Positions 1 through 64,000 of a stretch of DNA of 64,000 nt are shown here, one piece after another; the stretch's first letter is position 1; each line of letters opens with the position of its first letter. The DNA comes from Callorhinchus milii (taxonomy: Eukaryota), in the NCBI RefSeq assembly GCF_018977255.1, contig NW_024704742.1, forward strand, positions 135,720,001 to 135,784,000, in the 5' to 3' direction. The position numbers were made by a program, and so were the translations under genes. Below the pieces are notes generated by a model. It was not told where the DNA came from, ran no database searches, and saw only the letters and a list, made by a program, of their open reading frames with translations.

Positions 1-300
1 GACCGGCTGTGAAAAACTGTCGAATGTTGATTGGGGAACTGACCGAGAATAGAGATAATCATGACAGCAGCCCAACACAAACAGAGTGAGAGCTTGACAG
101 CAGTTTTGAAATCGGAGGAACAGGAGAGGAATGACCAGAATAAACATGCTATTAAAGTTAGTTACCAATACAATAATAATAGATGAGAATTTCGGGAACT
201 CAGTGCTGAAAGGATAAGCTCCCAGACAGATAGCAACTGCCAGCGGGTAAAACTAACAAAGGGAATTGGCAAGTTGGATAGTTGGCAACTCTTAATAACA
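1..300 (+). mobile_element. Degenerate CR1-like LINE fragment (ORF1 esterase region)
   Basis: Loose resemblance to the CR1 ORF1 region at 27600-28000; heavily decayed. Confidence 0.3.
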
Positions 301-354
301 ATCCTTGCATTTCATATTAGCTTATCACTCATCGAAAAGTCTCAAAGGGCTTAG

Positions 355-710
355 AATCATAGAATCTTACAGCACAGAAGGAGGCCATTCAGCACATCGC
401 GCTTGTGCCAGCTCTTTGAAAGAGCTACCAACTAGTCCCACTCCCTTACCCCATAACCCTGCGTGTTTTCCCTTTTTCAATATCTATCCAATTCCCTTTT
501 GAAAGCTACTATTGAATCATGCTCCCCCACCTTTTCAGCAGTGCAATGCAGATCATAACAACTCTCTGGGTAAAAAAAAATGTCTCCTCGTCTCCCCTCT
601 GGTTCTATTAATTCTATTAAATCTGTGTCCTTTGGTTACCGACCCATCTGCCAGTGGAAACGGTTTGTCCCTATCCGATCTACCAAAACCCCTCATAATT
701 TTGAACAGTG
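355..710 (-). mobile_element. CR1 LINE 3' end fragment
   Basis: AGAATCATAGAATCTTACAGCACAGAAGGAGGCCATTCAGC is the reverse complement of a CR1 3' tail; related to copies at 29317-30155 and 32340-32700. Confidence 0.75.
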
Positions 711-1434
711 GATGAACGTAGCAGGCAATTTAGGCACAGCAGTGTCCAACAAACAGCCAGTTTATAAAAGAGCTAAGTTTATATAAGAGATACCTGGGGA
801 GCAAGTGATTGTTATGGAGAAAATGTGGAAAAATGGGATTAAAAGATCTGCCGTGATCCAATAAACCTTAGAACAGACTCGATGGGTTGAATGAACTCCT
901 CCTGTTCCTATGATTAGCATTACCAAAGATTACGGTACAAGTTGCAGGAACAATTTAAATTCTTGTCTTGTGAAACATGAGANTTTTTTTAAACGTAATG
1001 AAGGAAATGGTACACACTGTAAAATGGTGACTAATCAAAGATAAACGTACATAATAATAAAGATATTGCTCCAAGTGATGTGTGTCAGGCTGGCTCAGGT
1101 CGTACGCACATTCACCTCTGGGTAATATCATCTGCAGCCACAGGGTAAATTTCCACATCATAATAATAATAATCCTTGGATTTGATATAGCGCCTTTCAC
1201 GTCTTCTAGACCTCTCAAAGTGCTTCACAGAATATGCTGTAAAGTGAATTGACTATATATTTGTGGGCGAAACACGGCAGCCAATTGCGCATAGCAGTGT
1301 CCCATAAACAGTTGTGGATTGAAAATGACCAATTTTTTTTTTGAGGGATTATTATTAGGCGTGTGGAGTAAGGAAATTTGCCAAAGGTTTCGCCCTGCCT
1401 GGAATTGAACCCAGGTGTCTTGCTGTGTCACGTA

Positions 1435-2372
1435 TGCGGATGACACATAAATCTACTTTGCCTCCTCCATTACCAACCTCAGGTCCGCCGATGCTCTATC
1501 AGCTTGTCTGGCCGACATCAGGGCCTTGATAAGTGTAAACTTCCTGCAGCTGAATGTGGACAAAATGGAATCCATACGCCTTCTTCCAACGTCTTCAATC
1601 CTGTGGATCTGAACTCCTCATCCTGCCTGGACTCTCTCTCACACTCACCGAACCAGTGCGCATCCTAGGCATCCGGTTCGACCCCCAGCTGTCCTTCCTC
1701 CCACATCAGGTCCCTGACCAGGACTGCTTTCTTACACCTCCGCCCCATTGCCCACCCCTGACCGTAACTTACCTCAAATACAGCCGAAACCCTCATGAGT
1801 TTGTCACCTCCCGCCTAGATTACTCCAACGCACTCCTTGCTGGTCTCCCCAACTCCACTATTCAAAAGATCCAGTTCATTCAGAACTTTGCCGCCCGCAT
1901 ACTGACCCGGACCAAACTCCATACTCACATCTCACCAGTTCTGGCCCAGGCTCCACTGGCTCCCCATCACCGAATGGATCGACTTCAAGATCCTCAGACT
2001 TGTGTTCAAATCCCTTCTCTCCCCGGCACCTCCCTACCTCTCCGACCTCCTCATTCCCCAATCCACCACCCGGCGCCTCCCTCGACTGGCACTGGGCTTC
2101 TGCTCGTCCCTCACACGCTCCGCTCCACCATCGGAGGTCGGGCTTTCAGCCACTACGCCCCCAAAATCTGGAAAACTCTCCCTCAATCCCTCCTCCTTGC
2201 ATCCCCCCCTCTCTCTCCTTTTTCAAGTCCCGCCTGAAAACCTTGCTCTTCGACCGGGCTTATGGCCACCACCCCGCCCACTTCAGCTCGGAGTCAGTCT
2301 CTGCCACTGTTAAGCGCTCTGAGACACAGCCCTGCGTGAAAGGCGCTATATAAGTTCAAGTTGTTGCTGCTG
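1435..2372 (+). mobile_element. L2 LINE 3' fragment (RT C-terminus and tail)
   Basis: Frameshifted FVTSRLDYSNALLAGLP...IQNFAARILTRT and IGGRAFSHYAPKIW, ending in GTGAAAGGCGCTATATAAG(TTG)n. Confidence 0.9.
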
Positions 2373-3104
2373 TCACCTCTGAGTCAGAAGGTTGTGGATA
2401 GCGCACGTCTGCAACAACAAGAACAATAACAATTTGTATCAATGTTGGGAGGACATCTCAAAGCCCTTCACGGGATTCACTGTAAAGTGTAGTGACTGTG
2501 TATTTTGTAGGCAAACGTGGCAACTACCTTGCACACAGCAATGTCCGACACACAGCCATGAACTGAATAAACAATCTTATCTGGGGAATTGTTGGTCAGG
2601 ACACCAGGAAAAATTCCCTTCGTGTTTTGAATAGTGTAGCGGGATCTTTAACAGGCAGACGGGACCTTGGTTTAATGTCTCATTTGAAGGACAGCGCCTC
2701 CAACAATGCAGCAAACCCCTATTACTGCATTGGAATGTCATCTTAGACAATACGAGTTTCGATTCCCTAGAGTGTTACCAACTGAGTTGCTGACACACTT
2801 TCAATAAGGTTTCCGGGGAGGGTGAAACCTTCATCAAGTTTCCTTGCTCTAGAAGCCACTGTTTACCGAGCAGTAATTAGGAATCCGGTTGATAGTCGAT
2901 TGGTGGATCCCTTTACGGGGGTAATGTTACCTCAAAAAAGCATTGTCACTCAATCCCTGAATTTTTGTGCGCCCCTACTGTATGAAATTCGCTGTCGCGT
3001 TTTTCCCATAAAATACACAATTAATACACTTCACCGTATATTCCGTGAAGCACTTTGCAACGATGCAAAGCACTCAATGATGCGATAGGCCACTATATCA
3101 AATG

Positions 3105-5650
3105 CAGACAACAACAACACAACAACAACAAGATTACATTTGTATAGTGCCTCTCACGTCGGGAAGACGTCCCAAGGCGCTGGACAGAGTACAGCATTTC
3201 AGACCCGAGCTGGGGTCAGGGAGGGAGAAGGGAGGGAAGGGGAAGGGGGGTGGCCAATGGCACAGTCGAAGAGGAGGGTCTTGAGGTTGGACTTGGAGGA
3301 GGTTAAGGAGGGGACGAGGCAGAGTGACTGGGGGATGAAATTCCAGAGGTTGGGTGCAGAGTGGCTGAAGGCTCTCCCGCCAGTGGTGGGGCGGGTGGGT
3401 CATTGGACGTGGAGCAGGCCATAGCCAGCTGAGCGGAGGGAATGGGCACGTTGGTAGGGGGCATAGGAGGTCACAGAGGTAGGGTGGGGCGAGGCCATGG
3501 AGGGCTTTGTAGGTGAGGACCAGGATCTTGAACTGGATCTTCTGAAGGATAGGGAGCCAGTGGGGTCAGGTGAGAATGGGGGAGATGGGTCACAGAGTTT
3601 GGTGGAGGAGAGGGCACAGGCTGCAGAGTTCGGATTATCAACTTCCATATGTGCCCTGAGGGGTGAGGTAGTGGCGGAGTCGGGCGATGTTACGGAGGTG
3701 AGGGAAGGCAGAGAGGGTCATGGCTTGAATGTGGGGCGAAAAGACAGTTGAGGGTCGAACAAAGCACCCAGGTTCCTGACTGGCTGGTGAGTTGAAGTGT
3801 GCAACCATGGAGGTTGACGCTGCCAGAGACTGAGGTGCTGAGGCGCTGGCGCGAGGCAATCAGGAGGGCCTCAGTCTTGTTCACATTCAGCTGTAGGAAG
3901 TTTGCCCTCATCCAGGACTTGATGTCCGACAGACAGTCTGTCAGGACAGCAGTGGTCCTGGAGTTGAGGGTGGAGGCAGAAAGTAGAGTTGGGTGTCATC
4001 CGCATACATATGGAAGTTGACCCCATGTCTGTGGATGATGTCATCAAGGGGGAGCATGTAGATATTAAAGAGAAGAGGGCCAGGGCAGACCCCTGGGGGA
4101 CCCCAGACGTGACAGTGCGGGGTCTAGAGGAGAAATCGTTAGAGGCAACAAAGTGGAGATGGTGAGAGAGATAGGAATCGAATCAGGCAAGGGCAAGTCC
4201 GCGAAGATTAAGTAAAGCGGAGAGGCGTTGTATGAGGATGGAGTGGTAGACAGTGTCGAAGGTGGCAGAGAGCTCGAGGAGGACAAGGAGGCAGAGGGAG
4301 CCCTGATCACAGATGTTCAGAATGTCATTAGTGACTTTGACCAGGGCTGTTTCCGTGCTGTGGGCAGCGCGGAAGCCGGATTAAAGGGCTTCAAAGAGGG
4401 AATGGCGAGAAAGAAAGGAGCGGAGCTGAGATGCGACAACTCATTCCAGGACCTTGGAGAGGAATGGGAGGTTAGCGATGGGCGGTAGCTGGAGAGGAGG
4501 GATGGATCCAGGGAAGGTTTTTTCAAGATGGGGGTGATGACGGCTGTTTTTAGGAGAGTGGGAACGAACTGGTGGACATAAGAGGTTGATGACATCGGAC
4601 AGGAGAGGGGCCAGAAGGTGGAGCTGGGAGATGAGGAGAGAGGTGGGGATGGGATCGAAGTGGCTGAACATATCCCCTCGATTTTGGATTCGAGAAAGAC
4701 CAGCATCTCCTCACAGTTGTAGTTTGAGGAGAGGATGTGCGAGGCATGGGAAGGTGGATGGAGGAGACGCTTTGTGGTGGAAAAGAGAAGCCTTGGGTTG
4801 TCCTTTGCCTCCAAGATAACCTTTCAGTAGAAGGAGGATTTGGCAGAGGCAAGGGGCAATGGTAGGTCTTGGTGTGGTGAAATCAAATCTGCCGATGGAC
4901 CATTAGTTTGGATTTGGTCCAGGCACGTTCGGCAGCTCGCACTTGTGCTTTGAGGGAATGGCGATGGCTGGTGTATCAAGGGGATTTGCGGGAGTATGAT
5001 GCAGTTCAGGAGGTGAGGGGGGCAAGGGAGTCCAGAATGGAGGAGAGGGAGTTGTGGAGAAAGGAGAGGGAGGGAAATTGGTCAGTGAGTGCCAGAGGTA
5101 TAGGAGTTCAGATGACTCCAGGGCAGTGGAAAGAGAGAGGTAGAAATTTTTTATCCATGGACGGTATGTGATAGTTGGGAAAGGAGAAGGGGTACTGAGG
5201 TTTGAAAGAGATGAAGTGGTGGTCTGAGATGGTGAGACCCCGGGTGATCACCAGGTCAAGGGGGTTGCCACGGTCGTGGGTGGGGGAGTGGATGAGGAGG
5301 GAGAGGTTAAGGGAAGAGAGGAGGAAGGAGAAGTCGGCAGAGGTAGAGCAGGAGGGGATGAAGTGGAGGTTGAAGTCGCCTAAGATTAGGAGGCGTTCAG
5401 AGCAGAGGGAGAGGGAAGATTGGAGGGTGGAGATATCCGAGAGGAAGGTGGGGGAAGGCTAGGAGGGACGGTAAAACAAGGAGGATTTTGAGGGAAAGCC
5501 TGGAGGGGTGGTAGAAGGTAAGGTGTTCAAAGAAGGGGAAGGTTCTGGAGGAATAAGGGGAAAGGCCGAGAGGGGAACCGGGAGATGAGAGCCACACCAC
5601 CGCCACGGCGATTAGGCCATGGAGTTTGGTGAAAGGTGTAACCTGAAGGC
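3105..5650 (-). mobile_element. Long decayed L2 LINE (endonuclease to RT to 3' tail)
   Basis: Minus-strand pieces LKTAVITPILKKPSLDP, PIANLPFLSKVLE, WMRANFLQLNVNKTEALL; (CAA)n tail at about 3108-3130. Confidence 0.9.
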
Positions 5651-5662
5651 AGGCATTATTAT

Positions 5663-6090
5663 TACAACAACAACAAAATTACACTTGTAAAGCGCCTTTC
5701 ACGTCGGGAGGACATCCCAAGGCGCTAGAAAGACAGAGTTACGGACCCGAGCTGGAGGTCAGGGTGGGGTAGGGGGGTGAGCAGGGGGGGAAGCAGGGAT
5801 CAACAGCACGGTCGAAGAGGTAGGTCTTGAGATGGATCTTGAAGGTGGCAAGGGAGGGAGCGAGGTGGATGAACTGAGGGATGGAGTTACAAAGGGTGGG
5901 GGCAGAGTGGCAGAAGGCCTGCCCGCCAATAGTGGGGTGAGCGAGGAAGGGACGTGAAGCATGCCGGAGCCCGCTGAGCGGAGGGAGCGAACAGGGTGGT
6001 AGGGGGTTAGGAGGTCAGAGAGATAGGGGGGAGAGCAAGACTGTGGAGGGCTTTGAAGGTGTGAGGACCAGGATCTTGAACTGTACCCTC
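5663..6090 (-). mobile_element. L2 LINE 3' fragment
   Basis: PPYLSDLLTPYHPVRSLRSAGSG and the standard L2 tail with (CAA)n. Confidence 0.85.
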
Positions 6091-6599
6091 TGTGTGAGTT
6101 ATTAAAGTAACTAGGACCTGTCACACGATCTTGCAGTCTAATCCCAGAGCTGAGCGAGATTCCAGTGGAATTTCTTTAACTAAGAAATTCTGTAAAGATA
6201 TGCAGTAAGTTAGACTTTATTAGAAGTTACAAACAATGGACAGTAAAGCTTCTGAGCTGCCAGACTTCTCCCAATCCATGAATGGCAGAGTCTCAAAGGG
6301 TACGGTTCCTGGCAAACAAGTAAATCAATAATATTGTAATTTTTTAAGGGGTTCAATCACAGAATATCCAAAACAAAATTGGCTCATCAAAGCTAACACT
6401 GTTGCCAACTCCAGTTCCAACACAGGGCTAAATGCAAAGTGTTAATGTTATTATTGCTCATCAACCCAGTTTAGTCAGTAGCAATATGGGCATCTGAGTC
6501 AGAAGGCTGTGGGTTGAACCTCCACGTCAGGACTTTGAGTTCACAATATTGTTCTTGTTGTTGCAGATGTGTACTATCTACAACTTTCTGACTCAGAAG

Positions 6600-7500
6600 G
6601 TGACAGAATGTCTGTCAGACATCAAGTCCTGGATGAGAGCGAACTTTCTACAGTGGAACATCAACAAGACCGAGGCTCTCCTGGTTGTCTCCCGTCAGCG
6701 CCACCACACCTCAGGCGCTGACAGCATCACCATCCATGGTTGCACCCTCCACCCCACGAAGCCATTCCGGAAACTTGGGGTCTTGTTTGACCCTCAACTA
6801 TCCTTTCTACTCCACATCTGTGGCATGACCCGCTCTGCCTTTCCCCACCTCCGCAACGTCGCCCGGCTCCAACACTGTCTCACTCCAAAACCCTCATACA
6901 CGCATTCATTACATCGATGCTCGACTACCCAAACTCACTGCTTGTCGGCCTCCGCAACTCCTCCCGCGACAGGCTGCAGATCATCCAGAACTCTGCAGCC
7001 CGTGTCCTCTCCCGCACCAGGCTCCGTGACCTTATCACCCCCATCCTCGCCCGAATCCACTGGCTTCCCATCACACAGAGGATACAGTTCAAGATCCTGG
7101 TCCTCACCTTCAAAGCCCTCCATGGCCTTGCTCCCCCCTACCTCTGCAACCTCATAATCCCCTACCAAGCCACCCGCTTACTCCGCTCAGTGGGCTCCGG
7201 CCTGCTTCACGTCCCCTGCCTCAACACCCCCCACCACTACCATTGGCGGGGGTCCTTCTACCACTATGCCCCCACCCTCTGGAACTCCATCCCACAGTCC
7301 CTCCGCCTTGCCCCCTGCCCTGCCTCCTTCAACACCCGTCTCAAGAATCCTTCTCTTCCATCGTGCCTTTGGGCACCCTCCTTTCCACCCCCCACGATCC
7401 CAACCCTCAGCTTGGGTCCAAAACACTTATTGTCCAGTATCTTGAGACGTCCTCCCAGTGTGAAAGGCGCTGCACAAATATAATTTTGTTGTTGTTGTTG
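6600..7500 (+). mobile_element. L2 LINE 3' fragment
   Basis: [15 protein letters not shown]..., LDYPNSLLVGL...[30 protein letters not shown]; ends in (TTG)n. Confidence 0.9.
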
Positions 7501-9242
7501 CCTGTTCAGGTGGAAGTTAAAGATCCAATAGCATTATGAAGAGGACCACTTTCAGTCATCTTTGCCCCCACCACCCCACACCTGCTCTGGTGCATAGGGC
7601 CAACAGTGTCTTTAATGAGTCCTAACATAAAAAGTGCTGTATATAAATTGGCTACAAAACACACACTTTACGGTATAAAATAATATATCATATTATATAG
7701 TTTTTTTGCATTGCATCCTGTGTCCACACATTCTGCCATAAGCAAAAAGTTAAGGTTTCCTGATTAACAGAAATTAACTGACATTGTCTCTGTGGTTGGG
7801 AGAAAATATTTAAGGAATTTCATAAAATCCTCATAAGATGTTCTGAGAAATAGTTCCTGATTTAAAGTTTTTTGTGGTTTTGAGGAAGGGACGGAGGAGA
7901 GAAGGGAGGGGAGGAAGACCCATTATTCTGTAAATATTGCAACAACAACTTGCATTCATATAGCGCACTTCACAAGAGGTAGAGTCCCAAACCGCTGAAT
8001 ATTAATTGCATTTGATAGTGCCTTTCATATGGCTGCCATTCCCAGACTCGGGCTGTTTCAGAACTGGTTAGTGTAATGGGGCGACAATAGATGTACTGTA
8101 ATTGGGACAGGAATGTGGAGTGGGATTGGGGAAAGGAATCGGGACAAGGGATGGGGAGAATGTGAGATGCATTGTCGGAAGTACCGTCCTTCGGGATGAG
8201 ATGTTAAATGGGGGTCCCATCTGCTTCTTCAGGTGGATGTTAAAGATCCCAAAGCGCTATTGGAAAGAAAAGAAAGAAAAGAGAAGTAAGTTTCTCTCGG
8301 TGCCCTGCCTGACAATCCTCCAATATAAATGGTTGTTCACTTTGTGGCTGTTTGTGGGACATTGCTGTGCACAAATTAACTGGCATGTACACCCACAAAA
8401 TACACAGTCACTACGCATTGTGGAGACCTGTAGCTCAGTGGTTAGAGGGTTCGCCTCGCAAACGAGAGGCCTGGGCAGCAGGGCAAAACCTTGGGCAAGT
8501 TTGCTTACTCCACACGCCTGCTAATGATCCATCAAGAAAAAAAAGCAATGATAAATCGGTCACTTGAATCCAGGACTGTTTGTGGGACACTGCTGTGCGC
8601 AATTGGCTTCCGCGTTTCGCCCACAAATATACAGTCAATTCACTTTAAAGTATATTTTGTGAAGCGCATTGAGACGTCTTGCAGACGTGAAAAGCACTAT
8701 ATCAAAATGCAAGGATTATTATTATGTTATTTATTTCATTACAGTCAATCCTAAAGTGTTTTGAGAGGTTTTGATAAAGTATTGAGGCTGGCTCCACATC
8801 AAATGCAAAGACCATTATTATTATTGTTGCTATCTTTATTTTTGTTTTTATTATTGTTATTATTATTAGAACGTGATTGCAATTTAGATCACTCCTGAGA
8901 GGCAGTTTCTCAGTTGTTTTCAGTGATGATCAGCCTGACTAATAATAATGACAGTTGAATGCATGTTACTTTTCTTAGTCTTTTGAACTTCCTAAAATAA
9001 CTATTTACTGCAGGTGGTGGACATTTTGAGTGCTGGTTATCTCGTTAAACCTTTTCTGAATTGTCTTATTAACAGTCCCAGTTGCACCAATAATTCATAG
9101 CATCGTGGTTTTGCAATGCCACATACATCCGCATTCGTTAGTCAATATATTTCCTGATCTCTAGTTCCTTATTTTGTATATCGTTGGCACTTGGAATGAA
9201 ACCAGCGATATAATCTAATGCTTTTTTTATGATGATATCTGC

Positions 9243-9426
9243 CTCTTTGACCATGCCTTCAGCTCCCCTCTCGACTCTCTACCCCCTCCTCGCTCCCTCC
9301 CTTCCCTCCCCTTACCCTGACCATTTCCCCCCAATGCTCGGGTCCTGACCCAACTGTACAGCGCCTTGGGACGTCCTCCCGACGTGAAAGGCGCTCTTTA
9401 AATGGAATCGTGTTGTTGTTGTTGTT
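9243..9426 (+). mobile_element. Short 5'-truncated young L2 3' tail
   Basis: Near-identical to 20003-20232, 21150-21325 and 39890-40080. Confidence 0.85.
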
Positions 9427-9579
9427 AGTACAGATTACTGTTCTATCTGTATATACTTGTGACTCCCAAATTATTGCGACGATACCTTTTGATGTCACTT
9501 TTGCCGATTGATGTTCATACCAGTTGGCTTTTAAATCAATCTTTGTAAGTGTTTACAAATTGCCCAGTGCATATATTTA

Positions 9580-9895
9580 GAAACATAGAAACAGGAGTAG
9601 GCTATTCAACCCTTCCAACCTGTTCTGCCATTCTATAAGATCTTGGCTGATCTGTAACTCAAGTCCAATTACCCACCCATGCCCTCTTACCTTGACCTAA
9701 CAAATATCTATCTACCTGGGTCTTGAAGATGTGAATGGATCCGGCATTTACAGCCTTTTGTGGGAGAGTTCCAGATATCCACTACCCTTCAAGGTGAAAA
9801 AATACCTCCTAATTTCACTCCTAAATGGCCTACCTCTAATTTTAACATTATGCCCCCTTGTTCTGGATTCCCCCACCAGAGGAAATAGTTTTTCT
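9580..9895 (-). mobile_element. CR1 LINE 3' end fragment
   Basis: AGAAACATAGAAACAGGAGTAGGCTATTC tail; similar to the 3' end of the 24505-29050 CR1. Confidence 0.8.
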
Positions 9896-11479
9896 AAATA
9901 CTTAGTGCTAAGAAAACAGGCTTGAAGTAAGGAAACTTGCCTAAGCTTTTGCCCTGCCCAGAAATCAAACTCAGATCATCTCGCTTTCGAGACAAGCGCA
10001 CCAACCACAGGACACCACGACTCCATCATAATAATATAATAATAATAATCCTTGCATTCGATACAAAGCTTTTCAGGTCTTCGAGACATCTCAAAGCGCT
10101 TTACAGAATATATTGTAAAGTGAATTGACTGTATATTTTGAGGGCAAAACACGGCAGCCAGTTGTGCATAGCAGTGTCCCACAAATGGTCGTGGATTGAG
10201 GACCAAATTATTATTTTTTATAAAAAATTATTTTTGAAGGGGTTATTATCCACAGAAAAGTGATCTGCCAATCGACTAACAACCGGGTTCCTACTTACTG
10301 TTAGGTAAACAGAGGCGTGTGGAGTAAGGAAACTTGCCCAACATTTCACCCTGCCTGGGCCATTCGCTTGCGAGGTGAGTGCTGAGCTTTAGGATTCCAC
10401 AATATGATATGAAGATTGATACCAACGGAGCCTTTCAGAGTGTGCACACTCCTAAACTCACTCTTGCTTTTGAAACTGGGTTTTCTGCTGATTCTTTCAT
10501 AAGAACATAAGAACATAACAATTTGCTAGACGAAAGAAGACCATGATCCATCTGGTTCACCTTCCACCATCCTGGCGGTCGCTTGCCGTGCCGTGTCCTA
10601 AACTATACACTACACATTGCATCCCGAGATATAATTTTCGAGCAGAAATTCATGTAATTTGTTCTTGAAACGAACAACGTTTTCTGTTCCATAAGTTTAT
10701 TGAATTTCGAGACTGAATTTAAGATGTGTGCATTCTCTGAAACGCTGGGAGTAAAAAATAACAGCGCAAGTCAACAACATATTCACAAAGTCCTGTTATC
10801 CCCCACCCTGTGTTTTTTCTTATAATTAGTGGAGTCCAACAACATCTGATACCAGTAACTTCCTCCTCACTGACTCTGTGTTACAGAAGATGTGGCGTGG
10901 AACATGGCGATGGATCATTATCTGCCATGAAAATGTTGGCGCTCACACACTCACTCACACACACACACACCGATCCTATAGACATCTAAATATATTTAAA
11001 CACTTCTAAATTACAATTGTCATCATTCTTCCACTTGTATCAGTTGTTGGTCAGAAAAAAAACAAGCGGCTTAACAGAACTTTGTGAACCTTTGTAGAAA
11101 CAGGTCAGACTCTCAATTCTCAGCTATTAATTAGTGGAGTCCTGTAGTGTATTGGTTAACGCATTCGCCTCGCAAGCGAGAGGACCTGGGTTCGATTTCC
11201 GGACAGAGCGAAACTTTAGGCAAATTTCCTTACTCCACACGTCTCTGTTTACCTAAGTAGGAACTGGGCTGTTAGTCGATTGGCGGATCGCCTTTCCGGG
11301 GGTAATACTCCCTTCAAAAATAGACTTAAAAAAATAACAATTTAGTAAACTCAATCAACGACTGTTTGTGGGGCACCGATGTGCGTAATTGACTGCCATG
11401 TTTCTCCCACAAAGTATACAGTCAATTCCACTTTACAATATATTCTGTGAAGCATCTTGACAACATGATAAAGCGATAT

Positions 11480-12030
11480 ATCCCTTCATCCATGCATTTG
11501 GCACTTCCTGGCTTGACTTCTCAAATGCCCTCTCTGCTGGTCTCCCCAGCTCCACCATGCACAGAATCCAACTGATCCAAAATTCCACCGCCCACATACT
11601 CAACTGTACTAAACTCCGCACCGCCGTCTCACCAGTTCTTGTCAGGCTCCACTGACTCCCTTTCGCCGAACGGATCGATCTCATGACCCTCTCAAACTCG
11701 TCTTCGAATCCCTACATGACCTGGCACCTCCCTACCTCTGCGACATGCTTGCCCCCCAACCCACTACCCACTGGCTCCACTCAACTGGCTCCGGCCTTTT
11801 GCACATCCCTCATGCCCTCCGTCCTACCATTGTTGGCTGCAGTTTCAGCCGCCACGTCCCAAAACTCTGGAGCACTCTTCCTCTATCCCTCCACCTTGAT
11901 CCTTCTTTACACATCTTCAAGTCGCGCCTGAAGACCTTCCTGTTCGACCTTACCTACGGTCACCTGCCCTCCCCCCCGGCTTGGCATCGTGCTCCGCCAC
12001 TGTCAAGCATTCTGGAGCACTACCCTGCAT
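11480..12030 (+). mobile_element. Old L2 LINE 3' fragment
   Basis: Decayed match to L2 RT C-terminus (FKSRLKTFLFD). Confidence 0.75.
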
Positions 12031-12332
12031 GAGGATTGCAAGGATTAATATTATATGGAGTCCTGTAGCTCAGTGGTTATGGAGCACTCGCCTCGCAAGC
12101 AAGAGACCTGGGTTATATTCCTGGCAGGGCAAAATCTTGGACAAGTTTCCTCACTCCACACGCCTCTGTTTACCTGGCAGTAAGTAGGAACCCGGTTGTT
12201 AGTCGATTGGCGGATCTCTTTTCTGGGGATAATAATCCCTCAAAAATTTTTTTTTAATTTATCACTCAATCCACAGCTGTTTGTGGGACACTGCTGTGCA
12301 CAATTGGCTGCCGTGTTTCGCCCACAAACTAC

Positions 12333-12998
12333 ACCAGACCATAATAACAATAATTATCCTTGCATTTGATACAGCACCTAATCACATCATTGAGATATCT
12401 TAAAGCACTTCATAGAATATGCTGGAAAGTGGAGTGACTGTGTATATTTTGTGGGCAAAACGCGGCAGCCAATTGTGCACAGCAGTGTCCTGGAAACAGT
12501 CGTGCAGTGAGCAACTACAATTTTTTTTGGAGGAATTGTTACCGCTGGAGGGGTGTGGAATTAGGAAACTTGCTTAAGGTTTGCCCTGTCTGGGAATTGA
12601 ACCCGGGTCCTCTCGCTTGCGAGGCGAGCGTGCTAACCACTATCCTGGAGTCCTGTAGCTCAGTGGTTAGAGCACTCGCCTAAAGAGCGAGAGACGTGGG
12701 TTTGATTCTCAGCAGAGCGAAATGTTGGGCAAGTTTCCTTACTTCTCATGCCTCTGCTTACCTAGCAGTAAGTAGGAATCCGGTTGTTAGTCAATTGGCG
12801 GATCGTAGTTCCGGGGAATATAATCCCTCAAAAAAAAACAATGATAAATTGGTCACTTCAATCCACGTCTGCTTGTGGGACGCTGCTGTGCGCAATTGGC
12901 TGCCGTGCTTCGCCCACAAATACACAGTCAATTCACTTTCCAGTATATTCTGTGAAGCGCTTTGAGACGTCTCGAAGGCGCAATGATGCTTTATATCA
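12333..12998. mobile_element. Head-to-head tRNA-SINE dimer (copy A)
   Basis: Minus-strand SINE 12340-12645 joined directly to plus-strand SINE 12647-12998; the same composite occurs inverted at 31275-31944. Confidence 0.85.
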
Positions 12999-15933
12999 AA
13001 AGGAACAATCTCTCAGAACATCTTGCGAGGATTTCACAAAATACTTTGCACTGTCGGGATTACGGAGGGTGGGGGGCAGTGGGGGGAGACAGGGTCTTGC
13101 ATTAAGGGACAGACACAGAATAGCGAGATTTCTCCCCTCCCTCCCTCCTCCGAACGCTCCCACCCTTAAAACCACAATAAATACGATGTTAGGAACTATC
13201 TCTCAGAACATCTTGAGAGGATCTCACGAAACACTTTCTCCCAACCACAGAAACAGTGTCAGTTATTTCGGTTAGTTGGGAAATGTTAACTTTTCGCTTT
13301 GCAACAGGTTCATTGCAGAATGTGTGGGGCCCGTCGGGAGGACGTCTCGAAGAGTTTCACAGGATATTATTATATAGTAATATTAATAACCTTGCATTGA
13401 TATAGCGCCTAATCACGTTGTTGAGACATCTCAAAGCGCTTCACAGAATATACTCTAAAGTGAATTGATTACATTTTGTGGGAGAAACACAGCAGCGACC
13501 CACAAATAGTCGTGGATTGAGTAATCAAATTAGTATTATAATTATTTGTTTTTGAAGGGATTATTACCTCTGGAAAAGTGATTCACCAATTGACTAACTA
13601 CCGGGTTCTTACTTACTGCTAGATAAACAAGAGGTAATGGTTAATTTGTCCTCAAAACATCCCCAGTGTGACATGAATGACTTACAACAACCAAGATCAG
13701 GAAAACGCTCCAGTAATATTTTCAAAATAGATTAAAATGATCCTCATTAGCAAAGGTTTACAGGAAAAATCCTCATAGCGCCTTCTCACGTCGTAGAAAA
13801 GTCTCAAATAAAAATATTATTGAATCCCGTTGTTAGTCGAATGGCGGATCACTTTCCTGGGGTAATAGTCTCTTTAAAAAGAATGCAGTCACTAAATGCG
13901 CGACTCCCAACAACGTGGGATACCGTTGTGTGCAATTGTCTGCCACATTTCACCCACCAAATAAAGTCAATTCACTTCACAATGCTGTGAAGCGCTTTCA
14001 GACGTCTCAACAACGTGATAAGGCGCTATTTTGAAATGCAAGGATTATTATCATTACTCCTCTATTCACGGGATATTTTTGTTGTACACAGTAACGTGCC
14101 CTCCAGGGAGAGAGAGAAAGAGAGAGTGCATATCCATTCTGCCTGGCTGTAGGTATTGCCTTCCTCCAAACTGTGCACACAGCGAAGCTGCCGATAGGCG
14201 AGAGGGAGGTTGTGCAAGCCTGCGGTCTGATTCCCCGATCGTGTTTCGTAACATTATAGAGCCCCCTTGTAGTGAGAGAGTTCCTCTTCTGCAACTCAAG
14301 AGATTTTGAAATCCAGGAACGAAACCTCGTTGCTTCCTTGGCTGACCAAAAAAAAAAAAACATAAAGTGCGGTGACTTGTGTGTGTTTTGTAGGTGATTT
14401 GCACGCCAACAGCCAGGAAACTAGTGACTAATTTTAGCTGGAGAGAGAGAGAGAGAGAGAAAAACTCCCTTCTCTTTTTGAATACATTTGGAATTCATGC
14501 TTTATATTGATGTAAAAATTTTGTCACATCATAGCATTTCTTGTGGGGAGAGAGTTCCTCTACTGTAACCCAAGAGATTTTGAAATCCAGGAACCTCGTT
14601 GCTTCTTTATTTCTTACTGCAGCAATTATCCTGACAATCGTCCCGGTTTCCCCATTTCCCACTCCGCCTCATTATTGCCCCCTTCCCCCCCACCCTTCCC
14701 ATTTTTCTTGTGCTCTTAATCACCGTGTTATGATTGCAAAGTTTCAGCTCTTTTTTTTTGGGGGGGGGGGGTCTATCGCGTGCCGTGTGCTAACCATGTG
14801 TAAACTACACGCCATTAGGGAATAATACAAATAAGGCTCACATCTCACAGAGCATCTGTGTGGAATCCTGCGGCGTAGTGGTTAGCCCGCTCGCCTCGGA
14901 AGTTGGAGGACCCGGGTTCGATTCCCGGGCAGGGCAAAACCTTAGGGAAATTTCCTTATTCCACACGTTCTGTTTGCCTAGCAGTAAGTAAGAACTCAGT
15001 TGTTGGTCGTTTGCTGGATCGTTTTCTGGGGGGGTAACAATTCCTCAAAAAAAAATGTGGTCAATCTACCCACGACTGTTTGTGGGACACTGCTGTGCGC
15101 AATTGACTGCCATGTTTTGCCCATAAAATTAATTATATATGCTCATTTATTTTGCCCACAAAATATACAGTCAATTCACTTTACAGTATATTCTGTGAAG
15201 CACTTTCAGACACCACAACAACTTGATAATCCACTATATTAAATGCAAGGATTATTATTATTCCTATTGTTATATATATATTGTCACAGTGCCATCCTTC
15301 AGATGAAATGTTAAACTGAAGTTCTGATGGGCTCTGTCCAGGTGACATTCACTTTATCTGTGAAGCACTTTTTTTTGAGAAATGTTTTACCATTATAGAT
15401 AATAATCATAGTTGCATTTGATATAGCGCCTTATCACGTTTTCAAGACATCTCAAAGTGCTTCACAAGATATACTGTGAAATGAATTGGCGTATATATTT
15501 TGTAGGCGAAACGCGGCAGCCAATTGTGAACAGCATCGTTCCCCCAACAGTCGTGGATTGAGTGACCAAATTATTCTTATTTTTTAAAAATAATTTTTGA
15601 AAGGATTGTTCCTGCCGGAAAAGCGATCCGTCAATTGACTAACAATTGGGCTCCTACTTACTGCTAGGTGAACAGACGTGTGGAGTAAAGAAACTTGCCG
15701 AAGGTTTCGCCCTGTCTGGAAAATCAGAAAGTAATGATACAAATACAATACAAAATTACATTTGTAAAGCGCCTTTCATGTCGGGAGAACGTCCCAAGCT
15801 GCTGAACGGTCAGGCATTAGGAACCGCGTGGGGGTGAGGGAAAGGTTGGGATCAGGGAGGGTGGAGGGCAGAGAGGGTGGCTGAAGGCGGTCAAAGCGGA
15901 GGGTCTTGAGGAGTGCCTTGAAGGAGGCAAGGG

Positions 15934-17151
15934 TGTAAATAATTCGACAGACGGTGGTAAGAGTATAGAGTTTATTGAATTCCTCTAGAATCGCCCTTCA
16001 GATATAGCTGATCCTCACAGTATTTTGCTGACAGTACTTTAGTACTGACGATACAGGGATCAGACTGAACAGTAGACCCGGGATCGCACTTGACATACAC
16101 TGGGAGGGATCACAGAATCACAGAGAGCAGCTCCTGGAAACCCAAAAGAATCAATCAATCAGCTCTTAGCCCAGCACCTCACCCACACTGTCTAACCTGA
16201 CTTCTGTGTTTCTAACGGACCAACCGCTAGTACTGTTATTACGTCTACGCCAAGCAGACAGAGCCGAAAACATATTACCCTCTTTCACGTTTAATGGTTG
16301 CTTTCTTACCGGAGTTAAATTCTCTCACCCCTGTACATGTACATAGATGCAGTCTATTGATATTGATTCCACTGGGAAATAATAATAATAATAATAATAA
16401 TCCTTGCATTTGATATAGCGCTTTTCACGTCGGGAGGACGTCCCAAAGCGCTTCACAGAACATACTGTAAAGTGAATTGACTGTATATTTGTGGGCGAAC
16501 GCGGCAGCCAATTGCGCACAGCAATGTCCCACAAACAGTCGTAGATTGAAAATGACCAATTTATTATTGTTTTTGTTTTTGGAGGGATTATTATTAGGCT
16601 CTGTGTGGAGTAAGGAAACTTGCCCAAGGTTTCGCCCTGCCTGGAATTGAACTCAGGTCTCTCACTTGCAAAGCGAGTGCTCTAACCACTGAGCTACAGG
16701 ACTCCACGGGCTGACCCGGAAATGCGCTGACCCTCTACACAACACCCAACTATTTAAAAATTACATCTTTCATTCATGTGTTTCTAACTCCAACCCCTTG
16801 TCACAGAGATAGCCCCCACCCTTCGCAGGTCGCTAGGGATCTTTGAGTAGGGAAAATATCTGATAAGGGGAAAAAGATATGGACAACTTCTGGGCAGCCT
16901 TCCACAGCCGGTTTGTTTCTCAGCCTTGAGATAAGCAGATATCTAAGGCTGTACCTGTTTCTTTCTGTGGTCCATTGTTCTTACATCTACACTCAAGAAC
17001 CCGATTGATCATTATCTCATGGGAGTAAACATGTTCCCAGGAAAATATTAAATGTAATCAGAAGCTAACCTCAGCCCGTCCAGCAAAGCTACCTTTAACC
17101 ATTTAACCATCAGTTGCTGTTTGAAACATACCAAGGCATCCTGAGGTGACA
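15934..17151 (-). mobile_element. LTR-like element (solo LTR?) interrupting an L2, carrying a nested SINE
   Basis: TGT...ACA termini, AATAAA on the minus strand at 15971-15976, L2 sequence on both flanks, partial second copy at about 18410-18965. No clean TSD. Confidence 0.5.
16379..16705 (-). mobile_element. Young tRNA-derived SINE (Deu-like body, L2-type tail)
   Basis: GGAGTCCTGTAGCTCAGTGGTTAGAGCACTCGC...AAATGCAAGG(ATT)n; absent from the 18410-18965 copy of the host element. Confidence 0.9.
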
Positions 17152-17690
17152 GTGGGTAGAGCGAGAGGACAGGTTGATACGGGGCCAGCTGGTCGGAGAG
17201 GTAGGAAGAGGCAAGGCTATGGAGGGCCTTGCAGGTAAGGACGAGAATTTTGGCGAGGTTGGGGGTATGGGGTCACGGAGCCTGGTGCGGGAGAGCTGCA
17301 GATTTCTGGATGATCTGCAGCTTGTGGAAGAAGGAGTTAGGAAGATCGACAAGCAGAGAGTTGGCATAGTCAACCTGGTTCTAATGAAGTCAAGTATGAG
17401 CGTTTCGGTGGCGTATGAGGGGTGAGGCAGTGGCGGAGTCGGGCAATGTTGCGGAGGTGGGGCAAGACAGAGCGGGTCATGGCACTGATGTGAGGGAGAA
17501 AGGACAGTTGAGGGTCGAATAAGACGTCTAGGTTCCTGACTTGGTGAGGTGGAGTGTGCATCCGTGGATGCTGATGCTGTCAGTGCCTGAGGTGCGGAGG
17601 CGCTGGCGCGAGCCAATCGGGGGGGCCTCAGTCCTGCTGAGGTTCAACTGTAGAAAGGTGTCTCTCATCCAGGACTTGATATCTGACCAT
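17152..17690 (-). mobile_element. L2 LINE fragment (continues 15750-15933)
   Basis: VRNLDVLFDPQLSFLPHISAMTRS...LRNIARLRHCLT. Confidence 0.85.
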
Positions 17691-18409
17691 CAGTTTTTAA
17701 TAATAATAATAAAAATAATAATCCTTGCATTTGACATAGCACCTTATCAAGTTGTTATGACGTCTCAAAGCGCTTCACAGAATATATTGTAAAGTGGAGT
17801 GACCATCTATATTATGGGCAGAAATATCTTTATGATTTCCACTCCACAAGCTGCACCCACCCCTTGCACATTGAGTTATCTATCCTCCTGACGTAAGAGG
17901 TGATATATTAATATAAATTCAGTTGCTTTTCCTCCTACATTTTTGCTTCCTTGTCATACCCACTCTTTATCTAAATGACCCACTTATCTAATCTATTGCA
18001 ACCATTCCCAGATTGTTATTGGTGCTCAGTTTCTAGTTTCGTGTCCTTCCGAAGGATATGTTTGTTTGATTTCTGTCATCACTTGTGAGAACGAGTTACA
18101 TACTCTCTGTGAAAGCCCTCTGATTACTTCTAATCTCACCCCTAATAATAACAAAAATAATAAACCTCGCAAGCAAGAGGACCTGGGTTCGATTCCCGAG
18201 AGGGTGAAATATTGGGCAAGTTTCCTTACTCCGCCTGCCTCTGTTTGTTTACCTAGCAGTAAGTAGGAACCCGATTGTTAGTCGATTGGCGGATTGCTTT
18301 TCCGGGGCTAATAATTCCTTCGAAAAATAATAATAATAAATTGGTTACTTCAATCCACGACTGTTTGTAGGACACTGCTTGCGGAATTGGTTGCCCTCGT
18401 TTCAGTAAC

Positions 18410-18965
18410 CACCACTTACTTCCCTGCCTGTAAACAGAAGAACTGAAAACATATTACCCACTATTCCTCCTCTTTACCTTTTAATGGTCACTTTCTTACT
18501 GTAGGTAAATTCCCTCACCCCTGTACATATGCATAGATACAGTTGAATCGATATGGATTGCACTGGGAAGTGGGCTAACCCTCCACACAACTCCCAACTA
18601 TTCCAGAGTTACATCTTTCTTTCATGTGTTTCTAACTCCAACCCCTTGTCACAGAGATAGCACCCAACCTTTGCACACAGAGAGAGAGATGGACAACTTC
18701 TGGGCAGTCTTCCACAGCCTTGAGATAGGCAGGTGTCTGAGGTTTCAGGCTTTCCTATCTGTGGTCCATTGTTCTTAGATTTATGTTGAAGGATCTGACT
18801 GCTCATTATCTCAGAGGGAGTGAACATCTTCCCAGGTAAATATAAGATATAATCAGAAGCTAATCACAGCCCGTCCAGCAAAGCTACTTTTAACCATTTA
18901 ACGATCAAACCTTCTGGAACATTCGGTTGCTGTTTGAAATATGCCACTGTATCCTGAGGTGATAG
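18410..18965 (-). repeat. Partial second copy of the 15934-17151 LTR-like element
   Basis: Shares long blocks such as TTCATGTGTTTCTAACTCCAACCCCTTGTCACAGAGATAGC and CCCGTCCAGCAAAGCTAC. Confidence 0.85.
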
Positions 18966-19119
18966 TCAATATATTTCAACAACTACTTACATTTTTAGGA
19001 TGCTCTTAGGTTACCTCTAGCGCATCCCTCTGTACCCTTACTTCAGTCAGTTTCGGGTGTGCTCGTGGGCTACCCCAGCGAGTGCCCTTTGAGCAGTTTG
19101 TGCTGGAGTGGCTCCTACC

Positions 19120-20810
19120 GGGGTTAGGTCCCATCTCCCATCTGGCCTTTGCCGCGGTTGAGTTGAACTTCAGCCTGTCTCTCAGGGTATAGCCCCTGAT
19201 CCTAGCGTGCGCGGGCCTGAAGAAGGCCCTCACCATCCCCTGGTTCTGCCAGAAGAACACCTGGTTTCGGGAGTGCCAAAGGTGCTTCTTTACCGAGTTC
19301 ATGAACCTCCAGGCTCACTCCATGTGGGTTTCGCTGGGAGTGAACAGCACCGAGACAGCCGTGACAGCCGGTCCCCAGGGACAAACCGCGAGAGAATCCA
19401 TTCCATCTTTTTCCAAACCGCCTTCGCCAAACAATACTCCAGAAAGAGGTGGTCCAAGGTCTCCGGGCCTCTGCAACCGGCCCGAGGGCAATGTGCTGAC
19501 TGACCCAGACCTCGACAGTGCATGAAAGCGCTGAGGGGGAGGCCCCATTTTATCGGCAGCCGGACCATGTCCTGATGGTTGTTGGTCAGGGCCGGTGATG
19601 AGGCGTTTTACCAGACATAGTTGGCTGTCGCCACAAGGTATCTCCCGATCAGGTCTGCCCTCTCCCCCTTTCGAACTGTTTTGATTCCCTGCCATGCAGC
19701 TGCTCGGTGATTGCGCAGGGAGCTGGGATGGTGTTCTTCAGGAATTTCTCAGCATAAGATAGGTGGGTCAGGATGCTTCAACTGCATGGAACATTTCGAG
19801 GCAGTTCTGCCAGACCCACCCTTCTTATCACCGGGTACAAGCAAGAAACCCAGCACATAGCGGCATTTATTGCCTCGGTAGCGGGGCTCCAGGCACAGCG
19901 TCAGGCGGCTACATTCTGTGAAAACCATCCACCTTGGACCCCAAGATCAGTTGGACGACCTCTCTGGTGACTGTGGTTCTCTTTGACTTCTCTCTGGTGA
20001 CTTCTCTTTGACCGTGCCTTCAGCTCCCCTCTCGACTCTCTTCCTCCTCCTCGCTCCCTCCCTTCCCTCCCCTCACCCTGACCATTTCCCCCCTCCTCTC
20101 CCTCCCTTCCCTCCCCTCACCCTGACCATTTCCCCCTGCTCGGGTCATGACCCAACTGTGCAGCGCCTTGGGACGTCCTCCTGACGTGAAAGGCGCTCTA
20201 TAAATGGAATCTTGTTGTTGTTGTTGTTGTTGTGGTGGCATTGTCCCTGGTCAAAGGCCAGACTTGGGCCACGTACAGCAACACCAAGATGGCCTCACAC
20301 TTTATCAGCAGATTTTTCCTGGTGATGTACAGCGAGCGCTGGCACCAGATTCTTCCTCACTGTGCTAAATGCTCCTCACAGGTTTTTTGGCAACGCCTCA
20401 GTGGCCCAAAACCAGAAGCCGAGGACTTTGATGTGGTCTGGCTTCACCACAAAAGGTATGTGATTGCATTCTTTCCAGTCTCCAAAACACATCACCTCAC
20501 TCTTCTCTTCTAATGGTTGCCCTCGGCTCCCGAGGCTTATTCAAACCAGTTGCAAATGCCTAGCAGGCTCGAGACCGATCAGCCATATACAGGGATGCCT
20601 TGGCTTGTGTGTCATGGCTGCCCGGGATGATGACACCTCTGATGCTCTCATCCCTCCTGATGGCCTGGGCAAAGGGTTCGATGCAGCAGACAAACAAGAT
20701 GGAGGATAGGGGATAGCCCTGCCTTACCACCGACCTGATGCGGAACGGCTCAGTCTCATACCCGTTGACTGTGACTGCGCTACAGAGGTCTGTGTAATAA
20801 CAATGAAGAT
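19120..20810 (-). mobile_element. Tx1/L1-clade LINE relic (RT and zf-RVT), interrupted by an L2 tail at 20003-20232
   Basis: Minus-strand SAVTVNGYETEPFRIRSVVRQGYPLSSILFVCCIEPL, SLYMAD, and the C-terminal CPRAGCRGPETLDHLFLEYCLAKAVW zinc knuckle; many frameshifts. Confidence 0.8.
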
Positions 20811-20964
20811 ATTGCTGTCTTAATTGCCGGGAGGGCGCTATATAAATCCAAGTTATTGTTGTTGTTGTATATTGAGGGGATATTGGGACGTCCTCCCGAC
20901 GTGTAAGGTGCTATACAAATGTAATGTTGTTGTTGGAGCTTCCTCCTTTGACTCATCAGAATGC

Positions 20965-21325
20965 CCCCTACCTACCTGCCCGTACCCTCCGTTCCTCTGG
21001 CTCCGGTCTGCTCCACATCCCCCGCCCCAACCGCCCTACCATCGGTGGCCGGGCCTTCAGCCTCTCAGCCCCTAGGCTCTGGAACTCTATCCCCCAGTGC
21101 CTTCGCCTTTCCTCCTGCCTTTCCTCCTTCAAGGCCGGTCTCAAGACCTTTCTCTTTGACCGTGCTTTCAGCTCCCCTCTCGACTCTCTACCCCCTCCTC
21201 GCTCCCTCCCTTCCCTCCCCTCACCCTGACCATTTCCCCCTGCTCGGGTCCTGACCCAACTGTACAGCGCCTTGGGACGTCCTCCCGACGTGAAAGGCGC
21301 TCAGTAAATGGAATCTTGTTGTTGT
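20965..21325 (+). mobile_element. Young L2 3' fragment
   Basis: PARTLRSSGSGLLHIPR...[18 protein letters not shown]...FKAGLKTFLFDRAF plus tail. Confidence 0.9.
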
Positions 21326-21719
21326 AACTACCATTCCAGCAATTATTCACAGATTCCGGGCCTCAATTACCTTTCCTGGCATTCCTCATCCATCTGTATG
21401 AAGTAATAAAATACAGTCACACTTGCAAAATACACAATCACTCCACTTTACAGTTTATTACACTATATCCTTGAAGCACTTTGAGGGGTTTTCCGGATGT
21501 GAAACAACAACAACTTGCAACAACATCTTTCAACTTATATAGAGGCCTCCACACAAGGGTCTCAGGGCGCTTGAGTGAAAGGCATTATACCAAATGTAAG
21601 GATTATTATTTATTAAGTTGGCTAGTGTTAGCCACTATTCTGTAAAGCGTTTTGAGATATCTCAGTGACGTGATAAGGCGTTATATCACATGCAAGAATT
21701 ATTATCATTATAATAACTT

Positions 21720-22512
21720 TATCCTGTTAACTTAGTGCTGTGGGGAAGGGTTTAAACTAATTTCGAGGGGGAAGGGAATCAGGATGTAACATTAGAGAGG
21801 ATAAACAATTTACATAGAGGGCTGGAAGAGACAAATAGTAGGAATGGGAGCTGAATATTCCTGGCTACAACGTATTCAGGAAGGATAGGGAAGGAACAAA
21901 AGGAGGGGGGATTGGCAATATTGATTAAAAATACGGTTAAGATCCTGGAAAAGGACGATGGGTCCAAAAACAGAATCTATTTGGTTAGAGTTAAAGAGCA
22001 GAAAATGAGCTGTTACTCTGTTAGGTGTGTACTATAGACCACCAAATAGTAGGAAGGAGATAGACGAGCAAATCTGCAAGCAGGTTTCAGAAAGATTCAA
22101 AACCAATAGAGTCGTGATAATGGGGGAACTTCAATGATCCTAACATAGACTGGCAAAATAACAGTGTAAAGGGCAAGGAGGGGGAAGGATTCCTGAAATC
22201 TGTGCAGGAAAACTATCTGGATCAGTATATTTCCAGCCCAACAAGGAAGGAAGCAGTGCTGGATCTAGTTCTAGGGAATAAAGTGGAGCATGTGGAGCAG
22301 GTTTCAGTAGGAGAGCGTCTGGACACCAGTGAAATGGGCAAGGAACAATCAAAGGTGAAGAAACTCAACTGGAAGAGGTTAATTTCAATGAGTTATAAAG
22401 GGATCTAGCCAAGGCAGACTGGAAAGAAAGATTGGCAGCTAATGAGCAATGGGAAGCCTTCAAGGAGGAGATAGTTCGGGGACAGAATAAATACATTCCC
22501 ACAAAGGGGAAT
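21720..22512 (+). mobile_element. CR1 ORF1-end/ORF2 endonuclease fragment
   Basis: GWELNIPGY..RKDR-like, GVYYRPPNS and ENYLDQYISSPTRKEAVLDLVLGN motifs. Confidence 0.85.
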
Positions 22513-22516
22513 CTTC

Positions 22517-23290
22517 TAACCTAACTCCATCTGCCCGCCTTAACCCCACCTCCTTTAATCCCTCTATCGTTTGGAAATCTATCAATCTCAGTCTTGAGTA
22601 TGTTCAAGAACTGAGCATCTACTGCCTTCTGGGGTAGAGAATTCCATAAATTCACTACCCTCTGAGTGAAGAAGTGTTTCCTCAATTCTATTCTAAAGGG
22701 CTGTCCCTTAATCTTAAGACCCCTAGCTATAGATTCTCCCACCAGGGGAAACAGTCTCACACTGTCTATTCTGTCAGGCCCCCTAAGAATCTTATATGTT
22801 TCTATAAGATCACCCCTAATTTTTCTATATTCTAGAGAATATAGGCCTAGTTTACTCAACTTATCCTCATAGGTCAACCCCCTCATTCCAGGAACTAACT
22901 TAGTTAATCTACGCTGCACCCTCTCTAAAGCGAGTATATCCTTTCTCAAATAAGGAGACCAATCTGAACGCAATATTCTAGGTGCGGTCTCACCAAGCTC
23001 CTATACAGTTGCAGCAAATCTTCCCTACTCTTGTATTCTAACCCTACTCTTGTATTCTAACCATCAGCCTTCCTGGTTGCTTGCCGTACCTGCATACTAA
23101 CTTTTTGTGACTGGTGTACAAAGACATCCAAATCCCTCTGAAACACTAAAGCTATCTAGTCTCTCCCCCCCTAGAAAATAATCTGCTTTTCTGTTTTACT
23201 ACCGAGGTGAATAATTTCACACTTCCCCACATTATATTCCATCTGCCACCTTCTTGCCTACTCACCTAGCCTGTCTATATCCTTTTGCAA
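22517..23290 (-). mobile_element. CR1 ORF2 3' fragment
   Basis: WSPYLRKDILALERVQRR...RGDLIETYKIL...FFTQRVVNLWNSLP. Confidence 0.9.
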
Positions 23291-24029
23291 GTTTCCTTAC
23301 TCTACACGCCTCTGTTTACCCAGCAATAAGTAGGAACCTGGTCGTCGGTCAATTGGCAGATCGCCTTTCTGCGGGTAATAATCCGTTCAAAAAAAAATAA
23401 TAGAAAGATGTGGTCACTCAATAAACAGTTTATGGGACACGGTTGTGCGCAATTGGCTGGCATGTATCGCCCACAAAATATACAATCAATTCACTTTACA
23501 CAACTTGACTCTGAGGCGAGACACAAGAGAATTTAAGCAGCTATAGCATTCAACTATATTTGTGATCTAAAAAGTACTGCACCACTTCTGTCGTTCTGAT
23601 TCATCGGGTCTCTTGGATTTTCCTTCACTAATATTATAAAGTTATCAGTTTTGAGAGGAGCTGGGTCACTTATTAATTACCCTTTCTCGGGCGTATGAGG
23701 GAAGGAGAATGAAGTCTGTTCCTATAATCACCTCTGGGCAAGTTTCCTTACTCCACAGGCCCGATAATATCGCCCTATATCAAATGCAAGAAAAAAACAA
23801 TAATAAAGTGGTCACTTCAATCCACGGCTGTTTGTGGGGCACAACTGTGCGTAATTAGCTGCCACGTTTCGCCCACAAATATACAGTCAATTCACTTTAC
23901 AGTTTATTCTGTGAGACGCTTTGAGATGTCTTTAACTTTAATGGGTCTTCGGTTTCATGTCTCATCCGAAGGACGGCACCTCTCACAATGCAGTGATTCC
24001 CCCAGCACAGTATTGGATTGTCACATATT

Positions 24030-24312
24030 AACATATACAGAGAGAGAAACATATAGAGAGATACACACACATCCACACACAGACACGGACAGAGAGAGAG
24101 AGGAGCACACAGCACACACACACATACATACATACACACGTACATATAGACACAAACAAGGAGCGACATATATAGGAGACAACATACATCCACACACAGT
24201 CAAGGACAGAGAGAGACATGCACACATACACTCACATACACATCAAAAGACAAGCACGCAGACAGACACGGGGGTACACAGACAGAGTAGACATAGAAAC
24301 AAGCACAGACAC
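24030..24312. repeat. Degenerate (CA)/(GA) microsatellite
   Basis: Direct inspection. Confidence 0.9.
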
Positions 24313-24504
24313 CTCGTATCCCGAATACAATGGGTTTGGTTGTCTGTAGGTGCTGAAACGTGTCCACATGGATAAGGAAAAAGAGTTAAGATAGCATCAG
24401 ACAATGTTATTTATGATCTATAAATATTTATACAATCCTGTAACCATGCGTCTCTGACCAGGTGCACCTCATTTATTTACCATCAGAGATACACCCACAT
24501 CAGA

Positions 24505-27500
24505 AAACATAAGAACATAAGAATTAGGAGCAGGAGTAGGCCATTCGGCCCTTCGTGCCTGCTCCGCCATTCAATAAGATCATGGCTGATCTTCTCACCT
24601 AACTCTGATTACCTGCCCTATCTCCATATCCCCTAATCCCTCTATTTTTTAAGAATCTATCAGTCTCAGCCTTGAAAATGTTCAAGGACTGAGCACCTAC
24701 AGCCTTCTGGGGTAATGAATTCCATAAGTTCATTACCCTCTGAGTGAAGAAATGTTTCCTCAACTCTGTTCTAAAAGGCTGACCCTTAATTTTAAGACTG
24801 TGACCCCTAGTTATAGATTCTCCTACCGGGGAAACAGTCCCTCTGTGTCTACTTTATCAGCCCTTTAAGAATCTTATAAGTTTCAATAAGATCCCCCTAA
24901 TTCTTCTGTACTCTAGAGAATACAGCCCTAGTTTATTCAGCCTATCCTCATAGGTCAGTCCCCTCATCCCAGGAACTAACCGAGTGAATCTACGCTGCAC
25001 CCCCTCGAGGGCAAGTATGTCCTTTTTTAAATAAGGAGACCAAAACTGCACACAATACTCTCGGTGCGGTCTCACCAAAGCCCTATACAGTTGCAGCAAG
25101 ACTTCCCTACTCTTATATTCTAAACCTTTCGAAATGAACGCTAACATGCCGTTCGCCTTCTTAGTTGCTGCTGCACCTGCAAACTAACTTTTTGGGACTG
25201 GTGTACAAGGACACCCAAATCCCTTTGAATACTAACTCTATCTAACTTCTCCCCTTCCAGAAAATAATCTGTTCTTTTATTCTTGCTACCTAGGTGAATA
25301 ATTTCACACTTGCTAACATTGAATTCCATCTGCCACCTACTTGCCCACTCCCCGAGCCTATCTATATCTTGTTGCAATCTTTTTGCATCATCCTGAGAGC
25401 TCACTCTGCTACCTAGTTTAGTATCATCCGCGAATTTAGACACATTACATTCAATGTCCTCGTCCAGATCATTGATGTAAATGGTAAATAGCTGAGGCCC
25501 AAGCACTGATCCTTGTGGCACTCCACTAGTTACATCTCCTGCCAATTCGAGAATGATCCGTTTATCACTACTCTCTGCTTTCTACCCGATAGCCACTCTT
25601 CTATCCATGTTAATATTTTCCCATTAATCCCGTGGGCCTTGATCTTGAGTAACAGCCTTTTGTGTGGCACCTTGTCAAATGCCTTCCTAAAATCCAAATA
25701 TACCACATCTACTGGTTCCCCCTTATCCAACCTGCTGGATACATCCTCAAAAAATTCTAAAAGGTTAGTCAAGCATGACTTCCCTTTTGTAAAGCCATGT
25801 TGACTCTGCCTAATCTTTTTATGGTCTTCCAGGTATCCCATAACTACGTCTTTTATTAAGGACTCAAGAATTTTCCCTACAACTGACGTCAAACTAACTG
25901 GTCTATAGTTTTCCCTATTTTCTCTCCCACCCTTCTTAAATAGTGGAGTTACGTTTGCAATCTTCCAATCAATGGGAACTTTTCCAGTATCCACAGACTT
26001 TTGGAAGATTATAGACATGCCATCCACTATCTCAGTAGCCACCTCCTTTAAAACTCTCGGATGCAGGCCATCCGGTCCAGGGGATTTATCGGTTTTAAGA
26101 CCCGACAATTTACCTAGAACCATCTCTTTACTAATGTTAATCTCCCTAAGTTGCTCGCTAACATTGTCTTCTTGGTCCTCTATTTTTGGTATGTTTCCAG
26201 TGTCTTCTACGGTGAAGACTGTAGAAAAATACTTGTTTAATGACTCTGCCATGTCTTTGTCCCCTATTATAATTCCTCCGGTCTCTGCCTGTAATGGACC
26301 CACATTCACCCTCGCTAGCCTTTTCCTCTTTATATATTTGTAAAAACTCTTGGAGTCTGTTTTTATGTTCTTTGCTAGTTTGCCCTCGTAATCTATTTTC
26401 TCCCTCTTGATCAATTTTTTGGTCCTCCTCTGTTGTTCCCTAAAGTTCTCCCAATCCTCGGGTTTACTACTCATCTTCGCTGTTTTATAGGCTTTTTCTT
26501 TTGATTTGATACTTTCCCTAACTGCTCTAGTTAGCCATGGCTGCACCACCTTTCCCATGGCATTCTTATTCCTCAAAGGAATATGTGCTCGTTGGGAATT
26601 TTGCACTATCTCCTTGAATGTCTGCCATTGCTGGTCTACCGTCAAATCTTTAAGTTTAGTCTCCCAGTTTATTCTGGCTAAATCCTCTCTCATACCAGCA
26701 AAGTTGGCTCGATTTAAATTGAAGACTTTTGCTTCAGACTTAACTACTTCCCTCTCTAACTTAACGCTAAATTCCATCATATTATGATCGCTTTGCCCGA
26801 GAGGAGCCTTAAGTTCCAGTTTGCTGATCAGCCCTGTTTCATTACACAAAACAAGGTCTAATATGGCTTGTTCCCTGGTCGGCTCCTCAGCATATTGATC
26901 TAGAAAATTATCTCTAATACATTCTATAAACTCCTCTTCTATGTTACCTTTCCCAATTTGGTTGTCCCAGTCTATGTGCAGGTTAAAATCACCCACAATT
27001 AGTGTCTTTCCTTTGCTACATGCTCCACTAATCTCTTGATTTATACCTTGAGCGATACTTTGACCACTGTTTGGGGGTCTATAAACTACTCCCACTATAG
27101 TTTTCTGCCCCTTGAAGTTACGTATCTCTACCCATACTGACTCTACATCTTGCTTTTCAGATTTAAAATCTTTCCTCTCTACTGTTTTTATCCCATCCTT
27201 TATTAGCAGGGCCACTCCCCCTCCTCGTTTACCACATCGCCTATCTTTCCTATATACCACGTAGCCGGGAATATTCAGTTCCCATCCCTGGTCTCGGTGA
27301 TGGCTACTAGATCATACTGGTTTGTCTCTATTTGTGCAACTAATTCATCTATCTTGTTACGAATGCTTCGTGCATTCAAATATAGTGCCCTTAATTCTGA
27401 CTTCCGGCTATTAACCCTATTCACCAGCACTCAATCACTGTACTTCCTTTCCCTGCTTGACACACTTTGCTCTTCTCCCTTGTTAATCTGCTCTCTTGCT

Positions 27501-29050
27501 TTTGTTGATCTCAAGTTTAACTGTTTTTACCTTTCCCCCCCCCACCCCTTAGCAGTTTAAAGCTCTTTTTACCTCCCTATTTATTTGCGTAGCCAGGACA
27601 TTTGTCTCAGCCCTATTTTAGGTGGAGCCCATTCCTTTGGAAAAGCTCCCATCTTCCCCAATACTCGTGCCAGTGGCCCATGAATTGGAATTCCTGCTCT
27701 CCGCACCACTCTTTTAGCCAGGCATTCAGATCTATGATCTTCTTTTGCCTGTACCAATTAGCTCCTGGCTCAGGTAACAGTCCCGATATCATCACTTTGG
27801 AAGTTCTATTCCTTAGTTTAATTCCCAATTCCCGGAACTCGCTCCTTAACTCGTCCCTACTGGTCCTACCAATGTCATTGGTCCCTATATGTACCATTAC
27901 GATTGGATCCTCTCCCTCATGCCTCAAATTTATCTCCAGCCCGGCGGTGACATCCTTCACCCTGGCCCCAGGAAGACAACAGAGTCTTCTTGTCTCCCTG
28001 CTACGGCTACAGAAAACTGTATCAGTCCTCCCGACTGTCTCATCCCCAATAAGAATTACATTTTTAACCTCCTGCACAGGGGTGTTGGGGTCAGTTTGCC
28101 CGTCTTCCTCGCAGATTTCCTTGTCCACACAGGTTGCCAATATTTCATACCTGTCAGACAAGGCTAAAGTCTGGGATTCTTCAGCCCCTCTCTTTCGGGA
28201 ACGCTTGCCTGCCCGCCTGACTGTCACCTAGTCATGTCCGTCGCTGCTACATTCTTCTTCCTTGGTGACTCAGGAGAGTGTCCAGCTCTAGGATAAAGCT
28301 GTCCAGGAAGTTTTCTCCATCCCTAATGCTGAGCAGCATCTCCACCTGAGACTCCAGCTCAGCTACTCTCAGCTGGAGCTCTCTGATTTCCAGACAGTTG
28401 CAGCAGACAAAGTCACCCGGACTTAAGGCACCCTCCATTGACTCCCACATGTGACAGACCTCGCAGTTTACCTGCCACACCATCTTCACAAATTTTATAT
28501 AGATACAAATATATATAACCTGCCCCCACTTCCCCCTCTGCACCTAATTCCCATTCTCACCAAATTCCCTCACTCTCTGGCCTCGCCTCACTCTGGACAT
28601 AGCTCACTCTCGGCTCGAGTAAGGCTCTCGCAGCTATCTCCTACTTATACTTTCTGGATGCAACCCGTTTCTGATTTGCTCAGCAGTGATTTGGAATTAA
28701 TGCCTAATCAAGTGATTAATTAATAAGTTAATTTAATCAATAATTTACTTGTTATTGGCTTGGCTTAATTGGCTACAGCTGCTCCCTGTAAAGTTACCCC
28801 ACAAGACCAATGTACCAATAGTATCAGCAATTTTAAATAACACAAGACTTAAAACAACTACAACAACTACTACAAGACTTGAATAACAACAACAACAATT
28901 TGGGTTATGTACTCATGATAGCAGTTTTCACGACACTCACAGCAGCAATTCCCACTCTCACCAAATTCCCTCACACTCTGGCCTCGCCTCACTCCGGACG
29001 TAGCTCACTCTGGGCTCTCGGCTCAATTCCGGAAATTCCGGAAAGAAAAA
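24505..29050 (-). mobile_element. Near full-length CR1 LINE, disrupted
   Basis: ORF1 CxxC..CxxC finger and coiled coil (from about 28483), then an SGNH-type esterase (VILIGDET, VHIGTND, GLHL). ORF2 APE and RT in three frames (27260-25530, 25545-25141 with QGSVLGP and FADD, 25147-24857). (CTTATGTT)n 3' tail at about 24505. Confidence 0.95.
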
Positions 29051-29316
29051 ATCTTTGCTTTACAGAGTGTTATCGAAACATCTTTAAAGCTCGTCACTGG
29101 CATTACCCTAACAAAAACTGGATTTTTTATTTATGTACTACTGCTACTAATAATAATCCTTGGGTTTGACATAGCACCTTATCACGCTTATCACGTCTTA
29201 GAGACGTCTCAAAGCGCTTCACAGAACATACTGAAAAATTGATTGACTGTGCATTTTGTGGATAAAAAGCGACAGCCAATTGTGGACAGCAGCATCCCAC
29301 AAACAGTCGTGGATTA

Positions 29317-30690
29317 GAATCATAGAATATTATTTTTATTACAGCACAGAAGGAGGCCATTCGGCCCATTGTGTGGTGAGCCCTGTAGTTCAGTGGTTAG
29401 CGCACTCACCTCACAAGCGAGAGACCTGGGTTCGATTCCTGGAAGGGCGAAATATTGTGCAAGTTTCTTTACCCCAGACGTCTTGTTTACCTAGCGGATA
29501 AGTAGGAACCTTTATATTAGCCACTTGGTGGATCACTTTTCTGGGGATAATAATTCCTTCAAAAAAAATTGGTCACCAATCCACAACTGATTGTGCGCAA
29601 TTGACTGCCACGTTTCGCCCACAAAATATACAGTCAACTCACTTTACAGTATATTCTGTGAAGCGCTTTGAGACGTCTCGAAGACGCGATAAGGCACTAT
29701 ATTAAATGTAAGGATTATTATTATTATTGTGTCTGTGCCAGCTCTTTGGAGGAGCTACCCAATCAGTCCTACTCCCCCGTTCTTTCCCCATATACTTGAA
29801 AATTTTTCCAATTCCCTTTTGAAAGTTGTTATTGCATCCATCCTTTCAGGCAGTGCATTCCAGACCATAACAATTTGCTGTGTAACAAAATTCTCCTCAT
29901 CTCCTCCCTGGTTTTTTTGCCAATTATCTTGAATCCATGTCCTCTGGTTACCAACCCACCTACCAGTGGAAACAGTTTCTCCAAATCTACTCTATCAAAA
30001 AAAAGACCATAATTTTGAACAACTCTGTTAAATCTCTCATTAACCTTCTCTATCGAGGGAAAACAATCCCAGCTTCTTTAGTCTCTCCATATAACTAAAG
30101 TCCCTCATCCCTGATACCATTCTGGTAAATCTCTGCATCCTCTCCAAGGCCTTGTGGAGTCCTGTAGCTCAGTGGTTAGAGCACTCGCTTTGCACGTGAG
30201 AGACCTGAGTTCAATTCCAGGCAGAGGGCGAAACCTTGGGCAAGTTTCCTTACTCCACACAGAGCCTAATAATAATCCCTCCAAAAACCAAAAACAATAA
30301 TTAAATTGGTCATTTTCAATCTACGACTGTTTGTGGGACATTGCTGTGCGCAATTGGCTGCCGCGTTCACCCACAAATATACAGTCAATTCACTTTACAG
30401 TATATTCTGTGAAGCGCTTTGGGACGTCCTCCCAACGTGAAAAGCGCTATATTAAATGCAAGGATTATTATTATTATTATCCTTCCTATAGTGTAGTGGT
30501 CAGAATTGGACACAATATTGCAGCTGAGGCCTAACCAGTGACTTATCAAGGTTTAGCAGAAGTTCCTTCCTTTTGTGCTCCATACCTATGTTTATAAAGC
30601 CAAGGATACTATTTTTAACAGCTTAATCAACCTGTCTTGCCACATTCAAAGATCTGTGTACGTGAATCAAAGACCTCTGTGTATATGTTG
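29317..30690 (-). mobile_element. Old CR1 3' fragment with two nested SINEs
   Basis: AGAATCATAGAA...ACAGCACAGAAGGAGGCCATTCGGCCCAT tail; CR1 resumes at about 29729 and 30481. Confidence 0.7.
30156..30480 (+). mobile_element. Young tRNA-derived SINE
   Basis: Near-identical to 16379-16705; A and B boxes, (ATT)n tail. Confidence 0.9.
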
Positions 30691-31078
30691 TGGGTTGAGT
30701 ATCCAAACAATTTTTTTTAGGGATTTTACTTCCTGAAAAACAATCTGCCAATTGACTAACAACCAGATTGCTATTAAATTCTAGGTAAACAGAGATGTGG
30801 AGTATGGAAACTTGACAAACACTAAAGGTTTAGTTGGACTGTGACTAATTATTTCACCCACAAACTTCTGACTATTGAGGTGGGACTCCTACCAACAAAG
30901 ATAATTTGGCATCAGAGTGAAACAACCGAGGTTTCCTCCACACTACTGATAACATACATTGTCTTATCTGACAGCTTTTCGATTGACCTTTAGATTATGT
31001 GCGGGTTGAGCACACCTAATAAATTGCTCCATCTTTTGCTCACAGTAATTAACAGTATTGTTTCCTGGTCCCTTTGAC

Positions 31079-31161
31079 TATAAAACCTCCCAGAGGTTGT
31101 CCAGATGTGATATTCTGGTAAATCTGCTTCCCAAGTGCAAATCGCAGTCGTCAGAGACAGA
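31079..31161 (+). promoter_or_regulatory. Putative TATA promoter and non-coding first exon of the bicupin gene
   Basis: TATAAAA at 31079-31085; consensus donor GA|GTAAGT at 31161/31162; unique sequence; the downstream ATG exon has an acceptor at 31955 that needs an upstream exon. Confidence 0.5.
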
Positions 31162-31274
31162 GTAAGTTCATTGTGCCTTTGTGGCTTGTACCATTTGCTT
31201 ATGCCAGTGCTCCAAGATGCCAATCTGCGCGAGTTGTCCCTGTTGTTTTTCATCATTAATGGAGCGCTGTAGCT

Positions 31275-31944
31275 TAATAATAATAATAATAATCTTTGCA
31301 TTTAATATAATGCTTTTCATGTCTTCGAGACGTCTCAAAGCGCTTCACAGAATTTACTGGAAAGTGAATTGACTGTGTATTTGTGGGCGAAACGCGGTAG
31401 CCAATTGTGCACAACAAAGTCCCACAAACAGTCGTGAATTGAAGTGACCAATTTATCATTGTTTTTTTTTTGAGGGATTATATTCCCCAGAAGTGCGATC
31501 CACCAATTGACTAACAACCAGATTCCTACTTACTTAGCAGAGGCATGAGGAGTAAGGAAACTTTGCTGAGAATCAAACCCAGGTCTCTCGCTCTTTAGGC
31601 GAGTGCTCTAACCACTGAGCTACAGGACTCCAGGATAGTGGTTAGCACGCTCGCCTCGCAAGCGAGAGGACCCGGGTTCGATTCCCAGACAGGGCAAAAC
31701 CTTAAGCAAGTTTCCTAATTCCACACCCCTCCAGCGGTAACAATTCCTCCAAAAAAAATTGTAGTTGCTCACTGCACGACTGTTTACGGGACACTGCTGT
31801 ACACAATTGGCTGCCGCATTTCGCCCACAAAATACACAGTCACTCCACTTTACAGCATATTCCATGAAGTGCTTTAAGACATCTCAATGATGTGATTAGG
31901 TGCTGTATCAAATGCAAGGATAAGTATTGTTATTATGGTCTGGT
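31275..31944. mobile_element. Head-to-head tRNA-SINE dimer (copy B, inverted relative to 12333-12998)
   Basis: Reverse complement matches copy A, including the junction and private variants. Confidence 0.85.
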
Positions 31945-31971
31945 TGTCCTTTCAGAATATTTGAAGCAGAA

Positions 31972-32061
31972 ATGAATGGAAACGAGAATCACGGCTTTGA
32001 ACACTCGGCAGCGGAAAGGATGTCACCTCCTCAGACACAGAAGGAAAAGGGCTATGGACAG
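31972..32061 (+). CDS. Bicupin coding exon 1 (cytoplasmic N-terminus)
   Basis: Acceptor ttgtcctttcag at 31955; ATG at 31972; MNGNENHGFEHSAAERMSPPQTQKEKGYGQ; phase-0 donor CAG|gtagtt. Confidence 0.7.
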
Positions 32062-35000
32062 GTAGTTCATGTCTGGGAGCTCATTATTTGATAGATAAAC
32101 GACTGAGATCATATTTTGCTCATAGTAATCGTAATAATAATGATGTCCTGATTATCAATAATAACGTCCTGATTATCAATAATAACATCCTGATTATCAA
32201 TAATAATGTCCTGTATCAATAATACTTAGGCTTATTATCAAGGATAATATTGCTATCAGACTCTGCCACTGATAAGCACTCCATACCTGGCATGAAGGGC
32301 GCTATATAAATGCAAGTTGTTGTTGTTATTAATAATACTGTTAACAAGATTATTGGCAAAAGAACCAGAGGGCAAATGAGGAGAAATGTTTTTACGCAGC
32401 AATGATCTGGAATGAACTGCCTGAAAGGGTGGTGTGGAATCAGATTCAATACCAACTTTTGAAAGGGAATTGGATATGTTTTTTGAAAAGGAAAAACATG
32501 CAGAGGTATGGGTTAAGAGTGGGGGTATGGGAATAGTTGGATAGCTCTTTCAAAGAGTTGAATAGTCATAAATGGGCCAAATAGCCTAAATAATTATTAT
32601 TATTATCATTAAATAATAATATTATTAGTAGTATTAATACTAACTAAATAATAACAATATAATTATTATTATAGCCTCCTTCTGTGCTGTAAGATTCTAT
32701 GAACAATAACAATATTGTTATCAATAATATCATCGCCTTTCAACCATCTTGTATTGTATTTTGTATTGTAATTTTGTTATGCCCGAAAGCATTAAATGTC
32801 TCAAGGCAAGTGCTTCTTCATAGGGACTCACTATCACGTATAGTGACTGTGTGTGAACTTGTGGCCAAACACAGAGAGCATTTGAAGCTGGGTAAACGCC
32901 ACATAGACACGAGCGTTTTTACAAACGGCGTATCAAATGTCAGGAATAATGTTATAATTACACAGCTTACTCAAGCGAGAGGTTTGATTCCCTTAGGCAA
33001 GTTCCCTTACTCCATACGCCTCTGTTCACCTAGCAGTAAGTAGGAACCTAGTTGTTAATCGATTGGCGGATCACTTTTCTGAGGGTAATAATTCCTTGAA
33101 AAAAAGAAAATATTGGTCACTCAATCCATGGCTGTTTGTGGGACACTGTGCGCAATTGGCTGCCGTGTTTATCCCTCACAATATACAGTAAATTCACTTT
33201 ACAGTATATTCTGTGAAGCGCTTTGATAAATCTCAACAGTGTGATAATCCATTATATTGAATGGAAGGATTATTATTACAATTATTATGTTGTTAGGGTA
33301 TAAATCACTCTGTAGAGAAAGTTTCTAAGCAGTTGTCAGTGAAGAGTCAGCCCGAGCAAAATACTGCCACGTTCCATAGGAATGTATGTTACTTTTCTTA
33401 ATATGTTTGAACCTCCTAAAATAGCAACTTTTTGTAGGAGGCTGATCTTGTTATAATTACTATTTACAATTATTATAATTTTAACATCATTTCACCCAAT
33501 TCACTTTACAGTATATTCTGTAAAGCGCTTTGAGACGTCTCATTGGTGTGATAAGGCGCTATATCAAATGCAGGATTATTATTATTAATATTTTGTTATT
33601 AATAATGTGAGAATAACAATATTAACTCCATTATTAATAATTAATTATTATTATTAATACAACAACTAGCATTTATGTAGCACCCCTCACTAGTTAGTGT
33701 CACAGAGCAGTTAAATCACTCTGGTAATAATTAGAGTAATACTTAATAATTCTTAATATTAATAATTCATGAATAATCTTACGAACGCTGAGAGTGGTCA
33801 GCGAGTGCCAGCGCTTTGGGATGTCCTCCTGACGTGAAAGGCGGTATACAAACGTAATTTGTTGTTGTTGTTGTTGTTGTTGTTGTTGCTATCGGCCCAA
33901 TAACTGCCCTAATGCATGCTCACTCTCTCCGGATCAGGTGGAGAAAAAGCCCATTTCGCTGCTGAAGATTTTCCTGCTGTGTCTCCTGGCGAGCGTTATC
34001 ACCACCGCGGTGGGAGTTCTGATTCTGGCTCTCGTGTACGTCACCGAGTATCGCCCTCAGTCCTCCTCGCAGCCCCAGATCGAGATCGAGAGCCCCACGG
34101 ATAGCAGGGTGGACATCAAATACAGCTTCCTGAATCACTTGGACAAATCAAAGGTATCGTGTGCTGTGATTGCCTACAAAATAGATGGAGTCCCATAGCG
34201 TAGTGGTTTGAGCGCCCGCCTCACAAACCAGAGGACCCGGGTTTGATTCCCGGGCAAGGTCAAACCTCAGCCAAGTTTCCTTACTCTACACGCCTCTGTT
34301 TATCCAGCAGTAGGTAGGAATCCAATTGCTAGTCGATTGGTGGATTGCTTTCCAAGGGTAATAATCCCTTCCAAAAATATAATTTGGTCGCTCAACTCCA
34401 CGTCTGTTTGTGGCACACTACTGTGCGCAATTTGCTGCCACATTTCGCCCACAGAATACAAGTCAATTCACTTCAAGGAATATTCTGTGAAGCGCTTTGA
34501 GACATCTTGATAACGTGATCAGGTGCTATATCGAATGCTAGGATTATTACTGTTGATATTATTGAGATCAGTGGTTTGAGATCAGAGGTGTTGTGGCTTG
34601 GGACAGCCTACAGACATGTAATTTGTTGCTTCTATAAAAAAAAGTAATTGTTTTTATTATGAAATACACAGCTACTATACTTTAATGTAAATCCTTTGAA
34701 ATGCTTCAACATCTCAATGACGTGCTAAGGCGCTATGTTAATTGCAATCAGTTTTTGGCTCTGCTCCTCTGTGACTGGTATAATCTGTGTCCCGTGGCCC
34801 AGGTTTTCGAGTTGCCCGGTGGAGCCATTCAGTGGGCACGTTACCGCAAAGACACGAGCGCATACGAGGATGAGATATCGATGCAGTTTGGGCGAAGCAT
34901 CAATGAAAGACGGTCTAAAATGACCATCGGCACCCTGCGTATCAAAAGCAATGGTCTCCGGCTCCCACACTGGCATTTTAATGCCAATGAACATGGATAC

Positions 35001-38000
35001 TTGCAACAGGTAAGTCAAATGAAACTGTAAGTCAAATGAAATGGCAACGTCTGTAGCGTATTGTTGGAGCACTCGCCTCGCGAGGCGAGAGGACCTGGGT
35101 TTGATTCCAGGCAGAGGGCGAAACCTTGGGCAAGTTTCCTTACTCCACACACCTCTGTTTACCTCGCAGTGAGTAGGAACTCAGTTGTTAATCGATTGGC
35201 GGATTGCTAATCAGGAGTTATAACCCCTTCAAAGTAATAATAATGATTCGGTCAGTCAAAACACGATTAAGTGAGTCACTGCTGTTGCACGTATGGCTGC
35301 CCATAAAATATACAGTCAATCCGCTTTACAGTATATTGTTTTGAGACGTCTCGATAAGGTTGTATGTCAACTGCAAGGATTAGTATTATATTACTATAAT
35401 TACTGTAAAAAGCTTTGCAACGTCTTAGGCTCCTTATCAAATGCAATGATTGCTATTGTCAGCCTTCCCAACTCCTCCCTCCACAGGCTGCAGATAATCC
35501 AGAACTCTGCAGCCCGTTTCCTCTCCCGCACCAAACTCCGTGACCTCATCTCTCCCACTCTCGCCCGACTCCAATGGCTCCCTATCCTTCAGAGGATCCA
35601 GTTCAAGATCCTGGTCCTCACATACAAAGCCCTCCATGGCCTCACCCCATCCTACCTCTGCGACTCCCTAAACCCCTTACGGACACGCCAGTTCCCTCCA
35701 CTCAGCCGGCTCTGACCTACTCTACGTCCCCCAATCCACCCGCCCCACCATTAGTGGGAGAGCCTTCAGCCACTCTGCCCCCAACTTCTGGAATTCCATC
35801 CCCAAATCACTCCCCTCGCCCCCTCCTTAGCTTCCTACAAGTCCTGCCTCAAGACCCTCCTCTTTGACCATGCCATCGGTCAACCCCCCTTCTCCTCCCC
35901 TCCTTTCTGCCCCCCTGACCCCAGCTCGGGTCTGAAATGCTGTACTCTGGGACGTCCCAACGCGAAAGGCGCTATATAAATGTAATCTTGTTGTTGTTGT
36001 GTTTCCCCCTTAATGAGGTAGGGTCCGTGTCCATTCTAAAGATTTTTTTGGTCAGCCGGGTGTCTGACACATGTGGAAGCCTATCACCGTAGCTTAAGAG
36101 AATCCAAACCAAGCTGAGAATTCCCTGCATCCCACCTACATGTGGAAATCCCAGAGATAGATTGTCGGAATGGAATGCGCTCTCTCCTCCTGGAGGGACA
36201 CATCCTGCTTACCTAATTCTGGAAAGTATTAGGCCCAGGTTGGCAAGAGCCAAGGTTTGGGGACCCCAGAGTGTACCCCTGGAGTCTGACCAGATAAAAC
36301 CACATAGCTTGCCGTTGATAGCGCTGCCTGACAAGATTTCCCACTGCTTCTCCAGCTCGGACCTCCATACCTGTTAGGGCTTTGGCTTGCAAGGTTATCA
36401 GGAGCTGAGTGGGATAACTCCTTGCCCCATTCTAATGACCTAGTTTTTATTGCTGTAGGGCAAGGCATGGATTGGTGTGGTGGATGATGGGACTAACATA
36501 GTGGCGACGTACAACATCACAGCCGGGCAGCTCTTTTTCTTCCCGAAGAACACTCTTCACTGGGTGAAGAACGTGGGTGACGAGGACTGTGTCTTTGTCC
36601 TCTTCTTCACGACCCATGAACAACTGCTGACCTTAGACATCGATGACACATTTTTCTCCACACCTGAGGACATCGCCTCCAGATCATTGAAGGTAACCAG
36701 TGGGGGGGGAGAGAAGGCGGGGGTGGGGGTGGGTGGTTGAGGACAAAACACTGGTCCTGTATTGCCGGCCGTCTGATGAGATATAAAACTGAACATCCCA
36801 TATCTGCTTGTTCAGGTGTATGTTAGAGATCCCATGACATTACCTGAAAAGAGAAAGGAACTTCTCCTGGTGTCCTGGCCAACAATCCCACAGATAATAA
36901 AAAAAAATTGGTCACTTGCTCCCTGGCTGTTTACGGGAAGTTGCAATGTGCAAATTGGGTTAAATATTAATAATAATAATCCTTGCATCCTTGCATAGCG
37001 CCTTATCACGTGTGGCCTTACAAAACACACGGTCATTACAGTTCACAGTAAACTCCTGTGGAGCGCTTTCAGATGGCCTCCCAATACGAAAAGCACTGTG
37101 TCCAAAGAAAGATTTCTTTACACTTCGCTCAGTAGAAAATCACATGGTAAGACGTTACTAGGCGCAGGGTTGTTTAATCTCATCTTTCCTGCACAGCCGG
37201 AAGGAGGAGTCAAGTTCATTAGGAGCTTCTCCAAACAAAAGGAGGACCAAGGGATCAATCTCCCAGCCAACCTGAAGGACCTCGTGACCAACGCCAGTTA
37301 CGTACAGTCGCCGGACACCATCGTGTGGAAATACTTTTACGACCTTCCAGGTAATGGCTTACTTTCAGGATCGTTTCTGAAGATCTTCCTCAGACCCCAA
37401 CGCTGTTAAGCAGCCAGTAACACTGCCCAGCATGAAGGATGCTGAAAATGCAAGTTGCTGAGATACTGAGAGCTTAGATGTGAGCCCACATGAAGATACC
37501 TTAGCGTAGTGGTTAGAGTGCTCGCCTTACAAGTGAGAGGATCCGGGATCGATTCCCGAGTCAAGGCGAAACCTTAAGTAAGTTTCCTTACTCCGCACGC
37601 CTCTGTTTACCGAGCAGTAAGTGGGAACCCGGTTAATAGTCAATAGGCAGATCACTTTCTGGGGAAATAATAAATTCATGATAATAATTTGGTCATTCGC
37701 TCCATTGCTGTTTGTGGAACATTACTGTCGCACATCAGTTGTCTCTATCTCTCACACAAGCAATCCCTCCCCCTCTCTCTCTCTCTTTGTCTGTGTCTCA
37801 TACAGTCTTTCTATCTCTCTGTCTCTCAGACTTTCTCACAACCTCTCTCTCACTCACACATAGTCTCTCTCTTTCTCTCTCTCTCTCTCTCACACATATG
37901 GTCACTCTGTGTGTCTCACTCTCTCTCACGTTCTCTCTCTCTCTCTCTCTCTCCCTCTCTCTGGTATTCGCAGGCTCCACACAGTTTGTGTATCCCGGTG

Positions 38001-38327
38001 GGATTATCCAGTGGGCGAGATACCGGAGCTCGCCCACAAACCTGACAGAGAACGAGAAGATTTACGGTGAATCCGTACACGAGGTACCTTCCCTCAGGGT
38101 CCCCACCCTCACCTATACCCCCCACCGCAGCCCCCAGCGCCGGCCTCATCTCTCCCATCTTCTCCTGCCTCACTCCCTTGCGTCAATGGCAAGTTTTGCG
38201 GTCCGAGTTGGTGAGACTCCAGCAGTTACCCCAACACACACCCTGGGCTCCCCCCAAGCCTTGGCTCTTGCCAACCTGTGCCTAATACTCTCCGGAATTA
38301 GGTAAGCAGGATGCCTCCCCCCCCCAG

Positions 38328-38358
<31 letters not shown>

Positions 38359-41300
38359 TCATTCCAACAATCTATCTCTGGGATTTCCATGTGTAGGTGG
38401 GATGCAGGGAATTCTCAGTTGGGTTTGGATGCTCTTAAGCAACGGTGATGGGTTTGTGTCAGTCACCCGGCTGACCAAAAAAAACTCCCCTTCTCTTACA
38501 CCAGCCCCCCCCCCCCCACCCCAGCTCAGGTGGCCAGCCAGCTATATCATAGACGTGTTCCTGCTTCATGTCCCCCACCCTGCCCACCCCAACCATTGGT
38601 GGTCAGTCCTTCAGATTTTCTGCCCCAGCCCTCTGGAACTCCATCGCACGCTTGCCCCCTCCCTTGGCTCTTTCAAGGTCTATCTCAAGACTTTCTTCTT
38701 TGATCGTGCTTTTTCTGCCACCTTCGAACCCCACCCCCTACCGCCAACCCTATTGATTCCAACCCCCAATTTGGGTGCAAGTCTCTAACTGTCCAGCGCC
38801 TTGGGACGTCCTTACGACATGAACAGCAAGCACAACAAATTATGTTTGTGTAGTGCCTTTCAAGTCGGGAGGACCTCCCAAGGTGCTGGACAGCTAAGGA
38901 TGTGCACCCGAGCTTGGGGTTGGGGTAGAAGTAATTTTGCTGTTATTAAATAATAATAATTTGGTCCCTCAATCCCCGACTGTTTGTGGGACGCTGCTGT
39001 GCGCAATTGGCTTCCGCGTTTCGCCCACAAACACACAATCAATTCACTTTACAGTATATTCTGTGAAGCGCTTTGAGACGTCTCAGTGATGTGATCAGGC
39101 GCTGTATCACATACAAGGATTATTATTGTTGCTGTTGTTGTTTGCCATTGGGGATTTGCTTGTGCTTGAGTTGGTGACCAAACCCCGACCTTCTCTCCAC
39201 AGCACGCAGACACCCTGACAATGGGCACGCTACGGATTTACAGCAACGGCCTGCGGCAGCCGCACTTCCACTTCAACGCTAACGAGATGGGCTACGTGGT
39301 CAGTGGCTGTGGACAGGTAACTCTCCACATTTCCGGACACTATTCCCATTATTCCCAATCAACTCCGACAATCATGAACTCTCCGACGTCCCCAGTCGCT
39401 CTCTGGCATCTAAGCAATTCTTTTTGGGTCGGCCGGGTGTCTGACACACGCGGAAACCCAGCACTGTGTTTAAGGGTCTTCAAACCAAACATCCCACCTA
39501 CACATGGAAATCCCAGAGATACATTGCTGGAATACAATGCCCTCTTTCTTCCTGGAGGGACTCATTCTGCTTATCCAATTCCGGAAAGTGTTAGGCGCAG
39601 GTTGGCAAAAGCCAAGGATTGGGGACCCCAGAGTGTGGGTTGCGGTAACTGCTGGAGTCTAACCAGCTAAAACCGTATGTCTTGCCATTGATCTGGGGAG
39701 ATTGGAGTCCTGTAGCTTAGTGGTTAGAGTACTCGCCTCGCAAACGAGAGGAACTGGGTTCGATTCCCGGCAGGGCGAAATGTTGGGCAAGTAAAACCCA
39801 ATACTAATAATAATTTGGTCACTCAATCTAAGACCGTTTGTGGGATGCTGCTGTGCACAATTGGCTACCTTCAACCGTGCCTTCAACCGTTTCTCTTCAA
39901 CCGTGCCTTCAGCTCCCCTCTCGACTCTCTAACCCCTCCTCGCTCCCTCCCTTCCCTCCCCTCACCCTGACCATTTCCCCCCTGCTCGGGTCCTGACCCA
40001 ACTGTCCAGCACCTTGGGACGTCCTCCCGACATGAAAGGCGCTCTATAAATGAAATCTTGTTGTTGTAGTTGTAGTTGTACCGCATTTCGCCCACAAAAT
40101 ACAGTCGATTCACTTTACAGTATATCCCGTGAAGCGCTTTGAGGCTTCTCGAAGAAGTGATAAGGCGCTTGTATCAAAAACAACGATTATTATGATTATT
40201 ATTGTTGGCCAGGACACCGGGGGATACTCAGTCTTTCTGGTTACACTCAGAACCTTCCCAAACCCCCCACAGTGCAAGTGAGGTCAGGGTTAGACCATTT
40301 CTGCACCTCACTCCACTCACCTTCGAGAAACCACTCTGCCTTCTCACCGATGCTATAAAGCCCTCCTGTAGTATGGCCACCATAACTACACGCACTACTC
40401 TAACTATTGTTTAATCAATATTCTAACATCAATTTGGCATAATAATAATCGTTTAATATAGCGCCTTATCACGTCGTCAAGATGACTCAAAGCGCTTTAC
40501 AGGATACATTGTAAAGTAAATTGACTGTATATTTTGCGAGCCAAATTCATCAGCCAGTTTGCACACAGCAGTGTCCCACAAACACTCATGGAGTGAGTGA
40601 CCAAATTTTGTTTGGGGGAATTATTGGGCAAGACATTGGGAGAAAGAAACCTTGGGCAAACTTCCTTACTCCTTACTCCACACGCCTCTGTTTTCCTAGC
40701 AGTACGTAGGCTAGGAACCCGCTTGTTAGTCGATCGGCAGGTCATAATCTTTCCGGGGGGTAATAATCCCTTCAAAAAAATAGGTCACTCAATCAACGAC
40801 TGTTTGTATGACACTGCTGTGTACAATTGGCTGTCGCTTCTCGCATGAAAAATACAGTCAATTCACTGTATAGTATATTCTGTGAAGCGCTTTGAGACTA
40901 CCGTATGATGTGCTATATCAAACACAAGGATTATTATTGTGGATAAGCTGCCGCATTTTGCCCACAAAAACCTACAGTCACCACCCTTTAACGATAAACC
41001 TGGTGAAACACTTTGCGACATCGCCCTGCCATTAAAGACGTTGTATCAAAAGCAAACATAAATAACTAACTGCCTTCTGAATAATACTATGCATCCGGCC
41101 TTGGCAGCTACTTGTGTAATGAACTTGCGCCTCATTATCTGTCTGAATGGAGCCAGTCTTCCAATCCTAATCAATTCCTCTTTGAACAATCTTGACACTT
41201 TGCCATCTGGACAAGATTAGTTAACTGTAGCGATTTGTAAGATTACCCAAGCCAATAAAGGAAATAGCTCCTGCGTATATACTTCCTTGCTGAATATTTA

Positions 41301-42500
41301 CCCCCCACCCCCATTCTACGTCAGGATTCCCTGCTCCCAGTGATTGATCTTTCCTTTCAGGTCCTACCAATGAGCCAGGCCGGGCTGTGCTATCATCAGC
41401 AGTGCCCTGGATTACTGTGGACTCACCTGGCTCAGGAACTGGACCAGAGACCGTCACAGAGGGCTTGTTCGATTCAGACATTCCTTTGCTAAACATCACC
41501 TGTTGCCCTGAGTTGATGATGAGACCTCCTTTTTTAAGGGTTCAGCCTCTTCACCCAGCCCCCATCCACCCGTTTCTCTCCCCTCCCATCCGAATACTCT
41601 GACCTTATTTCAGGCTCTCCTTTCTAGGTGGGAATAATTGGGACCTCAGTCACGGATTTCCAGATAAACGTCGGTGATGTCTTCTTCTTCCCCATTGGGA
41701 CCCAGCATTACATCCAGAGCTCGTGTACCGAGGATCTCCTGCTGATTCTCGGCTTCACCACTGGAGACCAGGTGAGGACTCCACACTCCTGGTGAGACCA
41801 GAGGATGTGGCGGAGGGCTGAGGTTGGGTGGAGGTCGCAAAGGGTGTGGTGGAGAGGAGGGCGGAGGGTGGAGAAGGCTTGAGGACGCAGAGGATGGAGG
41901 TAGTGAAGGATTAACACATGGCTCTGTTTACCTAGCAGTAAGTAGGAATACGGTTTTTAGTCACTTTCCTCGGGTAATAATCCCCCTCCAAAAAACGAAA
42001 ACAATTGGTCACTCCCTCCATGACTGCTGTGTGCAATTGGCTGCCTCGTTTCGCCCATAAAATACACAGTCACTCCACTTTACAGTATGAGTGAGGCACT
42101 TTGAGGCGTCTCAACGATTAAATGCAAGGATTATTATTACTGTATTATTATTAACGAGCACAGCTTTCAAAAGGCAATTTCAGGAGAAGGAATCAAGAAG
42201 TATTTCTTTATCAGGAGAGTAACTAAAGGGTCACCAGGAAGGATAGGTTGAGGGACAAGTGGTTGAAGGAAGAGTGGTTGAGAGAACAGTGATGGATGAG
42301 CTCAAAATGGGTCTTCTTCTCCCGAAGAGTCTTTTTCACCCAAAGCTCTCTTGTCTCTCTTGTAGCTGGAGACCTTGGACATGGATGATTATTTCAATGC
42401 GGCAGCTGATCACATCCTAGCCCAGGCCTTCCACAAGCCCCAGAACGAATTCCAGAAGATCCCAGTCTTCAAGGATGACCAGGCTGTGAATATTCCTTGA
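31972..42500 (+). CDS. Membrane-anchored bicupin: DYNAP/CLLAC-like anchor plus two oxalate decarboxylase/germin-like cupin domains; 9 coding exons, 467 aa
   Basis: join(31972..32061,33938..34153,34803..35009,36459..36692,37197..37350,37974..38083,39203..39316,41628..41771,42366..42500). All introns GT-AG, phases match, 1404 nt with no internal stop. Two sets of RxPHxHFNANE and FFFP...H motifs. Confidence 0.9.
32133..32224. repeat. 21-bp tandem repeat, about 4 copies
   Basis: (TCCTGATTATCAATAATAAYR)n in the intron after bicupin coding exon 1. Confidence 0.85.
33938..34153 (+). CDS. Bicupin coding exon 2 (CLLAC-like transmembrane anchor)
   Basis: cag|VEKKPISLLKIFLLCLLASVITTAVGVLILALVY...HLDKSK|gtatcg; 216 nt. 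Confidence 0.9.
34803..35009 (+). CDS. Bicupin coding exon 3 (cupin 1, motif 1)
   Basis: VFELPGGAIQWARYR...NGLRLPHWHFNANEHGYLQQ|gtaagt; 207 nt. Confidence 0.95.
35440..36000 (+). mobile_element. L2 3' fragment (intronic)
   Basis: [18 protein letters not shown]...[16 protein letters not shown]; (TTG)n tail. Confidence 0.9.
36043..36320 (-). repeat. Unclassified ~300-bp interspersed repeat, copy 1 (others 38183-38484, 39420-39691, 49838-50092)
   Basis: Shared blocks T(n)GGTCAGCCGGGTGTCTGACAC, CCCACCTACAxxTGGAAATCCCAGAGATA and GGTTGGCAAGAGCCAAGG. Confidence 0.85.
36459..36692 (+). CDS. Bicupin coding exon 4 (cupin 1, motif 2)
   Basis: tag|GKAWIGVVDDG...AGQLFFFPKNTLHWVKNVG...SRSLK|gtaacc; 234 nt. 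Confidence 0.95.
37197..37350 (+). CDS. Bicupin coding exon 5 (inter-domain linker)
   Basis: cag|PEGGVKFIRSF...KEDQGINLP...WKYFYDLP G|gtaatg; 154 nt, phase 1. Confidence 0.9.
37740..37962. repeat. (CT)n-rich microsatellite forming the polypyrimidine tract of exon 6
   Basis: Direct inspection. Confidence 0.9.
37974..38083 (+). CDS. Bicupin coding exon 6 (start of cupin 2)
   Basis: cag|GSTQFVYPGGIIQWARYR...ESVHE|gtacct; repeats PGGxIQWARYR of exon 3; 110 nt. Confidence 0.93.
38183..38484 (+). repeat. Unclassified ~300-bp repeat, copy 2 (opposite orientation, ends in an A run)
   Basis: Ends CACCCGGCTGACCAAAAAAAA; reverse complement of copy 1. Confidence 0.85.
39203..39316 (+). CDS. Bicupin coding exon 7 (cupin 2, motif 1)
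   Basis: cag|HADTLTMGTLRIYSNGLRQPHFHFNANEMGYVVSGCGQ|gtaact; 114 nt. Confidence 0.95.
39420..39691 (-). repeat. Unclassified ~300-bp repeat, copy 3
   Basis: Same blocks as copy 1. Confidence 0.85.
41628..41771 (+). CDS. Bicupin coding exon 8 (cupin 2, motif 2); not in the ORF track
   Basis: tttctag|VGIIGTSVTDFQINVGDVFFFPIGTQHYIQSSCTEDLLLILGFTTGDQ|gtgagg; 144 nt. Confidence 0.93.
42366..42500 (+). CDS. Bicupin final coding exon 9; not in the ORF track
   Basis: ctcttgtag|LETLDMDDYFNAAADHILAQAFHKPQNEFQKIPVFKDDQAVNIP*; parallels LLTLDIDDTF...EDQGINLP of the first domain. Confidence 0.92.
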   Translation: METLDMDDYFNAAADHILAQAFHKPQNEFQKIPVFKDDQAVNIP

Positions 42501-42942
42501 ACCCGGAATAGCTCAGCAACCGCTCATTGTTCAATGGAAAGTGTGAATGAACATGTAAAGTGTGAACGTCTCTGGCTGGGGTGTGGCCGGGGGGAGGTGG
42601 GTAAAGGAAAAAACACTAGTTCAATGGCTTAGCGGATAAACACAACCCATGATGCGTTACTGAGCAGGACACACATAAACCATCGGGGGTTTGATCCATT
42701 AAATGGATACCCACTCCAGCTCACTGAGCCAGCATGGAACCTCAGTGTCCTGGTTGACTCTCAACTGTCCTTTAAACCCCACATCCCTGCCATGACCCGT
42801 TCCGCCTTCCCCCACAACGTTGCCGGCCTCTGCCACTGCCTCTCCCCTCGGGCCACCACCCTGATGAATACTTTTATTCAGATTCCATTACTCTAGTTCT
42901 CTGCTTGCTAACTCTTCCCTCCACCAGCTGAAGATCATTCAT

Positions 42943-43272
42943 GGAGTCCTGTAGCTCAGTGGTTAGAGCACTCGCTTTGCAAGTGAGAGACCTGAGTTCC
43001 AGGCAGAGGGCGAAACCTTGGGCAAGTTTCCTTACTCCACACAGAGCCTAATAATAATCCCTCCAAAAACCAAAAAAAAACAATAATAAAATTGGTCATT
43101 TTCAATCTACGACTGTTTGTGGGACATTGCTGTGCGCAATTGGCTGCCGCGTTCGCCCACAAATATACAGTCAATTCACTTTACAGTGTGTTCTGTGAAG
43201 CGCTTTGGGACGTCCTCCTGACGTGAAAAGCGCTATATCAAATGCAAGGATTATTATATTATTATTATTATT
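42943..43272 (+). mobile_element. Young tRNA-derived SINE nested in an L2 fragment (42735-43660)
   Basis: Near-identical to the other young copies; possible ATTCA TSD. Confidence 0.9.
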
Positions 43273-44444
43273 CAGAACTCTACACCTCCCACACCAGGCT
43301 ACGTGAACCCATCGGCCCCATCATTGCCCGGCTTCACTGGATTCCCATCCCCCAGAGAATCGAGTTCAAATCCTCACTTCTAAAGCCCTCTCACTCTGCA
43401 CGGGCCTGCTTCATGAGACCTGTTCTACCCGCCCTACTATTGTGGGTCAGATTTTCAACTTCTCTGCCCTGCTCTCTGGAACTCCATTCTGGAATCCGTT
43501 CGCCTCACTCCTCCCTTTGCCTCCTTCAAGATCTGTCTCAAGATCTTCCTCTTTGACTGCACCTTTGAATATCTTCTCAAATCCTTGCCAGCCTGAATCT
43601 AACCACTTGTTTACAATCCCTTGACTGTCCAGCGCCTTGGGACGTCCTCCTTATGCGAAAGACAATATGATATTGTTAAATGAAGAAAAACGTTAAGCAC
43701 CTATCGTGTCTACAACAGCAACAAAGTGCATTCATATCGGGAGGACGTCCCGAGGCACTGAATGGGTTTCCGATTTACTGACATTTTTTGATAATAAAAA
43801 CACAAACTCTCACTTTGTTGAATTCATCTGTGTTTCGAAATGAGATCAGAGCGACATCAGATGACATACTAGAGATCTCAGATGATTTTATTATTAGTTT
43901 GTTATTTTTAATCTTTGTTGTTGTTAAGTTCTGAAGCTCACTTTGCAAGTGAGAGACCTGGTTTCTATTCTCAGCAGGGCAAAATGTTTTCTTACTCCAC
44001 ACGCCTGTCTACCTAGCAGTAAGTAGGAACCCGTTTTTTAGTCGATTGGCGGATTGTTTTTCTGGGGCTAATAATCTTAAAAACGCAATATTTGGTCACT
44101 CAATCCACGAGTGTTTGTGGGACACTGCTGTGAGCAATTAGCTGCCGCGTTTCGCCCACAAAATATACAGTCAATTCACCAGATGAAAAGGTCTATATCA
44201 AATGCAAGGGTTATTATTATTTAAGAGACATGCCCAGGAACTCACACAATCGGATATTTACTATTTTTTAATGGATCGCCACAAGCAGCACCAGGGGAGA
44301 TAGCTCCATTCTTGGGCAGATAGTGTGAAACGGGGTTCGGAGACAAGATGGGAAACATTATGACACAATCTGCAATTGGCAATCAATAATCTGATAAACT
44401 GGTTCTTCCGGTTCATAACTTCCCCTTTCCCCTCCGATTGTCAG

Positions 44445-44690
44445 CCTGACTCAGTCGGATGCTCTCACCTCTGAGTCAGAAGATTGTGGTTCAAGCCCCT
44501 TGCGGGACTGGAAACCATGAAGTCCACAGTGACACCACAATACAACAAGAGTTGGGGGAGCGCTCCATTGTTGGAGGTGCTGTCCTTTGGGTGAGACGTT
44601 AAACTGAGGTCCCATCTGCCTGTTCAGGTGGCTGTTAAAGATCCCCATGGCGCTATTTGAAAAGAGTTTCTCTCTCCTGGCCGACAAATA
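44445..44690 (+). mobile_element. Old Deu-domain SINE (SacSINE1/AmnSINE-like)
   Basis: CTGAGTCAGAAG head and TGAGACGTTAAACTGAGG...CAGGTGG...AAAGATCCCCATGGC core; related relics near 2460-2800, 8165-8420, 36760-36960, 57340-57590, 58670-58990 and 61790-62070. Confidence 0.65.
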
Positions 44691-44930
44691 AAATTGGTCT
44701 CTTCTCACAGAGTGAGAGCTGCTCACACTTGTCGGAGGGCCCAGCTGAACACACAAGCCACCTTAACGTGTGGGTGTTAAGGTTTCTAATGATCAGCACA
44801 AGCTCAGAACCACAAGCGGTGTGTAACTTCTCTAACTCACAGCTCGGAATTCCATCAGTATTATTTTTTTTTGGGGGGGGAAAGGAGAGGAAAATCGAAA
44901 GCTCCGAATTCAGAATTGGTCATTTTTTCT

Positions 44931-44936
44931 TTTATT
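44931..44936 (-). promoter_or_regulatory. Probable polyadenylation signal of C18orf54
   Basis: AATAAA on the minus strand about 70 nt after the stop codon. Confidence 0.55.
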
Positions 44937-45003
44937 ATAAATTTGATACAAAACGATATGATATGTTAATAAAACAGCACTTCCTCTTTCTCGCTCTGTG
45001 CTC

Positions 45004-45079
45004 TCATTCGCTGCTACCTCTCTCCTCGGCTCCTGCTCCATCCACCAGCTTTGTCAGATGCTTCAGGTGCTGGAACGCC
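45004..45079 (-). CDS. C18orf54: C18orf54 last coding exon
   Basis: ccccacag|[25 protein letters not shown]. Confidence 0.8.
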
Positions 45080-48000
45080 CTGTGGGGAGGACAGAAGGTC
45101 AGCTCCCAGCGAAACAGGAGGGTCTTGAGGGGTGCCTTTAAGGAAGCAAGGGAGGGAGCGAGGCGAAGGTAAAGTGTGTTGAAATTCCAGATGGTGGGGG
45201 CAGAGAGGCTGAAGGCCCGACCGCCGATGGTGGGGCAGGCTGGAGCTGCTGAGCGGAGAGAGCGGGCAGGTTGATAAGGGGTTAGCGGGTCGGAGAAGTA
45301 CGAGGGAGCAAGGCCATCGAGGACCTTGAAGGTGAGGATGAGAATTTTGAACTTGATCCTCTGAGGGATCGGGAGCCAGTGGAGCGGAGAAAGATGGGTG
45401 TGATGGGGTCACAAGAGTCTGGTGCGGGAGAGGACACGAACTGCAGAGTTCTGGATGATCTGCAGCCTGTGGAGGGAAGAGTTGTGAAGGCCGACAAGCA
45501 GGGAATTGCATAGTTGAGCCTGGATGTAATGAAGGCGTGTATGAAGGTTTCAGCGCCCTAAGGCATGAGGCCATGGTGGAGTCGGGCCATGTTGCAGAGA
45601 TGGTGTAGGCAGAGTGGGTCATTGCATGGGGGCAAAACATACCTAGGTTTCTGACTGGCTCAGTGAGGTAGAGTTTGCATCCGTGGATGCTGATGCGGGC
45701 AGTGCTAAGGTGCGGAAGCGCTGGCGCGAGCCGATCAGGAGAACCTCGGTAGAGAGTTGGCTCTCATCCAGGACTTGATGTCCGACAGATATTCTGATAA
45801 TGAGACGGAGAGTGTGAGGGTGAGGTAGTGGTTGTGAGCTGGTTACCTTTGCAGTGATTTGTTGCCTGGGGCAGTCTCAAAGTCCGAGCTCTGTTCCACA
45901 CCTCCAACTTCTAACGGCAACTGAAAAAAAAGGGGAATTTTTTTAACAAATCGGTAAAAACACTAATGTCCAATTTGGGGTATTTTTCAAGGATAGAGGG
46001 ATTAGGGGATATGGGATAGGGCGGGTAAATAGAATTAGGTTAGAAGATCAGCCATGATCTTATTAAATGGCGGGGCACAGGCTCGAGGGGACGAACAGCC
46101 TACTCGTGCCCCTACGTCTTAGGGTCTTATGGTCTTAACAAGATTCCTTCATAAAGAATCTGAGTCACACAAATAATGACACAAGGGCCTGGAAGCAGTG
46201 CAGAAGAGAGCAAAAAGGATGGTCCCCAGTGAAGTCCCTGTAGCATAGTGGTTACAGCACTCGCCTTACAAGCAAGAGGACCCTGGTAGGGCGAAACCTC
46301 AGGCAAGTTTCATTACTCCACACGCCTCTGTATTTCCAGCAATAAGTAGGAACCCAGATGTTAGTGGATTGGCGAATCGCTTTCTTGGGAGTATTAATCC
46401 GTCAAAAAAAAATGTGATCGCTCAATCCACGGGTGTTTGTGTTACGCTGCTGTGTGACTTGCTACCGCGTTTCGCCCACAAAATATACACTTTGCAGTAT
46501 ATTCTGTGAAGCCCTTTGAGATGTCACGAAGACTTGAAAAGCACTGTATCAAATGAAAGGATTATGATTATTATAATATCAAATGCAAGGATTATTATGA
46601 AACAAAAACAGACGTCGCTGGAAACACTCAGCAGGTCAGGCAGCATCTATAGAGAAAGGAAAGTGAGTCAACATTTTGGGTCCAAAACCCTTTGTCAGAA
46701 CCCGTGGACCCGAAACGTCGACTCACTTTCCTTTCTCCGTAGATGTTCGCAGTGACATCTGTTTTTGTTTCAGATTTCCAGCAACTGCAGTATTTTGCAT
46801 AAGGATTAGTATTATTATGTCACAGGAACGAGCTACGAGCGACGACAACAAATTTCATTTATACAGATAGCGCCTTTCACTTCAGGAGTTCGTCCCAACT
46901 CCCAATAATTAACTTGGGCTCTTTAGTTTTGGGCGGAGAGGAGTTTAGAGGGCACTTGAGAGGTTTATAATATGCTTAAGTGGGATTCAGAAATTAAATG
47001 TAGAACAATCCTTTCACATGCACTGAGGCAGTGGGACAAGAGGGCACAGGGTCAGGGTGTGCAAGGGGCAATTTCAGGCCAGCAACCAGGAAGTATTTCT
47101 TTGCACATAGATGTAACCAATGATTGGAACTGCCACCAGGAAGGGAAGGGAGGTTGAAGCCAAGACACTGGGACTTATTGATAAAACACCTCAATGCAGT
47201 GATGGGAGGACAGTTGGATGTTCTGGAAAGATGAGGTCAAATGGGTGAGATGGAGTGGACCTACATTTCACAGTCACAGTACAGCAAAGAGAGTTCAGTG
47301 AAGCACTTCGACGTGTTATAGGTGTTGTCTCAAATGCAAAGACTTTTTCAATGTTCAACCCCATCGAGCCAGCGTTGAGTGGCGATGATTGTAACACCGA
47401 CAGTGCCATCTGGTGGAGCCGAAAACAATCCTCACACACACACCCTTCCGCACCTCAGAGAGATGGCTTTGCTGTCCCCGGGTTGTTAAACTAAGTGACG
47501 TTACATTAAATTCTTTACAAGGGAATTATATAGAAAAAGAGCAAGAGTACCACCTGCTCCCTCAACCCCATCCCTACTCCTCTCCTTACCTCCCAGTTCC
47601 ACTCCTTGCCCCTCCACTCACAGACGTCATAAACCTCCCCGTCCACTGGCACCGTTCCCACCCCTTTAAAAATGCCGTCATCATTCCTATCCCAAAAAAC
47701 CCCATTCCTGTTCTCAAACTACCACCCCATCTCCAACCTCCCTTTCTTCTCCAAGGTTCTGGAATGAGTCGTTGCTTCCCAGCTTCGCTGCTTCCTCTCC
47801 CACCACTCCCTTCACGATCCCCTCCAATCGTGTTTCCGTGCCGCCCACAGCACTGAAACAGCCCTGGTCAATGTGATAAATGACATTCTGTCCATCTGCA
47901 ACCAGGGCTCCCTCTGCCTCCTCGTCCTCCTTGACCTCTCTGCTGCCTTTTGACACTTCGACAGGCCAGAACCTTGGCATCTTGGTTCACCCTCAACTAT

Positions 48001-51000
48001 CCTTTCTAGCCCACATCCGTGCCATGACCCGATCTGCCTTCCCCCACCAATATCACCCGATTCCGCCACTGTCTCACACCGCAGGCCGTCGAGACCCTGA
48101 TACTCACATTAATAACATCGAGGCTCGCCTATGCAAACTCATTGCTTGTCGGCCTCCCCAACTCCTCCTTCCATAGGCTGCAGATCATCCGGAACTCTGC
48201 AGCCCGGGTCCTCTCCTGCACCAGGCTCCCTATCACCGCCATCCTCACCCGACTCCACTGACTTCCGATCATACAGAGGATACAATTCAAGATCCTGGTC
48301 CTCACCTTCAAAGCCCTCTATGGTCTTGCTCCCCACCTACCTCTGTGACCTCCTAAACTCCTACCATCCTGTTCGCTCCCTCCACTCAGCGGGCTCCAGC
48401 CTAGTTTGACTGGTTGGAAGAAAACTCCCAGAATAGACTGAATGGGACGGTTCCTGAGACTCGGGCAAGGTGGAATTTCCAGCCTTTGGAGTCTGTGACG
48501 GGCTAAGTCAGGGCGGAGGCGCGGGAAGCCTGACAGTATTAGATACATCCAGTCAGAGTGAGTGGGGGTGCCAATGAGTGTAGTGCGTCCCCTGATATAA
48601 AGCGATGGTTTTGAGGGGGAAGGAGGCATAAAAATTCAGGCAGGTTTGAGCGATAAAGGGACCACCGGTCAGCACTTCCATGTCGCTGATGTTCCATATA
48701 TTGAAACAACAACAACAAATTACATTTGTATAGGGCCTTTCACGTCGGAAGGACGTCCCAAGGCAGGCAAAGCAGTGAGGTCCCGAGCCGGGAGTCTGCG
48801 GGGAAGTGTTCTGGAAGCAAGAGGATCGATTCCTGGGCAGGGCGAAACCTTAGGCAAGCTTCCATACGTCCGTCTACCTAGCAGTAAGAAGGAAACAGGG
48901 TGCTGGTTGATTGGCGGGTCACTTTTCCAGGGGTAATAATCTTTCCAAACAAAAACCCAATAATAATAATATTTTGGTCACTCCATCTACAACCATTTGT
49001 GGGACGCTGCTGTGCGCAATTGGCTGTCACGTATCACCCACAAAATATACAGTCAATTCACTTTACAGCATATTCTGTGAAGCGCTTTGAGACGTCGAGA
49101 AGACATGTTAAGGCGCTGTATCAAAAGCAAGGATTGTTACTTTTATTATTATTACATTTATATAGCGTATTTTATGTCAGAAGACATCCCAAGCCATGCG
49201 GTCACAAGCTGGGAATTTACGGGGAAGTGGGATTGTCCTGGAATCCCGTTGAGTGCGGGTTCCGTCCGTGTATCCTGACTCACCCGTCGGTCTTGCTCCT
49301 GCTCCCCCACCGGCTCCTCAGCGAAGCTCTGCTGAACAGTCTGTAAACTGAAGACCATCTGCTTCAGAGCCTCAATGGGCCCCGGGTGATTCCCCCCACA
49401 TAGCCGCGAGCCACGGCCTCTGTCCTCCTAAACAAACAAACACAGCAGCTTAGAGCCGGCTCTGACATAATGTACCAAATGTAAGAACTATTATTATTAT
49501 TAAGAATATTATTATAATAGCCCCTGCCCTCACTAACCTGACTGTTAAAGCTGTCACAGCTCTGGATGAACCTGTCAATCAGAGCAGACTTGCAGTCTTC
49601 AGCGTTGCCCACTGGTACTGGTGACTTGCTGGGGAAAGATAACAATAACATAATCCTTGCATTTGACAGGGTGAGGGGACAGGGGGTTACACAGCAACAC
49701 AGTGATCACTGATCACTGATCACCCAAGGAACCAGGCACCAAAACAATATCCTTTACCCCGCTTTACAGGGCTTGTAACATGGAACTGAGCTCACAGTCC
49801 AGGAATATACGGATTGATACTCAATGATGAGGTTTGGTTTGGTCAGCCGGGTGTCTCACACACACGGAAACCCATCACCCTGCTGATGAGTATCTAGACT
49901 GAGAATTCCACATATTCACGTCACCTACACATGGAAATTTCTCCATACTTGGAACCGAATGCCCACACTCTCTCACCTAACTCAACAGAGTATTAGGCGC
50001 AGATTGCCAAGAGCCAAGGCTTGGGTACCCCAGAGTCTGTGTTGGGGTAACTGATGGAGACTGACCAGTAAAAACCACATAGTCTGGCAATGTTTTCATG
50101 GGACACGTTTTCACAGGATATATTTTCATATGTTTTCATGGGATGCGCTTTTAGGGGACATTTCGCTCACAAAATACACAGTCAATCTACTTTACAATGT
50201 AAGTTGTCTGTCGGATTGCTTTCGAGAGGTAATAATCTCTCTAAAAAATAAATAAACATAATTGGTCACTCAATCCACGACTGTTTGTGGGACGCTGCTG
50301 TGCATAATTGACATCCGTGTTTTGCCTACAAAATACACATTCACTTCACTTTACAATATATTCTGTGAAGCGCTTTGAGAAGTCTCAACGGCGTGATGAG
50401 GCACTGTATCAAATGGGAGGATTATTATTATATTGTTATAAATCTGTATTGTTATAAATGTTAGGCTATCTTTACACCCTTAAGTGGAGTAGAACAACAT
50501 GTTTTTACAGGATGTGTTTTACGGGAATTGTATTTACAGGATGTTTGCTTTCACCCCGCATGAAACTCACAAGGTGACGGGCGGGTTGTCCCATGACCGG
50601 TTGGCCTCCAGCACTTCCTCTGTCCGGGGGCTCCCATCGTTCCCCTCTGGGACCGTCGGTCCTTGCGACAAAGCCTCAAATGCCCGCTCAGCCTTCTGTA
50701 TCAGGTCATCAATCTGCTCCTCTGTGGCAGAGAGGAAGAAACATTGGATGGAACACTGCAAAACACCTCATTCCTTTTTTTCCACCCCAAAAAACCCAAT
50801 TAATCCCAGAGTCCAGTACGTTTTCAAAATGACTCATATTCCTCAACATAAGACAGCGAATGGACTTAAGAATGTGAGAAATTTAGTCCCGCGGAAAGTG
50901 ACTCAGAAACTGTAGAGCTCTCACCTCAAAAGCGAGAGGAAATTGGTTTGATTCCCGGGCAGGGTGAAAGCTGAGGCAAATTTCCTCACTCCACAAGTCT

Positions 51001-53398
51001 GTTTGCAGTAAGTAGTTGTTAGTCTAAGCATTAAGCTACAGGACTCAACGAGCTTGTGTGGATGAAAGGGCCATTTCTCCTTCTACCCTTCCTCAACCAT
51101 TGACCACCCCCCACCCCTTCCTCCCCATGCCTGCAGGTCAGATGTTCTGTGCACTTTACCGTACCTCTAAACAGCTCAGCGCGGCACCTCCCTGGTACCT
51201 CCTCCGTGCCCGAGTGGGCGAAGCGTGCGAGGGGAAACGGCATCCTCTCCCCGGCGTCTCTCTCCCGGCTTCCCGGTCCGAAGCGGCCGGCAAAGTTCCC
51301 ATTCCCCAGCTTGCAGTGAGCTGTGCCAGAGCGCTGGACCTGCCAGGGGTCAGATTCCAGGTCGCATTCCCTGAGCCAGCTCGGATATGTCAGCTCCGGA
51401 ACGCTAGTGATCCCGGAGAAATCCAGATCGGGATCTGGGCTAGTGAGCCACCTGGGATAGTCAGGGCGGGCGGGGGCTGCTGGTCGCTGCTCTCCCAGAC
51501 TGTCGGCAAGCCGGGGGGCACGAGGGGTGTTTTGCAGGATTGCTCCGAGGCCTGCTGCGTCCCAGGGGAATTTCTCAGCTTGGAAGGTGCGGGCACTGCC
51601 TCTGTGGTAGCGGGGTGCCTGGGCTCCATGGGAGTGGGGGGTCCGGCAGTGCCCACTCCGCGCCCGGCACTGGAGCGCGACACGGTGGGTGAGGGGCAGC
51701 GAGCCGTCCGAGGGCAGCCCCACCAGGTCCTCGGTGGTCAGGCTGACCAGGTCAGGGTCGCTGGCAATCCTTCTGCTCAGGGGCCAGATGGCAAACCTGT
51801 CCTCACCCCAAACTGCTGCCGAGAAGAGAAGGAGGGGGGACTCATTAGCCAAATGTTATCTGTGCCAGATAGCTGGACACCGGTGAGAGGCACTCCTACA
51901 CGCATTCATCACATCCAGGCTTGACTATGAAAATTCCCTGCTTGTCGGCCTCCCCAACTCCTCCCTCCACAGGCTGCAGATCATCCAGAACTCTGCAGCC
52001 CGTGTCCTTTCACGCACCAGGCTCCATTACCCTATCACCCCCATCCCCCATTAGAAACCTATAAGATCATCAAAGGGCACGATAGAGTAGATAGTGGGAG
52101 ATTGTTTCCCCAGTTGGAGAAACTGAAACCAGGGGTCACAACTTTAAAATCAGAGGCCAGCCCTTTTCGCATTGAGTTGAGGAAGAACTTCTTCACTCAA
52201 AGGATGGTGAACGTATGGAACTCACTACCCCAAAGGGCTGTTGACGCTCAGTCCTTGAACATATTCAAGACTGAGATAGATAGATTTCTTATTGCAAAAG
52301 GGATTAAGGGATATGGGGATAAGGCAGCGTCAGGTTATTAGCTGGAGTTAGATTAGAAGATCAGCCATGATTGAATGGCGGGGCAGGCTCGAAGGGCCGA
52401 ATGGCCTACTCCTGCTCCTACATGTTATGTTATCCTCACCCGACTATACTGGCTTCCCATCACACAGAGGATACAGTTCAAGATCCTATTTCTACCTTCA
52501 AATCCCTCCACGGCCTTTCTGTCCCCTACCTCTGCGACCTCCTAACCTCCTACCGACCTGTCCGCTCCCTCTGCTCAGTGGAATCCAGCCTGCTTCATGT
52601 CACCCGCCTTGCCTGCCCCGCCATTGATGGGCGGGTCTTCGGTCTCTCTGCCCACCTTCTGGAACACCATCCTACAGTGCCTCCGCCTCGCCCCCTCCCT
52701 TGCCTCCTTTAAGACCTGCCTCAAGATGCTCCTCTTCGACCGTGCCTTTGTTCACCTCCTACCTCTACCCTCCCAGCACTCCACCCTTCTTGATCCCAAA
52801 CTTCAGTTCTGACTGTCCAGCGCCTTGGGACTTCCTCCTGATTTGAAAGGCACTCGACATATATAATTTACTTTTGTTGTTTTTGAATCACAGGACACAA
52901 CATAGGAATAGGAGTAGGCCATTCAGCCCATTGAGCCTGTTATGCCATCGTATAATATCATGGCTGATCTGTACCTCACTCCAATTACCCCATTTCCTTG
53001 ATATCCTGACTTAACAAATATCTATCCACCTCAGCGTTGAAAATGTGAATGGATCTCAGCATCCACAACCTTCTGGGGGAGAGAGTTCCAGATTTTCATT
53101 ATCCCTTGGGTGAAAAATGAGGGCGGCGGCGGGGGTGGGCGGAGAGGAAGCGTGAAGGGCCGGGGTGGGTGGGTGGGGGGAGAGCTCAACAACGAAAGCC
53201 AAGAGACTCACACTGCTGGTCATCATCAGCTGGTAGCGAACGCTGCTCAGGAAGGCTCTCCAGGTAAAGCTTTTTGCTGTCCGCCACCGAGCCGGACCCC
53301 AGGTTCCGATCAAAGTTCTCAATGTACGCATCCAGCGCCTTCGAGGCCGACTGGTACGAGTGGCCACCGTACAGGATGGAGCCCTGAGACTTCGCCAT
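45004..53398 (-). CDS. C18orf54: Lung adenoma susceptibility protein 2 (LAS2) ortholog, 7 coding exons, about 481 aa
   Basis: complement(join(45004..45079,47261..47409,49284..49427,49538..49628,50571..50721,51165..51812,53212..53398)). Motifs recalled from human LAS2: [76 protein letters not shown]. The donor at 47261 is uncertain. Confidence 0.88.
45085..45830 (-). mobile_element. L2 3' fragment abutting the last C18orf54 acceptor
   Basis: L2 RT C-terminal motifs on the minus strand. Confidence 0.85.
46598..46800. mobile_element. Penelope-type inverted-repeat (pLTR-derived) hairpin element with a decayed hammerhead core
   Basis: Arms 46644-46685 and 46705-46745, and 46598-46620 and 46750-46772, are reverse complements. 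Minus strand reads CTGACAAAGGGT-TTTGG-ACCCAAAA; plus strand reads GGACCCGAAACGTCGAC. Confidence 0.6.
47261..47409 (-). CDS. C18orf54: C18orf54 coding exon 6 (3' boundary uncertain)
   Basis: ccaccag|MALSVLQ...FETTPITR...; the only phase-2 GT donor seen is AG|GTCCAC. Confidence 0.55.
47550..48400 (+). mobile_element. L2 RT fragment with internal deletion
   Basis: [13 protein letters not shown] and LVLLDLS-type motifs followed by the L2 3' region. Confidence 0.85.
49284..49427 (-). CDS. C18orf54: C18orf54 coding exon 5
   Basis: tttag|[35 protein letters not shown]...DRR|gtgagt; 144 nt. Confidence 0.9.
49538..49628 (-). CDS. C18orf54: C18orf54 coding exon 4
   Basis: ccccag|[14 protein letters not shown]...FNSQ|gttagt; 91 nt. 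Confidence 0.88.
49838..50092 (-). repeat. Unclassified ~300-bp repeat, copy 4
   Basis: Same blocks as copy 1, more diverged. Confidence 0.8.
50571..50721 (-). CDS. C18orf54: C18orf54 coding exon 3
   Basis: ccacag|[16 protein letters not shown]...[15 protein letters not shown]|gtgagt; 151 nt. Confidence 0.9.
51165..51812 (-). CDS. C18orf54: C18orf54 coding exon 2 (large exon)
   Basis: NAGNAG acceptor; [18 protein letters not shown] and [26 protein letters not shown]; donor AG|gtacgg. Confidence 0.88.
51850..52885 (+). mobile_element. L2 3' fragment interrupted by a CR1 3' end (52052-52430)
   Basis: L2 breaks at ATCACCCCCATCC and resumes ATCCTCACCCGACT; the insert reads [22 protein letters not shown] and ends (ATGTT)n. 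Confidence 0.85.
53212..53398 (-). CDS. C18orf54: C18orf54 first coding exon
   Basis: Acceptor at 53430; [30 protein letters not shown]...QQ T|gtgagt. Confidence 0.88.
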
Positions 53399-54106
53399 CA
53401 CCTCCCAAATCTGAGACTCATGGTGAAATCTTGCCGTTAAAAAAAAGACAAGAAACAGAAATAATGCTTCCATTTGATATCACGTCTTAACAGCTCTTCG
53501 AGACGTCTCAAAACACTTCACAGAATATATTGTAAATACAGTATACACAAAATAACACAAAACACAGAGTGGATTGACTGTGTATTTTGTTGGTGAAACG
53601 CAGCAGCCAACTGCGCACAGCAGTGTCCCACAAACTGTCGTGGATTCAGTGACCAATATTTTTTTGGGGGCAGGAATTATTACCCCCAGAACGCGAGGTA
53701 TTTGTCGAGGTATGTTGCTACTTACTGCGAGGCAATCAGAGGCAAGTGGAGTAAGGAAACTCGAAGGTATCCCAGGAATCAAACCCGGTTCCTCTCGCTT
53801 GTGAGGCAAGTGCACTAAGCACAAAGCTACGGGGCATTTGGTCCAAGGGCATCCTTCAGTCAATAGACATCAGGATAAATACACCCACTGCCTTTGGTAA
53901 ATTTGCCCTTCAGCGTATGGCTGAAGGAATTTCCACCCGATTGTACTTAAAGTGTGTCCGTCTGCCTCAGGTGACAGCATTCTCTACTCTCGAGGCAGAA
54001 CGGTGTGGGTTCGAGCCTCGTATCAGGAATTGGAGCTCACAGTCCAGGATGAAACAAAGCAGTACTGGAGGCGAACTGTATTATCAGAGATGCCGTCCTC
54101 TTCACT

Positions 54107-54855
54107 ATCTCTGGGTCTCAGTCTCTCTCTCTCACTCTCTGGGTCTCAGTCGCGCTCTCACTCTCTGGGTCTCAGTCGCGCTCTCACTCTCAGGGTCTCA
54201 GTCTCTCTCTCTCACTCTCTGGGTCTCAGTCTCTCTCTCTCTCTCACTCTCTGGGTCTCAGTCGTGCTCTCACTCTCTGGGTCTCAGTCGCGCTCTCACT
54301 CTCAGGGTCTCAGTCTCTCTCTCTCACTCTCTGGGTCTCAGTCTCTCTCACACTCTCAGGGTCTCAGTCTCTCTCTCTCACTCTCTGGGTCTCAGTCTCT
54401 CTCTCTCACTCTCTGGTCTCAGTCTCTCTCTCAGCTCTCAGGGTCTCAGTCTCTCTCTCTCACTCTCTGGGTCTCAGTCTCTCTCTCTCACTCTCTGGGT
54501 CTCAGTCTCTCTCTCACACTCTCAGGGTCTCAGTCTCTCTCTCTCACTCTCTGGGTCTCAGTCTCTCTCTCTCACTCTCTGGGTCTCAGTCTCTCTTTCT
54601 CACTCTCTGGGTCTCAGTCTCTCTCTCTCACTCTCTGGATCTCAGTCTCTCTCTCTCACTCTCTGGGTCTCAGTCTCTCTCTCTCTCACTCTCAGGGTCT
54701 CAGTCTCTCTCTCACACTCTCAGGGTCTCAGTCTCTCTCTCTCACTCTCTGGATCTCAGTCTCTCTCTCTCACTCTCAGGGTCTCAGTCTCTCTCTCTCT
54801 CACTCTCAGGGTCTCAGTCTCTCTCTCACTCTCAGGGTCTCACTCTCAGAGTCTC
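54107..54855. repeat. Pyrimidine-rich minisatellite, unit about 24-30 bp (GGGTCTCAGTCTCTCTCTCTCACTCTCT/A)
   Basis: More than 25 imperfect copies. Confidence 0.95.
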
Positions 54856-54883
54856 ATTGAATCTCATTCACTTTCTGACACAA

Positions 54884-54995
54884 ACTCACTTCCGCCTCTG
54901 GAGCAGTTGTAACATTCAGACCGCACTGCGCACGCGCCGTCTCTTCATTGGCAACACTGCAGTTGTCGCGGCCGATCAGCGGCTTTCCCTGAGTG
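54884..54995. promoter_or_regulatory. Putative (bidirectional) core promoter and C18orf54 non-coding first exon
   Basis: CpG-rich unique island. Minus-strand donor AA|GTGAGT at 54890/54889; ETS-like GCGGAAG; NRF1-like TGCGCACGCGC at 54927-54937; ATTGG/GGCAAC (CCAAT and RFX half-site). Confidence 0.55.
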
Positions 54996-56380
54996 ACCCC
55001 AACCCCCAACTCACCCCAACCCTCACCCCACACCACCTGCCCCCAACCCCAAACCCCACCTCACCCCAACCCCCACCTCTCCCACCCAACCCCACCCCAC
55101 CTCTCCCCAACCCCAACCCCACCCCCACCCCCCCAACCCCCACCCCCCCCCACCTCTCCCCAACCCCAACCCCACCCCCACCTCTCCCCAACCCCCACCC
55201 CACCCCCACCTCTCCCCAACCCCACCCCACCCCCACCTCTCCCCAACCCCACCCCACCCCCACCTCTCCCCAACCCCCACCCCACCCCCACCTCTCCCCA
55301 ACCCCAACCCCACCCCCACCTCTCCCCAACCCCAACCCCACCCCAACTCACCCAACCCCACCCCCACCCCTACCTCTCCCTAACCCCAACCCCCACCTCT
55401 CCCTAACCCCAACCCCCACCTGCCCCAACCCCAACCCCCAACTCACCCCAACCCCAACCCCACCTCTCCCCAACCCCACCCCCACCTCTCCCTAACCCCC
55501 ACCCCACCTCTCCCTAACCCCCACCCCACCTGCCCCCAACCCCACCCCCACCTCTCCCTAACCCCACCCCCACCCCCACCTCTCCCCAACCCCAACCCCA
55601 CCTCTCCCCAACCCCAACCCCACCCCCACCTCTCCCCAACCCCAACCCCACCCCCACCTCTCCCCAACCCCAACCCCACCCCCACCTCTCCCCAACCGCA
55701 ACCCCCACCTCTCCCCAACCCCACCTGCCCCCCAACCCCAACCCCCACCTGCTCCCCAACCCAAACCCCCAACTGCTCCCCAACCCCCACCTCTCCCCAA
55801 CCTCTCCCCAACCCCAAACCCCACCTGCTCCCCAACCCAAACCCCCAACTGCTCCCCAACCCCCACCTCTCCCCCACCTCTCCCCAACCGCAACCCCCAC
55901 CTCTCCCCAACCCAAACCCCCACCTCTCCCCAACCGCAACCCCCACCTCTCCCCAACCCCAACCCCCACCTCTCCCCAACCCCCCACCTCTCCCCAACCC
56001 CAACCCCCCACCTCTCCCCAACCCCAACCCCCCACCTCTCCCCAACCCAATCCCCCACCTCTCCCCAACCCAAACCCCACCTCTACCCAACCGCAACCCC
56101 CACCTCTCCCCAACCCCAACCCCCCACCTCTCCCCAACCCCCACCTCTCCCCAACCTCTCCCCAACCGCAACCCCCACCCGCTCCCCAACCCCACCTGCT
56201 CCCCAACCCCACCCGCTCCCCAACCCCACCTGCTCACCAACCCCAACCCCACCTGCTCCCCAACCCCAAACTAGCTGCTCCCCAACCTCACCTGCTCCCC
56301 ATCCCCCAACCTCACCTGCTCCCCCCCCACTGGCTCCCCAACCTCACCTGCTCCCCAACCTCACCCCCCCCCCACCCCAC
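54996..56380. repeat. C-rich satellite (CCCCAA/CCCCACCTCT units) with G-quadruplex potential on the minus strand
   Basis: About 1.4 kb of C3-5 runs separated by 1-5 nt. Confidence 0.95.
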
Positions 56381-56887
56381 CCTTGATACACAGCCCCAAT
56401 CCAGCTTCGTGTCAACCTAATCTGATCCCATCCCAATCCAAGCCCCAACCCTATACTGACCCCATTTTAACCCTAGCTCCATTCTGATCCCAGCCCCACC
56501 TCTACCCTGATACCAACCCCAGTCTCTTGGACACATGCAGTCACACATGTTCCAGCACTGGGTCACACACAAACTCACAAGGTGGGGTCCGCACATTGAT
56601 ATAAGCTCAACAAAGTACTGGACAGTTTTCTGGCCAGAGTAGCTGATGATGGAAGAAAAAGGCGGAGTGCTGTTTGGTTTTATTGTAATCAGTCCTTATA
56701 TTTTGCTGTATACATATCCACTTCCTTCTCTGGTGCCGGGCCTGACACCACGGAGGCCATTCAAGGAGTCTTCTCCTCCAAGAGGCACCCTCCCCACCAT
56801 CCAATTCAATGTCATCTGGGCTCAATTGGTAGTTCTCGCCGAGTCAGAAGATTGTTGGCTCAAGAACTCTGTGACACAACCCTGAGA

Positions 56888-57207
56888 GAAGTCCTGTAGC
56901 TCAGTGGTTGAGCACTCGCTTTGCAAGTGAGAGACCTGAGTTCAATCCCAGGCAGAGGGCGAAACCTTGGGCAAGTTTCCTTACTCCACACAGAGCCTAA
57001 TAATAATCCCTCCAAAACCAAAACAATAATAAATTGGTCATTTTCAATCCACGACTGTTTGTGGGGCATTGCTGTGCGCAATTGGCTGCCGCGTTCGCCC
57101 ACAAATATACAGTCAATTCACTTTACAGTGTGTTCTGTGAAGCGCTTTGGGACGTCCTCCCGACGTGAAAAGCGCTATATCAAATGCAAGGATTATTATT
57201 ATTATTA
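56888..57207 (+). mobile_element. Young tRNA-derived SINE
   Basis: Near-identical to the other young copies. Confidence 0.9.
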
Positions 57208-57864
57208 TAGAAGGGAGCTATATAAATGCAAGTTGTTGTTGTTCAACCCACACATCAGGACTTTGAACTTATATTTAAATAACAATAATTCACATTATTT
57301 ACTTTGATCTTACAGTCTTGTACAGTCCTGGAGAGTTTTACAGTCTTCTGGGAGACATTAAACCGAAGTCCTCATCTGTCTGTTGGAAGTTAAAGATCCC
57401 AAAGCACTATAAGAAGAGTTTCTCCCAGTGTCGTGGCCAACAAATCCCGAGATAAAGTAGGTCATCACTTTATGTTGTTTGTGTATTGTGCGAAAATTGC
57501 CTGTTGCATTTATCACATGCAGTCACCACACTTCACAGTAGAATCCTGTGAATAATTGACGATATGAATAAGGCATTATATTGCGCACAGCAATGTACCA
57601 CAAACAGTCTCAATTCACCACAATTGGCTGTTGTGTTTCGCCCACAAAATATACAGTCAATTCACTTTACAGTATAGCCTGTGAATCGCTTTGAGACGTC
57701 TCAACGACTTGAGGCACTATATCAAAAGCAAGGGTTATTATTATATCCAAAGCAGGGAATGTTTTTATTATTATTGCTCTACAGTAAATCATGTGAAGTG
57801 CTTTGAGACATCGTCCTGACGTGCGACACTGCATCAAGTCCCAGTTTTATTATTATTAGTTTTT

Positions 57865-58700
57865 ACAGCCTCCGACTCCGTTCCCGGTGCTCGCTGCTCT
57901 CGGTGAGCCTCCTCGCGCGAGGGGTGCGGTGTCACCGAATGCAAGTTGTCGTTGTCGCTGATCCGACCGCACAGAAGCCACATCGGTGTCGTCGGTGGTG
58001 ACGACGGTGGTGGGAACCTTTCCCGGGAATCGGCCCCAGTGCTGATGGTTGTCCACCTCTCGGAGCAGACAAAGGCTCTACGCTGCGCCGTCTCCGGGAG
58101 CCGATGAGCTGCTTTCCCATGTGGGGAGCGTAGACCTTCAGCCACCGGCAGAGACGCCCCCCGGCCACGGGGATCACAGCCGCTCCCCCTCCCCTCCCCT
58201 CCCTCGGCGCAGCCCAGTCACACACACACACACACACACCCCCCTACAGCCAGGCGCCGGCAACAGAGAGAGGGGCGATCGGTCTGACCAGCCATGCAGA
58301 TGTGGAGGGCGGATTTCTGCAGGGATGGAGTGATGGGCCAGCGCAAGGCGAGGTTCACGGAGAACGGGCTGACGGCGCTGACTTACGCTGTCATGGCCCG
58401 CCGACACATCCTCTTCTCCACCGGGGTCATGCCGGGCCAGGTGCAGGAGAGGCTGCACGGCTGGCGGGAGGTGGTCCGGATGGTGAACGCCGAGGAGAGG
58501 ACCACCCGCACTTGGGAGGAGTGCAGGAAGAAAGTGTACGACCTCAGGAAGAGCGCCAGGGTGAGTGCCTCCCGGAGCCACACGCACATCGATAGGAACA
58601 ATAGAGAGCGTCGGTTCTGTCGCGCCTTTCCCCGTCGGGATGTGTCAACGCGTCTCGCAGGTAATCAGCCTGGCTCGGTCGTTTGCGTTCTCTTCTGGGG
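57865..58700. promoter_or_regulatory. CpG island
   Basis: Dense CpG and high GC relative to the flanks; contains the Myb/SANT-like exon. Confidence 0.65.
58294..58560 (+). CDS. Myb/SANT-like DNA-binding domain exon (NAIF1/MSANTD/Harbinger-Myb type); downstream exons not found in the window
   Basis: RKARFTENGLTALTYAVMARRHILF...WREVVRMVNA...RTWEECRKKVYDLRKSAR|gtgagt. Start at 58294 or 58333; possible acceptor at 58249. Confidence 0.8.
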
Positions 58701-59819
58701 TCAGAAGGTTGTGAGCTCGAACCCCTTCCCCCCCCCCCCCATCCTTGCTCCCACCCCCCGAAAGTTGGGAGTTTTGAGCTCACAGTCCAGGCTGGTGCTC
58801 CAGCGCAGTGCTGAGGGGAGCGCGGCATTCTTGGTGGTGCTGTCCTTCGGATGAGATATTAACTGGGGTCATAATCGCTCGACCGCTTTCCAGGTGTCCT
58901 GGCCGACAATCCTCGAGGTAAATCTGGGCGTCCACTTTGCGGGAGCTTCTTGGGCATACATTGGCTGCTGCGTTTGCCTACGAAATACAGAGTTACAAAC
59001 TTGATAGCAATTACCTACAAAGCACGTTGGTGAAAATTCGCCATTATCGGAGCTGTATCAGACACAAGTTCTATTATTATTGTTACCATCAAACATTATT
59101 GTTACGCCTGCTGGTTCACCAATACGACTGAATCCTGACTCAAAGCCATAGTAGGTGGGGCAGTCCCAGCTGACAGGCACTATGAAATGAAACCATTATT
59201 ATATTTAAAAGAACTTGTAGTTTTATACTGCGTTATCACCTTGAAATCTGCACTAAGCTCTGTGAGCCCATGATACCCAGCCTCGCCCAGCTCCATTGGC
59301 TCCCTATCAATTTATGATCCTCAGTTGAATGGCGGATCTCTTTCCGGGAGTAATAAACACTCAAAAAAATGTTTCACAATATATTCCGTGAAGTGGTTTG
59401 AGACGTATCAATGACGTGATGAGGCGCCATATCAAATCAAGGATTATTATAATAATTGTAGCTATTTTGCACACAGCAAGGTCTCGCAAAAAGCCAAGAG
59501 GCAAATGCCTCAATTTCCTGTTGTTGTATTAAATGAAAATACAAGTATTATCAGATGCAAGAAAATTCATTTTTTTCTCAGGAGGAATGTTAGCTCGAAT
59601 ACTGGAAGAAACTCCCTTCTCTTTTCCTGTGCTAAAACAATGGGATTGCGAGACTGCAAGAGAGAGCGATAGCGATGGGTTTGGTTGAACAAAGCCCTTC
59701 AGTCCATTTGAACTCAACTTTCCAAAACACCCAACCTCCGCCCTCCCAATACCCTGTCGGGATATTTTCTAAATGACTCCTGAACGTTGGCCTTAACCAC
59801 ACTTCCTTCTTAAAAGCTT

Positions 59820-61110
59820 CTCCTTTCGCCCCTGCACCGTCTTGTGTTGGGTTCCTCAGGGCTCTGTCCTTGGTCCTCTCCTCTTCAATATCTATATGTT
59901 CCTGCTTGGTGAAATCATCCGCAGACACGGGATCAACTTCCACATGTATGTGGATGACACCCAACTCAACCTCTCTGCCTCCACCCTTGACTCCAGGACC
60001 AATGCTGTGTTGACAGAATGTCAGACATCAAGTCCTGGATGAGAGCTAAATTTCTTCAGTTGAGCGTCAACAAGCCCGAGGCTCTCATGATTGGCTCCCA
60101 TCAGCGCCTCCTCACCTCAGGCGCTGACAGCATTACCATCCATGGTTGCACACTCCATCTTACTAAGTCAATCCAGAATCTTAGGGTCTTGTTTGACCCT
60201 CAACTATCCTTCTTACCCCTCATCTGTGCCATAACCCGCTCTGCCTTCCCCCACCTCCGCAACACTGCCCGGCTCCGCCACTGTTTTATACATGCTTTCA
60301 TTAATTGAGGCTCGACTATGCAAACTCATTGCTTGTCAGCCTCCCCAACACCTGCCTCAATAGGCTGCAGATCATCCAGAACTCTGCAGCCCGCCCCATC
60401 CTCTCCTGCTAGGCTCCACGACCCTATTACCCCCATCCTCGCCCAACTCAACTGGCTTCCCATCATACAGAGGATACACTTCAAAGCCGTCCATGGTCTT
60501 GCACCCCCCTACCATCCTGCTTGCTCCATCCGCTCAGTGGGCACCAGCCTGCTTTATATGGAGTCCTGTAGCTCAGTGGTTAGAGCACTCGCTTTGCAAG
60601 CGAGAGACCTGAGTTCAATTCCAGGCAGAGGGCGAAACCTTGGGCAAGTTTCCTTACTCCACACGCCTAATAATAATCCCTCAAAAAAAAAAACAATAAT
60701 AAATTGTTCATTTTCAATCTACGACTGTTTGTGGGACATTGCTGTACGCAATTGGCTGCCGCGTTCGCGCACAAATATACAGTCAATTCACTTTACAGTG
60801 TGTTCTGTGAAGCGCTTTGGGACGTCCTCCCGATGTGAAAGCGCTATATCAAATGCAAGGATTATTATTATATCCCCCGCTTTGCTCACCCCACTATTGG
60901 CGGACCTTCTGCCACTCTGCCCCCACACTCTGGAACTCCATCCCGCAGTCCTTCCACCTCGCCCCATCCCTTGCCTCCTTCAAGACCAATCTCAAGACCC
61001 TCCTGTTTGACTATGCTTTCAATGTCCCTGCTTACCCTCCTGCCCTCCGCCCTCCCCGACCCCCAGCTCAGGTCCGTCCTCCCGATACTAATGTAATTTT
61101 GTTGTTGTTG
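59820..61110 (+). mobile_element. L2 RT 3' half with a nested young SINE (60560-60871)
   Basis: [16 protein letters not shown]...HMYVDDTQL; the SINE is flanked by TTATAT on both sides. Confidence 0.9.
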
Positions 61111-61239
61111 TTCCTGGCAAACTCCCTAATATCTGCCCTACAATAGCTCTTCGCAACCGAAACCCATAAGTTAATCGATTGATGGTTCGCTTTTTTCGGG
61201 ATAACAATCATTTAAAAAAAAACTTCTGTTGGGAGGACT

Positions 61240-61461
61240 GTTAGGAGGACTCCGTGTTGGGAGTCCATACATGTGTGATGAGCTTGGTTAGGTCATAGCT
61301 CATCAACGATAAGAGATCCCTGAAAACAAATTTACCCATGACATTCGCTGATGCAAGACCTTTCTGGTGAGGTATAAATCATGTCTCTACATCAATCAAT
61401 TATTGCGTTATTGGCGGATAGACAGACACACAGACAGACATTTTGTCTTTATTAGTATAGA
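61240..61461 (-). mobile_element. Probable Helitron-like 5' end fragment
   Basis: Minus strand A|TCTATACTAATAAAGACAAAATGTCTGTCTG...; internal hairpins TGATGAGCT/AGCTCATCA and GGACTCC/GGAGTCC. Confidence 0.45.
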
Positions 61462-62589
61462 TAATAATCCTTGCATTTGATATAGCGTCTTATCACATCT
61501 TCAAGACATCTCAAAGCGCTTCATAGAATATACAGTAAAGAGTAGTGACTGTTTTTTGTGGACAAAATTCTTTTAAGGAATTATTACCCCTGGAAAGCGA
61601 TCCGCCAATCGACTAATGACCGGGTTCCTACTTACTGCTAGGTAAACAGGCGAGTGGAGTAACAAAAATTGCCCAATGTTTCACCCTGCCAGGAATCGAA
61701 GCCATGTCTCTCGCTTGCGAGGCGAGTGCTCTAACCACTGAGCTACAGGACTCCACTCCAATTTGGTACATTTTCTTACATCATCCACAAATTTCCAAGT
61801 ATTTCATGGGATTCACTGTAAAGTGTAGTGACTGTATTTTGTAGGTGAATACAGCAACTGAATTTACGCAAAGCAACGTTCCCTGTTACCTCCAAGACAT
61901 GAATGTCTGATTCTCTGGGAGGTTGTTGGCCAGGACAAATAGTGCTGCTGGGTTTTTAAAGTCTATCTGAACAGGCAGACAGGATCTTGGCTTAACTGCT
62001 TGTCCGAAGGATGACACCTACAACAATGCAGCACATCTCCAACACTGCACTCTCAGCCTGGATTATGAGCCCAAGGATCTTGAAATTGATCCGCTGAAAA
62101 ACATGGGCGTATGGGGAGGTTTGGGATGATGGACATGCAGATGATGGTGCATGTGAGGATGCGGGCAGCGGAGTTTTGAATGATTTGCATCTTAGTGGAG
62201 TAGCAACAACAACTTGCGCTTTTCACACAAGTAACATCTCCCAGCGCTTAACAGCAGTGTGGTTTGACGTGGAGCTGGAAAGAGAGAGGTGGTGACCGAA
62301 GGGATGGTCGAACTGTTTAGGTGTGATTTGAAGAGGAGGCAAGACAGGGTTAGAGCAGTGATTAAGGCAGGGAGTTCCAGAGATGTGGGGCTTAGTGGCT
62401 GAAGGCACAGTTGCCAATGGTGGAGCAATATGCATAAGGGACATGCAAAGGTGGTGGAGTGGGGTGTGAGCAGATCGGAGAGGTAGGGGGGGTGCTAGTC
62501 CGAGAAGCGATTTTAACTGCCTGTATTCTCACCCGTTCCATACCCCCATCGCACTATCCGATGTGAAAGACAATATTTACTTTATACCC

Positions 62590-63870
62590 AAACCCCTCCA
62601 GTCTGATTTCTGCCCTACTCACTGCAAAGACACAGCGCTTGTCAAAATCACAAATGATGTCCTCTCTCTAGGTGACCAGGGCTCCCTTTGGCTCCTTGTC
62701 CTCCTGGACCTCTCCGCTGCAGTCGACATAGTTGATCATGCCATCCTCATCCTCCTTAGTGGGAACGAACTCGCCAGATTTGAGACTTAATCCACAAATG
62801 TTTTTTCCTCCTGCCCCTACCTGGTCACTGCAGGGTACCGTACCCCAGTACGCTCCATCCTCGCCCCCCCCCCCCCCCCCACTTTTCTTATTTACATGCT
62901 CTCGGCGATGTCATCCGGGCACAAGAGGTCAATATGTATGCAGATGACACCGAAATCTACATCTCCTTCTCCAGCTGCAACTCCAGATCCGCTGATGGAG
63001 TAGTCAGCGTGTTTATAGGACACCAAGACCTGGATGAGCGAAAACTTCTGGCAACTGAATGTCGACAAGACGGCAGCTGGACTCCTTGGCTCCTGTCAAA
63101 ATCTTCTCTCCTGCGGCTCTGACTTCCTCAACCTCCCCGGGCTATCCCTCAGACTCACCAATTCTGTACGTAACCTGAGCATCAGTTTCCATCCCCGCTT
63201 TCCTTCCTACTCCATGTCCGGTCTCTGATCAGGACCACTTTCCTCCACCTCCGCCACATCGCCCGCCTCCAATCGTACCTCACACCCTAAGCAGCTTAGA
63301 CCCTCGTCCACTCTTTGCCATCCCCCGCCTTCACTATTCTTCACTATTCTAATGCGCTCCTCGCCAGTCTCTCTCGGCTCCACTATCCAAAAAAACTCAG
63401 GAAATTCAGAACTGGGCTGCCCATATACTCACTATATCAGGATCACACCAGTCCATGCCAGGCTCCACTGGCTCCCTGTCACAGAACAGATCAGCTTCAA
63501 AATCCTCACACTCACCAACAAAACCCTTCACGCCCTGACACCTCCCTACCTCTCCAACCTGCTTATTCCCCAATCCATCACACGCTGCCTCTGCTCGGCT
63601 AGGTCCAGCCTCCTGCTTGTCCCTCATCCCCTCCGCTCCATCGGCGGCCGGGCTTTCAGCCACTTCATTGCAATGCTTTGGAACTCTCACTCTATCCCTC
63701 CGCCTTGCCGCCTTCTTACCCATCTTCAGATAATGCCTGAAGAACTGCCTCTTCAAGCGTGTTTATGGTCACCTTCCTCCTCCCCCAGCTCGGCATCATG
63801 CTCCAGAACTTTCAAACCATCTGAGACGCTGCCCCACGTGAAGGCCGCCATATAAATGCCAAGTTGTTGT
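62590..63870 (+). mobile_element. Old L2 RT and 3' fragment
   Basis: TALVKITNDVL...[24 protein letters not shown] and LHWLPVTEQISFKILTL, followed by the tail. Confidence 0.9.
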
Positions 63871-64000
63871 GATGGGGGTGCGGAGCCTGGTTCGGGTGAG
63901 GACACAAGTGGCAGAGTTTCATATCATTTGGACCTTGTTTATAGTGGAGCTAGGAGACCATTAAGGAGAGTATTGGAAAAATCGAGGTGTGAGATGACGA

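Follow-up and report, generated by a model that had tools for sequence, protein, structure and literature searches.

A 64,000-nucleotide stretch of the Callorhinchus milii genome (hereafter the window) raises the question of whether this chimaera carries an intact gene for a membrane-anchored bicupin of the oxalate decarboxylase (OxdC)/germin type, as the original prediction held, and of what such a protein would do in its host. An endogenous oxalate-degrading enzyme is not known from vertebrates.

Gene model, product, and membrane anchor

Splicing of the window sequence joined nine plus-strand exons across eight introns, all eight bounded by GT..AG and with phases 0,0,0,0,1,0,0,0, into a coding sequence of 1404 nt with a single terminal stop, giving the in-phase 467-aa open reading frame that had been proposed. 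The gene was also described as intact, and this holds: the frame is open, and the product equals C. milii RefSeq LOC103185496 (P0003) save at residue 290, which is Thr in the window and Ala in P0003 (compared by eye; tblastn was consistent). Exon 1 (31972..32061, aa 1–30) encodes a polar, presumably cytosolic N terminus with the N-x-x-F-E start motif of the family, whose N6, F9, and E10 are nearly invariant in the homolog alignment, and exon 2 (33938..34153, aa 31–102) encodes CLLAC and the transmembrane (TM) helix (33950–34039, aa 35–64), a stalk, and the start of cupin 1. Motif 1 of cupin 1 (R155/H158/W159/H160/E165; 34959–34991) lies in exon 3 (34803..35009, aa 103–171); its motif 2 (H205) lies in exon 4 (36459..36692, aa 172–249), together with the conserved sequon N190 and a short lid-like loop, T223-H224-E225-Q226. 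Exon 5 (37197..37350, aa 250–301) covers a helical arm, the linker, and sequon N281, and exon 6 (37974..38083, aa 301–337) the start of cupin 2, the motifs of which follow in exon 7 (39203..39316, aa 338–375; motif 1, R355/H358/F359/H360/E365, 39254–39286) and exon 8 (41628..41771, aa 376–423; motif 2, H402). Exon 9 (42366..42500, aa 424–467 and the stop) encodes the C-terminal helical arm, and candidate poly(A) signals lie 3' of it at 42698 and 43085. Four presumed RNA runs (tissues unspecified) covered the repeats between 33900 and 37400 and left the exons essentially bare, with no exon–exon joint among those listed, a pattern that speaks neither for nor against expression.

Pfam profiles found the domains that had been expected, two Cupin_1 (E 1.3e-36) and CLLAC (44.6 bits vs. 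the Pfam cut-off of 25; E 1e-11, and 6.8e-13 in a second scan). The two cupin halves are 44–45% identical to each other and contain all of the paired motifs from which their homology had been argued. The hydrophobic span is indeed the only one (19-residue KD peak of 2.7 at aa 41), and the AF2 model places the anchor helix at aa 38–67. The same CLLAC/TM anchor is found in human DYNAP (C18orf26), a type II protein of the Golgi and plasma membrane (PMC8329785), and this likeness supports the type II topology originally suggested: the chimaera product is very probably a single-pass protein with a cytosolic N terminus and a 380-residue bicupin in the Golgi lumen or at the cell surface. That its three sequons all lie C-terminal to the TM helix carries little information because about 400 of the 467 residues do so; in the 78 aligned rows, N190 is conserved in 76, N281 in 71, and N323 in 1.

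Identity and range of CUPIN1

The chimaera product is 63% identical over 99% to cat CUPIN1 (cupin superfamily member 1) and 62% identical to the pig protein, and it agrees with mammalian CUPIN1 in domain order and genomic neighbors. Three collinear LAS2-like exons lie at 53356–50570 (E 2e-5, 5e-5, and 0.013) and an RAB27B exon ~99 kb upstream of the start codon, and the position between LAS2-like (C18orf54/LAS2) and RAB27B exons is that by which a vertebrate CUPIN1 is recognized. The human gene order places the gene in this same position, which the fused models P0036 and P0080 back. The Pfam LAS2 profile had no match on the LAS2-like exon or in the genome, and the chimaera gene is inverted relative to LAS2 in comparison with the mammalian read-through models. 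A paralog lies 46 kb off in the same genome, with six of seven cupin exons of the same length as in the window gene. This shows the C. milii gene to be orthologous to CUPIN1, either singly or as one of a co-orthologous pair. An identity of 55–72% to 77 vertebrate homologs, retained from chimaera to mammals, together with a dN/dS of ~0.13 between the two chimaera copies, shows lasting selection.

The gene had been framed as a find in cartilaginous fish, but it is not confined there: homologs range from chimaera to lemur, and CUPIN1 is intact in many mammals (cat, dog, cow, pig, and lemur). Most jawed vertebrates retain it, and humans are without a functional copy. CUPIN1 is the VGNC name in horse, dog, cat, and cow, human CUPIN1P (HGNC:54490) is a pseudogene, and many orthologs bear the RefSeq label "oxalate decarboxylase OxdC-like," so the surmise that automated annotations may already list homologs was correct. 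The ortholog names "legumin J-like," "GL25," "ATF-4," and "LAS2 isoform" were rejected as best-hit or fused-model labels. Teleosts, jawless fishes, and invertebrate chordates were missing from the named rows (87 rows; best 120 of 171; 42 rows), which argues weakly that they lack the gene. In agreement with the earlier statement that no biochemical characterization was known, literature searches gave naming mentions and no functional paper on CUPIN1; what is known is a catalogued gene name, apparently with no functional test published. No cupin, DYNAP, oxalate, or C18orf26 entry appears in the supplementary material of the IRBP transfer study. The chimaera differs from CUPIN1 elsewhere in its second paralog and in Gln226, a position that is Glu in nearly all others.

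Metal sites, lid, and relation to OxdC

The two complete metal sites that had been predicted are present. All eight ligands, forming two 3His-1Glu sites, occur in 66 of 78 aligned homologs; of the other 12, 10 are partial models whose gaps alone account for the missing ligands, and 2 carry a single substitution. The ligands align on OxdC H95/H97/E101/H140 and H273/H275/E280/H319, in the numbering given by PMC3765361 and PMC11433825, and the active-site Arg, conserved as R155 in 73/73 filled rows and as R355 in 71/74, aligns on R92. CUPIN1 thus resembles Bacillus subtilis OxdC in both sites, in an Arg in each, and in a Trp96 equivalent (W159). The 14 best of 32 matches in a PDB sequence search and the 17 best Foldseek rows were OxdC or MncA, and HHalign against an OxdC-like alignment gave a probability of 99.8 over 328 columns, although the identity of the product to OxdC is only 16–20%. 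The bicupin fold is that of OxdC, the TIGR03404 bicupins, and Synechocystis MncA (Z 29.0–29.4, ~300 aligned, rmsd 3.3–5.8); OxdC and MncA differ from CUPIN1 in the membrane anchor and the glycosylation that the latter has. The proposed structural match to OxdC is therefore found, although nonenzymatic seed globulins tie with OxdC in Z (28.9 vs. 29.4): the fold match cannot separate the two, and the metal ligands alone do.

By profile score, CUPIN1 falls outside the OxdC subfamily (TIGR03404): the chimaera product reaches 141.8 bits against a curated cut-off of 254.2 (chimaera paralog 94, cat 120). In a quick tree, the two CUPIN1 halves group together and not with OxdC domains, and shared descent of the N-domain with OxdC N-domains was rejected (AU p=8.3e-5; 53 rows). 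On this phylogenetic evidence the tandem halves arose separately from those of OxdC, and because they do not descend from OxdC domains, the substrate is not transferable from OxdC by orthology. A loose group (SH-aLRT 88) unites the halves with germin-like repeats and secreted monocupins, with no resolution inside it; the quick tree recovered no sister group, and hence no donor can be named. Among 150 listed representatives of 506 matches, of which 30 were looked up and 16 of these had an organism name, the nearest nonvertebrate relatives were mostly microbial. Germin itself matched with an E of only 7e-6 in the PDB sequence search and is a monocupin, whereas CUPIN1 has two cupins with RxPH[WF]H rather than a single cupin with the germin box. 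The OxdC/germin-type reading thus stands for the ligands and for the sequence and fold matches, but not for membership of the OxdC subfamily.

Compared with the OxdC lid, the lid-like loop is short by two residues, and a full-length lid of SENST type is absent. Both MAFFT and HHalign set family position Glu226 on the proton donor Glu162 of OxdC, a register that hangs on gap placement in this alignment-only comparison because of the shorter loop. At position 226, 143 of 146 family rows have Glu and both chimaera copies have Gln; lid changes are described as switching OxdC between decarboxylase and oxidase (PMC3585803, PMC6850040). The bicupin oxalate oxidase of Ceriporiopsis and plant germin are Mn cupins of the secreted pathway, as CUPIN1 probably is, and the oxidase lid has an acid at 161 and none at 162, as does the chimaera Glu-Gln; its lid has OxdC length, whereas that of the chimaera is shorter, and neither oxidase nor germin is membrane-anchored. 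The Trp96/Trp274 hole-hopping pair of OxdC is incomplete: W159 is kept, and position 359 (Trp274) is Phe in 73/74 rows. In OxdC, W274F lowers efficiency to ~20% per Mn (PMC8254039). Sturgeon, paddlefish, and gar have Tyr at this position, a residue that rescues OxdC.

Proposed function, alternatives, and origin

CUPIN1 is likely to be an active metal-dependent ectoenzyme, a prediction made from its conserved residues. Each cupin would bind one divalent metal, most likely Mn, via three His and one Glu, although for MncA PMC11433825 reports that the folding compartment can set which metal is bound. Oligomerization would probably involve the helical arms, as in OxdC and germin. A small carboxylate may be held by the conserved Arg next to the metal and cleaved by Mn/O2 radical chemistry, with the N-terminal site as the main place of reaction. 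Formate and CO2 could be the products in orthologs whose lid register has Glu; the Glu-Gln of the chimaera is an oxidase-type lid pattern, with which release of H2O2 and CO2 would be more likely. As a whole, this model of an anchored Mn bicupin that cleaves a small carboxylate, oxalate likeliest, is put forward tentatively, at somewhat below even chances. Oxalate would be the single most likely substrate, but this is a guess, somewhat less likely than not. Calcium oxalate stones occur in cats and dogs even though their CUPIN1 is intact, which counts against oxalate. So does the optimum of OxdC near pH 4, with ~7% of activity left at pH 7.2 according to PMC6850040.

It is nearly as likely that the active ectoenzyme has another job, as a superoxide dismutase, a germin-like H2O2-producing oxidase, or a lyase or dioxygenase with a different small acid as substrate. 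The separate internal duplication, the loose grouping with secreted monocupins and germin-like repeats, the subfamily score under the OxdC cut-off, Phe in place of Trp274, and two features that OxdC lacks, the invariance of His224 and a long insertion ahead of motif 1, all point that way. However, as in OxdC, each half has an Arg at the third position ahead of its first His, which the germin-like repeats of P0178 lack; the family retains the Glu of the lid register; and every top structural match of known activity acts on oxalate. It appears improbable that CUPIN1 is noncatalytic, binding a metal or small ligand at the surface and serving as a receptor, scavenger, or adhesion protein via its cytosolic tail. 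Seed globulins equal OxdC in fold score, DYNAP has this anchor and no cupin yet still signals, and amphibian paralogs persist after ligand loss, but between chimaera and mammals all of the ligands, the two Arg, and the loop residues have hardly changed in the main ortholog line, a constancy that storage cupins do not show. The mostly microbial relatives might suggest contamination, and a mis-spliced prediction or silent relic would likewise leave no enzyme to explain; we consider this group of artefacts highly improbable. Against all three stand the eight canonical introns containing vertebrate repeats, the LAS2-like and RAB27B neighbors, the exon lengths common to the paralog, and near-full-length homologs on assembled contigs of 1.7–3.6 kb, as from spliced mRNA; bacterial contamination was rejected.

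Returning to the anchored bicupin enzyme, one scenario for its origin is that early jawed vertebrates acquired a microbial cupin, doubled it, and added introns and an anchor, creating a cell-surface oxalate-degrading enzyme of their own that most lineages keep and humans, mice, and possibly teleosts lost; DYNAP would be a cupin-less duplicate and the ligand-less amphibian paralogs intermediates. Taken in full, we think this unlikely. If it were true, the human loss of CUPIN1 would parallel that of uricase; microbial OxdC, although its optimum is acidic, is according to PMC6850040 being developed as a hyperoxaluria treatment. With two intact metal sites in a conserved vertebrate ectoenzyme that is dead in human, oxalate degradation by vertebrates themselves becomes a testable question, and with another substrate CUPIN1 would still be an orphan vertebrate surface metalloenzyme. 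Its loss from the two species studied most would explain why it was overlooked. CUPIN1 would also supply an origin for DYNAP, which has a short Thr/Ser-rich ectodomain in place of the cupins; P0080 includes a DYNAP-like segment whose anchor is almost the same as that of chimaera CUPIN1.

Gene model, range and neighbours

The chimaera CUPIN1 is a real gene (RefSeq LOC103185496; window 31972–42500, plus strand). Splicing the window at 31972–32061, 33938–34153, 34803–35009, 36459–36692, 37197–37350, 37974–38083, 39203–39316, 41628–41771 and 42366–42500 gave 1404 nt encoding 467 aa with a single terminal stop, and all eight introns were GT..AG. The product is identical to the database protein P0003 (LOC103185496, its source's own name) save residue 290, and Pfam placed CLLAC at 35–64 and two Cupin_1 domains on it. 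The nine exons, the 467-aa reading frame and the domain content of the original prediction are thus all borne out.

A database protein search found homologs at 52–73% identity in rays, sturgeon, paddlefish, gar, bowfin, coelacanth, amphibians, reptiles, birds, platypus, marsupials and placentals including lemur; the gene is not confined to cartilaginous fish. Near-full-length homologs lie on contigs of 1.7–3.6 kb, which suggests spliced mRNA in species other than C. milii. The cat homolog is named cupin superfamily member 1, and the horse, dog, cat and cow genes are described as orthologous to the human pseudogene CUPIN1P (PMC8574622). CUPIN1 was already named and its OxdC likeness, as had been suspected, already stood in automated annotation, so the gene itself is no new find; what it encodes is a membrane-anchored, separately doubled vertebrate bicupin. 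In agreement with the original prediction, the full-text literature searched, a body that covers few subscription papers, held no study of the function, structure or evolution of CUPIN1.

The neighbours agree with the identification. Three collinear LAS2/C18orf54-like exons on the minus strand (window 53356–53309, 51774–51679 and 50719–50570) lie tail to tail with CUPIN1, and the first coding exon of RAB27B lies at C1:135652555–135652680 (L009:156–281, minus strand). We take the human order to place CUPIN1 between C18orf54/LAS2 and RAB27B. Mammalian fused models, of which P0036 joins the cupins to LAS2 and P0080 joins them to a second CLLAC and a tail of 62% Thr/Ser, imply the same strand for both genes, and here a local inversion has probably taken place. 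Internal repeats make up about 56% of the window. It also holds a long LINE fragment recognised by eye (25141–28227, minus strand), in which an upstream ORF accompanies an open frame of 593 aa that resembles an endonuclease/reverse transcriptase. Long simple tandem repeats, at first CT-rich and further on C-rich, occupy 53900–56420 and show strong GC skew. A Myb/SANT-like DNA-binding ORF (58288–58590, plus strand; Pfam Myb_DNA-bind_5, E 1.5e-8) may derive from a Harbinger-type transposon.

A second chimaera copy, P0289 (LOC103184852), lies head to head with CUPIN1 on the minus strand at G000:C1:135695929–135705493 (loci L001, L002 and L004–L007), ~46.5 kb from the CUPIN1 start codon and ~14.5 kb before the window. 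At 52% identity, it has equal lengths in six of seven cupin exons and keeps all eight metal ligands, with a weaker CLLAC match. Selection is seen in the pair: a comparison of 365 codons gave a dN/dS of ~0.13, with 0.22 as the upper bootstrap bound and dS close to saturation. Exon 2 of P0289 is one base out of frame in this assembly relative to RefSeq; a different allele or a fault in the assembly may account for this. Several copies are also found in frogs (Pelodytes P0001, P0002, P0074; Bombina P0008, P0012), some modelled with extra cupin repeats.

Membrane anchor and topology

The predicted hydrophobic span was recovered as a single helix with lysines before it. Human dynAP, described as a type II protein that resides in the Golgi and plasma membrane and has its Thr/Ser-rich tail on the outside (PMC8329785, PMC4540312), has the same kind of anchor, and by this analogy the chimaera CUPIN1 is most likely a type II ectoprotein. 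Among the three sequons put forward, N190 (76 of 78 aligned rows) and mostly N281 (71 of 78) are conserved, while N323 occurs in 1 of 78. Several ligands are lost in the amphibian paralogs P0091, P0093, P0095, P0098, P0101 and P0103, of which P0093 and P0095 retain CLLAC and have Thr-rich tails; judged from domain content, they appear to be intermediate forms linking CUPIN1 with the cupin-less DYNAP.

Fold, metal sites and candidate chemistry

The AlphaFold model (78 sequences) had a mean pLDDT of 75 and pTM of 0.69, with the barrels mostly at 80–97 and residues 234–267 and much of 427–467 under ~55; these modelled arms may be oligomer contacts. The first 17 Foldseek matches were all MncA/OxdC entries (E 2.8e-25 to 2.4e-23), as the original prediction anticipated. 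In VIA-align, these entries reached Z 29.0–29.4 over ~300 residues and 11S seed globulins up to 28.9, so the fold shows only a bicupin of the OxdC/seed-globulin type and does not distinguish the two. The active-site alignment comprised 78 of 87 homolog matches, leaving out nine fused or short models. Both predicted metal sites were found, with all eight ligands (H158, H160, E165, H205; H358, H360, E365, H402) complete in 66 of the 78 rows, ten of the others lacking them through gaps and two through single changes. Among filled rows, 73 of 73 carry R155 and 71 of 74 carry R355. R155 aligns with OxdC R92, described as a second-shell residue (PMC11433825); matching Arg mutants of a fungal oxidase are reported as inactive, but they had lost Mn too (PMC3585803).

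The loop after motif 2 falls two residues short of the OxdC lid. Among PDB sequences an OxdC 162–163 deletion mutant matches best, by a small margin. Both MAFFT and HHalign placed family position 226 on OxdC Glu162. The position is Glu in 143 of the 146 rows matching the loop pattern, the exceptions being both chimaera paralogs and one frog. According to the accounts in PMC6850040 and PMC3585803, Glu162 is the proton donor and lid changes switch the decarboxylase to an oxidase, and a Glu added to a fungal oxidase gave no conversion to a decarboxylase. Phe occupies position 359, the counterpart of OxdC Trp274; in OxdC, the efficiency per Mn drops to ~20% with W274F and is rescued by Tyr (PMC8254039).

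We propose that CUPIN1 is most likely a type II ectoenzyme which carries a metal, probably Mn, and would perform an OxdC/germin-type radical reaction on a small carboxylate. As the substrate, oxalate is favoured over any other single candidate, if only tentatively, and on it we lean towards an oxidase outcome for the chimaera protein with its Gln at 226. Another substrate or a SOD-type activity is nearly as likely. A non-catalytic role is less likely. If oxalate is the substrate, vertebrates would possess an oxalate-degrading enzyme of their own that has been lost in humans.

Relation to OxdC and origin

Fold and ligands uphold the proposed OxdC likeness but subfamily membership does not follow: CUPIN1 scored 141.8 bits on TIGR03404 against a cut-off of 254.2 and is therefore not filed as OxdC. 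Its halves match each other at 124 bits, whereas 80 bits is the most that either reaches against the halves of 52 non-vertebrate bicupins. Quick trees of 120 and 53 rows unite the two (SH-aLRT 99), and a clade joining the vertebrate N-halves to those of OxdC-like proteins was rejected (AU p=8.3e-5). Part of this grouping could come from long-branch pull or from gene conversion between the halves. The halves share no intron position, as would be expected had the introns arrived later than the doubling.

Among 1.84 billion representatives we found 506 matches, 24 with E <1e-30; the first outside the CUPIN1 family had E 6e-29 and 36% local identity. An organism was given for 16 of the 30 looked up: 12 vertebrates, two bacteria, one fungus (Basidiobolus) and one mite. 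The mite protein P0115 (Oppiella nova), on a 5 kb contig, belongs to the classical OxdC family, scoring 614 bits on TIGR03404, and is a transfer or contamination unrelated to CUPIN1. Atlas neighbours, which serve as leads only, were mainly bacterial clusters, with some fungal ones and one chordate cluster, the CUPIN1 family itself. No microbial donor was resolved in the quick trees, and transfer from a microbe is for this reason only plausible, at roughly even chances. Lidless bicupins that score under the OxdC cut-off (P0109, P0110, P0120, P0121, P0123, P0125, P0129) make up a broad microbial set with a His-Glu loop in common, some members having Tat-like leaders.
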